A stretch of 43,016 nt of DNA from positions 1 through 43,016 of the forward strand of contig JACUTR010000002.1 of NCBI GenBank assembly GCA_014859735.1, given 5' to 3'. This document shows, piece after piece, positions 1 to 43,016 of this stretch (position 1 is the stretch's first letter; every line of letters starts with the position of its first letter). A program made the position numbers and the translations under genes. The notes beneath the pieces were generated by a model. The model did not search any database. It had not been told where the DNA came from and saw only the letters and a program-made list of their open reading frames with translations. Origin of the DNA: Candidatus Methanophagales archaeon. Its GTDB lineage: Archaea > Halobacteriota > Syntropharchaeia > Alkanophagales > Methanospirareceae.

Positions 1-280
1 TTTTAATACATTTTTTTCATTTATATGAGAATATATATAAGTTTTTCTATTTCTTCTTACTTCAGCTGGCTAACGGATAAGAAAATAACAAAATACTTCA
101 CCGTACGCGGAATTTACGTTGCCTGTTATTCAAACAATCTCACTAACCGAAATACCTGATTTAAGCTCATTCAACTGACTTTTTAGAAGAAAAACACCAA
201 AAAAGGAGACTGAAGGAAATTGAGCCTTTATCTATCCAATCCTTTATCTGAGCGCTTCTTTCTTCTTCCTCGTCATTCGT

Positions 281-715
281 CTACTCTTTTGTAGCTTCGA
301 TTACTCGATCCAGTAATATATCCACCAGCCGCTCATCCGCTCCTATCGGCTTTGCGTAAGTAAGCTTAACATCTCTACCCAGATCCTCCCAAGCACCCTC
401 AAAGGCTGTTTTCAACTTCTCTGGGATGTCCTCTTTGGTATGCGCCCCGTCAGCTAAAAAAACAGGCTGCGCCACTATCGTCTTCATTCCGTCTTGAGCA
501 AGGTCTCTCAGTACTTCTTCAATGCTCGGCGAGTTCAATTGCATGAAGGCTACCTTAACCGCTTTAAATATCCCCCGCATTTCTATTCTCTTTCCCAACT
601 CTTCGAGCACTTCTTTATTATAGGGTAACGTGCTTCCATGTCCGATTAAAACGACCGCAGTGTCATCTCCATTTCCGCCTACGTCTCTATTCTCTTCTTC
701 TGCCAATTTCATCAC
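281..715 (-). CDS. cfbA: Small CbiX-type sirohydrochlorin chelatase (CbiX-S / CfbA-like, Co or Ni insertion)
   Basis: The 144-aa ORF has 'VVLIGHGS' and 'FLADGAHTKEDIP' segments typical of class II CbiX/SirB chelatases. It lies next to a NifH-like gene and a CbiA-like gene. Confidence 0.8.
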   Translation of the reverse strand: MMKLAEEENRDVGGNGDDTAVVLIGHGSTLPYNKEVLEELGKRIEMRGIFKAVKVAFMQLNSPSIEEVLRDLAQDGMKTIVAQPVFLADGAHTKEDIPEKLKTAFEGAWEDLGRDVKLTYAKPIGADERLVDILLDRVIEATKE

Positions 716-919
716 CTTCTTTCTGATATGTGGTATGAAACGATCCTAACTCCCTAAAATTAAACCATTTTAAATAGTTTTCGATTTTGGTATTGGTAAT
801 AACTTCATCAATGGGTTTCATATTTATTGTATGTATGAGAAGAAACCGATAAGGTAAAAACACGACTTATCCAATTAAGATGCTGCTTCATACTTACTTG
901 CTTATGGTCAGTACCGAAC

Positions 920-1804
920 TCATAAATCCGCTACCCTATACTTCTCTTTTATTCGCTTCCTGATTTCTTGACCTATTCCAAGCATCTTTTTGGGTGCTAA
1001 TGGCTCAGGAACTGAGGTCTGCGTGTTCGTGTAAATTCTCAGAGCCAGCCCCCGAAACAAACCGGCAATAGCACCCGTAGGGTCATATTCGATGAGGGTA
1101 TTACCCTTAATCTCGGCTTCTGCAATCTGAGGCGCGTTAGGGATATGCCCGATAACGTGTGAACCAACCTCTTCAGCAAAATCGTGAACGATAGTATCGT
1201 CATCAAGGATACCTCTTACGTTATAAACGATACCACCTAAAGGAGCCCCTCCTTTCGTAGCGAACTCACTAATACCTTTGCAAATATTGTTTGCGGCGTA
1301 AAGAGCAAGATAATCCGCGGATGTTATGATATAAACCTCGTCAGCCAAGCCCTTCCTCAGGGGCATTGCAAATCCACCACAGACCACATCTCCGGGTACA
1401 TCGTATATCACCACGTCCGGCTTAAATGCTTCAAAGGCATTCAGCCTCTTAAGCAAGTCGATTGCAACGATCACTCCTCTACCAGCGCATCCAACACCCG
1501 GTCTCGGGCCCCCACATTCGGCGCAATAAACACCTCCATAACCTTCGTAAACGATCTCATCGAGTCTGATTTTATTTCCTTCCACCAGCCCTTCAAGACC
1601 CAACTGCTCTATACCTTTATCTCTTGATGTCTCGAGAATGGTTGGTATTTCAACCTCTCCCCGCAAGTTTCTCGTGCAGTCGTGCTTTGGGTCACAGCCG
1701 ATCATCATCACGGTAAGACCATGCTCGGCCAGTGCAGCCGCGATGTTCGAGCTTACTGTGGATTTCCCAACGCCGCCTTTACCATAAAATGCTATCTGCC
1801 TCAT
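920..1804 (-). CDS. cfbC: NifH-like ATPase, probable Ni-sirohydrochlorin a,c-diamide reductive cyclase component CfbC
   Basis: P-loop 'YGKGGVGKST' and the 4Fe-4S Cys motifs 'CGGPRPGVGCAGRG' and 'VCGGFAMP' are present. There is no nifD/K nearby and the gene is flanked by cfbA and cfbB-like genes. The start was moved to the ATG at 1804 (MRQIAFYGKGG). Confidence 0.8.
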   Translation of the reverse strand: MRQIAFYGKGGVGKSTVSSNIAAALAEHGLTVMMIGCDPKHDCTRNLRGEVEIPTILETSRDKGIEQLGLEGLVEGNKIRLDEIVYEGYGGVYCAECGGPRPGVGCAGRGVIVAIDLLKRLNAFEAFKPDVVIYDVPGDVVCGGFAMPLRKGLADEVYIITSADYLALYAANNICKGISEFATKGGAPLGGIVYNVRGILDDDTIVHDFAEEVGSHVIGHIPNAPQIAEAEIKGNTLIEYDPTGAIAGLFRGLALRIYTNTQTSVPEPLAPKKMLGIGQEIRKRIKEKYRVADL

Positions 1805-2046
1805 TTTAAGAGCCATCATAAAATTTTTTTGACCTCTATTCTATCATATCCAGATCGTCATACTCTTTACTTCATTAGCATCACGGAATAAATCTTTTCT
1901 GCCGTCCCATCTATATTGCATGCATAGATAGTATAGTACTCACCTCTTAAATTCTCAGAATAAAAAGATAAATGAAGAGGAGGAATGGCCTCAACGAAAA
2001 AGAGGCACGTGAGGGGGAAAAAGTATTTGAATCGATTGGAAGGAAA

Positions 2047-3471
2047 ATGAACATCCCCAGAGTAATAATTGCGGGAGACAGAAGCTCTGCAGGTAAGACG
2101 ACCATATGTATTGGACTGTTGAGCGCTTTGCGAACATGTGGCTTCGAGGTTCAAGGATTCAAGGCCGGACTTGACTATATAGATCCTGGCTTTCATACCT
2201 TAGTCTCTGGAAGAGCATCAAGAAATCTGGACGGTTTCTTGATGCCACCTGCTACATTGAGGGAGATATTTATAAGAAACTGTATGGGTGCGGATATCGC
2301 GGTAATAGAAGGGGTAAGGGGACTCTACGAAGGGTTGAATTATTCCGATGATGTAGGAAGCACCGCTCAGTTAGCAAAGATTTTAGAGTGCCCCGTTATA
2401 CTCGTGATTGATGCGAGTAGTATCACAAGGAGTGTTGCCGCGGTGGTTAACGGTTATAAAAACTTTGACCCTGAAGTGCAGCTAGCAGGAATTATTTTGA
2501 ACAATATTGGAAGCGAACGACACGGTGAGAAGGCGCAGAAGGCCGTAGAGAAGTACTGTGCTATAAAAGTTATTGGTAAGATTCCTCGTAAGAACGAGCT
2601 GAAAATCGCAATGCGGCATCTTGGTTTGGTTACCGCTACGGAATGTAAAACCAGATGGAATGATTTTAACCGCGTTTTGGACAGGATAAAAACAGCGGTA
2701 GAGGAGAATGTAGATATAAAAGTGCTTTTTGATATCGCCAAATCAGCACCTGCTCTAACAGTGCCGGAGTCAAGGATCTTTCGTTCTCGTTCGAGTAGAA
2801 GAGGAGAGGCAAAAGTACGGATTGCAGTGGCTTTTGACGAGGCGTTCAATTTTTACTATCAGGACACGCTGGATCTACTCGCGCTGGAAGGTGCGGAACT
2901 CGTATATTTCAGCCCGATAGGGGATAAAAAGCTTCCTGAAGGAGTGGATGCGGTTTATCTCGGGGGCGGCTTCCCCGAGCTGTATGCAGCGGAGCTCGCC
3001 GCGAATACGCAGATGATCAAAGCCATAAAGGACTTTTACGATGGCTATGGGGTTATCTATGCGGAGTGCGGAGGTTTGATGTATCTGATGGAGCGACTCA
3101 TCTACAAAGACACCAGCTTTGCGTTCTGTGGTGTGCTAAAAGGATCAGTGAGATTTGGAGAACGGAGAATCATAAACTATGTAGAGGGGGAATTTCGGAA
3201 GGATTGTATCTTAGGGAAGAAAGGCAGCAGATTTAAGGGGCATGAATTCCATCATTCTACCATAATGCTTGAAGGAAACAGTGATTTTGCTTTTAAACTA
3301 CTCAGAGGTGAGGGTGTCGGGGATGGTATGGATGGTATTATAACAAAGAACTGCCTCGCTTCTTTTGCTCATCTTCATGCAGCTTCTTACACCGGGTTTG
3401 CTAAAAATTTTGTCAACAGTGCAAGAGAACAAAGGTCGCGCACGCTCCCTCAGACCGGGTCTCTCAGCTAA
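2047..3471 (+). CDS. cfbB: Cobyrinate / Ni-sirohydrochlorin a,c-diamide synthase (CbiA/CfbB family, glutamine amidotransferase)
   Basis: N-terminal 'IAGDRSSAGKTT' is a MinD/CobQ-type ATP loop. C-terminal 'YAECGGLMYL' is the GATase nucleophile Cys motif. The ATG at 2047 is preceded by GGAAGGA. CfbB cannot be separated from CbiA by eye. Confidence 0.8.
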   Translation: MNIPRVIIAGDRSSAGKTTICIGLLSALRTCGFEVQGFKAGLDYIDPGFHTLVSGRASRNLDGFLMPPATLREIFIRNCMGADIAVIEGVRGLYEGLNYSDDVGSTAQLAKILECPVILVIDASSITRSVAAVVNGYKNFDPEVQLAGIILNNIGSERHGEKAQKAVEKYCAIKVIGKIPRKNELKIAMRHLGLVTATECKTRWNDFNRVLDRIKTAVEENVDIKVLFDIAKSAPALTVPESRIFRSRSSRRGEAKVRIAVAFDEAFNFYYQDTLDLLALEGAELVYFSPIGDKKLPEGVDAVYLGGGFPELYAAELAANTQMIKAIKDFYDGYGVIYAECGGLMYLMERLIYKDTSFAFCGVLKGSVRFGERRIINYVEGEFRKDCILGKKGSRFKGHEFHHSTIMLEGNSDFAFKLLRGEGVGDGMDGIITKNCLASFAHLHAASYTGFAKNFVNSAREQRSRTLPQTGSLS

Positions 3472-3581
3472 GGACGCCATAAACATAGATTTGCACCCTG
3501 AATCAAGTACAGAGCGGATGAAGTAAGAGGTACACAAAAGGAAAAAATTTAAAAAGAAGATTGACAAATTATGAGAACATC

Positions 3582-4238
3582 ATGCTTCCCCTCTACATCG
3601 ATCTTTCGGATAAAAGAATACTCGTATTTGGCGGTGGTAGTGTTGCCGAGAGGAAAATATGTCAGATTTTGGAGACGGGTGAAGATGTAAAGGAGGGGAA
3701 GGTGAAGGTGGAAGTTTACAGTCTCGATTTTACTTCGCGCGTAGAAGAGCTGTGCGAAAAGAGAACCATTCAATGTTTTAGAGGTAATTTGTGGGATCAG
3801 AACGTGGAAGAGCTTCTAAAAGGAGCTTTTTTGATCCTCATTTGCACCAATGACGAGGCTCTAAATGATTACATTTTTAACGAGGCGGCAAAATTTGAGG
3901 TGCTCATCAATTACCGCGATAAGGGAAATGCATTTATGTCTTCAGTACTAAACAAAGGCGGATTTCTTATTTCTATCTCTACAGGTGGTAAGGGACCCGC
4001 ACTGGCACGATACCTGAAGGAAAAGATTGCGTCACTTATAGGAGATAAAGAGGAGAAGATGCTGTATATCCAGAAACAGCTGAGAGAATATTTAAAAGAG
4101 AGGATTAACGATGAGCGGAGAAGGAAAGAGATTTTAACCTGTGTTTTGAGCGATTATGACTGCTGGGACGTTCTTGATGATCCCCTTGAGGTTGCTAAAG
4201 AACGCATTTTTCGAATTGTAGAGGATAAATATGTATAA
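3582..4238 (+). CDS. sirC: Precorrin-2 dehydrogenase / sirohydrochlorin ferrochelatase (SirC / CysG N-terminal-like)
   Basis: Rossmann motif 'ILVFGGGSVAERK' sits near the N-terminus. Size is about 218 aa. The 3' end overlaps the hemA start by 8 nt. Confidence 0.7.
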   Translation: MLPLYIDLSDKRILVFGGGSVAERKICQILETGEDVKEGKVKVEVYSLDFTSRVEELCEKRTIQCFRGNLWDQNVEELLKGAFLILICTNDEALNDYIFNEAAKFEVLINYRDKGNAFMSSVLNKGGFLISISTGGKGPALARYLKEKIASLIGDKEEKMLYIQKQLREYLKERINDERRRKEILTCVLSDYDCWDVLDDPLEVAKERIFRIVEDKYV

Positions 4239-5496
4239 AATTGGCTCTCTATGGCTTTCGCATAAAATGTGTAATGTCCTGGAACTTGAAGAGGTAGCTA
4301 CTCGATTGACTCCAGCGATATTCGCAGAAGACCAGCGCGTGGATGGGTATGTAGTTTTAAACACGTGTAATCGCGTGGAGGCGTATATCACCGCGGAGAA
4401 TCCAAGAGAGGTCTTAAATGATTTGGTCACTAGACTAAAATTGGAACAAAGCGTGATCTCCGTTGGCAGAGCTGCGGTAGAGCATCTTATGCGAGTCGCT
4501 TGTGGGCTTGAAGCGATGATAATAGGAGAAGACCAGATTCTGGGGCAGATAAGGAAGTGTCATCTGGATAGCAAGAGAGAAGGGACGATTAACGGTCTTC
4601 TGGACATGGCGTTCGAACGAGCGATAAAAGTAGCGAAGAAGGCGAGAAGTGAAACAAGAATAAACGAAGGGTCGGTTTCTATCGGGTCTGCGGCAGTTGA
4701 ACTTGCAGAGGAGATAACTGGAGGATTAGAAGGTAAAAACATTCTTGTAATTGGTGCAGGAGAAATGGGAACGCTCGTAGCACGAGCTATTGCAGAAAAA
4801 GCCTTGAAAGCCATGTTCATTGCCAATCGGACATACGAAAAAGCGAAGAGACTTGCCGAAGAGGTAGGCGGTAAGGCGGCTAGACTGGATGAGAAGGAGA
4901 AATGGCTTACGGTTTGTGATATCGCGATAAGCACTACCTCCGCGCCTCATTATATCCTGGATTACGAGTTGATGCTGAGGGTAATGGATCATCGCGGGAG
5001 TGATAACCGCCTTCTCATTATAGACATAGCGAATCCGAAGGATGTTGAGGAGCGGGTTGGCGAGATAGAAGGGGTCGAACTATATGACCTGGACAGTTTA
5101 TGCGAAATAAGTGAGAATAACCTAAAAAAGAGGCTTTCTGAGGTAAGTAAAGTTGAAAAGATGATCGAGAGAGAGATTGAACTCTTTAAAAAGATTTTGA
5201 ATCAGCAGAGGGTCGAAAGGCTTGTCGGAATGTTTTATCAACACGGCTCCCGAATAAGGGAGGAGGAGATAAAGAGAGCACTCCGCCATATAGAAAAAGG
5301 GAGAGCCCCCGAAGAGGTATTGGATGATTTTTCGCGTGCGGTTTTAGCTAAAACCTATCATCAACTAACAAAAATACTCAGGAATACCGATGTTCATCTT
5401 TTAGATTCGCTTCTATTGCAACTTGAGAAAGAGTTTGATGGTCATAATTCGTCTGATGCAGTGAAAACCAAGGGTTCACAAAGAGAGGAAAGATAA
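4231..5496 (+). CDS. hemA: Glutamyl-tRNA reductase
   Basis: 'LNTCNRVE' carries the catalytic Cys. 'GLEAMIIGEDQILGQI' and the NADPH loop 'VIGAGEMG' are also present. Confidence 0.85.
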   Translation: MYKIGSLWLSHKMCNVLELEEVATRLTPAIFAEDQRVDGYVVLNTCNRVEAYITAENPREVLNDLVTRLKLEQSVISVGRAAVEHLMRVACGLEAMIIGEDQILGQIRKCHLDSKREGTINGLLDMAFERAIKVAKKARSETRINEGSVSIGSAAVELAEEITGGLEGKNILVIGAGEMGTLVARAIAEKALKAMFIANRTYEKAKRLAEEVGGKAARLDEKEKWLTVCDIAISTTSAPHYILDYELMLRVMDHRGSDNRLLIIDIANPKDVEERVGEIEGVELYDLDSLCEISENNLKKRLSEVSKVEKMIEREIELFKKILNQQRVERLVGMFYQHGSRIREEEIKRALRHIEKGRAPEEVLDDFSRAVLAKTYHQLTKILRNTDVHLLDSLLLQLEKEFDGHNSSDAVKTKGSQREER

Positions 5497-5553
5497 CTTG
5501 ATTAAGTTCATAGATTACGGTATTGGTATTCGCATTAGAGTGTGGACGTGATA

Positions 5554-6528
5554 ATGATGAATGAGATGTTTCCAAATGTGAGAATGAGACGGTTAAGAGG
5601 CCTGAAACTGATAAAAGAAACCCGAATTTCTGTAGATGACCTAATCCTCCCGTTGTTCATTGACGAGAATATAGAAGGAAAAACTAAAAACCCGATTGAT
5701 TCCATGCCGGGACAGTATAGATTCTCGATAGAAGGAGTGGTAAAAGAGGTTTTAGAGGCTCGCTCGATGGGTATAAAATCAGTGCTTTTGTTCGGGATTC
5801 CAGCGAGGAAAGATTTGATAGGAAGTGAAGCCTTCAACAACCAGGGGGTAATACAACGAGCGGTTAGAAGGATAAAAGAGGAGGTGGATGATATCATTGT
5901 CATTACCGATCTGTGTCTTTGCGAGTATACAAGTCACGGGCATTGCGGACTTGTAGAGAATGATAAAGTGGTCAATGACCCCACACTGGATATTTTAGGA
6001 AAGATAGCAGTGAGTCAAGCGGAAGCCGGGGCGGACATGGTTGCACCGTCGGGGATGATGGATGGGATGGTAAAAGTGATAAGGGATAAACTCGACACTC
6101 AAGGCTTCGTGGATACCGCTATCATGTCTTATGCGGCAAAATACAATTCCGCGTTATATGGCCCTTTTAGAGAGGCTGCGGATTCTGGCTTCAAATTCGG
6201 TGACCGAAGTGGCTATCAGATGAACGTTTCTAATGCGCGGGAAGCTCTGAGGGAAATAGAACTTGACGTACGAGAAGGTGCGGACATCGTGATGGTGAAA
6301 CCCGCCATCTTTTATCTCGACATCATTTCCAGGGTGCGTGCGAGATTTGATATTCCACTCGCCGCTTATAACGTCAGTGGGGAGTATTCAATGATAACTG
6401 CGGCTTCTGAGAAGGGATACTTGAATCGAGAAGAAGTGATTATGGAAGGATTAACCGCGATAAAAAGAGCGGGTGCGGATTTGATTATTACCTATTTTGC
6501 GAAAGATATTGCACCGTTTTTGAAGTAG
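5554..6528 (+). CDS. hemB: Porphobilinogen synthase (delta-aminolevulinate dehydratase)
   Basis: The Zn Cys cluster 'DLCLCEYTSHGHCG' and Schiff-base Lys segment 'VMVKPA' are present. The ORF opens at GTG 5542; the first ATG is at 5554. Confidence 0.9.
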   Translation: MMNEMFPNVRMRRLRGLKLIKETRISVDDLILPLFIDENIEGKTKNPIDSMPGQYRFSIEGVVKEVLEARSMGIKSVLLFGIPARKDLIGSEAFNNQGVIQRAVRRIKEEVDDIIVITDLCLCEYTSHGHCGLVENDKVVNDPTLDILGKIAVSQAEAGADMVAPSGMMDGMVKVIRDKLDTQGFVDTAIMSYAAKYNSALYGPFREAADSGFKFGDRSGYQMNVSNAREALREIELDVREGADIVMVKPAIFYLDIISRVRARFDIPLAAYNVSGEYSMITAASEKGYLNREEVIMEGLTAIKRAGADLIITYFAKDIAPFLK

Positions 6529-6549
6529 CTACTAAACTCTAAACCCGAA

Positions 6550-7344
6550 TTAGGATTTACGATCTTCCCGTTCTTGTTGAGCATGTTTCTTTATCTCATT
6601 CAAAATATCCTCAAAAGTGCTCTTCTCAGCAACCAAATCTACTCTCATTCCTTTCCCGGTTATCGTTTCGGCGGTTAAATCCCCAATAGCCGCAATTTTT
6701 GTGGCTCTAAAGATTTCCTTCTCTCTCTTTAACTCTTTGGAAAGTTCAAAAAAGATTTCAAACGTCAAAGAACTCGTGAATATAATATAATCGGGCTTAA
6801 ACTTTACTAAATCCTCAAACAGTTTCTTAAATTCAGTCAAATCCTTCTTCTTCATTTCATATACCGTTATATCCGTAACAACAGCTCTTTTCCGCTCTAA
6901 AAAGCTTATAATCTCCTTATTCCCCTCTGAACTCCGAAGAAATACAATCCTCCTATCTTTTACCCTGATTGCGTTAAATAGCTCTTCGAGACCTTTGGTG
7001 CTAAACGCGGAAGGCATTAAATTCACCCGTAACCCCCTTTTCTCGAGCTCTTCTCGCGTCACCGGACCGATGGCACAGAGTTCCACATTGGCTTCCAACA
7101 AGCTCTTTTTCAAATCAATTTTACCTTCGCATAACTCAAACGATTTTTTAATACCATTTACACTGGTGAAAACGAGTATGTCAACGCCTTCGTTAAAAGC
7201 GGCCTCTATCTCGCTTAAGGCCTCATTTCTCGCCACAAGGTCAAAAACAGGAAAGCCGAAGAAATCAAATCCATGCTGCTCCGCGAGTTCTCTCGCATGG
7301 GAGAGTAAATTTTCAGGTCGGAAAGCTGCTATCCTCGGTTTCAC
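6550..7344 (-). CDS. hemD: Uroporphyrinogen-III synthase
   Basis: The 264-aa ORF has a two-lobed HemD-like pattern ('ILVFTSVNG', 'IIFTSS') and sits in a hem context. Confidence 0.7.
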   Translation of the reverse strand: MKPRIAAFRPENLLSHARELAEQHGFDFFGFPVFDLVARNEALSEIEAAFNEGVDILVFTSVNGIKKSFELCEGKIDLKKSLLEANVELCAIGPVTREELEKRGLRVNLMPSAFSTKGLEELFNAIRVKDRRIVFLRSSEGNKEIISFLERKRAVVTDITVYEMKKKDLTEFKKLFEDLVKFKPDYIIFTSSLTFEIFFELSKELKREKEIFRATKIAAIGDLTAETITGKGMRVDLVAEKSTFEDILNEIKKHAQQEREDRKS

Positions 7345-7446
7345 TTTTGATACCTCTTTTAAAAATTATAGTATGTTATATGTTAAAATCTTGTTCGCTC
7401 TTTGGCATTACTTATGAAGCCGAGTTTAGGTTTGGGCGGAGACGTC

Positions 7447-7476
7447 AGCCAGATACGCTCTGTTATCGGAAGTGCG
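7447..7476. repeat. Repeat arm A (AGCCAGATACGCTCTGTTATCGGAAGTGCG), inverted partner of 8095-8126
   Basis: The reverse complement of 8095-8126 aligns as CAGATACGCTC(+3 nt)GTTATCGGAA. A direct partial copy lies at 8171-8190. Confidence 0.8.
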
Positions 7477-7487
7477 TTCTACCATTT

Positions 7488-7625
7488 TTATCCCTCTATG
7501 CCATATTTTTTCCTTATATTCTGCAAATCTCTTTTCTCAGCCTCCGGGTCTTCGTTATATCTTTTACTCAACTTATCCCGAATCTCTCTCATCATCTTTA
7601 CTGCATCAAATTTTTTATCTTTCAT
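7488..7625 (-). CDS. 45-aa ORF overlapping the 3' end of the PIN gene (MKDKKFDAVKMMREIRDKLSKRYNEDPEAEKRDLQNIRKKYGIEG), candidate cognate partner/antitoxin
   Basis: Found by hand translation, since it is below the ORF-track cutoff. The ATG at 7625 is preceded by GGGAGGTG and overlaps the PIN ORF by 11 nt. The stop TAA is at 7488-7490. Confidence 0.45.
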   Translation of the reverse strand: MKDKKFDAVKMMREIRDKLSKRYNEDPEAEKRDLQNIRKKYGIEG

Positions 7626-8070
7626 GAAGCACCTCCCTTGGACTCCTTATTTCTAATAATGGATACCCATATTTAAGGTTTACAGAATTATAAAGTCTGA
7701 TCTTGGTCAGATTCACTATATGTCTGAAGTTCCAACTCACTAAAACATCAACCCTGTTGACTGTGGCTATAGCTATGTGCTGTGCATCTACCAAATATCC
7801 CTCGCTTACGACACCTTCCTCAATATAACGGTGTGCTAACTCCCTTGCCTCGTCATTCAAAATGACATATTCTTTGCCTTCTTCTGGTATTTCCTCAACC
7901 AAGTTCCTGACATTCGCTGGTGCCTCCTCCAGTTCCCTCAATGTCAAATCTGAGATTACAAGGACTTTTAAACCTAATTTGAACTCTTCTATTAGTTTGT
8001 TAGACCATTCCTCGAACTCAGCATCAAAATATCCTCCAAATAGCGAAGTATCCACATATACTTTTATCAT
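7615..8070 (-). CDS. PIN-domain ribonuclease (VapC-like toxin)
   Basis: The 151-aa ORF has acidic PIN positions 'VYVDTS', 'LRELEE' and 'VDAQHIAIA'. AGGTGA lies 8 nt upstream of the ATG. Confidence 0.75.
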   Translation of the reverse strand: MIKVYVDTSLFGGYFDAEFEEWSNKLIEEFKLGLKVLVISDLTLRELEEAPANVRNLVEEIPEEGKEYVILNDEARELAHRYIEEGVVSEGYLVDAQHIAIATVNRVDVLVSWNFRHIVNLTKIRLYNSVNLKYGYPLLEIRSPREVLHER

Positions 8071-8094
8071 TATGCTGTCACCTCTTCCTTAGAC

Positions 8095-8190
8095 GCATTT
8101 CCGATAACGGCTGAGCGTATCTGAAGTTCCGAGCGAAGCGAGGAATTTAGGCAAAGTGCCGAAGGCACGAAGCCAGATACACTCTGATGG
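8095..8190. repeat. Roughly 95-nt palindromic element (arm B CCGATAACGGCTGAGCGTATCTG ... arm C CAGATACACTCTGATGG) with internal small hairpins
   Basis: Arms B and C are inverted copies of the same motif found at 7447-7476. The loop contains GTGCC-GAA-GGCAC and TTCC..GGAA hairpins. Confidence 0.7.
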
Positions 8191-8222
8191 TAGTAGAACT
8201 CTTTTACCGGAATAAATAAATG

Positions 8223-8250
8223 AGTGCTTATTACCCTATAAATAAGCACT
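8223..8250. other. Perfect 10-bp stem hairpin (AGTGCTTATT-N8-AATAAGCACT)
   Basis: Read directly from the sequence. It lies in the spacer between the EVE-like nuclease gene and the PIN module. Confidence 0.6.
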
Positions 8251-8392
8251 TTTGAGGGGATTAAAATGGCGATGCTACGTGAAGGTGTGAAATATGGAAA
8301 GATTTATGGATTAAGCCCTTGCTGAAAGAGATATAAATAGGGAGGTACATAAAAAGATAGTGAAAGGTAAAGGAAAAAGAGTGCTAAGGAAT

Positions 8393-8402
8393 GTTAGGCG
8401 AC
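8393..8402. repeat. GTTAGGCGAC, inverted partner of 9328-9337 (GTCGCCTAAC)
   Basis: A 10-bp perfect inverted repeat brackets the 294-aa ORF, 13 nt beyond its stop codon and 29 nt before its start. Confidence 0.7.
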
Positions 8403-8414
8403 GTTGTTATTCCT

Positions 8415-9299
8415 TTACACCATGATACTGTGTTCATGAGTGTTACTCCTGACCAAAAGGGAATTCTTTGCTCGGTCAATAGCGTAAGCAAATTGCATTA
8501 TTTCATCATCTACAAAACTAATTTCTGCTCCAATTGCCACTAATCTAACCTCCGCCCGAGCGAGCTTCCAATACTTGCCATAGTTCTTTACTTGAGATAT
8601 GGTGCCGCCATCGACAACATCTTTTTTCAACTCAATAATAATAACGTGCTTACTGTCAAACATGGCGATGTCGACATTATAATTGGTTCCTGGAAGGGTT
8701 ACCTGATTTATTATAAATGGAGTGTGGTTATTATTTAGAACGCCTTCAGTTGATAGGATCTCTATTAATGCACGCTTATTACGTAATAGAGCAGTTTCTA
8801 ACCTAGCTTCTGATGAAAATCTTCTAGTATCTTTTCTTATTAGGTCCACTTTCCCAATATCAATATTCGATTTTAGTCTAGGGCGTATATTATTTCCATG
8901 GTTCTTAAGGTATGAGATCAATTTTTCTCCTTCTCCAGGCAACAATGTGTTATTAGACCTTTGAAATGTAGTAAAGGTGTAGAATTCATGCGTTTTTCTC
9001 TGTAAGAGTACAGACCAAAGAGAACTTACATCTGACTCCCATACTCCTTCTGACATAAATTTCACTCGATAGACAAAAGGATCATCTATCTCTTCCCATA
9101 TTGGAGAATTATTATAGAATAAAGGTTCAACTATGCTAAATGGCCCAACTAACCTTCCGCTCTGGGTCTCTAAAATAAAAACGATATCTTTCGGGTCAAT
9201 ATTGGCTAGATGATTAATCTGGTTATTTGTAACCCCAAATAATCCTGTTTCTAGACATCTATCAAGATATTTCGTGGTTATGAATATGTGTGATTTCAT
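8415..9299 (-). CDS. Fusion protein: N-terminal PUA/EVE-like domain plus C-terminal NucS/DUF91-like PD-(D/E)XK nuclease (candidate modification-dependent endonuclease)
   Basis: The C-terminal 'VDIAMFDSKHVIIIELKKD...ISQVKNYGKYW' fits the D..ExK nuclease core followed by the 'Q(l/v)..Y' helix of NucS-type domains. The N-terminal 'GLFGV...IDPKDIVFILETQSGRLVGPFSIVEP...YRVKF' fits an EVE/PUA-like beta barrel. The gene is visibly more AT-rich than its neighbours. Confidence 0.55.
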   Translation of the reverse strand: MKSHIFITTKYLDRCLETGLFGVTNNQINHLANIDPKDIVFILETQSGRLVGPFSIVEPLFYNNSPIWEEIDDPFVYRVKFMSEGVWESDVSSLWSVLLQRKTHEFYTFTTFQRSNNTLLPGEGEKLISYLKNHGNNIRPRLKSNIDIGKVDLIRKDTRRFSSEARLETALLRNKRALIEILSTEGVLNNNHTPFIINQVTLPGTNYNVDIAMFDSKHVIIIELKKDVVDGGTISQVKNYGKYWKLARAEVRLVAIGAEISFVDDEIMQFAYAIDRAKNSLLVRSNTHEHSIMV

Positions 9300-9327
9300 A
9301 TTTTTAACTCCGTTCCTTAAATGCCAT

Positions 9328-9379
9328 GTCGCCTAACGGTGAATAAACGAACTCGAATTCGTTTATCGCTCCGATACGG
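9328..9379. repeat. GTCGCCTAAC followed by an imperfect hairpin (ATAAACGAA-N-TTCGTTTAT)
   Basis: Read directly. On the gene (minus) strand it reads CCGTATCGGAGCGATAAACGAA-TTCGAG-TTCGTTTATTCACC-GTTAGGC, an imperfect hairpin of about 49 nt ending in GTTAGGC just upstream of the 294-aa ORF. Confidence 0.6.
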
Positions 9380-9434
9380 GAATTAATCCGAAGTATTTCG
9401 TTTATCCACGACTCTTGACGAACCAAACCTTTGA

Positions 9435-10190
9435 TCATTTTTCACCTCCTTTTCTAGTAGAGTGTAGAATCAATTTCTCTCTTATACGAACCACATCGCC
9501 AATCACAATTACTGCAGGTGGCTTCACTTCCTCTTTCTCAACCACTTCCACGATGTTCCCAAGCGTTCCACATACAATCCTCGCATCTTCGGTGAATCCC
9601 TTCTCAATAATAGCTACTGGTGTATCTGCAGGCATCCCGTTCTTCAAAAGTTTCTCAACATTCTTGCCAAGCGTGCCCACGCCCATTAATATAACAAGAG
9701 TGCCCTTTAAATGCGCTAAAGCACTCCAATCAAGCTCTTCTTCCTTCTCTTCCATCTCATGCCCCGTGATTATGGTAACAGAAGAAGAAACACCGCGGTA
9801 GGTAAGCGGAATGGAAAATAATGCAGGAACTGCGCTTGCGGACGTTATTCCTGGCACCACTTCAAACTCAACACCTTTTTCCCTGAGAAATGTAGCTTCT
9901 TCTCCCCCTCTACCGAAGATATACGGGTCCCCGCCCTTCAATCGCACCACCTTCTCGTACTTCTCCGACAGCTCCACCAGGAGAGCATTTATTGCATCCT
10001 GCGAAAATTTGTGCTCACTTGATGTTTTACCAATATCAATAACTTGTTTGCCCTTGGATATCAGATCCTTCACGCCTAACACGAGACGATCGACCAGGAT
10101 TACATCAGCTTCGTTTATGAGTCTGTAAGCCTTCAAACTTACCAGTTCGGGATCTCCGGGCCCAGAACCAACAAGATATACTTTTCCCAT
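9435..10190 (-). CDS. cobA: Uroporphyrinogen-III C-methyltransferase (SUMT)
   Basis: 'VYLVGSGPGDPELVSLKA', 'VVRLKGGDPYIFGRGGEE' and 'VPGITSA' are tetrapyrrole methylase motifs. Confidence 0.9.
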   Translation of the reverse strand: MGKVYLVGSGPGDPELVSLKAYRLINEADVILVDRLVLGVKDLISKGKQVIDIGKTSSEHKFSQDAINALLVELSEKYEKVVRLKGGDPYIFGRGGEEATFLREKGVEFEVVPGITSASAVPALFSIPLTYRGVSSSVTIITGHEMEEKEEELDWSALAHLKGTLVILMGVGTLGKNVEKLLKNGMPADTPVAIIEKGFTEDARIVCGTLGNIVEVVEKEEVKPPAVIVIGDVVRIREKLILHSTRKGGEK

Positions 10191-10280
10191 CTGTTGTACT
10201 ATATCCTTCGCTATTATAAAACCAAAGGCATTTTGTTTATTTTATAAGACTGAGAGGGAAATAAAAGGTACAGTAGAAAA

Positions 10281-11567
10281 ATGAAATCGGAGAAGCTTTT
10301 TGAACTTGCTTCAAGATATATGCCGGGTGGTGTCAGCAGCCCGGTGCGTGCATATACGCCGTATCCGTTTTTTACAATGCGTGCAAACGGCTCACGAATA
10401 TATGATGTAGATGGTAGAGAATATATTGACTACTGTTTAGCATATGGACCACTCGTTTTGGGACATGGTAACGAAGAAGTGAAGAATGCAGTGAGTGAAC
10501 AGCTTGAAAACGGATGGCTTTATGGCACGCCACACGAGAGGGAGATAGAGCTTGCGAAAAAGATAATAACCCATTATCCCTCGATTGAGATGGTCAGGTT
10601 TGTTAATACGGGAAGTGAAGCGACAATGGCAGGTATAAGACTTGCACGAGGGTTTAAGGAACGTGACAAAATCGTCAAGATCGAGGGAGGTTTTCATGGC
10701 GCACATGATGCCGTCCTCGTCAAAGCCGGCTCAGGGGCTACCACCTTTGGCATTCCGGACTCGAAGGGAGTCCCAAAGGATTTCGTGCGCAACACGCTTC
10801 AAGTTCCCTTTAATGATGCCGCGGCACTGAGCGCACTGCTGGAGAGGAATTCCGGTGAGGTTGCCGCGGTTATAGTAGAGCCGGTGATGGGGAATGTGGG
10901 GCCTATACCGCCGGAGGAAGGTTATTTGAGTGATATAAGAAAGATAACGAGGGAGAACGATGTGTTACTCATCCTTGATGAGGTAATTACCGGGTTCAGA
11001 CTCGCTTTGGGCGGTGCACAGGAATTTTATGGAGCAGATGCGGATTTAACGATTTTAGGCAAAATTGTAGGTGGGGGTTTTCCTATTGGTGTGCTTGGAG
11101 GTAAGAGAGAGATTATGGAGCTTGTAGCTCCCTCGGGAGCGGTATATCAGGCTGGAACTTTTAGCGGCAATCCAATTTCTATTACGGCTGGATTGAAGAC
11201 GGTAGAAATAATGGAGAGGAAACGGGTGCCACAACGGATAAACAACCTTGGCGAAAGAATGAGATCCGCTTTACGTGAAATCGTGCGCGATTCTGGCGTT
11301 GAAGCTTCTGTTTCCGGTGTAGGCTCGATGTTCCAGGTTTTTTTCAGTGCAGGAGGGATTACAGTAAGGAATTATGCTGACGCTTTAGGATGTGATAAAA
11401 ACAGATATATGAACTTATTTCATGCCATGCTCGCTTCTGGTATATTTTTACCGCCCTCGCAGTTCGAAACGAATTTCATCAGTTTCGCGCATACCGAAGA
11501 GGATGTAGAAAAAACAATAGAGGCGTATAAGGAGAATATTGACGATTCACACGGATTCCGAGTTTAG
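10281..11567 (+). CDS. hemL: Glutamate-1-semialdehyde 2,1-aminomutase
   Basis: '[11 protein letters not shown]', 'VNTGSEA' and the PLP-Lys segment '[12 protein letters not shown]' are present. Confidence 0.95.
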
Positions 11568-11584
11568 TGACGGAGTAACTACAA

Positions 11585-12484
11585 ATGATTATCGGTACGA
11601 GAGGTAGTAAACTAGCGATTTTGCAGACTGAGAAGGTATGTGAGAGGTTGAAAGAGCTTGAATTGGGATACGAGTGTACGATAAAGACGGTGAGTAGCTT
11701 AGGAGATGTTATTACGAACAGAGCATTATATGACATGCCATCGGAGGGTGTTTTTGTGAAAAGACTTGATATGCTGCTTTTGGCTGGTAAAATAGACATC
11801 GCGGTGCATAGCATGAAGGATATACCTTTGGAAAGAGATGAAAAGTTAGAGACGTCGGCGGTTTTACCTCGTGATTCTCCTTTTGATGTCCTCGTCTCAC
11901 GGTACAGATTGGATGATATGCCGGACGGTGCAGTGATAGGGACTTCAAGTGTGAGAAGGAGATTTCAATTTTTGAATTACGCTCGGGAGAAGGGTGTAAA
12001 AGTAGCGATAAAGGATATCAGAGGTAACGTTGACACGAGGATCAAGAAGTTCCGGAGAGGCGAATATGATGGTGTGATTCTTGCTGAAGCAGGGCTTGCG
12101 AGGTTGGCTATGGGCATAGAATATGAACGGCTTGATCGCAACCCTTTTGTGCCTTCGCCAGGACAGGGGATAATTGCAGTCGTTGCGAGAAAAGGGTCGG
12201 AGGAGAGCGATATTTTAAAGGAGATGGACGATGCGGAGACGAGGGTGGAGGCTGAAGTGGAGCGGGAAGTATTAAAAGTAATTGGTGGGGGGTGTTCGCT
12301 TCCGGTAGGAGTGCATGCTTGTTGTAAAGGAGAAGAGGTGGAATTGGCGGTCTATATCGGGCCTTCTTTTGAAAGATACATTTTAGAAAAAGTTGTTCTT
12401 TCCAGAGATTACTATTTGGAGGAGGCACGAGATTTTATCTCACGAGTACTGGTAGATCTAGATCATTGGTCCCGCCATTACTAA
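11585..12484 (+). CDS. hemC: Hydroxymethylbilane synthase (porphobilinogen deaminase)
   Basis: 'IIGTRGSKLAILQTE', 'HSMKDIP', 'GTSSVRR' and 'IRGNVDTR' are present. Confidence 0.9.
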   Translation: MIIGTRGSKLAILQTEKVCERLKELELGYECTIKTVSSLGDVITNRALYDMPSEGVFVKRLDMLLLAGKIDIAVHSMKDIPLERDEKLETSAVLPRDSPFDVLVSRYRLDDMPDGAVIGTSSVRRRFQFLNYAREKGVKVAIKDIRGNVDTRIKKFRRGEYDGVILAEAGLARLAMGIEYERLDRNPFVPSPGQGIIAVVARKGSEESDILKEMDDAETRVEAEVEREVLKVIGGGCSLPVGVHACCKGEEVELAVYIGPSFERYILEKVVLSRDYYLEEARDFISRVLVDLDHWSRHY

Positions 12485-12540
12485 AAAAAGTTTTTTTCTT
12501 AGCACACCCCAGTTTTAACATGAAGAATCAGTGAGGAACA

Positions 12541-14250
12541 ATGGAAGAGATAAGGGCAAAGATACGGAAATACGCGTTGCAGAATGCAGTGAGGTATGAG
12601 AAACCACCTAAAGCAGATGCCGTGCTGAAGAAGATGCTGGCAGAAGATCCCGAGTTGAGGAAGGATGCGAAACGCCTCTCAACATTAATAGAAGAGGAGA
12701 TCAAGAGTATAGAGTCACTGAGTAAGGAAGAACGTGTCGAAGAATTGGCTACAATCGCCCCGGAATTAATAGAAGAGTTAACAGCAAAGGAGAAAGAACC
12801 GAAGCGTGTTGAAATCGGATTGCCCGAATTGCCGCATGCAAGGGGCGAAAAAGTGGTGATGCGATTCGCGCCCAATCCGAATGGGCCTGCAACACTGGGC
12901 AGTGCTCGGGGCATCATTCTCAACTCGGAATATGCTCGGATGTATGAGGGGGAATTCATTCTGAGGTTTGATGACACCGATCCGTTATTGAAGAGGCCAT
13001 TATTAGAAGCGTATGACTGGTATCTTGAGGATTGCGTATGGCTGGATGCCGAGCCGGATGAGGTCATTGTGGCATCGGAACGTATAGCGCTGTATTATCC
13101 GTTTGCGGAGGAGCTGATTAAAAGAGGAGCTGCTTATGTCTGTTTTTGTCCTGCAGAGACGTTTAAAACGTATAAAGAGCAGAAACTGCCCTGCCCTCAC
13201 AGGAGTGTTGGCGTTGCAGAGAATATGGACTGGTGGGAAAAGATGTTGAGCGGTGTTTACGAAGAAAAAGAAGCAGTGCTGAGGATAAAAACGGATATGG
13301 CAAGTGCAGACCCAGCTCTACGAGATTGGGTCGCATTCCGAATTTTAAAGAGGGAGCATCCGCTGGTTGGAGATCGATATCTGCTCTGGCCAACGCTCGA
13401 TTTTGAATCCGCGGTAGAGGACCACTTGCTTGGCATAACGCACATCTTAAGGGGGAAGGACCTCATGAAATCGGAACTGAAGCAGCGGTTTTTATACAAC
13501 CATCTTGGCTGGAAGTATCCGATAACCATGCTCTGGGGTAAAATAAAAGTGCAGGAGTTCGGTAAATTCAGCACTTCGGAGCTCCGAAGAAGGATAGAAG
13601 GTGGTGAATACGAAGGATGGGATGACCCTCGCCTCCCAACGGTACGGGCACTTCGCAGACGGGGGTTCCAGCCAGAAGCGATTCGTAAGTTTTTTGTCTC
13701 TGCCAGCATCACGCAGACTGACATCGCGGTGAGCATGAAGAATCTGTATGCGGAGAATCGAAAGATGGTGGATGCCACGGCACTGAGATACTTTTTCGTG
13801 CGTAATCCCGCAAAGATGAGAGTGGAGGATGGGCAATCGTTTGTGGCTCAGGCATTGAAGCATCCCTCCCGCGAGGAGTACCGGGAGATAAAAACGGGCA
13901 ATATTATTTACCTCAGTAGTGATGATGCCGCTAAACTCAACGTGGGGCAACAATTAAGACTGAAATATCTCTGTACGGTCGAAATGGTGAGCACTGAGCC
14001 ATTAGTAGCAAAGGTTATAGAGAGAGAAACACACCAACTAGCCGAGATGCCGGTTATCCAGTGGGCTCCTACAGACGGGATAAAAGTCCGAGTAAAGAGA
14101 CCTGAGGGACTAGATGAAGGTCTGGGCGAGCCCTCGATTGCTACCGAGTTATGGAATGTGGTTCAGTTCGAACGGTACGGGTTCGTCAGGATTGATTCGG
14201 TTGTGGAAAAAGAGACGGGAACGGAGGTCGTGGCATATTTCACGCACTGA
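12541..14250 (+). CDS. gltX: Archaeal-type glutamyl-tRNA synthetase homologue with a degenerate HIGH motif
   Basis: 'RFAPNPNGP', 'LRFDDTDP', 'GITHILRGKDL', 'FSTSE' and 'GWDDPRLPT' are present. The HIGH position reads TLGS (12892-12903). Confidence 0.8.
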   Translation: MEEIRAKIRKYALQNAVRYEKPPKADAVLKKMLAEDPELRKDAKRLSTLIEEEIKSIESLSKEERVEELATIAPELIEELTAKEKEPKRVEIGLPELPHARGEKVVMRFAPNPNGPATLGSARGIILNSEYARMYEGEFILRFDDTDPLLKRPLLEAYDWYLEDCVWLDAEPDEVIVASERIALYYPFAEELIKRGAAYVCFCPAETFKTYKEQKLPCPHRSVGVAENMDWWEKMLSGVYEEKEAVLRIKTDMASADPALRDWVAFRILKREHPLVGDRYLLWPTLDFESAVEDHLLGITHILRGKDLMKSELKQRFLYNHLGWKYPITMLWGKIKVQEFGKFSTSELRRRIEGGEYEGWDDPRLPTVRALRRRGFQPEAIRKFFVSASITQTDIAVSMKNLYAENRKMVDATALRYFFVRNPAKMRVEDGQSFVAQALKHPSREEYREIKTGNIIYLSSDDAAKLNVGQQLRLKYLCTVEMVSTEPLVAKVIERETHQLAEMPVIQWAPTDGIKVRVKRPEGLDEGLGEPSIATELWNVVQFERYGFVRIDSVVEKETGTEVVAYFTH

Positions 14251-14274
14251 TCTTTCTTTAGAAAAGAAAGATCA
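14248..14274 (+). terminator. Hairpin overlapping the gltX stop (TGATCTTTCTT-tagaa-AAGAAAGATCA)
   Basis: An 11-bp perfect stem starts at the TGA stop codon. It lies in a convergent intergenic region. Confidence 0.4.
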
Positions 14275-14339
14275 ATCAAAGAAACTGACTTTTCGGAAGC
14301 GACAGGTATTATAAAAGTAGTTGTATAGCTTACATAAAA

Positions 14340-14500
14340 AACCACGAGATTTCACAAGATTAGCACAAGAAATTGAATTAATTAGGGATAAAATAATCAA
14401 TAAAGTACTGAAACCTGGTTACTATTATTTCTCCTGAAATAAACCCTTTCAGGGTTTTCGGGGACGTGGGCAGAGCCCACGATGTGTAATCTTGTGGTTC
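14340..14500. mobile_element. MITE-like element of about 160 bp, with no ORF, sharing termini with the GxxExxY element at 21381-21871
   Basis: The left end is AACCACGAGATTTCACAAGATTAG and the right end is TAATCTTGTGGTT, giving the inverted repeat CACAAGATTA / TAATCTTGTG. The GC-rich double hairpin lies inside it at 14441-14481. Confidence 0.6.
14441..14481. repeat. GC-rich double-hairpin repeat, copy 1 (AAACCCTttcAGGGTTT-tcgggga-CGTGGGCagaGCCCACG)
   Basis: Read directly. Related copies lie at 21399-21440, 33579-33622 and 36681-36760. Confidence 0.85.
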
Positions 14501-14515
14501 GCTAATCAAACACGA

Positions 14516-15316
14516 TTATAAAGAAAGGTTGTTGATAAACTCCAAACTTTCTATTCCTCCCTCCATTGTGTACAACTCCAACACCACGAGCCCCTCATAT
14601 TCAGTATCAGTAATTCCGTTGAGGACCTTCTTCCAATCCAGGCTGCCTTTTCCCAATGGCAAATGGAGATCCTCCGCTCCGAAATTATCGCTCGCATGCA
14701 GGTGTATCATCTCTATATCCTCAGCCTTTGCCTTAATATCGAGGAACTCATCCATTGTTTTTGTCGTATGCGCATGTGCCACATCAACGCATATCCCGAT
14801 ATTATCCCTATTCACACCTCGCACGAGCTGAATGAGTTCATCGGGATATCTTCCCAGCATCATATTCACCGACGGCAAATTCTCCACTGCTATGCGTAAT
14901 CCTCGGTCAGCAGCAAAATCACAAAGCGCCGTCAAACCCGCAACCGCCTTCTGAACTGCCTTCTCCGGCATCTGTATGGACAGTGGTGAGAAAATGCCCG
15001 GATGCACGACGCAGAGATCAGCAATGAATTCGTAGGTGTTCTCTATACTCTCTTTTACCTGACGTACGCTCTCCTTCCACATCCGCTCGTTTACACTCGC
15101 TATATTAATATCAGAGAGGGGCGCGTGTAAGGAAAGAACAAGGGTCGTTGTTTCGTATAGTTCCCTCACCCGCTCTTTAAATTCACCTTCCACTTTTTGG
15201 ACTCCTTCTCCTACAATCTCCCATCCCTGGAACCCTGCATCTTCCAGGCTATACATCCACTCCTGTGGGTTTCTGCACGCATCTACCAGGGAAAAGCTTA
15301 TCTTCGCGTTCATCAC
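14516..15316 (-). CDS. Xylose-isomerase-like TIM-barrel protein (sugar phosphate isomerase/epimerase or AP-endonuclease-2 fold)
   Basis: The 266-aa ORF shows the family's metal-ligand pattern: 'LSLHAP', 'VVHPG', 'IAVENL', 'CVDVAHA', 'IHLHASDN' and 'LVVLEL'. Confidence 0.6.
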   Translation of the reverse strand: MMNAKISFSLVDACRNPQEWMYSLEDAGFQGWEIVGEGVQKVEGEFKERVRELYETTTLVLSLHAPLSDINIASVNERMWKESVRQVKESIENTYEFIADLCVVHPGIFSPLSIQMPEKAVQKAVAGLTALCDFAADRGLRIAVENLPSVNMMLGRYPDELIQLVRGVNRDNIGICVDVAHAHTTKTMDEFLDIKAKAEDIEMIHLHASDNFGAEDLHLPLGKGSLDWKKVLNGITDTEYEGLVVLELYTMEGGIESLEFINNLSL

Positions 15317-15319
15317 ACT

Positions 15320-15350
15320 AAAACTTTTTAGAAAAAAGTTTTATCAAAAA
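15320..15350. promoter_or_regulatory. 31-nt AT-rich palindromic motif AAAACTTTTTAGAAAAAAGTTTTATCAAAAA (copy 1)
   Basis: The core is a 10-bp/2-nt/10-bp palindrome. It is 30/31 identical to the reverse complement of 19853-19885. It lies 4-7 nt upstream of the start of the 14516-15316 gene, and a TATA-like TTTATAAAAAG lies further upstream on the gene strand. Confidence 0.5.
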
Positions 15351-15420
15351 TAATAGTTTCTTTTTATAAATACAATACAAACTTTAGGACTATCAGAAGT
15401 TAGCAGTTTCTTTGGTCAAG

Positions 15421-15439
15421 CTTTCTTTTCCAAAGAAAG
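15421..15439 (-). terminator. Hairpin CTTTCTTT-tcc-AAAGAAAG just after the mobB stop
   Basis: An 8-bp stem lies 6 nt downstream of the mobB stop in T-rich surroundings. Confidence 0.35.
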
Positions 15440-15444
15440 GTTGT

Positions 15445-15894
15445 TTAATAATCCTCTAATGATAGAATAAGTTGAACGAGCTCTTTTATCATCTCCTCCT
15501 TCATCTGAGGATTCCCTCTAAAATCGACGCGCTTTCGTATAGTACTGACTTGATTCTTTGAAAAGTCGCTCAGTGCTATCTTCGGTAAGTTACTGCTCTT
15601 AAACCCTTCGACGAGCACGAAATCAACACCTGAGGTCGCCATTTCAGCTATCAATTCCCCTAAATTCTTTGATCCGTAAAGTTTTACGGTCTTTTCAGGT
15701 GAAGCGCCTATAACAACTTCAGCTCCGGCGTTAAAGAACCGATCTGTATCTTTTGCCGTGGCAACAGCCAAATCCAACTCGTGAGCGTGTTTTATACAGC
15801 CAACTTTACCGTATTCCTTCAGATAGGCAATCAAATACTCGATAAGAGATGTTTTCCCTGACTTCTTCTCGCCTATTATGGATATCACTTTCAT
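15445..15894 (-). CDS. mobB: Molybdopterin-guanine dinucleotide biosynthesis adapter protein MobB
   Basis: P-loop 'IIGEKKSGKTS' is present and size is about 149 aa from the ATG at 15894. The upstream extension in the ORF track has no family signal. Confidence 0.7.
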   Translation of the reverse strand: MKVISIIGEKKSGKTSLIEYLIAYLKEYGKVGCIKHAHELDLAVATAKDTDRFFNAGAEVVIGASPEKTVKLYGSKNLGELIAEMATSGVDFVLVEGFKSSNLPKIALSDFSKNQVSTIRKRVDFRGNPQMKEEMIKELVQLILSLEDY

Positions 15895-16038
15895 CTTTTT
15901 GTCTCTCCCCTCACTCTTCTTACAATTTATAAAGGGCGGGATATAGTAGTAAAATCCCCATATCATCTTGAAATTTAAAAAGAGTTATAAAAGCATAAGT
16001 AATACTAAAGAACTGCACGTTCCTATCAGAGAAGAACC

Positions 16039-16356
16039 ATGGTAGCAGAAGCGCTTAAGTCAATTAGGGGAGGAGAAGAGGAAGGCAGGAAGCTCATAGA
16101 GGGGGCTAGAGAGAGCGCCGCGAGGATACTAAAAGAGGCTGAGGAAGAAGTAAAGAGGTTAAAGGAGGAGGCACGGGCGGATGAAAAGAGCTTAGCCCGT
16201 GAGATCTCAGAGAAGCATGCACAGGAAGGTGAGAAGGAAGGGAATGTGATCATGAAAAATGCTGAGAAAGAGGCGGAGAAACTGAAATCAATCGCAGAAT
16301 CAAATCTTGACGGTACGATAAACTTCGTGTTAGAAAAAATTTTAGGTTTGAGGTGA
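16039..16356 (+). CDS. atpH: A-type ATP synthase subunit H-like coiled-coil protein
   Basis: The 105-aa protein is E/K/A-rich and predicted helical. Its stop overlaps the GTG start of the subunit E gene (GTGA). Confidence 0.55.
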   Translation: MVAEALKSIRGGEEEGRKLIEGARESAARILKEAEEEVKRLKEEARADEKSLAREISEKHAQEGEKEGNVIMKNAEKEAEKLKSIAESNLDGTINFVLEKILGLR

Positions 16357-17015
16357 TTCGCGTGGGTGTGAAAGAGATAGTGGAGAGGATGGAGCGCGAA
16401 GCAACTGCAGAGAGGGGGAGAATAGTGCGCGAAGCGAAAGAGAACGCAAATAAGAAGCTCGCAGAAGCAAGAAAAGAGCTCGAACTTCAAAAGAAGCGCT
16501 TTATTGAGGCTGAGGAAAAAAGAGGTGTTGAGGAGAAGGAACGAATTATTAGAGCCGCTCGATTAAATGCGCGAAAGCTCAGGTGGAAGGTGGAAGAGGA
16601 GATGATAGGGAAAGCATTGGAGGGCGCAACGAAGCGAATAAAGGATGTTAAAAGAGAAGGGTTCAACGGTAAATCGTATTCAACTATCCTCTCTGGTTTG
16701 ATAAAGGATGCCGCACTGAGTATACTCGCTGGTGGCCGTGCAGGCGGTGAATTAGCCGTGATGCTCAGCGAGGAGGACGCAGCTGCATCCTTTGTGAAGC
16801 CTGACATGCTCAAAAAGATAGCTGATGAAATAAACCAGGATAAAGGTGTAAAGGTGAGGTTGTCGCTCTCTGGTGAGAGGATAAGGTCAGCCGGAGGGGT
16901 TATTGTACGGGGAAAAGAGGGGAATATAGAGGTGAATAATACGTTTGAGCAGCGGATGGCACGATTCTTCACCAGTTTACGAGAGGAGGTACTGAAAACA
17001 CTCTTTATGAAATAA
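16353..17015 (+). CDS. atpE: A-type ATP synthase subunit E (peripheral stalk)
   Basis: It has a long N-terminal charged helix and a C-terminal globular part ending 'IEVNNTFEQRMARFFTSLREEVLKTLF', which is typical of subunit E. Confidence 0.75.
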   Translation: MIRVGVKEIVERMEREATAERGRIVREAKENANKKLAEARKELELQKKRFIEAEEKRGVEEKERIIRAARLNARKLRWKVEEEMIGKALEGATKRIKDVKREGFNGKSYSTILSGLIKDAALSILAGGRAGGELAVMLSEEDAAASFVKPDMLKKIADEINQDKGVKVRLSLSGERIRSAGGVIVRGKEGNIEVNNTFEQRMARFFTSLREEVLKTLFMK

Positions 17016-17025
17016 TTTCAAGAAG

Positions 17026-17352
17026 ATGATCGCGATAATAGGAGACCCTGATACCGCTGCAGGGTTCAGGCTTGGGGGTGTGAAAGAGGTGTATGAGTAT
17101 AGCCCTGAGGGAGGAGAAGATGTTGCCCGGGTCCTAGATAAATTGGCAAAGGGAGATGTTGCGATCATTATTGTAAACGAACGACTTGCCGCTGACGCAC
17201 GAATTAGGGATAAGATAAGGGAGCTAAATGCAAAGAAAAAAGGCGTCATACCCATTATCATCGAGGTGCCGGACAAAGAAGGGCCGATGAAGAAGGAGGT
17301 TGACGAGATAGGACAGTTAATAAAACGTGCGGTGGGCATTGCCGTTAAATAA
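17026..17352 (+). CDS. atpF: A-type ATP synthase subunit F
   Basis: 'IAIIGDPDTAAGFRLGGV' and 'VAIIIVNE' are present. Size is 108 aa. Confidence 0.8.
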   Translation: MIAIIGDPDTAAGFRLGGVKEVYEYSPEGGEDVARVLDKLAKGDVAIIIVNERLAADARIRDKIRELNAKKKGVIPIIIEVPDKEGPMKKEVDEIGQLIKRAVGIAVK

Positions 17353-17369
17353 AAGGTTACATTGTGCAT

Positions 17370-18437
17370 TCAGTTCTCAGTTGAGGAATATACACACACC
17401 CCTAAGATATCACCACTGTTATCGAAGACATAAACGTCAGCTTCCGTTTTTCGTGATAAATCTTCCGCAAGAGTACCGAAGAAAGTTTTCAGCCGCTCAT
17501 AGTCCGCTCTCTTCAGCCGTTCAACGAGCTCGCCAATGCTGCTGAATTCAAAATCGAAATGGTCATGCGCATCAATTCCTAACATATCGCAGATCTTTGC
17601 AGGCATGCAGAATATCACCTTCTTCTTCGCTTTTGACTGCTCTATCGCGTAGCAGACGAAATTACCGGCAACGACTATGTTATCCCCGGGGAAGTTCAGC
17701 TTTTCCACCGCTATCCTCTTGCTCTTCTCTCCCGTGCTGACACCGAGGATGTCATTTTTATCTCTTATAAGAAAGTCAATAACGTGCTCGTAATCGCCAC
17801 CGGTGTATGGTTCGATGAATCCGGTAGCACCGAAGATAGGTATTCCCCCTTCTATTCCCAGCGCTGGAAGAACGGTATTTTTTGCTACCTCCTCTCCTTC
17901 TGGCACGAAAATCTCTATTTCTACCCCTGTTAATACCTCTTTCACATTCTCCTCGATGTTCTTCAAGACGTGTGGGTAGATATCAGGCGCACCGACTTTA
18001 CCGAGCCCTTCCTTTTTTATTATTCCTATGCCCTTCCCCGCCTTTATGGAGAACTCCGGGAAACGCCGTGCCTTTGCGCAGATAAGCATTCCATTGAATG
18101 CGTCACCTTTATAATCGCCGGAATCTACACGAACACACGCAATGCAATCCGCTTCATCAACACGTTCTACTTCCATCACCGCCTTTATGCCGATCGGCGT
18201 TGTAATTTCTACCTCCTTCACTTCTTTCCCCGCAAGCAGAAGCGCAGCAGCCGTTGACGCTGCCACAGCGCATGTCCCGGTTGTATATCCTCGCCTGAGG
18301 ATCTTTCCATCCTCGAGGAGGACCACTCTTCCCCTTTTTATCTCCTCTACCAGTGCATCAAAGTTGATATTATTCCTTTCCAATGCCCGTTTTATAACTT
18401 CTCCGGGATATTCCTTTCCTGAAACGGGATCTTTCAT
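17370..18437 (-). CDS. cbiD: Cobalt-precorrin-5B (C1)-methyltransferase
   Basis: 'LRRGYTTGTCAVAAS' and 'GIPIFGATGFIEPY' are CbiD motifs. Confidence 0.9.
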   Translation of the reverse strand: MKDPVSGKEYPGEVIKRALERNNINFDALVEEIKRGRVVLLEDGKILRRGYTTGTCAVAASTAAALLLAGKEVKEVEITTPIGIKAVMEVERVDEADCIACVRVDSGDYKGDAFNGMLICAKARRFPEFSIKAGKGIGIIKKEGLGKVGAPDIYPHVLKNIEENVKEVLTGVEIEIFVPEGEEVAKNTVLPALGIEGGIPIFGATGFIEPYTGGDYEHVIDFLIRDKNDILGVSTGEKSKRIAVEKLNFPGDNIVVAGNFVCYAIEQSKAKKKVIFCMPAKICDMLGIDAHDHFDFEFSSIGELVERLKRADYERLKTFFGTLAEDLSRKTEADVYVFDNSGDILGVCVYSSTEN

Positions 18438-19852
18438 TTCGTCATTCCCTTGCGCTCTTCCATACCCAAATCTATTATCTCGTTAACAATTGCCACTGCC
18501 GAAGGGGTGCCTCCACGAGCTCCTTTTACCACTATGCAGGGCATACCCGAACTCAATATCTTCCCTTTCACCTCTGCGGCATTGACAAACCCTACGGGAG
18601 TGGCAACAATAAGTGCGGGCTTTATGTCCTGCTCGATAAGTGCCAAAAGCTCCAGACATGCTGATGGCGAGTTCCCAACGACCACGATAGTATCCTGAAT
18701 AAGTTCCTTTGCGAGCCTGATTCCAGCGGCAGTTCTCGTTACATTTTCCTTTTCCACTAACTCCTTTGTTCTTGGGTCATTCACGAAACATTTCACCTTC
18801 TTCCGGTATCTGCCATTAATGCCCGCTTTCACCATTTCAATGTCTGTAATGATGGTTTTCCCCTCTTTTATGCACTCTATCCCCTTTTCTACCGGGTTAT
18901 GAGTGAAGACGAGCAAGTCCAGAAGGGATGGGTCCGCATTAGCAAAAACCACTCTTTCCGCTACTCGTCGTTCGTGCTCGCTGAACGAGCCTGAATGTTT
19001 TGAGACGATATCTTCTACGATTGCCTTGCTCTTCTCCCATATCCTGGTTCCTGCCTCTACATAATCGCTACTTTCGTGGCCCTGGATGACGGTATCCCCT
19101 CCCCTCCTGTCATACTCGTATCTCCTTTCATATCCTCTGCGTGTAACCATTCGCCCATCGAGATTCTCGGTCTTCGAAGAGCCAATGATAATGGTCGTTG
19201 ACATATCGATACGATGATAGAAGTCAGGTAAATCCTCTAACGTGCTAATCTCAATTTCGCATCCTTCCCTTTCTGCATTTCTCACGATGCCAACGACTGT
19301 TCTTCCATCACGGAAGCGCATAAAAAGCTCATACGCCTTCTCCAACTGAACCGTTCTGGTCTTGCTCCTCGGATTGTAGATCACCACAACAATCTCCATC
19401 TTCGCTAACCCTTCCAACTTCTCTTCTATCTCGCTCCACGGCACCAACAGATCACTCAAACTCACAACGGCGAAATCATTCGACAAAGGTGCTCCAAGTA
19501 AGGCAGCCGACACAGAGGCTGCCGTTATGCCCGGGATTATCTCCAGCTCCGCGTCAGTATGAGAAGTTCCAAGAACCTCGATTAGAAGCCCGGCCATACC
19601 ATAGATGCCTGGATCGCCTCCTGAGACAACAACAACATTTTTGCGGCTCCCCAGCTCAACTGCTCTCTTTGCACGTTCAACCTCTGTTCCCATTTTGCCT
19701 GTTATCACTTCCGCACCGGAAGGAATGATCTCTCTTATCAAACCGATGTATCGTTCATTACCCATAATGATGTCAGCGCTTGAAATACGCGCTCTTGCTC
19801 GTTCTGTCAGTAAATCCAAAGAACCCGGTCCTATTCCCACTACCGATAACAT
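18434..19852 (-). CDS. cbiHC: CbiH-CbiC fusion: cobalt-precorrin-3B C17-methyltransferase plus cobalt-precorrin-8 methylmutase
   Basis: The N-terminal half has methylase motifs ('VVGIGPGS', 'VVVVSGGDPGIYGMAG', 'IPGITAA'). The C-terminal half is CbiC-like ('ANADPSLL', 'VVVGNSPSA', 'IVATPVGFVNAAE', 'KGARGGTPSAVA'). Confidence 0.85.
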   Translation of the reverse strand: MLSVVGIGPGSLDLLTERARARISSADIIMGNERYIGLIREIIPSGAEVITGKMGTEVERAKRAVELGSRKNVVVVSGGDPGIYGMAGLLIEVLGTSHTDAELEIIPGITAASVSAALLGAPLSNDFAVVSLSDLLVPWSEIEEKLEGLAKMEIVVVIYNPRSKTRTVQLEKAYELFMRFRDGRTVVGIVRNAEREGCEIEISTLEDLPDFYHRIDMSTTIIIGSSKTENLDGRMVTRRGYERRYEYDRRGGDTVIQGHESSDYVEAGTRIWEKSKAIVEDIVSKHSGSFSEHERRVAERVVFANADPSLLDLLVFTHNPVEKGIECIKEGKTIITDIEMVKAGINGRYRKKVKCFVNDPRTKELVEKENVTRTAAGIRLAKELIQDTIVVVGNSPSACLELLALIEQDIKPALIVATPVGFVNAAEVKGKILSSGMPCIVVKGARGGTPSAVAIVNEIIDLGMEERKGMTK

Positions 19853-19885
19853 ATTTTTTGATAAACCTTTTTTCTAAAAAGTTTT
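19853..19885. promoter_or_regulatory. 31-nt AT-rich palindromic motif (copy 2, on the minus strand) filling the cbiG-C/cbiHC spacer
   Basis: The minus strand reads AAAACTTTTTAGAAAAAAGGTTTATCAAAAAATATG. It starts inside the cbiG-C stop codon and ends at the cbiHC ATG. Confidence 0.5.
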
Positions 19886-20267
19886 AAAACACCACCGCCA
19901 GGGTTATTCTCTTATCAAATGATTCCCTTTTGATGAATTTGAACCCGCCCTTATTCCTCATCGCTCCCAGGATTGCACAAGGTTCAGCAACGCCCTTTAT
20001 ACCAAATACACTGCTCGCTGCGCTTCTCGATTGAACCTCCACACGGTTTATTTCAGCCCGTGAAAAGCAAAGCAACGGGATACCAAGCTTAGCAGAAACC
20101 TCCTGTAACTCCTCAGTTCTTCTGAACTCCACGGTGCATAAACCTTTAACTTCTTCCAGTTCTATTCCCTCTTCTTCTAAGAATATGCGAATCGCTCTCT
20201 CCATCTCCTCCGCCTCAACGCCTCTATGAAATCCAATTCCAATGTAGACATCCTTATCCCTCTTCAT
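19884..20267 (-). CDS. cbiG: CbiG C-terminal domain protein (cobalt-precorrin-5A hydrolase, split form)
   Basis: 'IGIGFHRGV...' and 'GIKGVAEPCAILGA' match the CbiG C-terminal domain. Confidence 0.7.
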   Translation of the reverse strand: MKRDKDVYIGIGFHRGVEAEEMERAIRIFLEEEGIELEEVKGLCTVEFRRTEELQEVSAKLGIPLLCFSRAEINRVEVQSRSAASSVFGIKGVAEPCAILGAMRNKGGFKFIKRESFDKRITLAVVF

Positions 20268-20649
20268 GAAAAGTTGTTATCACCGCCTGGGCGGATAGTC
20301 CCTCTGCAATTATTTGCGCGAATTCATTTGCACCTCTGTGCCCGTTCAGCACCGGAATAACCCATTTTCCGTTCTCATCTATGCAGACCACCCACGGGTC
20401 TTCGGTTTTTTTCTTGGGCTCTATTGCCCTCACCACCACACCAATGGGGAGAACAGCGACGATGTTCTTCTTCGCTCTGAAACTTTCCCGTATCGCCCTA
20501 TAAACGCTTTCCACCTTCTCATCTGCGCTGTTGCACGAGATCTTTTCCGAGCATATCAGCTCTGCATCGAACCCTCGTTCCACAAGATCGCTCTTCACCT
20601 TTTCGGCAATTGCAACTGATTTCTGAGCAAGTGAGAAGATGGCAATCAT
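20254..20649 (-). CDS. cbiG: CbiG N-terminal domain protein (split form)
   Basis: 'PIGVVVRAIEPKKKTEDPWVVCIDENGKWVIPVLNGHRGANEFAQ' matches the CbiG N-terminal domain. It overlaps the C-domain ORF by 14 nt. Confidence 0.7.
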   Translation of the reverse strand: MIAIFSLAQKSVAIAEKVKSDLVERGFDAELICSEKISCNSADEKVESVYRAIRESFRAKKNIVAVLPIGVVVRAIEPKKKTEDPWVVCIDENGKWVIPVLNGHRGANEFAQIIAEGLSAQAVITTFHEEG

Positions 20650-21380
20650 GGCTCATCACCACTATAAAGCCTTGAAAAGCCTGATTTCTCAAGCACATCA
20701 CCCACAATTATCACTGATTGGCTCTTTATACCCGCAGTCCTCACCTTATCGGTTATGTCACCCAGAGTGCCTCTTATTATCTTCTCCTCCCCCCATGACG
20801 CTTTATGAACCACAGCTACGGGTGTCGTGAGGGGATAGCCGACGCGCAGTTCTGAAACCACATCGTCAATGAGATGAACGCCAAGAAAAATGACCATCGT
20901 CGCTCCATGCTTTGAAAGCTCTTTTATACCTTCTCCCGCGGGCTTTCCCGTCTTTCCAAACGGTTTCGTGATTATCAGCGTTTGAGCTATACCTGGTGAG
21001 GTGAATTCTCGTTTTAGGGATGCAGAAGCAGCGGAAAAAGAAGATACACCAGGTACAAGCTCGAATTCGATATTCTTTGAAGCGAGAAACTCCATCTGTT
21101 CTTGAATAGCGGAATAGAAGCTCAAGTCGCCGGAATGAAGCCTCACCACCTTCTTGCCCTCAGTTACAAATCGCTCGAAAATGGCGGAGATTTCTTCTCT
21201 GCTCTTACCATAACTGTCGATCAGTATCGCGTCGTCCCTCGCGTATTTTAAGATATCATTATGGATGAGCGAGCCCGCATATAGTATCACATCGGCACTC
21301 TCTATCTCTCGTTTTCCTCTGAGCGTGAGCATTTCCGGATCGCCCGGCCCCGCGCCAACAAAGACGACGTTCATTTTCAT
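20646..21380 (-). CDS. cbiF: Cobalt-precorrin-4 C11-methyltransferase
   Basis: 'VVFVGAGPGDPEMLT', 'VVRLHSGDLSFYSA' and 'VPGVSSF' are present. The start was set at ATG 21380, because the ORF-track extension to 21449 is a translation of the repeat element. Confidence 0.9.
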   Translation of the reverse strand: MKMNVVFVGAGPGDPEMLTLRGKREIESADVILYAGSLIHNDILKYARDDAILIDSYGKSREEISAIFERFVTEGKKVVRLHSGDLSFYSAIQEQMEFLASKNIEFELVPGVSSFSAASASLKREFTSPGIAQTLIITKPFGKTGKPAGEGIKELSKHGATMVIFLGVHLIDDVVSELRVGYPLTTPVAVVHKASWGEEKIIRGTLGDITDKVRTAGIKSQSVIIVGDVLEKSGFSRLYSGDEP

Positions 21381-21398
21381 AACCACAAGATTACGCAT

Positions 21399-21440
21399 AA
21401 GCCCTTTCAGGGCTTGCGGGGACATGGGGCAGAGCCCCAT
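21399..21440. repeat. GC-rich double-hairpin repeat, copy 2 (AAGCCCTttcAGGGCTT-gcgggga-CATGGGGCagaGCCCCAT)
   Basis: Read directly. Both stems differ from copy 1 by paired (compensatory) changes. Confidence 0.85.
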
Positions 21441-21445
21441 AATTT

Positions 21446-21832
21446 TCACAATATTCTTCTTTTCACCTCCACGCTCTTCTTACCAAAATTTAATAATAAA
21501 CCAATACGCATTTTTGTCGCTTTTAGATAGTTTAATAACTGCGCTTCTTCAATTTCCGTTAAGCCTGCTGTTGCTTTTATCTCTACTATGACTTTATTCT
21601 CGACTATCAAGTCAGGTTTATATTTTCTGGGAATTAACAAGTCTTTGTAACAAATATCGAGTTCTTTTTGCCTCTCAAAAGAAATCTCTCTCAAATTTAG
21701 CTCATAACATAAAGCTTCTTCATAAACATATTCGAGGAAACCAGAGCCTAATTCACGATGGACTTCCATCGCCGCACCTATAATCCCCTGAGTTAAGTCC
21801 TTATAAAGCCACTTTTCATTCGCATTCCCCAT
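21446..21832 (-). CDS. GxxExxY-family protein (PD-(D/E)XK nuclease fold), 128 aa from its own ATG
   Basis: 'GFLEYVY' is the GxxExxY motif and 'PDLIVENKVIVEIKA' is the D..ExK core. The ATG at 21832 is preceded by GAAGGGGGAA. The same frame is also continuous with cbiL. Confidence 0.75.
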   Translation of the reverse strand: MGNANEKWLYKDLTQGIIGAAMEVHRELGSGFLEYVYEEALCYELNLREISFERQKELDICYKDLLIPRKYKPDLIVENKVIVEIKATAGLTEIEEAQLLNYLKATKMRIGLLLNFGKKSVEVKRRIL

Positions 21833-22579
21833 TTCCCCCTTCTGTGTTAATCTTGTGGAATCTCGTGGTTCTGTACCAATATCATCCTTCTTTACGATAA
21901 GAGTGGAGAGGTAATGAGTTGGTTCTTTTAATTCAGTAAGGTTACCCACGACCAGTTTTTGATCCTCGAATCCAACCTTAACACCTAAAATAGCTTTCTT
22001 ATTGCCCAGCATACTTTTAATCGCGTCGGTATTTTTTGGCTTGAGAAAGATCACGGAATCGGAATGTTGTATCACTCGAAGGGCAGTATGGTTTTCTATT
22101 ACATCAGGAATTATAGAAACAATTTCATTCCCTTCTGCGATAGGGACTTTAGCCAGAGCGGAACATGCGGAAAAAGAGGTTACACCAGGTATGATCTCCA
22201 CCTCTTCCACTTCCTCTCCAAAGAAGTCCAGAAATTTGTAGAAGGTGGAGTACAAACTTGGGTCTCCAAGGGTTAGAAATGCGATGGTTTCACACCCTCC
22301 CCTCCTCTCTAATACTTCTCTTTTAGCTTTTTCCCAATAAGATTTCAACTCTTCCTCATTTCTTGTCATCGGAAATAACGGCTCGATTATAAGCGGTTTA
22401 TTCTCTCTTCTCTCCTCTAAAAATTTCTTTATTGTAAGCAATGCTAAGCTGCTTTTACCCTCTCCCGACCTCGGAGCAACTATCATATCCACTTCCTTAA
22501 GTACCTTATACGCTTTCACGGTGAGCAGTTCCGGGTCTCCGGGTCCCACACCTATTCCATACAGCTTGTTGATCCTCAT
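21446..22579 (-). CDS. cbiL: Cobalt-precorrin-2 C20-methyltransferase CbiL (about aa 1-236, 21872-22579) reading through without a stop into the GxxExxY module
   Basis: 'LYGIGVGPGDPELLT', 'LTLGDPSLYST' and 'IPGVTSFSA' are present. There is no in-frame stop between the CbiL domain and 21446. Confidence 0.85.
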   Translation of the reverse strand: MRINKLYGIGVGPGDPELLTVKAYKVLKEVDMIVAPRSGEGKSSLALLTIKKFLEERRENKPLIIEPLFPMTRNEEELKSYWEKAKREVLERRGGCETIAFLTLGDPSLYSTFYKFLDFFGEEVEEVEIIPGVTSFSACSALAKVPIAEGNEIVSIIPDVIENHTALRVIQHSDSVIFLKPKNTDAIKSMLGNKKAILGVKVGFEDQKLVVGNLTELKEPTHYLSTLIVKKDDIGTEPRDSTRLTQKGEMGNANEKWLYKDLTQGIIGAAMEVHRELGSGFLEYVYEEALCYELNLREISFERQKELDICYKDLLIPRKYKPDLIVENKVIVEIKATAGLTEIEEAQLLNYLKATKMRIGLLLNFGKKSVEVKRRIL

Positions 22580-23163
22580 TTTTCTCCGTATATCAGGAAT
22601 ACTGGATAAGAGGGAGAAAGAGCAGTTTTGCCGCCTAAATCTTTACCTTTGTTCAGGCAGATATTGAGAATCTCTGGATAGATACCTCTATCCTTTACTA
22701 TGGTTAGAGCCTCTACTACGGTTTCAAGTCTGACCGCAGCGATAATAATTCTTCCTCCATTTTTCAAGTGCTTGAATGCATTGTCGAACGATTTTTCAAG
22801 GTTATCCGTCCCTCCAAAGAAGATGAGATCAAAACGGTTGTTCAAATCAACATGTTCCATCTCACCAGAGATAAGCTCGATTTTATCATTCAACCCAAAT
22901 CGTTCTATATTCTTTCTCGCAATTTCAAAATTCTCGTCATCCTTCTCCACTGCGGTGACATCGCACCCGAACCTCGCAAATTCAATCGAGACACTTCCTG
23001 AACCGGTACCCACGTCTAAAATCCTTTCGTTCCCTTTTATCCTCGCTTTGGAAACGATAATCGCACGGATTTCTTCTCTCGTTAAGCCTGCTTTCGACCG
23101 CAAGAAGAGGTCGTCGGATATTCCCGGACTTTTATAATCCCATTCTTCTTTCTCTATTGCCAT
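22576..23163 (-). CDS. cbiT: Cobalt-precorrin-6B C15-methyltransferase (decarboxylating)
   Basis: The SAM motif 'ILDVGTGSGSVSIE' is present. Size is 195 aa and the gene sits in the cbi operon. Confidence 0.85.
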   Translation of the reverse strand: MAIEKEEWDYKSPGISDDLFLRSKAGLTREEIRAIIVSKARIKGNERILDVGTGSGSVSIEFARFGCDVTAVEKDDENFEIARKNIERFGLNDKIELISGEMEHVDLNNRFDLIFFGGTDNLEKSFDNAFKHLKNGGRIIIAAVRLETVVEALTIVKDRGIYPEILNICLNKGKDLGGKTALSPSYPVFLIYGEK

Positions 23164-24038
23164 AGATTACCCTTCATTACTTTTAACAGCTCCTCAACGC
23201 TCCGCGGTGGCACTCCGGGGTTTTCACACGCAGCCATCTCGATGCCTTTGTATATCCTCAACACCCTCGGCATGGCAAGCCTGCTCGACTTGATAACCGC
23301 CTCATCACCTAATACATCGTATGGCTTACCCGATTTTACGATTTCCCCCTCCCTCATAACCATCACCTTATCTGCCCACTCATAGACAAGTTCGACATCA
23401 TGGGTCGCTACTAAAACAACCATGTTATCATTCTGTTCGCAGAGGCTATCAATAGTGTTTAGCAAATCTTCTGAACTTTCAGGGTCTAATCCGGAAATAG
23501 GCTCGTCTAAAACTAATATATCGGGTTCCATAGCCAGGACTCCTGCGATAGCCACCTTTTTCTTCTCTCCTTCGCTTAATTCATGGGCCTTCCTATCCCT
23601 CAAGTCCCCAATATTGATCTCGTTTAGTGCTCTCTTCACCCTCTTTTTCACTTCCCCCTCACTCAACCCAAGATTCACCGGACCCAGCGCTACATCCTGG
23701 AACACGATCGGAGCCACAATCTGATCATTAGGATTCTGAAATACGATTCCTACACGCTTTCTCACTTCGGTAAGGGCTTTTTTAGTATAGCTGAGCAAAT
23801 TCCCTAAAATGGTAATATATCCCTTATCAGGTATCAATAGTCCGTTCAAGTGCAGTAATAATGTTGTTTTTCCAGACCCGTTACACCCCACGAGTGCGGT
23901 CTTATCTCCTCTTTTCAGCTCCATATCCACCCCCTTAAGCACCCATTTCTTCTTATCATACGAAAACCATAAGTCCTGAACCTCCACCATTTTCTCAGCA
24001 TCCCTTTTTATATCCTCCCCGTCCTTATATCCGCTCAT
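23154..24038 (-). CDS. cbiO: ECF-type cobalt/nickel transporter ATPase
   Basis: Walker A 'GCNGSGKTT', signature 'LSEGEKKKVAIAG' and Walker B 'ILVLDEP' are present. Confidence 0.9.
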   Translation of the reverse strand: MSGYKDGEDIKRDAEKMVEVQDLWFSYDKKKWVLKGVDMELKRGDKTALVGCNGSGKTTLLLHLNGLLIPDKGYITILGNLLSYTKKALTEVRKRVGIVFQNPNDQIVAPIVFQDVALGPVNLGLSEGEVKKRVKRALNEINIGDLRDRKAHELSEGEKKKVAIAGVLAMEPDILVLDEPISGLDPESSEDLLNTIDSLCEQNDNMVVLVATHDVELVYEWADKVMVMREGEIVKSGKPYDVLGDEAVIKSSRLAMPRVLRIYKGIEMAACENPGVPPRSVEELLKVMKGNLWQ

Positions 24039-24039
24039 A

Positions 24040-24831
24040 TCACACTCCCCCTTCTACTGCCAGAACGAGTAAACACGCATCAAATAGAATCATGAGAATG
24101 AGAGAAGGTGACATAACGTGGACTTTGCTCTCGCTTTCGTCTTCTCTTCCAAACTTCAAAGAAGGCATTTTACCCGCATAACATCGGGCTTCTAAGGCTC
24201 TCTCCATATTTCGTGCTTTCTCAAGTGACCTTACGAGCATAGAGGAAAGAAGAAGGCTCAAAGATTTTATCCTCTTCCCCCTCAAATAACCCAAACGGGC
24301 ATCTTGTGCTATCTTCGTGCTTTCCATCTCATCTATCAGCACAAAAATCAATTTGTATACCATAAAAGAAAGTTCCCCTACTATCTCAGGCATCCTGAAC
24401 TTCCTCATCGTATCCAATATGTCCGCTATTGGCGTGGTCATAATCAGGAAAAAGAGGCATGAAATTCCGGCCATTGACCTCATCATCAGTAGAGCACCTA
24501 ATTCCAAACCTTCTCTCATCATGGTTAAATGCATCCCTATTACGGAAAAGGTAAGCACCGGCTCTGAGCCTCGTAAAAAAGCTAAGACGAATAGAGAAGG
24601 AAGTAAAAAGGTTAAGGGTATCATCAATAGTTTCAAATAGTGTTTGATTCCTACACCACTCCAAATAGTTATGGAGGACATGGTGAAGAGGATGAGAAGC
24701 AATAGAAAGGGCGATTGGGTATAAACAGCAATAAAAAGAGTACAGAGAGAGAAAAATAGCTTCTCCCCGGTTCTTATCTTTACAAGCTTATTTGAAACGG
24801 TGTAGCTCTCCAAGGTGTGATCTAAATGCAT
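24040..24831 (-). CDS. cbiQ: ECF transporter transmembrane (T) component
   Basis: It is polytopic and carries 'ARxxRG'-type coupling helices ('QDARLGYLRGKR'). It lies between cbiN and cbiO. Confidence 0.8.
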   Translation of the reverse strand: MHLDHTLESYTVSNKLVKIRTGEKLFFSLCTLFIAVYTQSPFLLLLILFTMSSITIWSGVGIKHYLKLLMIPLTFLLPSLFVLAFLRGSEPVLTFSVIGMHLTMMREGLELGALLMMRSMAGISCLFFLIMTTPIADILDTMRKFRMPEIVGELSFMVYKLIFVLIDEMESTKIAQDARLGYLRGKRIKSLSLLLSSMLVRSLEKARNMERALEARCYAGKMPSLKFGREDESESKVHVMSPSLILMILFDACLLVLAVEGGV

Positions 24832-24832
24832 C

Positions 24833-25120
24833 TTATTTCTCGCTCTCTTTTCTGCCCTTCAATATGCCGAAATAGTAGCCTATTATGAGCGAGCCGATAG
24901 CTGCTTGAAGAGCAAAGAGGAGAGATTCAATCTCCCCACTCGGCGGCTCCCAGATGGGATTCACCCAGGGCTCGTAGTTTAAACTCTGCTCTATCAGCTC
25001 CATTCCCTGACCATCGGTGCCACCCCACTCGGCTTTTGGAATTGCGGTCGTCAGAGCAAGCAAAGAGAAGAAAGAAATCACAAGCAAGACTGCAAGGATC
25101 GTTGTGGCCTCAAGCTTCAC
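24833..25120 (-). CDS. cbiN: Cobalt transport protein CbiN
   Basis: The 95-aa protein has two TM helices flanking an extracytoplasmic loop. Its start overlaps the end of cbiM. Confidence 0.75.
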   Translation of the reverse strand: MKLEATTILAVLLVISFFSLLALTTAIPKAEWGGTDGQGMELIEQSLNYEPWVNPIWEPPSGEIESLLFALQAAIGSLIIGYYFGILKGRKESEK

Positions 25121-25784
25121 TTACGCTCACCCCCTTCGGTTGCCACATCTCCACCGCCACCCCGTGTTCCTGCAAAAGTTTCAACGCCAATGCCACCGTT
25201 ATGCCCTCGATAATGGCAAGCGGGACCTGTGTGACTGCGAATATGCCAAAGAACGCTTCGAAAGAGAGTAAGATACCTCCTTTTGTCGCCGGAAATGCCG
25301 CCGCGAGCTGCCCGGCAGTAACCACGTAAGTCATCAGGTCAGCAAAGAAAGCCGCTACAAAGCCTGAAGTCAGGAGTCCTGCTTTCATTCTTCTCACTGC
25401 TCTATACGCCAGCCAGCCCACCGCCGGTCCTACTATCCCCATTGAGACTGTATTTGCACCCAGCGTTGTTATCCCTCCGTGTGCTAAGAGCAGTGCCTGG
25501 AAGAGCAACACGATGATGGATAAGAAGGCGGTAATGCTCGGCCCAAACAATACCACTCCCAAGCCCGTTCCCGTTGGGTGAGAGCAACTCCCGGTGACCG
25601 AAGGCAGCTTCAGGGCCGAGAGGACGAAAATGAAAGCCGCAGTGACAGCCAGTAAGGGCATTACGCCCAGCTCCCTTTCCCGCAACTTCTGTGCTCTATA
25701 AATTCCGTACCCCACTATCGGAAGAGCAAGTGCATACCACACCGCAGACCACTCAAGCGGCAAGAAGCCCTCTGCTATATGCAT
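25110..25784 (-). CDS. cbiM: Cobalt/nickel ECF substrate-capture component CbiM
   Basis: The N-terminus 'MHIAEGFLP' carries the metal-liganding Met-His. The start was set at ATG 25784. Confidence 0.9.
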   Translation of the reverse strand: MHIAEGFLPLEWSAVWYALALPIVGYGIYRAQKLRERELGVMPLLAVTAAFIFVLSALKLPSVTGSCSHPTGTGLGVVLFGPSITAFLSIIVLLFQALLLAHGGITTLGANTVSMGIVGPAVGWLAYRAVRRMKAGLLTSGFVAAFFADLMTYVVTAGQLAAAFPATKGGILLSFEAFFGIFAVTQVPLAIIEGITVALALKLLQEHGVAVEMWQPKGVSVSEA

Positions 25785-25820
25785 GCTTGTCACCTCTGTA
25801 CCTTCTATGAGAGCATGCCT

Positions 25821-25828
25821 ATTTAAAT
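25821..25828 (-). promoter_or_regulatory. TATA-like box (TTTAAATA context) upstream of cbiM
   Basis: ATTTAAAT lies 37-44 nt upstream of the cbiM ATG in the only sizeable gap between cobN-like and cbiM. Confidence 0.3.
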
Positions 25829-25918
25829 TTTCACATCTGGGTAACAAATGTTATCCTAATAGTATGCTTGCTGTTCTGGAGGTTGTTCAGGAACCGAAAG
25901 TATGCCCTGCACGTAATC

Positions 25919-28900
25919 TTATCTCTTTCTACCGCCGAACAGATAGCCTGCAGAGATGAATGCGAGAATAACTATAACGGCTATAATTCCCACCAGCGGA
26001 GTTGCAGAGATAGGAAAACCTTCTTCTCCCGCTACTTCTGCCATCACTTTACCTACCTTTACTACCTCCTCCTCACCCACACCGCCCTTTCCCGCCGCGG
26101 ACAACACTTCTTCATTATACTTCATCACTGTTCCAATGCTTATCACTCCCGGGGCTGAAAGTAGGCCGGCGATATATTCACGTAACCGAGGGTTTCCGCA
26201 CGTATGATGGCAGCAGGTCACACCATGCTCCGCAACAGATTCGGCATATTCCTTAGCGAGCTCCTCAAGAACCTCTTCCGAAGGATGCCAGTATCCTTTT
26301 CTCGACACCTCGAGCATTCTCGCGGTAATTGATTGGTAAGCATAAGGATTTGCTTCAAAAAATTCCTTCAGCCCAAGATCATATTTGTCCTTAACATAGA
26401 CCTCATACGTTTCGTTCCACATCCTTTCCGTGATAAGTTCGGGCACCATTACATCCCATCCCCACTGGTGCTCGACGAATTTTGCCATCTCGCGCGCTCC
26501 TGCATACCCCTCCTCCTTCATCCCGGTGATCCACTTCGGACTGAAATATCTCGCTCGTTGCTCCCTTGTGAGATAGTTGCTCAGTGCGTCGATTTTTTCT
26601 CCTCCTGGATTCCTCTGATTGCTTATATAAAGGTCGGGTGTTTCTCCTTTTGTATTTCTTACTGCTAAAGCTAACCCGCCCAGGTATTGGAAATAATCAT
26701 CGTTGTCCATCACGCCATACAGGTTCGAGCTTTGACTATGTACTGCAACATCCACTCCTTTCAGATTCTCCTCAAATACTCCTGCATGCTGATTGCCCCA
26801 GGTAGCCTCGCCATATACGTGGCTCAATCTTTTAATGTACAGATTGGCAAGTTTTGTCTCATCTTCCCATGTGCTACTGGCAGCCACCGCGTCATCTAAG
26901 TTCGTTCCATAAGCTCCGGGCGGTTCTGAGAATATCCTTGCCTTTGAGAGATTACTTGCCGCAGATTCGTTATATCCTTCTCTTAGAAGGCTCGAATAGA
27001 TCGAAAAAGAGTTCTCGCGTGCATAGTTCCTGAATCCTTCTTCAGTTGCGTTAGAGGCAAGCGTAACCGCCTTGTCAATGAGTCTTACCTTATCCGGGAA
27101 GGTATCTCTATAAAGTCCTGACGTGGTAACTAAAACGTCTATCCTTGGTCTTCCAAGCTCCTCAGAACTGATGAGTTCGACGTCCACTACCCTGCCTCTG
27201 CTGTCCCACACCGGCTTTGCGCCCAACAAGTATAAAATCTCTGACTCGGTGATTCCCTGATGCCTCATTGTCTCGACTGACCAGAGCACGAAAGCGACTT
27301 TATTTGGATACGCCTCTTTCTTCTCCCGATGTTCGGCTATCAACTGGTCTGCAAGTTCTTTTCCGACTTCCCACGCTTCTTTTGTGGGCACGATTCGGGA
27401 ATCAAAGGAATAGAAATTGTTCCCGGTAGGAATAGCCTCCGGACTTCTAATCGGGTCATTTCCCATCTTTGGCGGGACATACCTCCCTTCCAGGCCCGCT
27501 AATATTCGGGGAATCTCAATATCGCAACCAGCGATAGCCGCGCTATAGGTTAGCCCGAGTTCAAGATCAGTGGTTATGTTCTCTGACCGTGCGCCTAAGA
27601 GTTTATACTGGGCTTCCTCAATGGGAGTATTGTTACTAATAACCTCTTCCAGGAGTTCATCGAGCATTGTTCTATTACCTTCAAGAAGGGCAACATGATC
27701 AATATCATAAACTGCCTTGACATGGTCTTCATATTCCTCTCCCAGCATTGACTTTACCATCTTAATCAGTCCTTCTCCTTCAGGAGGCTGACTCAACGTG
27801 TGCAAGCCGTACGGTATGTATTCAGAAGAGAGTTCGTGAAGATACCGGTGCACTTCTCCCCTTATCACCAACTCCTCAAACTCTTCTAACTTCGCGTCTC
27901 TTAGCTCCTCTACTGAGAAGTTAACGTCTTCATCAATTCCCATCCCGGCGCAGAGGTCCAGTATTGATTGCCGGTATTCTTCCTTAAGACGAGGTTCTGC
28001 TGTATCCATGTAAAGATGCATCTTGTGATGAAGCTCAGAGAGGTTTCCGTATAATCCCGAGCTTTCAATCGGAGGTGTCAGATGATCTACTATAACCGCA
28101 TTTCCTCTTCTCTTTGCCTGTGTCCCTTCACCAACGTTATCCATCTGATAGGGATAAATGACCGGCATGTCCTGTATCAGAAGAGCAGGCCAGCAGCTTT
28201 CTATTGATAATCCACTCTCCTTACCCGGCAGCCACTCCTGTGTTCCATGCTTTCCGAAGTGTATAATTGCATCTGCCTTGTACTCCCGGTTAAGCCAGAA
28301 GTAGAAGGCTATGTAGTGATGGTGAGGAACTAATTCTTTATCATGGTAGAGGGCTGTCTCATTCTGCAGTATCCCCCTTGTTGGTTGAGGGGCAAGTATC
28401 ACCTTCCCCAATTTTATTACCGGGAATACAAAATACTTCCCTGTCGTGTTTTCATACACCATCAAATCCCCGGGAGGATCGCCCCATTTCTCTATTACTT
28501 CCTCTCTACTCTCGTTCGGAAGCCCATTAAACCACTCCGAGTATTCACTCACCGGGAATAAGACCACCGATTCGTGCTCTGCCATACGTTTGAGTTCACC
28601 GGGAGCCCAACTGCCTATATTCCTCCCTTGACGAATCATCAAATCAATGAGCTCAGTTTCGTTAGGAACTTCTCCTTCCACCCCGTAACCTTCTTCTTTC
28701 ATCGCACCGAGAAGCATTTCCAAACTCGGTGCTATGTTCAGATAACATGCGCCAAAATTGTCTTTCCCGCCTCCATGATTGTAGTATATAACTGCTATTC
28801 TCTTCCCAGAATTACCTTTGTTCCTGAGTTCAATCCAGGAGATGGTTCTGTTTACTACCCATTTTATCTGGTCTTCTATGGGCTCGTAATATGAGTAGCC

Positions 28901-29887
28901 GGTTACCGGGTCAATTGAGTTCCCTCCTATCACTACATGCTCTATTGTCCCATCTAACTCCGGCTGAGCTATTTGCCATGGTATTCCTATCCATGGAATC
29001 CCCTGCTCACTTCTCCTCCATTCTGTTTCATTCTCGGAAGAAAGTTGTATCAAATTCATAACCGGGACATCAATCCTCTCCAAATCCTTTAACCCTTCTT
29101 CAGGAGCGTAATAACTCAGTCTAAAAGCTTTCAGGGAAAGGATGATGTCCGGTTTTGCTTCTTCAAGGAGGAAAGGACTCGCTTCTTGATACGCCGCAAC
29201 CACAGTTATTCCCCTCGCTTCAAGGGACCGGATAAGTTCGTCAACAACTTTTAAGTCACCGGTTGCATAATGCGACTTGTAAAACAGTATTCCCGCGGTA
29301 GGCATGCCGGGATCAGGCTCATACCATTCTAAATACGCATCTAAACGTTCAAAAAGCTCCTTTGCTTCCGGATGGTATATCGCATCGTCTGGCAAAACCA
29401 GTGGTGGTTTCACTTCAAGCTCCATACCGCACAAATTCGCAGCCAGATAAACCAAAAGCCTTTTCGCGTTCTCAGTTCCGCCATTTCCCCAGTATTCCTC
29501 AATCCAGGGGTGCGCACTCACATTCACATTTCCCAAATCAGTCTCTCCGGAGTGTATGGCAATTACTTTCGCCCCCGCGTCCTTTCCTTCTCGTAGCCTG
29601 CTCTCCATTTCCATTTGAGACTCCGATCCCAGCATCTCCAGGAAAATAATGTCGTGTCCCCTTAAACTCGCTGGTATTCTCGAGATTTCTTCGGCGGTGT
29701 AAACAGTAACCTTAAAACCTAACTCCTCAGCAGCATCTGTGAGCAGACCTTTATAGCCCGCATAACCCATAATGAAACAGATGTCGCATTTATTATCCTT
29801 CCCCTGGGTTGGTAAGGCGCTTTGAAAGACAGAGAGGCAGAGAAACAAGCACACGATGAAAACTGTTAACAATCTGAATATCTTCAC
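25919..29887 (-). CDS. CobN/Mg-chelatase large-subunit homologue with an N-terminal signal peptide and a C-terminal TM anchor
   Basis: 'IIHFGKHGTQEWLPGK' is the hallmark CobN/ChlH motif. The N-terminus 'MKIFRLLTVFIVCLFLCLSVFQSA' is signal-like. The C-terminus 'LVGIIAVIVILAFISAGYLFGGRKR' is a TM helix followed by a basic tail. The GTG start overlaps the upstream stop (GTGA). Confidence 0.85.
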   Translation of the reverse strand: MKIFRLLTVFIVCLFLCLSVFQSALPTQGKDNKCDICFIMGYAGYKGLLTDAAEELGFKVTVYTAEEISRIPASLRGHDIIFLEMLGSESQMEMESRLREGKDAGAKVIAIHSGETDLGNVNVSAHPWIEEYWGNGGTENAKRLLVYLAANLCGMELEVKPPLVLPDDAIYHPEAKELFERLDAYLEWYEPDPGMPTAGILFYKSHYATGDLKVVDELIRSLEARGITVVAAYQEASPFLLEEAKPDIILSLKAFRLSYYAPEEGLKDLERIDVPVMNLIQLSSENETEWRRSEQGIPWIGIPWQIAQPELDGTIEHVVIGGNSIDPVTGYSYYEPIEDQIKWVVNRTISWIELRNKGNSGKRIAVIYYNHGGGKDNFGACYLNIAPSLEMLLGAMKEEGYGVEGEVPNETELIDLMIRQGRNIGSWAPGELKRMAEHESVVLFPVSEYSEWFNGLPNESREEVIEKWGDPPGDLMVYENTTGKYFVFPVIKLGKVILAPQPTRGILQNETALYHDKELVPHHHYIAFYFWLNREYKADAIIHFGKHGTQEWLPGKESGLSIESCWPALLIQDMPVIYPYQMDNVGEGTQAKRRGNAVIVDHLTPPIESSGLYGNLSELHHKMHLYMDTAEPRLKEEYRQSILDLCAGMGIDEDVNFSVEELRDAKLEEFEELVIRGEVHRYLHELSSEYIPYGLHTLSQPPEGEGLIKMVKSMLGEEYEDHVKAVYDIDHVALLEGNRTMLDELLEEVISNNTPIEEAQYKLLGARSENITTDLELGLTYSAAIAGCDIEIPRILAGLEGRYVPPKMGNDPIRSPEAIPTGNNFYSFDSRIVPTKEAWEVGKELADQLIAEHREKKEAYPNKVAFVLWSVETMRHQGITESEILYLLGAKPVWDSRGRVVDVELISSEELGRPRIDVLVTTSGLYRDTFPDKVRLIDKAVTLASNATEEGFRNYARENSFSIYSSLLREGYNESAASNLSKARIFSEPPGAYGTNLDDAVAASSTWEDETKLANLYIKRLSHVYGEATWGNQHAGVFEENLKGVDVAVHSQSSNLYGVMDNDDYFQYLGGLALAVRNTKGETPDLYISNQRNPGGEKIDALSNYLTREQRARYFSPKWITGMKEEGYAGAREMAKFVEHQWGWDVMVPELITERMWNETYEVYVKDKYDLGLKEFFEANPYAYQSITARMLEVSRKGYWHPSEEVLEELAKEYAESVAEHGVTCCHHTCGNPRLREYIAGLLSAPGVISIGTVMKYNEEVLSAAGKGGVGEEEVVKVGKVMAEVAGEEGFPISATPLVGIIAVIVILAFISAGYLFGGRKR

Positions 29888-30246
29888 TTCTTCTCTTCCC
29901 TCTCCAATTCCACGGGAACATAAATTATCTCGCCGGTTTCCAATTTATACGCGGTTCCGAGTATCTTCCCTCTCCCTCCCGCAGTTTTGTTGGTCATTTC
30001 CAGGTGCTTTATCTCCTTCCCGTCTTTGATGATGATCTCCATATCCTCTTCGCCTGGATTCTTCACGATGGTCACCTTAGACTGCTCAGAAAGAAGCTCT
30101 GGTAGATGTGAGGAGAAAGCAAAGGCAATGAGCAATATTACTGCAAAAGCCATTGCTACATCGAATAGATTAGCTAATCCACGCATAGGGTCTTCCTCTT
30201 CTCCGATAATATCGCTATACCTCCTTCTTCGTGCCATTATCATCAC
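29884..30246 (-). CDS. ExbD/TolR-like single-pass protein (possibly DUF2149-type)
   Basis: A basic N-terminus is followed by the TM segment 'LANLFDVAMAFAVILLIAF', with an intramembrane Asp as in ExbD/TolR. A beta-rich domain of about 60 aa follows. Confidence 0.6.
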   Translation of the reverse strand: MMIMARRRRYSDIIGEEEDPMRGLANLFDVAMAFAVILLIAFAFSSHLPELLSEQSKVTIVKNPGEEDMEIIIKDGKEIKHLEMTNKTAGGRGKILGTAYKLETGEIIYVPVELEREEKK

Positions 30247-30859
30247 CTCCTAAAACTTCCACCACGTATTCCATATCACTCAAATCTTGAGAATACCATC
30301 TCCTCTTGATCGTCGCCATAACGTAGTTTAATCCTCCAATAAGCAAACCCAGGACGGTGGTGCTGAATACAACGATCAAATTGGTAGCCATTTCACTTAT
30401 GTTCCCCGACGCCAAATTCATTAACGCCGGGCCCATGGGTATCAACGTCCCCATGAGCCCCAGCATCGGTCCTACCCTGATTAATATCCGTTCCTTCTCA
30501 GTTCTCTCCCATACAGTTATCTCATACTCTTGCAGGAGCTTTTCAGCCTCCGTTTTGAAATTCCACTTTCCAATAAACCCGGAGAGGTCGTCAATAAACC
30601 TGGAAAGTAGATAACTTGAACCACTACTTCTAACGGTTTCGGACGCTTTTTCAATTTCTCCTCCCACTAAAAACTTTTTTGCCTCCCCACATCCTATTCT
30701 AAGCTTATCTAAATCGCGATTCCTGGAGATGTATTCAGAGAAGAACGCACCTATTTCTACAAATGAGTAGAGTAAAAGCACAAGCAGCCCGATTATCACC
30801 GGATACAATAGCGCTAAGGTTACTGTGTAAAGAGGAGTTAACAGTACCTCGGAGACCAT
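30215..30859 (-). CDS. MotA/TolQ/ExbB-family proton channel protein
   Basis: 'GPMLGLMGTLIPMGPAL' and 'NLIVVFSTTVLGLLIGGL' match the conserved ExbB/TolQ TM2-TM3 region. A perfect SD (AAAGGAGGTGATC) lies upstream of the ATG. Confidence 0.8.
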   Translation of the reverse strand: MVSEVLLTPLYTVTLALLYPVIIGLLVLLLYSFVEIGAFFSEYISRNRDLDKLRIGCGEAKKFLVGGEIEKASETVRSSGSSYLLSRFIDDLSGFIGKWNFKTEAEKLLQEYEITVWERTEKERILIRVGPMLGLMGTLIPMGPALMNLASGNISEMATNLIVVFSTTVLGLLIGGLNYVMATIKRRWYSQDLSDMEYVVEVLGGDDNGTKKEV

Positions 30860-31569
30860 CGGATCACCTCCTTTAACCTGTGTCTTAAGAAACCAAAGAA
30901 AAAGAAGAGAATAGCGATGAGCATGAAAAGAACCAGATTATCTGACGGCATAGAGATGCTTAATGGTGCTGCTTGCATATCACCCGCCTTAATATACGCG
31001 GGTATGAGTAAAACGGAGAGGAGATAAAAACTCCCGATAACTATCATTACGTTGCCAAGGTTAACGGGGCTTTTCTTAAACTTCCGGAAAAGCAAAGAAG
31101 TTACGGGGATTGTTATAAAAAAGATAATACCAACAGAAGCTCCTATTCCCAAACGGCTCAAGTCTGTATAAGCTGCTAAAGTAGTGCAGGAGATAAAAAT
31201 GGCAGCCAGGCAGATAGGACAGGGGATAGAAAGTAGCAGAAAAGAGCGCCTTGAGATATCCCGCCTTTTTGAATTCCATTCCTTCACCGTGTGGATCCCT
31301 GCCGCCAGCAGAGCTATGGAAAGGAGTGTAAAAAGGATAACATAAGCAGTGGTAACATCCCTGCTAAAAATCAACTGGTTAACCCTGAGTGGAACTAACA
31401 CAAGTAATTGATTAATTCCAATCGAGAGGAGAAGGTATACTCCTCCGATGTATAAAACTTCCTCCTTTTTTAAACTTGCTAATCCACACCCGATCCCTGC
31501 TTTTGCCGCGAGAAGAAAGATGCTCAAAAAAACAGCAATAAAAAGTCCTGGTATCGGATTCAAAATCAC
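30838..31569 (-). CDS. Polytopic membrane protein (about 7 TM) with an intramembrane CPxC motif, possibly the DUF2162 'predicted transporter' type
   Basis: About seven hydrophobic segments are visible. 'LLSIPCPICLAAIFISC' lies inside a TM segment. The GTG start overlaps the upstream stop (GTGA). Confidence 0.5.
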   Translation of the reverse strand: MILNPIPGLFIAVFLSIFLLAAKAGIGCGLASLKKEEVLYIGGVYLLLSIGINQLLVLVPLRVNQLIFSRDVTTAYVILFTLLSIALLAAGIHTVKEWNSKRRDISRRSFLLLSIPCPICLAAIFISCTTLAAYTDLSRLGIGASVGIIFFITIPVTSLLFRKFKKSPVNLGNVMIVIGSFYLLSVLLIPAYIKAGDMQAAPLSISMPSDNLVLFMLIAILFFFFGFLRHRLKEVIRWSPRYC

Positions 31570-32240
31570 TTACCTCCTTTGCCCCTCGCACTCAATCTAT
31601 AGCCAGAAATATCAAGGAGCCAGTTTCCGTCTTTAAATTTTTTATCCGATTGTAGTATCTCCACTCTTCTCTGAAATATCGGACCATCGAGTACAAAAGT
31701 ATGATATTCGCCATGTTCGCCGCCGGGATGAATTCCTTCTGGCAGGTCTTTGATGAAGTGCGCATCCAATTCCCTACCTAACCACTCTTCATCGAAGAAA
31801 TCGGCTTTAACTTTTATAACCAGCGCTTTGAATCCCGCATTGACAAATTCTTTCAAGACCTCCTCGGGGTCATTTCCCCATAAGGGTTCTATTGACTCCA
31901 CATCTACTTCCGAACAAACTCTATCCACCCAGTCTTTGTGTTCTTGCAGGTCAATATCGCCAAATACACCTCCCTTTACTTCTTTCTCTTTTAAAGCTGC
32001 CACTGCTTCCTTAAATTTCGCTTCGTATCCTTCCCACGAGCTCTTAACCTGGATTATGGGTATTCCTATTGCCTCAGCCTGTAAGGCGATCAAATCAGAG
32101 CTGAGCCCGTGCGCCCTTGATCTCGTTCCGTCTTCGGATATAAAATTAAGGAGATAAGAGACGTCAAAGCCCTCTGACAATGCTTTATAGCAGGCAAGGC
32201 AACTCTCCTTGCCACCACTCCAGGAAGAAAAAACCTTCAT
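31566..32240 (-). CDS. PP-loop ATP pyrophosphatase of the MJ0570 / diphthine-ammonia ligase (Dph6-like) family
   Basis: The PP-loop 'SWSGGKESCLA' and 'EHGEYHTFVLDGPIF' are typical of the Dph6 N-terminal domain. Confidence 0.65.
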   Translation of the reverse strand: MKVFSSWSGGKESCLACYKALSEGFDVSYLLNFISEDGTRSRAHGLSSDLIALQAEAIGIPIIQVKSSWEGYEAKFKEAVAALKEKEVKGGVFGDIDLQEHKDWVDRVCSEVDVESIEPLWGNDPEEVLKEFVNAGFKALVIKVKADFFDEEWLGRELDAHFIKDLPEGIHPGGEHGEYHTFVLDGPIFQRRVEILQSDKKFKDGNWLLDISGYRLSARGKGGK

Positions 32241-32427
32241 CCTCGCCTTTCACCTTATCTTTGAAGTGCCGTTTTGTCTCAAGTAGTTTTCCTTTTTGAT
32301 AATATGTATAACCCAAATGGGTAACACTGTGGGGAGTCCGAGCACTACGCGTCTTGAGAATCCATCAACAAACAGATGAGGATTCACCCGGGCGGGTTTG
32401 AAGTGAGTCCTTTGAATAAATAGGCCT

Positions 32428-33573
32428 TTACCGGGCAAAGGTTTGCTCTATTCTTTCCCCTACCTCCGTATCGAGGTAGATGTGGCTGAATACCCCTCCG
32501 GAGCTCTTTCTCAGCTCCATGTTTTCTATCAGGCTCTCGTATTTACCACCCGCTATGCCGTTCGCGATGATTGCCGCTCCCTCGGCAGCTTCCTTTACAG
32601 TGCCTCCGGTTCTTTTCAGGGTTCTTATCTCTGCGTTGATCCCGAGCTCTCCGAGATGATCCTGTAATAGGGATGTTACGTCCTGGACAAAGGGGTCTAT
32701 CCGCGCGAACCGCCCGCTCAGTAATAGCTCTTTTGGCCTCCTGACAGATGAAAGCAGGAGATACGTGTCCTTGATTATTGATTCCAGCATGGCGGTATAG
32801 GCAAGCTTCACCGGCTCGACGTCCTGTGCAATACTAACGAATTCCTCAATGGAAACTTTATGGGGGTCTATCTGAGAAATAGAGACTGCACCTCCTTTGA
32901 AGAGCATCAGCTTTGAGAAATCCGAGAGAGTGTTCGCCAGGGCGTATGCGAGCTCGCCATCCAGTGCGCCCATGCCCATATATCCTGCTCCGCCCATAGT
33001 TCCGCCGACGCCGTCCACTATTTTACCCTTCACCACCCCCAACGCAGCAGTGTAGCCGAAGCCGATCTCAAGTATGATGAATGAGGTGCCTGAGTACTCG
33101 ATATTGTATCTCTCTGCTTGATCCTTTATTCCTGAAACTGCGGTGAAGACCTTGTCTGCGGTTCCCATGTCTATCTTATTGATCTTCCGGTGTTCAGGAA
33201 CAGTGGGCAGATGGATAACTCCTGGAGAAAACCAGATATTAAGGCTTGACTTCTTCATGAGGAACATGAGCTCCCGTAAACCGACGATGTTAAGCCTCCT
33301 CTCAGCGTCTGCTTTTGTTATGAATGTCGCCGCATTGATTTCACCGTCCGTTACCTCAGAGGCTTTCACCATCGGAAGTCCATAACCGCTTGGACCGATT
33401 ATTGCATCGATATCTCTGTTTATTTCACGTATGGCATCCAAAACGATTTGAGGATCCTTTGTTACCTCAATCCGTGGTAGTGCAAGGTCTATAATTACCT
33501 CACCGGTTTCATCATCAAAACCAAAGAGATCCATACTCTTGGTTCCCGGATCCACGCCGACTGCGGTTACCAT
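32428..33573 (-). CDS. ASKHA (actin-like ATPase) fold protein, possibly DUF1464
   Basis: The N-terminal phosphate-1 motif 'AVGVDPGTKS' and a later Gly-rich 'VDGVGGTMGGAGYMGMG' are present. Confidence 0.45.
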   Translation of the reverse strand: MVTAVGVDPGTKSMDLFGFDDETGEVIIDLALPRIEVTKDPQIVLDAIREINRDIDAIIGPSGYGLPMVKASEVTDGEINAATFITKADAERRLNIVGLRELMFLMKKSSLNIWFSPGVIHLPTVPEHRKINKIDMGTADKVFTAVSGIKDQAERYNIEYSGTSFIILEIGFGYTAALGVVKGKIVDGVGGTMGGAGYMGMGALDGELAYALANTLSDFSKLMLFKGGAVSISQIDPHKVSIEEFVSIAQDVEPVKLAYTAMLESIIKDTYLLLSSVRRPKELLLSGRFARIDPFVQDVTSLLQDHLGELGINAEIRTLKRTGGTVKEAAEGAAIIANGIAGGKYESLIENMELRKSSGGVFSHIYLDTEVGERIEQTFAR

Positions 33574-33578
33574 TTTCT

Positions 33579-33622
33579 AAACCCTTACAGGGTTTTCGGG
33601 GTCAACGGGGCGGAGCCCCGTT
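33579..33622. repeat. GC-rich double-hairpin repeat, copy 3 (AAACCCTtacAGGGTTT-tcggggtc-AACGGGGCggaGCCCCGTT)
   Basis: Read directly. It fills the 28-nt junction between two operonic genes and supplies the last 7 codons and the stop of the upstream ORF. Confidence 0.85.
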
Positions 33623-34597
33623 TATCGAAGCTCCCTGGTTGTTTCCGGTAGTGTAAAAGACATCCCCTCCGCCCTGTTTCGCCAGGAAGTGCTCAAGTTT
33701 CTCAACAAGCTCTCGTGCGATCTCTCCGTTGTTCACTATACCGTAGAATGTTGGCCCCCAGCAGGATTGGCATGCCCCATATGCCCCGTTATGTAATAGT
33801 ATCTCTATCCCTGTCTCGACGACGGGATGGCAATAGGTGCAACCCCCCTGGAACTCACCCCAGAAATCACCGAGGCGGCTGTTGAATGCGGTTGTGGATT
33901 TACCAAAGGTCGTTATGTCGTGTTCTATGATGGAAGGCATGACTTGCATGAGCATTATTCGGGAGAGCCGGTCGGACATCTGCTCCGGCATCGGCTTCAG
34001 GTTATTGAGTATCTCTTCCTCATTCTCTTTTAGCTTCAGTATCGCCGGTATCGGCTCGTGTGGTATGCAGATGACAAAGAGCCAGTCCTCTGGTATCGGG
34101 TGTCTGAACAGGAGTGGCGGAACTGCCCTGCCTTTCTCATTGATCCTGTATCCGCCATCGACGATGAATCCTCCGGTTTTGAAGGAGTATAACCCGAGGG
34201 CAACGATGTCTGATCTCCCGAGAGCGAGAGCCATCTCCTCGATATTAGTAGGGAGAGCATAAAGTTCTGAGAGCGCAAGACCTATCGACAATGCAAGTGT
34301 GGTCTGAGAGCCCAAGCCGAGGTGCTTTGGGATGGTTTCCTTAATGTTAACCGTGATTCCGCCCTCAACATTGAACCTTTCCATGAATGCGCTAACATAT
34401 CGTTCTGCGCTTTCTTTCTCCTCTCCTGTGATCGTGATCCTGTCTGACCTATAAGCTTCTATGACTGTTCGTGGATAGTCTATGGTGAAGCCTGCTGTGC
34501 CGTAGAGTCTTTCAAGGTCTCCGGTTAAGTCCATGTTTCCCGCATGGAGGTGCGCGGGTGCAACAACGACTGCCCCAAGTCCACCAACAAGAGCCAT
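33602..34597 (-). CDS. GHMP-kinase-fold protein, beta-ribofuranosylaminobenzene 5'-phosphate (RFAP) synthase-like
   Basis: 'APAHLHAGNMDL' resembles the RLHFGLIDL start of the family. The GHMP motif 'IPKHLGLGSQTTLALS' is present. Confidence 0.55.
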   Translation of the reverse strand: MALVGGLGAVVVAPAHLHAGNMDLTGDLERLYGTAGFTIDYPRTVIEAYRSDRITITGEEKESAERYVSAFMERFNVEGGITVNIKETIPKHLGLGSQTTLALSIGLALSELYALPTNIEEMALALGRSDIVALGLYSFKTGGFIVDGGYRINEKGRAVPPLLFRHPIPEDWLFVICIPHEPIPAILKLKENEEEILNNLKPMPEQMSDRLSRIMLMQVMPSIIEHDITTFGKSTTAFNSRLGDFWGEFQGGCTYCHPVVETGIEILLHNGAYGACQSCWGPTFYGIVNNGEIARELVEKLEHFLAKQGGGDVFYTTGNNQGASINGAPPR

Positions 34598-34615
34598 TTC
34601 TTACCTAGTACCTCC

Positions 34616-35485
34616 TTAACCAATCATCGTCCCTATTCCGCTATCGGTGAACAACTCAAGCAAAATGGAATGAGGTTCTCGTCCATTTATTATATGGGCG
34701 ATAACGCCGCCCGAAGCAGCCTTTAAACTCGCCTCCACTTTTGGTATCATTCCTTCCCCGATAACGTTCTTCGCGATGAACTCTTTGATCTCCGCGGGTG
34801 TTGCTTGGGATATTAAGGTGGTAGGGTCAGCGGGATTTCTCAGCACGCCAGGGACATCAGTGAGCAATATCAGCTTCTTTGCCTTTATTGCATACGCTAT
34901 CTCACCAGCTACCGAATCGGCATTGACGTTAAGGCTGTTTCCCGCATTATCTACTGCTATCGGGGATATGACCGGGATATAACCCCGCTCAGCCGTTATG
35001 TTTATTATTTCAGCGTTTATAGCTTCTATTTCACCGACCCAGCCGAGATCAACTTCCCTTTCCTCGCCTTCAATGCCAACCGTTTGCTTCCGCTTCTTCC
35101 TCGCTACGATTAAGGTACCGTCATTTCCTGACAGTCCAACTCCCTTACCGCCATGTTTCCCGATAAGCGATACGATGCGCTCATTTACGCTCCCTACAAG
35201 CACCATCCGAGCGATTTCCATTGTTTCGTCGTCAGTTATGCGGAGACCACCGATAAATTCAGGTTTCTTACCCAACCGCTCCATTAGCCTCGTTATCTCA
35301 GGACCACCTCCGTGAACTACCACGGGACATATTCCGACATATCTGAGCAGCACGACATCCTGCGTGATCTTATCCATGATGCTCTCGTCCACTAACGCAT
35401 GCCCACCTACCTTTATCACTACTTTCGAGCCGTAGAATTCACGAATGTACGGTAACGCCTCTATCAAGATCTCTTCTCTTCTCAT
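34616..35485 (-). CDS. argB: Acetylglutamate kinase
   Basis: 'VVIKVGGHA', 'VVVHGGGPEI', 'GLRITD' and 'NVNADSVAGEIA' are present. Confidence 0.9.
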   Translation of the reverse strand: MRREEILIEALPYIREFYGSKVVIKVGGHALVDESIMDKITQDVVLLRYVGICPVVVHGGGPEITRLMERLGKKPEFIGGLRITDDETMEIARMVLVGSVNERIVSLIGKHGGKGVGLSGNDGTLIVARKKRKQTVGIEGEEREVDLGWVGEIEAINAEIINITAERGYIPVISPIAVDNAGNSLNVNADSVAGEIAYAIKAKKLILLTDVPGVLRNPADPTTLISQATPAEIKEFIAKNVIGEGMIPKVEASLKAASGGVIAHIINGREPHSILLELFTDSGIGTMIG

Positions 35486-35540
35486 TTCACTATCTTTTAG
35501 AAGAAGCGGTTATTTTCTTAAAGGTTTCGATTTGCGAGTG

Positions 35541-36542
35541 CTAATTTCGCCACGTGACTTCCACTTCATCAGGTCTATAATTTGGCTTAACTCGAGAGCT
35601 CTCTATCGGTGTGGTGACGCCGCTTGTGAGCATGAGCAGTCCAAGATACGCAATCATCGCACCATTATCCTTCAAATATCTGTTCTCGGGGACGTAAAAC
35701 GTTCCTCCTCGGTCGTGACACATTGTTCGGAGCATCTGCTGTAATCGACGATTCGCCCCCACGCCTCCCGCTAACAACAGCTCATCTTTACCGCAATGCG
35801 CCATAGCGCGCTCGGTTACTTCAGTGAGCATGGCAAATGCAGTCTCCTGAAAGGAATAACAAACATCTTCCTTTTCATCGGGATGCGAATCTATAGCCTC
35901 TTTAGCGGCGGTGGTCAGCCCGGAGAAGGACAAATCCATCCCCTTCACTATGTACGGCATATACAGATAGGTAGTGCCTTTGGAAGCCAACTCCTCGATC
36001 TTTGGACCGCCTGGGTGACTGAGTCCGAGGTAGCGAGCAAACTTGTCCAGAGCATTTCCTATTCCGATATCCAGAGTTTCGCCTAACACACGATATCTTC
36101 CGGAACGGTATGCCAATACTTGCGAGTTTGCTCCACTCACGTACAATATCACCGGGTCTCTCACTCCACATCGCCATCTCCCAATCTCGATATGGGCGAC
36201 GCAATGATTAACGCCAATTAAGGGTATTTTAAAAGAAAGAGAAAGCGCTCGTGCTGCCGTCGCGACAGTTCTGAGGCAGGGACCCATGCCCGGCCCCTGG
36301 GAGAATGCAATTGCATCGATGCGGGTTAATGAAAACCCCGCTTCCTTTTCTTTTGCGCCTGTTAAAACTCGGGAGACCACCTCTTTCAGCTCGGCTGCGT
36401 GATGCTGAGCCGCTTCTCTTGGATGAATCCCGCCGTATTTAGGCTTATAGGTTGATTCCGCTTCGTATAGCACGCTCTCCTCGCTGACCAGTGCAGCGCC
36501 GAGGTTCCATGCGGTTCCTTCGAGACCCAATAGAATGGTCAT
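35541..36542 (-). CDS. kae1: tRNA N6-adenosine threonylcarbamoyltransferase Kae1 (stand-alone, no Bud32 fusion)
   Basis: 'ILGLEGTAWN', the metal motif 'VNHCVAHIE', 'VSGANSQV' and 'LAGGVGAN' are present. Confidence 0.9.
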   Translation of the reverse strand: MTILLGLEGTAWNLGAALVSEESVLYEAESTYKPKYGGIHPREAAQHHAAELKEVVSRVLTGAKEKEAGFSLTRIDAIAFSQGPGMGPCLRTVATAARALSLSFKIPLIGVNHCVAHIEIGRWRCGVRDPVILYVSGANSQVLAYRSGRYRVLGETLDIGIGNALDKFARYLGLSHPGGPKIEELASKGTTYLYMPYIVKGMDLSFSGLTTAAKEAIDSHPDEKEDVCYSFQETAFAMLTEVTERAMAHCGKDELLLAGGVGANRRLQQMLRTMCHDRGGTFYVPENRYLKDNGAMIAYLGLLMLTSGVTTPIESSRVKPNYRPDEVEVTWRN

Positions 36543-36680
36543 TTAAATTGCAGATTAGCTCTTACTCTTCTTTTCTAGCCCCCGAAAAAATAAGTAGACT
36601 TTGATCAGTAGATTATGCCCTTTTCAGCGACCCTGCTCGATCTCTAACCTTCTCTCTATGGCATTCAGCCATTTCCGCAT

Positions 36681-36760
36681 CGTGGGCTCTGCCCATCACG
36701 GGCTCTGCCCGTGCCCCCGCAAGCCCCGGAGGGGCTTACCCGAAAACCCTGAAAGGGTTT
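36681..36760. repeat. GC-rich double-hairpin repeat, copies 4a/4b (inverted orientation, nested or tandem pair)
   Basis: The sequence is CGTGGGCtctGCCCAT / CACGGGCtctGCCCGTG / AAGCCCCggaGGGGCTT / AAACCCTgaaAGGGTTT. It supplies the last 8 codons and the stop of the 118-aa ORF. Confidence 0.85.
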
Positions 36761-37092
36761 ATGCTTACGATTGCTCGCGCTTCTATCATGGTGAATGGTA
36801 TGCACCGATCTTCTCTAAAGACTATCTCTCGGTATCTTCTCATCTCCTCTGAAATATCCTGAAATCGTCCATCTCTTCTTAGAATCTCTCCCATTATCTG
36901 TAATACCTCCCTCATCCTCTCCACCTGAGAGAGACCGATTTCAATGAGAGACTCGATGGTATCTTTTAAATCATCGGGTGGGAGCGGGGATTCCATTACA
37001 CATATCATCCTAACTCCTTTCTTTCCTTTTACCATAACATCATCCTGAACCCATACAAGAGGCGCAGATGTGGATGAGGTACTCTCCGTCAT
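36736..37092 (-). CDS. Hypothetical protein (118 aa)
   Basis: This is the long ORF at the head of the co-directional gene array. No motif was recognised, and the C-terminus is encoded by the repeat element. Confidence 0.4.
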   Translation of the reverse strand: MTESTSSTSAPLVWVQDDVMVKGKKGVRMICVMESPLPPDDLKDTIESLIEIGLSQVERMREVLQIMGEILRRDGRFQDISEEMRRYREIVFREDRCIPFTMIEARAIVSINPFRVFG

Positions 37093-37235
37093 GAATTATA
37101 CTTTCTCTTATACGCTTTAAAATATAATCTAAAAATGTATCTCCTCGTTTCCCATTTAGAAATTTATCTTGGTATTCCAATAATATCCTAAGGCACCCCT
37201 CGCCACAACAAAGCTAACGAGGAAATCGGGATGCA

Positions 37236-37535
37236 ATGAAGAAAGAAGAACTGATACATCTCCATATGTTATTGGCTCAATTCAAGAGGTATTGTGAAGA
37301 GAAAGGCTTCGACTGTGATTTCACGAAGTACAAAGAGCTGGGCATTTCCCCTTTCGACTTGCACCGCAGCAAGGACGAACACAAGCAGGCTATTTTTGTT
37401 CTTGCGTCTGAACTGGCATCAATGGCAGCGAAGAAGCCGAAACGCGAGGCGGATATAAAACGGGGAAGTATTAACGGGCTTACATCTAAGGCGATAGTCC
37501 TCTGTTTTTCTCATTATGCACGAAGTGGTAAGTAA
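37236..37535 (+). CDS. Small helical protein, UPF0058-like
   Basis: The N-terminus 'KKEELIHLHMLLAQFKRYCEE' resembles the archaeal UPF0058 family as I recall it. Confidence 0.45.
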   Translation: MKKEELIHLHMLLAQFKRYCEEKGFDCDFTKYKELGISPFDLHRSKDEHKQAIFVLASELASMAAKKPKREADIKRGSINGLTSKAIVLCFSHYARSGK

Positions 37536-38313
37536 TCAGCGGAAATTGGTTGAAATCCTAAAAGAGATCCCACAGCCTGTTTGGGACCGCGTTGTTAAAA
37601 AAGCGCCCGAGTGGCAGAATCTGGTTTCATTCTCCAACCTTTATGGATTTGGTCCATTTTCAGTGCTAATGCTCGTCATTGGCCTGAATGCATACCAGTT
37701 GAAGGGTAGAGCAGAGATAGCTTACTTCCCGAAGATTAGAGAACTTCTGGAGCAGTATCCGACACCGAGAACACCACGAGAACTTCTCAATCTACTCAAT
37801 TTGTTCTACGCACATGAGCGCCTTAACTCAATAAAATCAAAACGTTTAGAAAGATTCTTAAAAAGTCCTTTGGCATCAAACTTATGGAAAAGTTCTCTGG
37901 AAGAGATCTCTTCAAACTTCATAAGGATTTGGGGTGAATTAACTCAACTCATGGGACAGAGACCCCAGGACAAGACGATCGCCTTTGCAATGAAATGCTT
38001 GGGTTTATCTTTGTTAATGGACCGAGAGCATAATTTTGAGTTCAATAAGATATCGATCCCGGTGGATTCGCGTGTAGCAAAACTCACCCAAAGGGCTGTT
38101 CTTTGCATCACTATGAAAGATCAAGAGATCCAAGCGGTCTGGAACGAAATTCTTTCTGATTTGCAACGTACTCTTCCACGCATCACGATGATCCATTTGG
38201 ATAGCTTAGTTTGGCAGATCGGTTCATTACAAGAGAGCGAGTTACGCGATTATTTCAAAACGGTGGGCATAGATAAGGTGGGTTCGGATATATGCAATTA
38301 TTTAAAGCTCTGA
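37516..38313 (+). CDS. Probable archaeal 8-oxoguanine N-glycosylase/DNA lyase (AGOG-like)
   Basis: The 265-aa all-helical protein has an HhH-like region ('LNAYQLKGRAEIAYF', 'KCLGLSL...IPVDSRVAKLT'). The assignment rests on resemblance and has not been verified. Confidence 0.5.
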   Translation: MHEVVSNQRKLVEILKEIPQPVWDRVVKKAPEWQNLVSFSNLYGFGPFSVLMLVIGLNAYQLKGRAEIAYFPKIRELLEQYPTPRTPRELLNLLNLFYAHERLNSIKSKRLERFLKSPLASNLWKSSLEEISSNFIRIWGELTQLMGQRPQDKTIAFAMKCLGLSLLMDREHNFEFNKISIPVDSRVAKLTQRAVLCITMKDQEIQAVWNEILSDLQRTLPRITMIHLDSLVWQIGSLQESELRDYFKTVGIDKVGSDICNYLKL

Positions 38314-38369
38314 GTATTTGACCGCTAATGCTCAAAACGAATAATTAACTAAAAAGAAAAAGTGTGTAG

Positions 38370-38915
38370 ATGGAAATCGTAGTGCTGCGATTGGGACACC
38401 GGCCGGAGCGAGATAAACGAGTAACGACGCATGTCGGATTGGTTGGACGTGCATTGGGAGCACGAGGCATGCTCCTCGCTGCTGATGATCGGGGCGTGGA
38501 GAGGAGTATAAAAAAAGTAACGACGCTGTGGGGTGGTAATTTCTTTGTCAAAACGGGTGTGAAATGGGAGGATGAGATAAAGGGGTGGAAACAGGAAGGC
38601 GGAAAAGTGTGTCATCTGACGATGTACGGTGAGAACATCCTCGACGTGATAGATGAGATACGGGAAGAAGCAAAGAAGGAGAATGCACGTTTAATGGTCG
38701 TCGTAGGAGCCGAAAAAGTCCCTTATGAGGTTTTCGAAGCTGCGGACTGGAACATTGCGGTAGGAAATCAACCGCATTCAGAGATAGCAGCGTTAGCGTT
38801 ATTGCTCGATTATTTACAGGAAGGTAAAGAATTAAAAGCGGTATTTGAGCACGCGGAGCTGAAAATAGTGCCAAAGAGAAGAGGTAAAGAGGTAATAATG
38901 ACGAGGAAGGAGTAA
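38370..38915 (+). CDS. trm56: tRNA (cytidine56-2'-O)-methyltransferase aTrm56 (SPOUT)
   Basis: 'VLRLGHRPERDKRVTTHVGLVGRALGA' and 'MVVVGAEKVP...ADWNIAVGNQPHSE' are characteristic. Confidence 0.85.
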   Translation: MEIVVLRLGHRPERDKRVTTHVGLVGRALGARGMLLAADDRGVERSIKKVTTLWGGNFFVKTGVKWEDEIKGWKQEGGKVCHLTMYGENILDVIDEIREEAKKENARLMVVVGAEKVPYEVFEAADWNIAVGNQPHSEIAALALLLDYLQEGKELKAVFEHAELKIVPKRRGKEVIMTRKE

Positions 38916-38924
38916 ACGATATGA

Positions 38925-39218
38925 CTAAACCACTTCTACTCCTCCTTTTTCGCCTGGCTTCGCCCCACTCGGTAACCGCTTCAACTCCTCCGGCACTTTC
39001 ACGCGTAGTATGTTCGTCGAACGAACATGGTAGACGGGGTCCCCGGTCATCGGGTCATAATCTTCGGTGCGGATAATGCTACTGACGATCGTCTTAAACT
39101 TCAATACCGTGCCATCTTCCAGCTTGTACTCATTCCAATCCTCTTTTATCGTCTCAAAATCGACATCCATCGCTTCTATTTCCCTCCCATTGGGCAGGCG
39201 CACTTTCAATTTCTTCAC
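38925..39218 (-). CDS. Hypothetical small protein (97 aa)
   Basis: The ORF is clean and coding-like, with beta-rich sequence. No family was recognised. Confidence 0.45.
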   Translation of the reverse strand: MKKLKVRLPNGREIEAMDVDFETIKEDWNEYKLEDGTVLKFKTIVSSIIRTEDYDPMTGDPVYHVRSTNILRVKVPEELKRLPSGAKPGEKGGVEVV

Positions 39219-39613
39219 CTTTCCCTTACTTATAGGTCTATTATATCTACGATATTAAGACTAAAAAGAGTACAAGCTAAAAAAACCATGCCACTATTTT
39301 CGAAGCCTGTTGGGAGGATAAAAAAAGTCATGGCGCTTAATTTGACCTTTAGCTATCTTTCTCCCAGACTTCTTCCTCGTCCGAAGGCATGGGTGTCACT
39401 ATCCTAAAGAAGGAAGGGGTATATAAACTTTTCGGTTAAGGATAAAAAGTTTAAGCATCGCGCATCGCGAAGATGCAACTCATCAACCGAAAAATCATGC
39501 GGAGGGGAAGAAAAAGGCACCGAGTTACCGGTAAAAATTACGAAACGCTTTTTCCTTTTTTAGCTCGTTACGATGAAAGAATAGAGAAAGTCTTGATTTT
39601 TTGTTTTTGGTTA

Positions 39614-42058
39614 CTACGTAACCAGTAGGTCTCCCACCTCTCGCTCATACATGTCCCTCATATACGCCATCGAACCACCTATAATCCGGACGAGCGCGGA
39701 GATGAAAAGTACGCCATACACACTGCACGCAATGAAGAACAAAGAGAGTATAAACCTCCTTTCGCCTTTTAGATTAGTTAAATCCTCTTCGGTCTTATCG
39801 GCCAGAAGTAGCTCGCCTGAGACCTTGTACTTCTTTGTTGCCTCCTCTAAGTACCTCTCCGCCATTTTATAGCTCTCCAAAAAGGTATCATAGTCATAAG
39901 GATTTAAAAGCAGATGCAGATCCCCAATTCTAATGAGGTCATTCTCCTTGCTGTTTGACAGCGCATTATCCGCTTTAATACGAAGCTCCGCTGCATCACT
40001 TACCAATTCATCATGTTTGTCCATGAGCAAAGATCCCTCATGAACACTTCCTAATCTCTTCTCTCTGTTGTTGAGCAGCCCGTAGAGCATGGCGGCATAC
40101 TGATAAGAAATCGCTGATTCAAGCACGTTTTCTTCATTTTTTAAGCCACTGATATCATTCATTGCGAGTGCGTGCTCCACTGCCTTCTTTATGGTCCAGC
40201 CGCGCAATTCAAGCAGCTTCGCCGCATCCAGCAGCACCTCCTCCGTCGTCTGGTCCGCGCTCGCTGACATATCCGTTGCATAGCCCGATATATCCCGGTT
40301 GTTTAGATTTGAGTTCGATTCTATCGTCGAGGTTGATACCGAGGCAGCCGATAAGCTCTCCACTGTTTTTCCATAGTTCTCCTCTTCGCTGGAAACGATA
40401 CCGCCATTCAACGAGGATAGTAACGAAAGCGTTCCCTTCATCAAAACCGGTATTTTTTGCCAGTCCTCAGCACTCACTTCACTTCCCGCTATAATCTCCA
40501 ATATCCCTATTCCGTCTGATATGATAGATTCTGAGGATGGATAATTACGATACAAGGGGGTTTCTCGGAATGATTTAAAATCCTCTATCATCTTGGTGAT
40601 ATTGAGTGGAACGATCTTTGCCTTTACCTCCATTCGCTTTGCTCCTATCCCGGATGCACTGAGAGCATACCTCCACAGATAGTCCTGAGGCACCGCCTCT
40701 AATCCCGGCTCTATCTTGAGCGTAATGGTTCGTGACGCACCTGGCGGGATTTCAGCAAAATCCCACTCCTCTCTCAGCCAGTTCCCGTATTCACCACTCT
40801 TAGAAATGCGTAAATTCCGCACCGGTTTGTAGTGATAGAACTCCGTTAAGGTTATATTCTCGCTTTTCTCTTCATATCCTCGCTCTTTCAGCTCTAAAGA
40901 GCCGAAATCAATAGACGTGGGAGAGATGGTGAAATCAACCGGCCATATTATCTCTATGGTTATGTCCACACTTCCACGCCCAGCATTATATTTACCATCT
41001 TTATCTGTCGCATCTATACGCAGTCTCCCACGATATGTTCCTTCAGGAGCGTCGTATGGTGCGACGACATGAAGGCTGATGGTTTCACTGCTCTTCCCCG
41101 AAACCGATCCTGAAGGATTAACTATCCTAATCGTTATTCCGCTTGGGGATTCGGTGAACTTGCTCGTAAAAGACAGTATCTCGTCACCGTCATTTCTCAC
41201 TCGCACCTCTATGTATCTGTCATATTTCGGAACCGTTCCCTTTGGCTTGTCGAATTTTATTTCCAGATATTCATCGTAAAGTGTGCCGAGCTTTGGCGGC
41301 ATCAATATGTATGCCTCGATAGGTATCGTGGCAGAGCCAGCGTTATTGCTTGTAATTTTATATTCCCATGAATATCTGTTATAATCGGGATGTTTTTCTG
41401 ATTTCATTTGAAATGTGAGGCTATAAGGATGAGAATGAGAAACCGAACCTATATCACCATATTTGTCAGGTTCAACCCAATTGTTTCCACTTATCCTTGG
41501 CAATATGCTTACACCTGAAGCGGATTTATACCCTAATACCTCCCTTATCTCAACCGTCCTTGATGGCGATTCCTTCCTTCCAACTCTTCCAAAATCGATT
41601 GAAGAAGGAGATACCTCGATCTTTGCATAGTAGATTATCGTTACCGTGACTTTCACTATCTCTTTTATTTCTCCATTTGACCTTATTTTAACCTCTTCAA
41701 CATGTTTCCCCTCAGAAGCGTATGATGATGCCCAAATCGTAATTTTTATAGATTTGGATTCGCCGTCCTCGAGACTAAAGGAGGAAGGGAGTGGTGTAAT
41801 GCGTATTCTATCATTGTCGTCGCTAACAGAATCTATAGTTATCGTGTCATTTCCTGAAATAGTGATCGTAAAATACTCATCAGTTGAATAATCTCTACTC
41901 CCTATTGGCTGATTGAATGCGAAGCTTACATCTATCAAAGAAGGATTTACTATTACATCCGATGCTCCAGCGTTCCCTGTAAAGATTAAAAGAGCAAAAA
42001 GTATAACAGTTCCAAGTGCAATCTTAACCAATAAGCTCTTCGCCCAGTCTGGTATCAT
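39614..42058 (-). CDS. Large surface protein: signal/anchor, about four beta-sandwich modules with a recurrent 'SP(S/T)SIDFG' motif, a helical region and a C-terminal TM
   Basis: 'IEVSPSSIDFGRVGRKE' and 'FTISPTSIDFGSLELKE' are PapD/ASH-like 'P..(I/L)DFG' starts. The N-terminal 'LLVKIALGTVILFALLIF' and C-terminal 'FILSLFFIACSVYGVLFISALV' are TM segments. The start was set at ATG 42058 (MIPDW); the ORF track extends to 42154. Confidence 0.55.
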   Translation of the reverse strand: MIPDWAKSLLVKIALGTVILFALLIFTGNAGASDVIVNPSLIDVSFAFNQPIGSRDYSTDEYFTITISGNDTITIDSVSDDNDRIRITPLPSSFSLEDGESKSIKITIWASSYASEGKHVEEVKIRSNGEIKEIVKVTVTIIYYAKIEVSPSSIDFGRVGRKESPSRTVEIREVLGYKSASGVSILPRISGNNWVEPDKYGDIGSVSHSHPYSLTFQMKSEKHPDYNRYSWEYKITSNNAGSATIPIEAYILMPPKLGTLYDEYLEIKFDKPKGTVPKYDRYIEVRVRNDGDEILSFTSKFTESPSGITIRIVNPSGSVSGKSSETISLHVVAPYDAPEGTYRGRLRIDATDKDGKYNAGRGSVDITIEIIWPVDFTISPTSIDFGSLELKERGYEEKSENITLTEFYHYKPVRNLRISKSGEYGNWLREEWDFAEIPPGASRTITLKIEPGLEAVPQDYLWRYALSASGIGAKRMEVKAKIVPLNITKMIEDFKSFRETPLYRNYPSSESIISDGIGILEIIAGSEVSAEDWQKIPVLMKGTLSLLSSLNGGIVSSEEENYGKTVESLSAASVSTSTIESNSNLNNRDISGYATDMSASADQTTEEVLLDAAKLLELRGWTIKKAVEHALAMNDISGLKNEENVLESAISYQYAAMLYGLLNNREKRLGSVHEGSLLMDKHDELVSDAAELRIKADNALSNSKENDLIRIGDLHLLLNPYDYDTFLESYKMAERYLEEATKKYKVSGELLLADKTEEDLTNLKGERRFILSLFFIACSVYGVLFISALVRIIGGSMAYMRDMYEREVGDLLVT

Positions 42059-43010
42059 CCAGTTCCTCACCCCATCTCTTGAAATCCCTCCATAGTATAA
42101 AGGAGAAGAAGGAGAGAAGAAGAAGATAAATCGCAACGACCTTGAGCGTTTCAAGCATCAACCTCCGATAAACCGTTTTTATCTCTGCTTCAATCCCTCT
42201 CACATTGTGCAGTTCTCTATCCTTGTGGTTCTCATATATCCTCGTCGCCTCTTCAAACGAATCTCTCGCTTTGATTACCTCCATGAACGCCGCGCCAAAG
42301 AACCCTGAAGACGGATTTCGTGCACGGGCAAGGTGTAACTTTGATGCATTTAGGTACTCCGATGCCCTTTCCATATCCCTGTTATAGACCCATTCGTCTC
42401 TCCTTGACTCGAACTCCATCCTGCTTGCATCGCTTATCGTATATACACCGCCCTTTTTGTATGAAATCGCGCTTATCTGCTCATATTCAATCTTCACCCT
42501 TGTCTCTCCCTCGTTCCGTGCAAGATTCTCAAAGAATTCCCCCTCACCTCTATAAAATCGTTCGAGTGCAAGCTCTGCGAGCAGAGGTATCCCATTCCCT
42601 TTTGCGGTCTCGTATCGGGTGAGCATAGTTATGGACGTAGTTATTCTCTCCGCGATTTCAATCGCTTCGACATGATCTGAAGGAACTGAGCTTTTGCTCA
42701 AACCCGCCACCTTTTCGAAATCATCAATAATCCCGAGGAAAATTCTCACCCACTCCTTTGTAATCGAAGTCACCTCGCGACCTTCCATCCCCTGGATTAC
42801 TGCCTGCGTCTTTGTCTTTGCAAGATATAACTCACCATACTCATCAAATAATTCGGGCCTGTCTGCGGTATCTAGCGATATAAGCTCTTCAAGTATCTCC
42901 CTCTTCAACTCGTCTGAGCCGGCCGCAGGTATGGAGAAGAACAGGATAGTGATGATGAGTATGGTTAGTGTTAAGGTCATCACGGTGACCCAACTTTGTT
43001 TTTTCATCAA
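42024..43010 (-). CDS. Bitopic membrane protein: N-terminal anchor, helical ectodomain, C-terminal TM
   Basis: 'VTVMTLTLTILIITILFFSI' and 'VVAIYLLLLSFFSFILW' are TM segments. No family was recognised. It lies directly upstream of the 846-aa gene. Confidence 0.45.
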   Translation of the reverse strand: MMKKQSWVTVMTLTLTILIITILFFSIPAAGSDELKREILEELISLDTADRPELFDEYGELYLAKTKTQAVIQGMEGREVTSITKEWVRIFLGIIDDFEKVAGLSKSSVPSDHVEAIEIAERITTSITMLTRYETAKGNGIPLLAELALERFYRGEGEFFENLARNEGETRVKIEYEQISAISYKKGGVYTISDASRMEFESRRDEWVYNRDMERASEYLNASKLHLARARNPSSGFFGAAFMEVIKARDSFEEATRIYENHKDRELHNVRGIEAEIKTVYRRLMLETLKVVAIYLLLLSFFSFILWRDFKRWGEELDDTRLGEELIG

Positions 43011-43016
43011 AAAATA

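Follow-up and report, generated by a model that had tools for sequence, protein, structure and literature searches.

The gltX gene of a methane-oxidizing Candidatus Methanophagales archaeon very probably encodes a single, fully functional archaeal non-discriminating glutamyl-tRNA synthetase (GluRS) whose TLGS tetrapeptide, standing where class I enzymes have HIGH, is ancestral to a large clade and not a lesion. The gene lies at positions 12541–14250 on the plus strand of the window, the whole 43,016-nucleotide stretch of DNA that was analyzed, and its 569 codons run without interruption. NCBIfam and Pfam models, a match to the structure 3AII, and an AF2 model identify the 569-residue product as the sole archaeal-type, presumably non-discriminating GluRS of this organism. 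As judged from sequence comparison, a large archaeal clade, cultured Methanosarcina among its members, shares the absence of the HIGH histidines as a conserved trait. Because the gene is the sole copy and the trait is conserved across the clade, gltX is best regarded as encoding an ordinary working enzyme that is neither broken nor dedicated to heme synthesis.

Residues at the HIGH Position

The codons ACA CTG GGC AGT at 12892–12903 (plus strand) encode T118-L119-G120-S121 within the segment MRFAPNPNGPATLGSARG. In a phmmer search against all PDB chains, gltX APNPNGPATLGSARG pairs with 3AII APNPSGPLHIGHARA without gaps around the site. Because TLGS thereby aligns with the H-I-G-H of 3AII, it marks the HIGH position and no HIGH stands elsewhere; a displaced HIGH motif was sought in the gltX protein by this alignment and none was found. 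The 3AII alignment and the structural model place the four residues where the first helix of the Rossmann fold begins. An initial annotation had reported that both histidines are replaced by TLGS, each through at least two nucleotide changes, and both statements are borne out by direct reading: the Thr codon ACA differs from His CAY at three bases, and the Ser codon AGT differs from CAT at two. The other motifs that it had described as intact (LRFDDTDP, GITHILRGKDL, FSTSE, and GWDDPRLPT) are all present in the protein.

Family Membership and Fold

Two NCBIfam equivalog models for archaeal glutamate--tRNA ligase each match the full length of the protein (residues 2–569): PRK04156 scores 716.6 bits (cut-off 516), and TIGR00463 scores 579.7 bits (cut-off 401.75). 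The model of the bacterial GluRS type, TIGR00464, reaches only 113.8 bits against a cut-off of 289.95, the GluQRS models give 44–80 bits against cut-offs of 250–453, and the GlnRS models in NCBIfam also remain under their cut-offs. The Pfam domains tRNA-synt_1c, tRNA-synt_1c_C, and tRNA-synt_1c_C2 (PF00749, PF03950, and PF20974) all score above their cut-offs, giving an architecture of a catalytic Rossmann domain and two beta-barrel anticodon-binding domains. Full length, the presence of both C-terminal domains, and the sub-cut-off scores rule out identity as a GluQRS or a truncated GluRS.

The best sequence match in the PDB is 3AII, the non-discriminating GluRS of M. thermautotrophicus (phmmer, E 9e-117). 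The AF2 model, built from a 54-sequence alignment, has a mean pLDDT of 93.2 and shows a strand at 106–109 followed by a helix at 119–134, with TLGS at the helix start, the canonical location of HIGH. Foldseek also ranks 3AII first, with a target-normalized TM-score of 0.93, an rmsd of 2.1 Å, and 39% identity over the structural alignment, followed by eukaryotic GluRS and GlnRS. The two proteins belong to the same family and share an N-terminal helical domain, the Rossmann core, a zinc-knuckle insertion, the two beta-barrel anticodon-binding domains, a KMSKS equivalent lacking the lysine (LSTS in 3AII), and partnership with GatDE (PMC2978374, PMC2943598). They differ in that 3AII has HIGH, RGKDH, and RIEDTD, whereas the gltX protein reads TLGS, RGKDL, and RFDDTD and is one residue longer (EFG) just ahead of its KMSKS-equivalent loop.

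Two features used to recognize the family read differently here, namely TLGS in place of a HIGH signature with His at positions 1 and 4, and KFSTS in place of a KMSKS-type loop with its catalytic lysine. Among the sequences compared, the HIGH histidines are not defining in practice for archaeal/eukaryote-type GluRS, because both are present in only 65 of 127 aligned sequences (120 diverse full-length representatives of 50% identity clusters, the query, and six close homologues) and because E. coli GluRS reads HVGG. The E. coli enzyme illustrates that GluRS need not carry His at the fourth position of HIGH, but it retains the first histidine and belongs to the bacterial type, whose anticodon-binding domain is alpha-helical. 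The gene is a member of a known, annotated orthologous group.

Distribution of the Motif

The close homologues of the gltX protein carry source names that assign its lineage to Methanophagales/"Ca. Methanospirareceae" (ANME-1) in Syntropharchaeia, Halobacteriota. TLGS is read in 116 of 121 tabulated proteins (the query and its 120 closest database homologues), and the other five read TLGN, TIGS, or TVGS. Relatives at the levels of genus, family, order, and class all have T-L-G-S/N wherever the motif region is readable, so the conservation in related lineages that the initial annotation asked about is found throughout. Every GluRS read from ANME-1, other Syntropharchaeia, Methanosarcina, Methanolobus, Methanococcoides, Methanothrix, Methanoperedens, and an Archaeoglobales MAG has T[LIV]GS, while Methanocella has SLGN or TLGN and Ca. 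Methanoliparum has TIGH. On these alignments the clade spans ANME-1/Syntropharchaeia, Methanosarcinales, Methanocellales, Archaeoglobales, and Methanoliparia.

Orthologues from Methanosarcina, Methanolobus, Methanococcoides, Methanothrix, Ca. Methanoperedens, ANME-1, and the Archaeoglobales MAG are annotated as "glutamate--tRNA ligase" and are 47–77% identical to the gltX protein (70–77% for ANME-1 and 47–56% for the others named). They share T[LIV]GS, RFDDTD, RGKDL, EFG-x-[FL]STS, the tree clade, and sole-copy status; they differ by lineage-level divergence only and have no hem genes beside their gltX.

Three sequence types occur in the phylum. The first, NPNGPxT[LIV]G[SNHT]...RFDDTD, is found in many families. 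A scan of named genome records places it in the complete genomes of Methanosarcina sp. T3 and Mfa9 and in Methanosarcina spelaei, Methanohalophilus profundi, Methanococcoides, Methanolobus, Methanolapillus, Methanothrix, Ca. Methanoperedens nitroreducens, Ca. Argoarchaeum, ANME-1 MAGs, and an Archaeoglobales MAG. The second, NPNGPWH[ILVM]GH...RFDDTD, is haloarchaeal-looking and occurs in large genomes, and the third, NPSGPLH[IL]GHAR...RIEDTD, is that of Methanoregula/Methanomicrobiales. The haloarchaeal-type and Methanoregula-type enzymes thus keep the histidines. In the 127-sequence alignment, HIGN, HLGN, HLGS, HLGG, and HIGQ are common, and 24 sequences lack the first histidine (T[LIV]G[SHN], SLG[HR], QLGN, or SLPQ). 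The initial annotation's suggestion of a special role does not survive this comparison, since TLGS-type variants are common in bona fide sole-copy archaeal GluRS.

Gene Trees and Sequence Constraint

Two single-gene trees group the histidine-free enzymes. FastTree, applied to 153 rows with the motif columns kept in, gives a 33-row clade (SH-like support 95) in which 32 of the 33 rows lack the first histidine and the gltX protein falls with ANME-1 (100); at least nine changes in the status of this histidine are required across the tree. IQ-TREE, applied to 73 rows under LG+G4 in a short quick search that left out the four motif columns, finds the matching 30-row clade again (SH-aLRT 93.6), 29 of whose rows are without the first histidine. 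Its sister in the IQ-TREE analysis (99) is the haloarchaeal-type HxGH group. Because TLGH, TIGH, and SLGH forms lie toward the clade base and T[LIV]GS in the crown, the tree, which has no established root, suggests that the first histidine was lost before the fourth.

The protein is, by codon comparison, under purifying selection, with dN/dS values of 0.09–0.18 between gltX and eight relatives. It retains 69 of 75 family-conserved columns, defined as those at least 85% conserved among 30 His-bearing homologues, and within the catalytic domain (residues 104–409) only H118T and G389S differ at such columns. Among the readings offered in the initial annotation, the sole copy, purifying selection, and clade-wide conservation favor that of a working GluRS whose ATP site is unusual. 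We infer activity because the gene appears to be both essential and conserved.

The hem Cluster Context

As the initial annotation stated, gltX follows hemL (10281–11567, plus strand; Pfam Aminotran_3) and hemC (11585–12484, plus strand; Pfam Porphobil_deam) and is near hemA. The hemA (4231–5496) and hemB (5542–6528) genes lie ∼7 kb away, and the large tetrapyrrole/cobamide cluster also contains a TP_methylase methyltransferase, a sirohaem-synthase-like gene, and a CbiA-like amidase. A 56-nt spacer separates hemC from gltX; together with the last two bases of the hemC stop codon it forms a 58-base segment (12483–12540, plus strand). Direct reading of this segment shows A7-G-T7 at 12483–12497, partly within the hemC stop codon, and, 6 nt ahead of the gltX ATG, GAGG. 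The T7 run after hemC could be an archaeal terminator.

A tblastn search with HemL and HemC across all fetched loci finds hemC adjoining gltX in one same-genus genome only. Hem genes are absent beside gltX in a second congener and at all other loci searched by the same method; the neighbors there are unrelated to hem genes, being DUF3344/CARDB and Mtd genes in the second congener (locus L013) and radical SAM, DHQS-II, and aldolase genes at locus L087. The hem adjacency is, on this sampling of loci, a recent, genus-level arrangement. Because only one congener shares it, the context gives no support for a dedicated role. At most, the position after hemL-hemC would couple gltX expression to tetrapyrrole demand.

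A Proposed Remodeling of the ATP Site

Several other active-site features accompany TLGS. The RGKDL segment (R304–L308; 13450–13464, plus strand) was delimited by clade column analysis, residue counts, and the 3AII alignment, and its L308 stands at the site occupied by His (RGKDH) in 51% of His-bearing homologues, 3AII among them. We take L308 to lie in the ATP/ribose pocket, as in the GlnRS and T. thermophilus GluRS structures. An alignment of representatives places an F340-G341 insertion directly before KFSTS (residues 342–346), the KMSKS-equivalent loop (13558–13578, plus strand); F340 corresponds to a gap in 81% of His-bearing homologues, and Thr345 occupies the position of the catalytic second lysine. 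Thr is present at this lysine position in 34 of 40 rows without the first histidine and in 29 of 113 rows with it. The loop was searched for a compensating lysine and none was found, as K342 is not conserved (Ser in Methanothrix, Arg or Gly in others). Further clade-specific residues are G124 (ARG versus ARA), W160, L286, and S311.

The catalytic-domain insertion carries an intact putative zinc knuckle, C201-x-C203...C218-P-H220 (13141–13200, plus strand; from sequence and alignment), whose three cysteines are each at least 90% conserved. Zinc is presumably bound by C201, C203, C218, and H220, as in bacterial and archaeal GluRS.

TLGS, RGKDL, the EFG insertion, and Thr345 together appear to constitute a remodeled ATP site shared by the clade, which is mildly interesting and apparently undescribed. 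A literature search found no paper on the histidine-free motif of this T-type clade, the reviews searched are silent on the subject, and neither HIGH nor KMSKS is discussed in the paper on the 3AII structure. The motif is already visible in public genomes of cultured species. We know of no assay of any T[LIV]GS-type enzyme; several archaeal GluRS, possibly including that of A. fulgidus or M. mazei, were reportedly tested by Santoro et al. in 2003.

The gltX enzyme would charge both tRNA-Glu and tRNA-Gln with glutamate in the usual class I two-step, tRNA-dependent reaction; GatDE would then take up Glu-tRNA(Gln) for amidation, and the ribosome and HemA would use Glu-tRNA(Glu). By analogy with the TIGN motif of bacterial TrpRS, the Thr118 and Ser121 hydroxyls, the backbone amide of the invariant Gly120, and the N-terminus and dipole of the helix may bind the ATP phosphates in place of imidazoles, and the rest of the ATP site (RGKDL, the EFG insertion, and KFSTS) may have been remodeled alongside. 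TIGN is itself described as an unusual variant of the HIGH signature, in a fully active class I enzyme with Thr at the first histidine position and a small polar residue at the fourth (PMC3684856). The comparison is one of analogy only and the variants are not homologous, as TrpRS belongs to subclass Ic, is dimeric, and has a canonical KMSKS.

In T-type enzymes neither HIGH histidine survives, the RGKDH histidine and the KMSKS lysine are likewise gone, and the EFG insertion has been acquired. That they form a mechanistically distinct subfamily, activating glutamate without the textbook class I transition-state ligands, seems rather unlikely from the sequences compared. Of the alternatives to an ordinary enzyme, the one that fares best keeps gltX as a functional GluRS but proposes that its His-free, lysine-poor ATP site confers materially different catalysis or regulation across the clade (for example in ATP affinity, metal or pH dependence, or feedback by tetrapyrroles) and that the hem placement reflects real coupling to HemA. 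This proposal draws support from coordinated changes that the clade conserves at three elements of the active site (T118, L308, and the EFG insertion with Thr345), and from the location of gltX 56 nt after hemC within a large tetrapyrrole/cobamide cluster. However, 3AII, which is active and has HIGH, also has LSTS, and hem adjacency is missing in all but one relative. Tests on independent pairs for coupling of first-histidine loss to L308, to the fourth histidine, and to the KMSKS lysine are underpowered (7 pairs on the tree) and give p values of at least 0.125. We consider this alternative quite unlikely.

Copy Number and Dependence on gltX

The source genome (1.68 Mb in 150 contigs, 93.8% complete) contains exactly one PF00749 locus in a whole-genome profile search, and that locus is gltX. 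The second, canonical gltX that the initial annotation proposed to look for was not found, either by this search or by a GluRS protein search of 41 genomes comprising the source and its relatives. In the latter, 38 of the 41 have a match, with one GluRS locus each; additional table rows are pieces of the same gene. Among genomes of the phylum that are at least 90% complete, 200 of 201 have a match and nearly all of these are single, and across ∼240 related genomes in all, nearly all have a single copy. Four closed, single-contig genomes of one family each have one match, which reads T[LI]GS. From the source genome alone, a second gltX could lie in the part missing from the assembly, but the closed relatives argue against this.

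The genome also encodes GatE (827.9 bits) and GatD (591.5 bits), together with tRNA-Glu(CUC), tRNA-Glu(UUC), and tRNA-Gln(CUG). With these present and a single GluRS, the enzyme must therefore make both Glu-tRNA(Glu) and, for amidation, Glu-tRNA(Gln), and supply translation and HemA alike. This leaves little room for the initial annotation's proposal of a pseudo-synthetase that passes tRNA to HemA. On that reading the protein would be a tRNA chaperone that binds tRNA-Glu but is unable to activate glutamate, and the real GluRS would be encoded in the unassembled 6% of the genome. The absence of both the HIGH histidines and the KMSKS second lysine, in a gene near hem genes, is what such a protein might display, but it would leave these organisms without any GluRS despite their GatD/GatE, tRNA-Glu, and tRNA-Gln. 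HemA needs charged Glu-tRNA, so some enzyme must make it; no other type occurs in closed genomes of the clade; purifying selection extends over the whole catalytic domain; and the glutamate-site and Rossmann-fold residues are kept. A pseudo-synthetase is therefore highly improbable.

GluRS homologues with a specialized job are known, namely GluRS1/GluRS2 pairs and GluQRS (YadB). The catalytic domain is common to all of them and to gltX, but the source genome lacks the second copy of a GluRS1/GluRS2 pair, and GluQRS is an enzyme of ∼300 residues without an anticodon-binding domain, whereas the gltX protein has 569 residues and both C-terminal domains. The gene order hemL-hemC-gltX had raised the prospect of a second, tetrapyrrole-dedicated paralogue like the GluRS1/GluRS2 of some bacteria. 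This is very hard to reconcile with the single PF00749 locus of the source genome, of nearly all ∼240 relatives, and of closed genomes with the same motif, or with both trees, which make gltX orthologous to the sole GluRS found in Methanosarcinales and other lineages. An error of sequencing or assembly at the motif can be dismissed, since hundreds of independent assemblies carry these residues and five nucleotide differences separate the codons from those for His.

Implications

For genome annotation, a GluRS without HIGH histidines in Halobacteriota should not be labeled a pseudogene, paralogue, or pseudo-enzyme. In Methanosarcina, all Glu and Gln decoding and tetrapyrrole synthesis would pass through a class I synthetase that lacks the signature histidines and the KMSKS lysine, which raises the enzymological question of how dispensable the class I signature chemistry is. 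If the T-type mechanism were distinct, different kinetics or regulation would be possible, and these may be relevant to the very high F430/corrinoid demand of methane-metabolizing archaea.

Genomic context of gltX

The sole archaeal-type GluRS gene of the source genome (gltX, 12541-14250) borders a densely packed tetrapyrrole gene cluster (1972-11567), which encodes a CbiA/CobB-like a,c-diamide synthase, a sirohaem-synthase-like dehydrogenase, hemA, hemB, a tetrapyrrole methyltransferase (TP_methylase), hemL, and hemC. The cluster is broken up by a 294-aa open reading frame (8415-9299) that has no match in a Pfam search. Between hemC and gltX, an A7-G-T7 palindromic run (12483-12497) overlaps the hemC stop codon and is possibly an archaeal oligo-T terminator.

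A whole-genome aragorn scan detected 39 tRNAs. Several isoacceptors are missing from this set, as expected of an incomplete MAG or of archaeal tRNAs with introns. There are five genes for tRNA-Cys(GCA), and nearly all other tRNAs are single-copy.

GluRS variation among relatives

The gltX open frame spans 571 aa (protein, 569 aa), compared with 598 aa in the same-genus orthologue L003 (genome G002, contig C46, 7759-9546) and 614 aa in L013 (G001, C121, 4560-6350). In both orthologues, the C-terminal barrel is extended in frame by about 24-27 residues inserted close to residue 522. In the same-family genome G011, GluRS (L031; C1, 194098-195848) matches as three adjacent pieces covering residues 3-84, 86-168, and 171-569; this MAG is 79% complete with 6% contamination, and the split match suggests frameshifts or assembly errors.

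Some homologues in the representative library are unusually long, and in these a GluRS module is fused to other sequence: P0180 (1555 aa), P0198 (793 aa), and P0201, P0203, and P0227 (766-855 aa). The HIGH site of P0227 reads TIGH.

Distribution of GluRS types

Methanomicrobiales, including Methanoregula, have a canonical HIGH/RIEDTD GluRS (loci L036, L033, L045, L055, L037, and L173-L252). On the tree, these enzymes are placed with Methanobacteriales-like sequences, apart from the T-type GluRS (typically T[LIV]GS at the HIGH position) of other Halobacteriota. This grouping implies that GluRS types within the phylum underwent either ancient replacement or differential loss.

Follow-up and report, generated by a model that had tools for sequence, protein, structure and literature searches.

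The described systems that come closest to the DNA unit reported here are of several kinds. MITEs and their parent insertion sequences have terminal inverted repeats, occur in many copies per genome, and include short gene-less and internally deleted members; target duplications of 8 bp are typical of DDE transposition. In REP/REPIN systems, a small single-domain nuclease gene (RAYT) lies between inverted copies of short intergenic repeats; these REPs are single imperfect palindromes, and the RAYTs are HUH/Y1 (IS200-like) proteins that are usually single-copy. Free-standing homing endonuclease genes (phage seg/mob, and that of the PD-(D/E)XK enzyme I-Ssp6803I) are small nuclease genes co-oriented between conserved genes, present or absent in close relatives, and their enzymes have one cognate site, namely, the gene's own insertion site in its empty form. 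The rRNA intervening sequences with four-helix-bundle proteins (PF05635 / TIGR02436) have a small multi-copy orphan ORF inside stem-capable inverted repeats, in an rRNA setting with RNase III excision. Finally, archaeal Hjc, T7 endonuclease I, Cas4 and TnsA of Tn7 are small dimeric PD-(D/E)XK enzymes, specific for junctions or other structures, with a D...E-x-K motif, the substrate of Hjc-type enzymes being a four-way junction. The GxxExxY/PDDEXK_3 family comprises 19,220 clusters at 50% identity in bacteria and archaea. In full-text searches of the literature, GxxExxY, PDDEXK_3, PF13366 and TIGR04256 were named in four papers, in passing only, and neither the genomic setting of the family nor such elements (including MITEs of ANME-1) were described.

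The window (the whole stretch of 43,016 nucleotides that was analysed, from a methane-oxidising Candidatus Methanophagales archaeon) contains one such gene. An earlier reading made from the letters alone (the sequence-only reading) had proposed that a unit with inverted-repeat ends fills the junction between the vitamin-B12 genes cbiL and cbiF, and this is the case: the unit, element B, is 490 nt long (21381-21870, minus strand) and has AACCAC...GTGGTT inverted repeats at both ends. The repeat at the ends had been described as an 11-mer, CCACAAGATTA. The exact copy at 21383-21393 (plus strand) stands; the second is at 21848-21858 (minus strand) rather than at 21849-21859, a third is at 14487-14497 (minus strand), and the ends are not single 11-mers but inverted arrays of three ~10-nt units (CCACGAGATT / CACAAGATT / AACACAGAA). 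Three exact matches compare with 0.02 expected from shuffles. The doubled form CCACNAGATTNCACNAGATTA, which had also been proposed, is exact at 21848-21868 (minus strand) and recurs at 14342-14362 (plus strand), with 0 expected. When up to two mismatches are allowed, the 11-mer is at chance level (12 matches vs 12.1 expected), so it is the exact and doubled copies that make the termini significant; these, together with at least 119 loci elsewhere, rule out a chance likeness.

Table 1. Positions in the window of the cbiL-cbiF junction, element B and element A
Feature	Position	Strand	Remarks
377-aa ORF: CbiL running without a stop into GxxExxY	21446-22579	-	
CbiL methyltransferase domain, aa 1-231	21885-22579	-	TIGR01467
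CbiL-side stretch TGATATTGGTACAG	21871-21884	-	not in the empty junction; translated as CbiL tail ..DIGT
Element B left array, three ~10-nt units AACCACGAGATT / CCACAAGATT / AACACAGAAG	21839-21870	-	
Shine-Dalgarno-like GAAGGGGGAA, then ATG of the free-standing 128-aa ORF	21830-21842	-	ATG at 21832-21830
GxxExxY / PDDEXK_3 ORF, 128 aa + stop	21446-21832	-	E34, D74, E84, K86 intact
Innermost right-arm unit AGAATATTGTGAAAATT	21441-21457	-	overlaps last codons (..RIL) and TGA stop
Nested GC-rich double hairpin ATGGGGCTCTGCCCCAT GTCCCCGC AAGCCCTGAAAGGGCTT	21399-21440	-	interrupts second right-arm unit
Right terminal unit ATGCGTAATCTTGTGGTT	21381-21398	-	inverted partner of left array
cbiF (precorrin-4 C11-methyltransferase)	20646-21380	-	TIGR01465, 279.6 bits; ATG adjoins element B right end
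Element A, gene-less, 199 nt	14316-14514	+	
Putative 8-bp target-site duplication of element A, ATTATAAA	left 14308-14315, right 14515-14522		
Element A outer-left end	14316-14341	+	
Element A left array	14342-14371	+	
Element A AT-rich core	between left array and hairpin module	+	
Element A nested GC hairpin module	14441-14480	+	
Element A right terminal unit	14481-14497	+	
Element A outer-right end	14498-14514	+	

The GC-rich double hairpin that had been placed within the unit is present, but as a separate nested repeat: it belongs to an independent repeat family, which also occurs alone at 33579 and 36673. It lies in the right arm of each of elements A and B, in opposite orientations, and in L134, L131 and L142 the right arm is without this interruption. 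The CbiL-side stretch adjoining element B is similar to a short outer-left end, GTATTTGTATAGAA, which adjoins the array in L016, L030, L072, L089 and L126. Over the whole window Rfam gave no match at gathering score, and around element A the matches were at chance level only (E ≥ 0.14).

The 128-aa product is matched by TIGR04256 at 154 bits (cutoff 35; model positions 2-115 of 116) in the profile search that the sequence-only reading had suggested, and by PF13366 (PDDEXK_3) at 146.2 bits (cutoff 22; E 6.6e-43; positions 1-116 of 117), which bears out its claim of a GxxExxY ORF with its own Shine-Dalgarno (SD) sequence and ATG. The PD-(D/E)XK residues of the window copy are G31-F-L-E34-Y-V-Y37, P-D74 and E84-I-K86; even at 40% identity, the aligned sequences all have E34, D74, E84 and K86. 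Of the best 120 homologues, nearly all are exactly 128 aa long and free-standing, the N terminus of the separate product being MGNANEK in the window; tandem two-domain members of the family also exist, which is compatible with a dimeric working unit. The dN/dS of the ORF (0.07-0.25) indicates purifying selection. Between the archaeal and L018 copies dS is saturated, and the arrays are nevertheless nearly identical. Pfam and NCBIfam profiles identified only PDDEXK_3/GxxExxY in the ORF of element B and no DDE, HUH, serine or tyrosine transposase in the unit, and Y1_Tnp (PF01797) did not match the ORF; weak profile matches were to Cas4 and phage endonuclease I. No relative was found by sequence in the PDB. 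Two AF2 runs, with shallow alignments, gave pLDDT values of 49 and 54, the second with the helix/strand order expected of the alpha-beta-beta-beta-alpha-beta core of PD-(D/E)XK enzymes. With these low-pLDDT models Foldseek returned nothing at E < 0.08 (top: archaeal splicing endonuclease and Hjc), and the profile search for a deeper structure alignment gave mostly close relatives that were already known. Two candidate associations were rejected: with defence systems, as PADLOC gave weak Cas4 matches only, and with phages, as tblastn against 50,697 phage records gave no match.

CbiL is the precorrin-2/cobalt-factor-II C20-methyltransferase. That cbiL lacks a stop codon and runs on into a 377-aa CbiL-GxxExxY frame had been noticed from the sequence and holds. 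TIGR01467 matches aa 5-231 at 191.5 bits (cutoff 163.25; model positions 2-230 of 230), and TIGR04256 matches aa 262-375 (E 2.5e-44); thus, the CbiL part of the predicted product keeps a full-length, equivalog-level match despite the fusion. An identical 377-aa product is encoded on an independently assembled Logan contig, and in-frame CbiL-GxxExxY proteins (369-377 aa) recur in at least 11 clusters of other lineages, with CbiL parts 63-88% identical to that of the window. The junction peptide of the predicted fusion is DDIGTEPRDSTRLTQKGEMGNANEK. An empty cbiL-cbiF junction, as the sequence-only reading had suggested looking for, exists in L133, where CbiL is 90% identical to that of the window and the homology stops at ...AAGAAGGA; the MAG of L133 has the element family at other loci (L016, L045, L055). 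Among relatives, the junction is found empty, fused, in-frame-deleted or with a solo end. The closest CbiL relatives (90-91% identity) are without the GxxExxY domain, and in-frame deletion remnants form the CbiL tails of P0126, P0181, P0185 and P0163. Lineages of ANME-1 with a CbiL no more than 63-88% identical to that of the window share the insertion, which is thus not recent; it appears to be old and to be decaying by deletion. Between relatives the junction is too diverged for a comparison to show a target duplication.

The ORF-less second element that had been proposed at about 14340-14500 exists and has similar arrays, but it is longer (element A, Table 1), with outer repeats and a duplication that sits 1 nt off the family consensus ends on either side. 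Element A has the traits of a MITE, i.e., terminal inverted repeats, small size, no ORF and many family copies. The proposal that A and B form an autonomous/MITE pair holds in that gene-less relatives with 8-bp duplications exist, but elements A and B have in common only their arrays. The cores of five class-1 elements gave local alignment scores against the ORF interior no better than shuffles, and element A is ruled out as a demonstrable deletion derivative of B, its core having no significant likeness to the GxxExxY interior. A global alignment was uninformative. Genuine internal-deletion derivatives occur elsewhere, in L072, in L090 and as a 77-nt tandem copy in L018.

The sequence-only reading had also suggested counting copies of the termini and looking for target-site duplications. 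A scan with a 21-nt end motif, the counts of which are lower bounds, found the motif at at least 119 loci, in MAGs of ANME-1, ANME-2/Methanosarcinales, GoM-Arc1 and several bacteria, with up to 11 copies per MAG among the matches listed. Most of these loci are gene-less elements of 58-200 nt, and about two thirds of those listed have an inverted partner 38-160 nt downstream. The gene-less subfamily has extra outer repeats, GTATTTGTATAGC...GCTAAACAAATAC; the types of outer end vary and mix, whereas the inner arrays are constant. Target duplications are found in the gene-less elements: flanking duplications of 8 bp (7-8 of 8 identical) are present at 16 of the 30 elements with outer repeats, compared with 0.3% in mismatched controls. 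In ORF-bearing copies, most of which are without outer repeats, duplications are not above the null, L218 being the single perfect case out of 49. Visual inspection shows AATAAAA at either side of L131, and the flanks of L018 are AAAGATGG-like.

All long members with such ends in the fetched loci carry GxxExxY (423-503 nt); no other enzyme gene, and no further ORF of at least 60 aa, was found within the ends in these loci. In ~0.7 Mb of fetched loci, outer-end pairs 0.6-4.5 kb apart enclose only separate MITEs, and no transposase-bearing parent. Near-identical copies (85-91% aa) stand free at no fewer than five unrelated junctions. Full copies are at the Fe-ADH/UPF0179 and MotA_ExbB/DUF2149 junctions, the latter being empty in this window, and at an ABC-2 permease/ABC ATPase junction of a deltaproteobacterial MAG (80% aa identity). 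L123, which has the element and right flank of L121 with a different left flank, was not counted towards a second site, as its assembly may be chimeric. Thus, mobility, as proposed by the sequence-only reading for GxxExxY as cargo or nuclease of a small mobile or homing element, is well supported. Insertion at many unrelated sites is at odds with site-specific homing, and a homing endonuclease gene is ruled out as a category for the unit. That the nuclease does the mobilising is our inference.

The association of ORF and arrays extends across the family. Inverted arrays of their own also flank distant GxxExxY genes (37-60% identity) in Bacteroides, Bernardetia and Treponema and at 42 of 81 metagenome or plasmid loci, with units of 8-10 nt; about half of the distant genes sampled have no convincing flanking repeat. 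The sequence of the unit differs by lineage and is matched between the two arms. Flanking inverted arrays thus appear, from these comparisons, to be a general property of the GxxExxY family. This recurring layout, together with the transposon-like gene-less copies, makes the family look like the protein of a small mobile element, of a kind that looks previously undescribed.

On balance, the segment is probably a copy of a compact selfish DNA element whose only gene encodes a GxxExxY nuclease and whose arrays may be the substrate of that nuclease. Such an element would consist of a promoter-less gene for the 128-aa PD-(D/E)XK protein, enclosed by inverted arrays with two to three units of 8-10 bp each. 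Its orientation suggests that, lying between co-directional genes, it is transcribed by read-through; the nuclease would probably be translated from its own SD sequence and ATG and, where the upstream frame has no stop, as at cbiL, a C-terminal fusion is the predicted product. The nuclease, as a dimer or higher multimer, might bind the arrays of both arms, or a cruciform extruded from them, and cut at the tips; the unit would move in this way, as would gene-less derivatives in which both arrays are retained. The multiplied gene-less members in ANME archaea, which are MITE-like and have 8-bp target duplications, would be such derivatives. The cbiL-cbiF copy would be an old insertion, vertically inherited in Methanophagales (ANME-1), which replaced the ATGA stop/start overlap of the two genes and whose frame happens to join CbiL and nuclease; the GC-rich double hairpin would have landed later in its right arm. 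A broader proposal is put forward more tentatively: GxxExxY may be the dedicated nuclease of an unrecognised class of minimal element, in which a PD-(D/E)XK enzyme alone, via arrays or a cruciform, would mobilise itself and its gene-less derivatives, crossing the archaea-bacteria boundary in methane-seep consortia. We know of no PD-(D/E)XK protein that performs strand transfer, or integrates DNA, alone.

Since clear duplications are confined to the gene-less subfamily with outer repeats, the gene-less elements could be moved by an unlinked transposase through recognition of the outer ends. Perhaps, then, arrays and ORF are a cassette with another role, i.e., an array-binding nuclease serving defence, addiction or local DNA processing, which an unlinked conventional transposase moves via outer GTA...TAC ends with 8-bp staggered cuts. 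The restriction of 8-bp duplications to elements with outer repeats, the mixing of outer-end types around constant inner arrays, the ORF-bearing copies without clear duplications, and the fact that a PD-(D/E)XK core alone is not known as an integrating enzyme would all be accommodated. But no transposase gene bounded by these ends is present in the ~0.7 Mb, ORF-bearing copies without outer repeats are still at many unrelated archaeal and bacterial junctions, and array sequences vary from one GxxExxY lineage to another across phyla that have no outer end in common; we regard this explanation as rather unlikely. A selfish element with its own nuclease is still preferred over another reading, an improbable one, in which the arrays form a stem in the transcript, as in rRNA intervening sequences, that is processed or that insulates the ORF or restores the coupling of the flanking genes, the repeats being kept for RNA structure. 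In the ANME subfamily, the commonest mismatches of the terminal stem are G.T on the sense strand (55 of 78 at position 7 and 23 of 78 at position 17, against 6 and 4 for A.C). The upstream gene has the same orientation in 25 cases and the opposite in 1, so the elements would be transcribed in a fixed sense, and the right flank often includes an SD sequence for the downstream gene. Over 42 diverse loci, however, G.U-type and A.C-type mismatches on the sense strand are about equal (44 vs 51), and there is thus no strand-specific RNA signature. Rfam has no match, target duplications and gene-less multiplication require a process at the DNA level, and an RNA role gives no reason for the ORF inside to be, in every case, a nuclease whose catalytic residues are conserved.

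It could also be supposed that GxxExxY at this locus has given up mobility and now serves CbiL as a functional C-terminal domain. This would suit the recurrence of in-frame fusions in at least 11 clusters, the three fused proteins (P0124, P0128, P0129) that have lost the internal SD sequence and ATG and kept the domain intact, and the dN/dS of 0.25 between the window and L134. It is nevertheless very improbable: the domain is missing from the closest CbiL relatives, and reduced to in-frame remnants or a solo array in others, and is therefore dispensable; an 85-91% identical protein is free-standing at other junctions; and nothing known to us connects corrin methylation with PD-(D/E)XK nucleases.

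For a large family that has been annotated but left unexplained, the tie to a DNA architecture provides a testable candidate substrate, namely, the arrays. If it is true that the nuclease mobilises the unit, this would be a transposition-like system whose sole enzyme has a restriction-endonuclease fold. In ANME archaea, an abundant, assembly-breaking repeat family is identified and located inside operons, where it alters protein termini (CbiL in the window; in L126, the stop codon of Fe-ADH) and can provide ribosome-binding sites for downstream genes. Annotations of a "377-aa CbiL" are element fusions.

Compared with the known systems, the elements resemble MITEs and their parent insertion sequences in terminal inverted repeats, copy number, short gene-less and internally deleted members, presence/absence polymorphism among relatives and, in the gene-less ANME subfamily, 8-bp target duplications. 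They differ in having no DDE, HUH, serine or tyrosine transposase, only the 128-aa PD-(D/E)XK ORF, in having ends built as arrays of 8-10-nt units, and in the placing of the ORF-bearing copies, which lie between genes, nearly always in the same orientation as these, with no clear duplication. With REP/REPIN and RAYT they have in common the small nuclease gene between inverted copies of short intergenic repeats; unlike these, the nuclease is PD-(D/E)XK rather than HUH/Y1, the genes are multi-copy, and the repeats are tandem-unit arrays instead of single palindromes. We know of no report of REPINs with 8-bp duplications. The likeness to homing endonuclease genes lies in a small nuclease gene, co-oriented between conserved genes and present or absent in close relatives, whereas many unrelated junctions replace one cognate site, and inverted terminal arrays and gene-less progeny belong to these elements. 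As in rRNA intervening sequences, a small multi-copy orphan ORF lies inside stem-capable inverted repeats, but the protein fold and the setting are different, and GxxExxY elements have no family-wide RNA-strand signature. No significant match, by sequence or, with the low-pLDDT models, by fold, was obtained between GxxExxY and Hjc, T7 endonuclease I, Cas4 or TnsA; the first three are not encoded in a repeat-bounded unit of their own, and TnsA, which is, needs the DDE protein TnsB. GxxExxY is nevertheless of comparable size to these enzymes and has their D...E-x-K motif, and a four-way junction, the substrate of Hjc-type enzymes, is a structure that the inverted arrays could extrude.

The unit that fills the cbiL-cbiF junction (element B) is best explained as a selfish DNA element that encodes a small nuclease of the GxxExxY family (PD-(D/E)XK), which would act on the inverted arrays at the element's ends. 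Copy number, the occupation of unrelated sites, the existence of empty sites and target duplications together demonstrate mobility of the DNA itself. The 11-mer CCACAAGATTA is found exactly at 21383-21393 (+), 21848-21858 (-) and 14487-14497 (-), i.e., three matches against 0.02 expected, and the doubled 21-mer CCACNAGATTNCACNAGATTA is found in element B at 21848-21868 (-) and in its gene-less relative, element A, at 14342-14362 (+), against 0 expected. Allowing up to two mismatches, the 11-mer is found at chance level only; the signal therefore comes from the exact and the doubled copies. These counts contradict a chance likeness of the termini, and the inverted ends and doubled right end described in the sequence-only reading are present, although the second 11-mer had been placed at 21849-21859. 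The ORF-less element which that reading saw at 14340-14500 also exists but is larger, with outer inverted ends added (see the table), and no similarity between its core and the GxxExxY ORF was detected.

Features of elements A and B and their relatives (SD, Shine-Dalgarno-type site)
Feature	Position	Strand	Sequence or remark
CbiL-GxxExxY ORF, 377 aa	21446..22579	-	domain matches TIGR01467 and TIGR04256
Element B, outer segment	21884-21871	-	TGATATTGGTACAG
Element B, left array, three ~10-nt units	21870-21839	-	AACCACGAGATT / CCACAAGATT / AACACAGAAG
Element B, SD and ATG	ATG at 21832, after left array	-
Element B, innermost right-arm unit	21457-21446	-	AGAATATTGTGA; contains last ORF codons and stop
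Element B, GC-rich double hairpin	21440-21399	-
Element B, terminal unit	21398-21381	-	ATGCGTAATCTTGTGGTT; adjoins cbiF ATG
cbiF start	21380	-	ATG abuts element B terminal unit
Element A, with extra outer inverted ends	14316-14514		GTAGTTGTATAGC...GCTAATCAAACAC
Element A, flanking duplication	14308-14315 and 14515-14522		ATTATAAA
Hairpin module in the window	14441-14480; 21399-21440; 33579-33625; 36673-36767
Full copy	junction Fe-ADH/UPF0179		several ANME-1 genomes
Full copy	junction MotA_ExbB/DUF2149		L131/L132, two other Methanophagales MAGs
Full copy (80% aa identity to window) and tandem 77-nt derivative	ABC-2 permease/ATPase, L018 6620-7160		Deltaproteobacteria bacterium UBA4796
Bacteroides finegoldii flanking arrays			TTCACCACAGAGGACGCAGAGGACACGGAG / CTCTGTGACCTCTGTGTCCTCTGTGGTGAA; 30 nt, 90% complementary
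Bernardetia flanking arrays			AACACAGAGATAAGGAGAACCACAGAGA / its complement
Treponema flanking arrays			16-nt pair

The right arm is unbroken in copies elsewhere (GAATCTTGTG / AAAATCTGTG / TAATCTTGTGG); therefore, the GC-rich double hairpin, which had been read as part of element B, is a later, nested insertion, and the module (about 45 nt; AARCCCTTTCAGGGYTT-KCGGGGAC-RTGGGCAGAGCCCAY) is a separate and independent repeat family. It is nested at one right-arm position in both elements, in opposite orientations, stands alone at 33.6 kb between two minus-strand genes, and at 36.7 kb makes up an array of some four hairpins. Among the fetched loci it has 19 matches, often beside ATCTGYG units, and the same right-arm spot is occupied repeatedly. 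An independent Logan assembly (L001, SRR11917416 contig), which encodes the same 377-aa fusion protein, stops within the module, 49 nt beyond the fusion ORF stop codon, which suggests that such repeats break short-read ANME assemblies. Two AT-rich hairpin repeats also form inverted pairs at gene ends in the window, AAAACTTTTTAGAAAAAAGTTTTATCAAAAA (15319-15350 and 19855-19886, 97% complementary) and CTTTCTTTAGAAAAGAAAG..CAAAGAAACTG (14252-14287 and 15404-15439); together the two make up the 'class 2' core that array-ended elements have in the fetched loci L006, L012, L015 and L097.

Further copies of the termini are plentiful: when one genome per species was scanned for the exact pattern, at least 119 loci carried the end motif. 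Among the matches listed, most are in Methanophagales/ANME-1, Methanosarcinales and GoM-Arc1 MAGs, with bacterial MAGs from Deltaproteobacteria, WOR-3, TA06, Planctomycetota and Chloroflexi; the few 'bacterial' or 'Nitrosotalea' contigs that have ANME-1-type flanks may be binning errors. At least 11 copies sit in a single MAG, GoMg2. For about two in three of the listed matches, an inverted partner follows 38-160 nt further downstream, and the resulting size classes are about 58, 80, 120 and 140-200 nt. In archaeal elements the inverted repeat is extended outward by several types of outer end, also mixed, e.g. GTATTTGTATAGCTAA-n5-AAAAAA/CCAC...GTGG/TTAGCTAAACAAATAC and GTATGTGTTTAGC...GCTAAACACATAC. 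The 8-bp repeats flanking elements with both outer ends are identical at 7-8 of 8 positions in 16 of 30 cases, compared with 0.3% of mismatched controls, and therefore these are genuine transposed elements. Duplications around the ORF-bearing copies were not significant.

Apart from GxxExxY-bearing units (423-503 nt), the fetched DNA contains no long members between such ends. There are thousands of close homologues, of which the 120 best matches are 81-93% identical and nearly all exactly 128 aa. In the window, MotA_ExbB (30215..30859) and DUF2149 (29884..30246) overlap directly at about 30215-30246, so this insertion site is empty here; where it is filled, the right flank of the element gives DUF2149 its AAGGAGG and ATG. 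In another locus (L126), the Fe-ADH stop codon is provided by the outer-left end (GTA ATT GTA TAA). The 77-nt neighbour in the deltaproteobacterial locus is an internal-deletion copy, and repeats resembling AAAGATGG at the flanks suggest that a second copy inserted beside the first. Two loci that keep just the SD, first codons and last codons (L072 and L090) are true internal-deletion derivatives. L123 and L121 are identical in the GxxExxY gene and the UPF0179 right flank and differ in the left flank (MoaE versus Fe-ADH), the switch falling exactly at the left array; either two copies have recombined or the short-read assembly is chimeric.

The cbiL-cbiF junction itself exists in several states. 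Empty junctions, which had been proposed as a check, were found in P0121 and P0122 (CbiL 90-91% identical, ending ..IVKKEDEK and stop); in L133 the cbiL stop and cbiF start overlap as ATGA, and the MAG holds the family at other places (L016, L045, L055). The empty sites are either ancestral or precise losses. Full in-frame fusions occur in 11 clusters (369-373 aa, CbiL 63-88% identical), and the internal SD and ATG have been lost in the fused P0124, P0128 and P0129. In P0126, P0181, P0185 and P0163 the fusion is to an internal-deletion remnant, ending ..TRLTQNGTKSLEVRRRIL and stop, and a solo left array is left in L137 (joint ...CCACAAG/GTTATG) and in L028, which derives from a copy like that in L142 by deletion across an ATTA microhomology. 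The insertion is therefore older than much of the diversification within ANME-1, and deletions erode it. In L136 (CbiL relative P0125), the junction holds another core at 1880-2000, AACCACGAGATTCCACAACACTTTTTCTTTTT..., of the AT-hairpin type and with no recognisable right arm, into which CbiL reads to give a 258-aa protein; the occupant is either a different element or a rearranged remnant.

The window's fusion ORF matches CbiL in residues 5-231 (TIGR01467, 191.5 bits, cutoff 163.25) and GxxExxY in residues 262-375 (TIGR04256, E 2.5e-44), without a stop codon between. The cbiL frame runs stop-free through the left array (GAA CCA CGA GAT TCC ACA AGA TTA ACA CAG...) in the frame of the nuclease ORF, from which a 377-aa CbiL-GxxExxY chimera is predicted as translation product, as the sequence-only reading had it. 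The free-standing start that it recognised also holds: the internal ATG at 21832, preceded by GAAGGGGGAA, would allow the usual 128-aa product (TIGR04256, 154 bits; PF13366, E 6.6e-43). The nuclease stop lies 65 nt from cbiF in the window; in the empty state, cbiL and cbiF are coupled via their overlap. An in-frame GTG at 21449 (-) overlaps the GxxExxY stop (GTGA) and opens a 267-aa CbiF variant down to 20646, its 23-aa extension reading through the hairpin module and right arm; this form could be made by coupled re-initiation at the GTG.

The dN/dS among ANME copies at different sites is 0.07-0.25 (0.25 for the window against L134, both CbiL-fused), and E34, D74, E84 and K86 stay unchanged in sequences as distant as 40% identity. 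Between the archaeal copies and the deltaproteobacterial copy, synonymous changes have reached saturation, yet their arrays differ by G/A changes only, which indicates that the array sequence is itself directly constrained. Distant GxxExxY genes on annotated plasmids or chromids (37-48% identity to the window's) sit between co-oriented genes, and inverted arrays flank three of the four examined; the fourth, on a Fusobacteria plasmid, has no such pair. When these four loci were joined with 80 metagenome loci (45-60% identity; one 87%), a flanking inverted pair was found in 42 of the 81 evaluable, and 49 passed a stricter score cutoff with wider flanks. The units (CACAGATTA, CGCAGATTA, CACGAATTA, CACGGAGG, CACTAATTA and similar) are lineage-specific, yet the left arm matches the right arm, and the tips are (A/T)(A/T)CCRC. 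Of 26 clear upstream neighbours, 25 share the orientation of the GxxExxY gene, as do 18 of 25 downstream neighbours. At 50% identity (E<=1e-3), the family falls into 19,220 clusters; tandem two-domain members (250-295 aa; P0256-P0261 and others) are numerous, which suggests a dimer as the working unit.

We infer the link between protein and arrays because the two co-occur across phyla (the 42 of 81 diverse loci), because array units are lineage-specific, because no other gene lies inside the elements, and because both ORF and arrays are under constraint. The main rival is that versions with outer repeats are moved by an unlinked transposase, the ORF being a passenger; clear duplications are seen only where outer ends are present, as this would have it, but no such transposase was found in the fetched loci. 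The inverted arrays might alternatively act as RNA stems, which was examined through the strand asymmetry of wobble pairs: the ANME subfamily shows a strong asymmetry, the diverse sample none (44 vs 51), and therefore such a role is at most secondary. The closest CbiL relatives are without the GxxExxY domain, which makes its domestication as part of CbiL unlikely.

The element matches no Rfam family, and its protein has no PDB relative by sequence, no significant Foldseek match with AF2 models (pLDDT 49 and 54), no phage homologue found and only weak similarity to Cas4. Full-text searches, with subscription literature and database comments outside their scope, gave no description of GxxExxY genomic context or of these repeats. 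The element behaves similarly to a MITE/IS system, and its closest likeness is to REP/RAYT, whose repeats flank the gene for the nuclease that disperses them. It differs from IS elements in being without any transposase class, from RAYT in that its ORF is without an HUH domain, and from homing endonuclease genes in occupying many target sites; it may represent a nuclease-only transposon class.

Follow-up and report, generated by a model that had tools for sequence, protein, structure and literature searches.

A CobN-like protein predicted to lie outside the cell is encoded with an ExbB-like/DUF2149 pair beside cobalt and cobamide genes in a probable ANME-1 archaeon

The class-I chelatases CobNST and ChlH-ChlI-ChlD are cytoplasmic enzymes powered by AAA+ ATPases, and forward chelation by these enzymes needs an input of energy. 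HmuS of the Bacteroidota is a periplasmic, ATP-independent heme de-chelatase, membrane-anchored at both ends, with the N-terminal anchor helix being a prediction; soluble HmuS, devoid of anchors and motor, still turns heme into PPIX in vitro (PMC12583661). In published models, HmuU and HmuV either energize HmuR or import heme with HmuT (PMC12583661, PMC13227078). The equivalents in B. fragilis are BtuS1 and BtuS2 (PMC6460266), and "BtuS"-type B12-regulated CobN-like systems are credited to Rodionov et al. 2003, as relayed in PMC6460266. Methanogen homologues have also been labelled "BtuS metalloporphyrin salvage" (PMC10846266, PMC6460266). Plasmid pSZ77/pGLOV01 of Geobacter (Trichlorobacter) lovleyi SZ carries a further cluster, Glov_3667-3675, in the order tandem cobalamin riboswitch, TonB-dependent receptor, DUF2162, ExbB-like, DUF2149, CobN and a separate exbB-exbD-tonB set; its host has neither CobS nor CobT (PMC3403914). 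The hmuS/hmuU/hmuV genes and this B12-riboswitch operon are relatives of the cassette described here.

The window, the whole 43,016-nt stretch of DNA analyzed, contains five minus-strand ORFs in the 5' to 3' order PP-loop ATPase, DUF2162, MotA/ExbB-like, DUF2149 and CobN-family (25919-32240; Table 1). Successive genes overlap by 4 nt (GTGA), 22 nt, 32 nt and 4 nt (GTGA). A first-pass annotation had read the coordinates and overlaps in the same way, and the domain set that it named, cobN/DUF2149/ExbB/DUF2162, was matched in profile searches. The DUF2149 gene likely starts at the ATG at codon 4 (30237), after GGAGGTGA, which gives a product of 117 aa and cuts the overlap to 23 nt. A TATA-like element, TTATACATATTAT, is a candidate promoter of the cassette. 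As also noted at the outset, cbiMNQO lies directly downstream and is followed by an anaerobic cbi operon. Here cbiM scores 276 with TIGR00123 (cut-off 184) and cbiN scores 110 with NF002780 (cut-off 84), while cbiQ and cbiO match CbiQ and ABC_tran, respectively. The probable start of cbiM is the ATG at 25784, and with a TATA-like TTTAAATA ahead of it at 25820-25827 the gene seems to have its own promoter, a point against the reading proposed below. The anaerobic cobamide genes, among them a cbiL carrying a GxxExxY fusion, are context and stand outside the proposed machine. There is no riboswitch in the window and no feoB or heme gene in its operon, where the cbiMNQO and cbi genes are found instead.

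Table 1. Coordinates of the cassette genes, selected motifs and neighboring genes in the window
Feature	Position	Strand	Basis
PP-loop ATPase	31566-32240	-	Diphthami_syn_2, PF01902, E 5e-61
DUF2162	30838-31569	-	PF09930, E 1e-49, 168.9 bits
MotA_ExbB	30215-30859	-	PF01618, 33.2 bits (cut-off 22.9)
DUF2149	29884-30246	-	PF09919, E 2e-31
CobN-Mg_chel, 1322 aa	25919-29887	-	PF02514, 1192 bits
TATA-like element TTATACATATTAT	32299..32311	-	about 60 nt upstream of the PP-loop ATG; from sequence
CobN-like N-terminal hydrophobic segment, aa 3-21, after MKIFR	29825..29881	-	Kyte-Doolittle 2.67
CobN-like C-terminal TM helix, aa 1293-1315, with LFGGRKR tail (predicted cytoplasmic)	25922..26011	-	Kyte-Doolittle 2.73
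HFGKHG, aa 543-548, superfamily-wide active-site His	28244..28261	-	alignment
GVMDNDDYFQYLGG, aa 1058-1071, chelatase-type acidic motif	26675..26716	-	alignment
GVTCCHHTCGN Cys/His cluster, aa 1222-1232	26192..26224	-	family alignment
VGKVMAEV juxtamembrane linker motif (G-x-V/E-M)	26033..26056	-	family alignment
DUF2162 intramembrane motif S-I-P-C-P-I-C, aa 114-120, TM4	31210..31230	-	CPxC in 66/68 homologues
NLFDVAM in DUF2149 TM helix, Asp29	30151..30171	-	Asp invariant in 41/41 aligned sequences
cbiM, cbiN, cbiQ, cbiO (ECF-type cobalt importer)	23154..25847	-	NCBIfam and Pfam-type matches
cbiT, cbiL, cbiF, cbiG_N, cbiG_C, cbiH-cbiC, cbiD	17370..23163	-	anaerobic cobamide pathway

At first sight the last gene of the cassette is a cobaltochelatase gene, and its product does have the Pfam CobN domain. 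It reaches none of the NCBIfam equivalog cut-offs for CobN and BchH, and its top PDB match is HmuS (9d26, 567 bits), followed by CobN (488) and ChlH (483). Only 29-30% identical to reference CobN sequences, it falls outside their clade and outside the HmuS clade; its own clade is all-archaeal, with the CobN of G. lovleyi as the nearest relative among bacteria. Topology was judged from hydropathy and charge (positive-inside rule), with HmuS as a precedent. The N-terminal hydrophobic segment, which has a comparable counterpart in most linked CobN homologues, may be either a signal peptide or an anchor; of 40 complete linked homologues, 39 end in a TM helix with a basic tail. The body of the protein is thus predicted to lie outside the cell, tethered to the membrane, which agrees with the first-pass annotation on both termini and on the location of the body.

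The acidic motif of the protein is of the chelatase type rather than the HmuS type. The His of HFGKHG matches HmuS His-538 (PMC12583661), and GVMDNDDYFQYLGG, in which the chelatase motif is kept as DNDDYFQYLGG, aligns with HmuS LSLDHVYEFMGG and with DSDDYYQFEGG and DSDDYFQYHGG of the CobN structures. HmuS His-1209 and Glu-1212 are replaced by Asp1064 and Gln1067, and the heme ligands His-254 and Met-79 by Ala and Leu; the Met-rich insertion of HmuS is absent. On these residues the protein is not HmuS proper. Because it has a chelatase-type acidic motif and lacks the heme ligands, it cannot be assumed to de-chelate as HmuS does or to share the HmuS substrate. The catalytic motifs HxGxHG and DNDD persist in most clade members, this one included. 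Some, in Methanoculleus, have lost both and retain the motor, which suggests that some of these proteins, at least, have a binding or structural role. A Cys/His cluster, GVTCCHHTCGN, is all but invariant across about 45 archaeal linked homologues of any active-site subtype, with CCDHTC in G. lovleyi and PSCSGFVCDN in Bacteroidota as counterparts; it is a hallmark of the archaeal clade and a candidate metal site. Close to the membrane, all 39 archaeal homologues have a G-x-V/E-M motif 17-26 residues ahead of the TM core, in a linker whose length varies from 67 to 140 residues. The motif recurs in HmuS (KGVVMKKE, KGTVLKAE), in G. lovleyi (GFEMKE) and in loci L062 and L080, and we regard it as a candidate docking element for the motor.

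The ExbB-like protein has three TM helices and a 126-aa cytoplasmic loop by hydropathy. At 36% identity over the full length (E 2e-40) it is by sequence an orthologue of Bacteroidota HmuU, and the GLMGT..P and TT..GL signatures are at least 90% conserved across 76 ExbB-like homologues. Its partner, which the first-pass annotation had called ExbD-like, is DUF2149, by sequence an orthologue of HmuV (48% identity, E 3e-32). It consists of a short basic N-terminus, one TM helix and a small all-beta outer domain (VKNPG ... IYVP; AF2 model pLDDT 67), and it matches neither ExbD nor TolR by sequence or predicted fold. Asp29 pairs Asp-to-Asp with the ExbD and TolR TM helices, a pairing devoid of statistical support. 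On these grounds DUF2149 is no ExbD homologue; it is not Pfam ExbD, and the TM Asp is the sole likeness.

DUF2162 is predicted to have seven TM helices, with charges that fit an N-out, C-in arrangement; the helix count and the intramembrane CPIC, placed here in TM4, are as first reported for this gene. The intramembrane CPxC is found in 66 of 68 homologues, with Cys28 99% and Cys128 94% conserved. The protein has no homology to HmuT, whose operon slot in Bacteroidota it fills. The PP-loop ATP pyrophosphatase (SGGKES at aa 8-13; top PDB matches 3rjz and 2d13) scores 155.9 with TIGR03679, under the cut-off of 197.3, and is probably a housekeeping Dph6 (diphthine-ammonia ligase). It had been counted as part of the set, but its gene adjoins the cassette only in ANME-1 loci L009, L010, L011 and L015, and in L015 it is 87% identical to that of the window while the cassette genes are merely 37-58% identical. 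It is a lineage-specific neighbor outside the conserved unit.

Indeed, the conserved unit is apparent across lineages. Counting only loci whose flanks allow each neighbor to be scored, the ExbB-like gene adjoins DUF2149 in 71/71, DUF2162 is present in 61/67 where visible, and CobN is present in 30/37 with full flanks. No TonB-dependent receptor, TonB, ExbD or ChlI-like ORF was seen in any archaeal locus surveyed, and no AAA+ chelatase subunit (CobS, CobT, ChlI, ChlD) among window ORFs of at least 150 aa, which bears out the earlier remarks that TonB and AAA+ partners are missing. The cobalt context recurs as well. The cassette occurs with cbiMNQO in six loci; cbiM, cbiQ and cbiO adjoin it in L005, L015, L017, L021 and L044. 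A cbi operon or CbiA lies directly downstream in L009, L008, L035 and L005, and in L009, the closest relative, anaerobic cbi genes come directly after the CobN homologue. Elsewhere, CorA is downstream in Methanoculleus, and in Methanosarcina the cassette is preceded by an ArsR-type regulator. Methanolobus also has the motor pair beside an S-layer protein, with CobN missing, a point against the reading proposed below. The first-pass annotation had called the linkage possibly conserved but unexplained: strong conservation is borne out, and precedent exists in hmuS/hmuU/hmuV, the G. lovleyi operon and the BtuS label. Its observations are confirmed and its interpretation is partly supported.

We propose, with about even confidence, that the cassette is an outer-membrane-independent salvage machine of the BtuS/HmuS type that mobilizes cobalt, its motor serving the CobN-like protein. 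A class-I chelatase-fold protein would be held outside the cytoplasmic membrane by its C-terminal, and possibly also its N-terminal, helix. The ExbB-like protein and DUF2149 would form a dedicated stator-like ion channel in which the invariant Asp of DUF2149 binds the proton, and the Cys-rich 7-TM DUF2162 would be a third component. In the probable ANME-1 host, the unit would be wired into cobalt import by cbiMNQO and anaerobic cobamide synthesis. Most likely it would mobilize cobalt that is tightly bound outside the cell. By analogy with what HmuS does to heme, cobalt tetrapyrroles or corrinoids are the leading candidate substrates, and the metal, once freed, would go to CbiMN or through DUF2162. 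The motor would turn PMF into the mechanical work that AAA+ partners give cytoplasmic CobN/ChlH, with force transmitted via the juxtamembrane G-x-V-M motif and the C-terminal helix. PMF in place of ATP fits the data, and the proposal is strengthened by the conserved juxtamembrane motif and by the separate exbB-exbD-tonB of G. lovleyi, where the DUF2149 motor is therefore more than the energizer of the receptor. That a 5:2-type motor forms and couples to the CobN-like protein we infer, as we do the direction of its reaction and the identity of metal and ligand. To our knowledge there is no biochemical precedent for removing cobalt from a corrin ring, which is chemically hard, and this counts against the proposal. 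Further points against are the turnover by soluble HmuS without a motor, the other published HmuUV roles and a DUF2149 without the ExbD fold.

The rival that we take most seriously, while thinking it unlikely, is a PMF-driven importer built from DUF2162, DUF2149 and the ExbB-like protein. It would take an intact corrinoid or metallotetrapyrrole, or the bare metal ion, across the cytoplasmic membrane, and the CobN-like protein would be its tethered high-affinity binding or loading protein and carry out no (de)chelation. HmuTUV has been proposed as the inner-membrane heme transport complex of P. gingivalis (PMC13227078), and Wagner et al. suggested transport of a corrinoid or organometallic complex (PMC3403914). 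Other points in its favor are the Pfam label of DUF2162 as a predicted transporter, its near-invariant CPxC, the absence of btuFCD genes from the G. lovleyi operon as shown and the motors retained beside degenerate active sites. The catalytic motifs kept by most of the clade argue the other way, HmuS is demonstrably catalytic, and cbiMNQO is already adjacent for metal. Moreover, we know of no MotA/ExbB-family complex that imports a solute. A role in harvesting heme iron, as in Bacteroidota, is improbable in our judgment; the protein would then de-chelate heme as HmuS does, either to provide Fe(II) or to process heme needed by the numerous cytochromes found in ANME and Methanosarcinales. The HmuS match and the HmuU and HmuV partners are in keeping with that role, ANME-1 paralogue L021 bears an HmuS-like LGIDHTFEFFGG, and M. 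barkeri homologues shift in abundance with the Fe/S source, which was interpreted as taking Fe from heme (PMC10846266). Against it stand the substituted ligands and acidic-motif residues, the missing Met-rich insertion, the position outside the HmuS clade and an operon with cobalt rather than iron or heme genes; cobalamin, not iron, controls the nearest bacterial homologue.

More doubtful still is a forward extracytoplasmic chelatase that would load a metal-free tetrapyrrole, such as a secreted metallophore, with Co or Ni for import of the resulting complex. Its active-site motifs are those of biosynthetic CobN, and the energy requirement of class-I chelation would give the motor a purpose. 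An exporter, a corrinoid importer and a metal-free-ligand gene are all unseen in the loci, however; the host has the anaerobic, early cobalt-insertion pathway, and the adjacent transporter takes in ionic cobalt. We consider it scarcely tenable that this is the CobN cobaltochelatase of cobamide synthesis, a cytoplasmic protein encoded next to unrelated genes, as the Pfam domain and the site beside cbi genes might suggest: that reading is already contradicted by both termini, the missed cut-offs, the clade and neighbors conserved in 61-71 loci. CobS, CobT, ChlI and ChlD are also missing from the window, whose anaerobic pathway does not use CobN.

Of the described systems, the G. lovleyi cluster is the one that has DUF2162, MotA/ExbB, DUF2149 and CobN in identical order, with cobalamin genes around. 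Its CobN shares the N-terminal signal, H-x-G-T-H-G, LDNDDFFQYLGG, CC-x-HTC, a G-x-E-M linker motif and the C-terminal TM helix with basic tail. The host is a diderm bacterium, unlike that of the window, and the tandem riboswitch and upstream TonB-dependent receptor, as well as its own exbB-exbD-tonB and a second receptor downstream, are found in no archaeal locus; its DUF2162 is without the Cys28 equivalent and the PP-loop gene is missing. The hmuYRSTUV operon likewise pairs a CobN-superfamily protein on terminal helix anchors, its body extracytoplasmic and bearing a juxtamembrane G-x-V-M/L motif, with HmuU and HmuV, the orthologues of the window's pair, and with a polytopic membrane protein of about 240 aa encoded immediately ahead of the ExbB-like gene; the AAA+ partner is missing here too. 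In contrast, the window is without the HmuY hemophore and HmuR receptor, has the unrelated DUF2162 in place of HmuT, and places CobN last rather than first. Its CobN-like protein has the CCHHTC cluster but neither the insertion nor the Met-79/His-254 and His-1209/Glu-1212 residues of HmuS and belongs to a different clade, and the context is cobalt/cobamide, not iron/heme. With CobNST and ChlH-ChlI-ChlD it shares the large subunit of the PF02514 fold family, the HFGxHG and D-x-DD-Y-x-Q-x-x-GG motifs and, conceptually, a tetrapyrrole-binding subunit worked by a separate energy-transducing partner; it is predicted to be extracytoplasmic, however, with no AAA+ partner nearby and an ion-channel motor linked instead. 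With ExbB-ExbD-TonB, TolQ-TolR and MotA-MotB, finally, the cassette has in common a PF01618 A subunit of 3-TM ExbB topology and, immediately downstream in an overlapping frame, a single-pass partner with an essential-looking TM Asp. It differs in the B subunit, a DUF2149 of small all-beta outer domain with no detectable ExbD, TolR or MotB homology, and does without TonB, TolA and any peptidoglycan or outer-membrane partner. This DUF2149-type motor occurs in archaea and, in G. lovleyi, alongside a canonical Ton set.

All five minus-strand ORFs that the first-pass annotation had described at 25919-32240 were recovered at those positions, and the overlapping arrangement claimed for them holds as well: successive genes overlap by 4, 22, 32 and 4 nt, with GTGA at both 4-nt junctions. 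The DUF2149 gene more probably starts at an ATG three codons inside the called ORF; this codon has the Shine-Dalgarno sequence GGAGGTGA ahead of it and yields a 117-aa protein, as in the public collection. TATA-like boxes lie ahead of the PP-loop gene and ahead of cbiM, and cbiMNQO may therefore have its own promoter.

Cassette genes and other features of the window, with the matches on which they were assigned
Coordinates	Strand	Gene or feature	Match
31566-32240	-	PP-loop gene, Diphthami_syn_2 (PF01902)	Pfam E 5e-61
30838-31569	-	DUF2162 (PF09930)	Pfam E 1e-49; 168.9 bits vs gathering score 34.4
30215-30859	-	ExbB-like gene, MotA_ExbB (PF01618)	33.2 bits vs cut-off 22.9; profile positions 50-125 of 127
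29884-30246	-	DUF2149	Pfam E 2e-31
25919-29887	-	CobN homologue, CobN-Mg_chel (PF02514)	1192 bits
21446-22579	-	cbiL with in-frame C-terminal fusion	TIGR01467 191 vs cut-off 163
19884-20649	-	split cbiG: CbiG_N 20254-20649, CbiG_C 19884-20267	
18434-19852	-	cbiH-cbiC fusion	
920-3471		NifH-like gene and divergent CfbB	NifH-like: PRK13230 437 vs 350, CfbC model 330 < 402; CfbB: 596 vs 560
39614-43010	-	two large ORFs, 846 aa and 328 aa, overlapping at 42024-42154	no Pfam match

Membrane topology was predicted with a hydropathy and charge script. The CobN homologue begins with a signal-like segment, 19 hydrophobic residues after MKIFR, and ends in a predicted helix (aa 1293-1315) plus LFGGRKR; its 1270-residue body is therefore predicted to lie outside the cell, as had been proposed from the sequence alone, and we consider this placement likely. 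Among the complete CobN homologues linked to the cassette elsewhere, 39 of 40 carry a C-terminal hydrophobic helix with a basic tail and most have a signal-like start, so that the tethered extracytoplasmic architecture appears to be a trait of the family. DUF2162 has seven predicted TM helices, with positive-inside charges that fit an N-out, C-in orientation and with the CPIC motif inside TM4. The ExbB-like protein has three (approximately 12-30, 125-147 and 157-175) and a basic loop of 126 aa, and DUF2149 has a single TM helix, which contains Asp29.

The DUF2149 family is large (3169 clusters at 90% identity). A survey with one genome per species returned more than 565 stretches encoding DUF2149, the best 80 of which were taken with 10-kb flanks. 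In these best 80 of more than 565, and wherever the contig permits, the ExbB-like gene is immediately upstream of DUF2149 (71/71 loci) and DUF2162 is upstream of the ExbB-like gene (61/67); a CobN homologue, usually directly downstream, lies within 10 kb in 30 of the 37 loci with full flanks. The linkage suspected in the first-pass annotation is thus conserved. Carriers include ANME-1, ANME-2, ANME-3, Syntrophoarchaeum, Methanosarcina, Methanolobus, Methanococcoides, Methanohalophilus, Methanothrix, Methanoculleus, Methanofollis and Altiarchaeota, and a few bacteria; the same gene order is seen in the precomputed Pfam annotation of contigs from Methanoculleus, M. acetivorans and Syntrophoarchaeum. 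In M. acetivorans the cassette occupies roughly 7.7-14.9 kb of locus L003 (AE010299.1:394871-413266). By sequence, the cassette proteins are closest to those of Methanophagales (ANME-1) MAGs (77-92% identity), which makes an ANME-1 archaeon the probable source of the window. Clustering of recurrent neighbors recovered mostly genus-level synteny.

In many loci, tandem pairs of CobN paralogues follow a single motor set: L021 (10693-20297), L054, L003, L020, L027, L033, L039, L052, L064 and L070. Two ExbB-DUF2149 pairs share one contig in L054. A NosD/beta-helix protein is encoded ahead of the triplet in an Altiarchaeota locus (L071). Three short MAG contigs labelled Desulfuromonadales (L011), Nitrosotalea (L017) and Proteobacteria (L076) carry cassettes 55-92% identical to those of ANME-1 or Methanoculleus and are probably mis-binned archaeal contigs. 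Another ANME-1 genome (L015, 4195-16531, corresponding to window 23154-32240) has orthologous flanks, with the PP-loop gene 87% and cbiMNQO 85-91% identical; for the intervening DUF2162, ExbB-like, DUF2149 and CobN genes, identity to the window drops to 37-58%, and the CobN protein is 1518 aa. It looks as if the cassette had been swapped for a paralogous version at a fixed locus. A second ECF-type set of cbiM, cbiQ and cbiO lies upstream in L015.

One gene did not keep its place in the cassette. The first-pass annotation had counted the PP-loop ATPase as a member, but in the surveyed loci it adjoins the cassette only in ANME-1, and among those loci its identity stays at 79-92% even where that of the cassette genes falls to 37-58%; its absence outside ANME-1 and its much higher conservation rule it out as a core component. 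The protein scores 155.9 against TIGR03679 (Dph6), below the cut-off of 197.3, and in the PDB it most closely matches 3rjz (N-type ATP pyrophosphatase) and 2d13 (PH1257), both of which we take to be archaeal Dph6-type proteins. We regard it as a housekeeping neighbor that came to be co-transcribed.

The best solved-structure match of the window CobN was HmuS (9d26, 567 bits), ahead of CobN (488) and ChlH (483). HmuS belongs to the Bacteroidota operon hmuY-R-S-T-U-V, which encodes a hemophore, a TonB-dependent receptor, the CobN-like HmuS, the hypothetical membrane protein HmuT, the MotA/ExbB protein HmuU and the DUF2149 protein HmuV (PMC10434189, PMC11681262). It is a membrane-bound periplasmic enzyme with predicted anchor helices at both termini, known from cryo-EM, and it takes Fe(II) out of heme without ATP (PMC12583661). 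The likeness extends to the motor pair: in two Bacteroidota contigs, HmuV is 48% identical to the window DUF2149 (E 3e-32) and HmuU aligns along the whole of the ExbB-like protein at 36% identity (E 2e-40). HmuT matches DUF2162 in size and position without detectable homology, and the idea that it is a diverged DUF2162 was rejected (BLASTP returned nothing, hhalign gave a probability of 0.6%, and HmuT has neither a Pfam match nor a CPxC motif). In the archaeal loci, DUF2162 stands in for HmuT, and HmuY and HmuR are missing from all of them; HmuR-like receptors occur only in the bacterial loci L006, L007 and L062.

A tblastn search of plasmids identified a second relative, far ahead of ordinary cobN genes, on pGLOV01 of Trichlorobacter (Geobacter) lovleyi SZ (38% identity over 90% of the query). 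Here DUF2162, MotA/ExbB, DUF2149 and CobN follow in the order of the window, with motifs common to both. A TonB-dependent receptor precedes the four genes; after them come a canonical exbB-exbD-tonB set, distinct from the cassette, and another receptor. The cluster is flanked by the cobalamin genes cobT, bzaF and cobyric acid synthase. Two cobalamin riboswitch aptamers (107 and 65 bits) lie immediately upstream of the first receptor, whereas the window has none. The strain lacks CobS and CobT, and its genome authors stated the role of this CobN to be unknown (PMC3403914).

Several of the features that define HmuS (PMC12583661) are altered in the window protein. The superfamily-wide HFGxHG is present as HFGKHG at aa 543-548, aligned to HFGTHG of HmuS (His-538). 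Where HmuS has LSLDHxxEFMGG (His-1209, Glu-1212), the window CobN has GVMDNDDYFQYLGG, with Asp1064 and Gln1067, which conforms to D-x-DD-Y-x-Q-x-x-GG and is the type found in CobN crystal structures. The heme ligand Met-79 of HmuS corresponds to Leu85, with Met84 beside it, and His-254 (His-Gly-Arg) to Ala254 in SLKAFRLS. The Met-rich insertion of about 120 residues is missing: aa 717-758 span HmuS 700-903, with a maximum of 5 Met per 100 aa. At the same time, the window protein falls below the cut-offs of all NCBIfam CobN equivalogs (the best, NF004645, 1352.7 < 1619; TIGR02257, 672 < 822).

Across the survey the CobN active site varies while the motor genes stay constant. Most archaeal members have the chelatase-like site of the window, and the HmuS-like site is found in Bacteroidota and in L062, a further bacterium whose locus includes an HmuR-like receptor. 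The first tandem paralogue of the ANME-1 locus L021 (2038 aa) carries the HmuS-like motif LGIDHTFEFFGG. Both catalytic motifs are lost from the CobN proteins of Methanoculleus, Methanofollis and one Methanosarcina (L001, L002, L018, L079 and the first paralogue of L020), in which FSIFS replaces HFGxHG and the second motif reads LEHPMVAAYFGG; these degenerate proteins retain the CCHHTC cluster along with the linker motif and the anchor, and the motor genes remain at their loci. That cluster, G(V/A)TCCHHTCGN, shows essentially no variation within the archaeal clade across active-site subtypes, appears as CCDHTC in G. lovleyi and is missing from HmuS-type proteins; it is a candidate metal site. 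A second shared element is G-x-(V/E/I)-(M/L), found in 39/39 archaeal proteins at 17-26 residues before the TM core, within a low-complexity linker of 67-140 residues. It also occurs in Bacteroidota HmuS (KGVVMKKE, KGTVLKAE), in G. lovleyi (GFEMKE), in L062 and in L080. A conserved, strand-like peptide of this kind next to a conserved anchor would be expected of a docking element for a membrane partner, and we infer that it may be one.

A neighbor-joining tree (1272 shared columns, 200 bootstraps) places the archaeal motor-linked CobN proteins in a single clade, split from the bacterial sequences at 100%, with the G. lovleyi protein as the nearest bacterial relative. Bacteroidota HmuS was stitched from four pieces for this tree, the HmuS seed search having given only frame-shifted fragments. 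HmuS-type proteins form a clade of their own, as do the references for biosynthetic CobN (Azospirillum, Spirosoma), each at 100%. Since the window CobN lies outside both, it is neither HmuS proper nor a biosynthetic CobN. The adjoining cbi genes are anaerobic and have no late-insertion context (cobG, cobF, cobW), compared with the cobW-cobN-cobG arrangement of Azospirillum.

The ExbB-like protein has the 3-TM topology and the PF01618 domain of its family, with GLMGT and TT..GL conserved; as a single sequence it matched nothing among PDB sequences. Its partner had been called ExbD-like in the first-pass annotation, and that assignment survives only in outline: DUF2149 has one TM helix near its N terminus in which an Asp is conserved (Asp29, invariant in 41/41 sequences; VKNPG and G-x-AY-x-L-x-x-G-x-x-IYVP are invariant as well), but no sequence or fold match to ExbD or TolR. 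Against Pfam it matched only DUF2149, even at E 10, and not ExbD (PF02472); a DUF2149 profile found neither ExbD nor TolR in the PDB; and hhalign against approximate ExbD/TolR sequences gave a probability below 4%, covering the TM helix alone. The AF2 model combines one long TM helix (aa 20-47) with a small all-beta domain (pLDDT 67 overall, and only 60-76 in the domain), for which Foldseek returned no match at E < 0.4, the sole hint being a weak ComEA-like match at E 0.57. Homology to ExbD or TolR is thus unsupported by the PDB profile, by hhalign or by Foldseek.

In DUF2162, S-x-P-C-P-x-C is kept in 66 of 68 sequences, together with two further conserved Cys. The pattern would suit a soft-metal translocation site as well as a thiol-based redox relay. 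The AF2 model (pLDDT 51) was unusable, and a homologue search gave 22 sequences, mostly close. In Syntrophoarchaeum (L005, 6852-7592) a DsbD_2/CcdA-type thiol-disulfide membrane protein is encoded immediately upstream of DUF2162, and another lies near the canonical cobN of Spirosoma (L090, 2644-3279); these neighbors may bear on a redox role of the CPxC protein.

Directly downstream of the cassette are cbiM, cbiN, cbiQ and cbiO, the first two above NCBIfam equivalog cut-offs, and then the anaerobic cobalt-precorrin genes cbiT, cbiL, cbiF, split cbiG, the cbiH-cbiC fusion and cbiD. The fusion in cbiL is to a GxxExxY/PDDEXK_3 domain (TIGR04256, 150 bits, aa 262-375); its orthologues in L009 and L035 align over about 235-245 aa only and appear to be devoid of this domain. 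The two parts of cbiG overlap by 14 nt, and cbiH-cbiC is the next gene. At its far end the window encodes hemA, hemB, hemC, hemD, hemL, an SUMT methylase, precorrin-2 dehydrogenase, true CfbB of the F430 pathway and the NifH-like gene; precorrin-2 dehydrogenase, hemA and hemB follow the divergent NifH-like and CfbB genes. By this content, genes for F430, siroheme/heme precursors and cobamides lie within one 43-kb window. Across the window and its relatives, cbiMNQO accompanies the cassette in six loci, and cbi genes or CbiA come directly after the CobN gene in L009, L008, L035 and L005. In Methanoculleus the gene after the CobN homologue (L001, 15903-16844) encodes a CorA-type divalent-metal channel, and a divergent ArsR-family HTH regulator lies just upstream of DUF2162 in 14 loci (L003, 6566-7081, and 13 others of Methanosarcina/ANME-3). 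An Rfam scan of the window reached threshold for no family, hence for no cobalamin riboswitch, and scans of seven bacterial or mis-binned loci gave no match. To our knowledge, this riboswitch is generally absent from archaea.

The first-pass annotation proposed that a PMF-driven motor replaces ATP for an extracytoplasmic CobN-like chelatase. Its observation of the gene set is confirmed and its interpretation is supported in part. As it had noted, the window has no AAA+ partner: none of its ORFs of at least 150 aa encodes an AAA+ chelatase subunit (CobS/CobT, ChlI/ChlD), and an approximate ChlI-like probe, indicative only, matched neither the window nor any of 87 loci (L001-L087). It had also seen no TonB-like gene; AAA+, TonB and ExbD probes, likewise approximate and only indicative, matched none of the loci. 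In the mechanism we propose, the ExbB-like/DUF2149 pair would form a stator-type, proton-driven unit with the CobN-like protein, DUF2162 or both as its client. It would supply the CobN-like protein with the mechanical work that AAA+ partners give to cytoplasmic CobN and ChlH, and would serve to mobilize cobalt from tightly bound extracellular forms, cobalt tetrapyrroles being the leading candidate; the metal would then go to CbiMNQO or DUF2162. We see even chances for this combined statement of motor unit, CobN-like client and cobalt mobilization. A role in cobalt or corrinoid acquisition is reasonably probable, and (de)chelation driven by the proton motive force is a tentative suggestion.

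Present papers guess at HmuR energizing or heme import for HmuT/HmuU/HmuV, which a 2026 P. gingivalis paper calls uncharacterized (PMC13227078), and papers based on annotation assign exbB genes of methanogens to siderophore uptake (PMC10350532). G. lovleyi encodes a full Ton set right beside the DUF2149 motor, and this operon is the best single argument that the motor is more than a receptor energizer. Because the pair is kept with CobN-like proteins where the outer membrane is missing, and because of the separate Ton set in G. lovleyi, we argue that the motor works on the CobN-like protein or on its membrane partner and not on an outer membrane receptor. Other clients are also conceivable. 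In two Methanolobus loci (L042, 6404-10318; L053, 6492-10318) the pair instead follows the gene of an S-layer protein (870 aa; PF07752, E 1e-201), and neither DUF2162 nor CobN is nearby, a hint that the motor may have further surface proteins as clients. For the proposed mechanism itself, some clade members have degenerate active sites, and the chelatase-like site of the window would allow either reaction direction. We know of no precedent for the removal of cobalt from corrins. Finally, HmuS in soluble form is active in vitro with no motor present (PMC12583661).

The widest form of the proposal is that, in Archaea and Bacteria, ExbB/DUF2149 drives a tethered chelatase-fold enzyme through the juxtamembrane motif and C-terminal helix, with PMF replacing AAA+, that cobalt (or nickel) is extracted from corrinoids or metalloporphyrins, and that HmuUV energize HmuS, not HmuR. 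We consider it unlikely to hold in full. If it did, ExbB-type ion-driven motors would have a client class unrelated to outer membranes, anaerobic archaea would extract cobalt (or nickel) from environmental corrinoids or metalloporphyrins, which is otherwise unprecedented, and in gut Bacteroidota HmuUV would energize HmuS rather than the HmuR receptor. The role of HmuT/HmuU/HmuV becomes testable in any case. An energized (de)chelatase or capture device at the cell surface would represent a new way of acquiring trace metals, and the question bears on the cobalt and nickel supply of sulfidic-sediment archaea with very high corrinoid and F430 demand. We found no treatment of the archaeal cassette or of archaeal ExbB motors in the literature, and as far as that search reached this would be the first functional context proposed for an archaeal MotA/ExbB-family motor.

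The value of the analysis is comparative: taken together, the archaeal and G. lovleyi loci turn long-unexplained 'CobN' paralogues into a testable hypothesis of trace-metal acquisition. The HmuS structure paper explicitly left open the purpose of the methanogen and ANME paralogues, considered the role of archaeal HmuS homologues unclear and noted that complete hmu operons are absent (PMC12583661). These proteins now gain a defined architecture and a clade, a context linked to cobalt and B12 and, in CCHHTC and G-x-V-M, motifs that are diagnostic. A CobN-like class named 'BtuS', proposed for metalloporphyrin salvage, was described by Rodionov et al. 2003, as cited in PMC6460266, and M. barkeri homologues already labelled BtuS shift in abundance with iron and sulfur source (PMC10846266). 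The window and G. lovleyi CobN proteins fit this class, being distinct from CobN/ChlH, without CobS/CobT and tied to uptake and cobalamin genes. Homology of the cassette to HmuS-HmuU-HmuV and to BtuS-type systems is highly probable. It differs from those salvage systems in occurring in Archaea, within an envelope that has no outer membrane, receptor or Ton system, and in its partner (DUF2162, not HmuT), active-site type, clade-specific CCHHTC cluster and metabolic wiring. The cassette thus belongs with the BtuS/HmuS salvage systems, as a variant of them.
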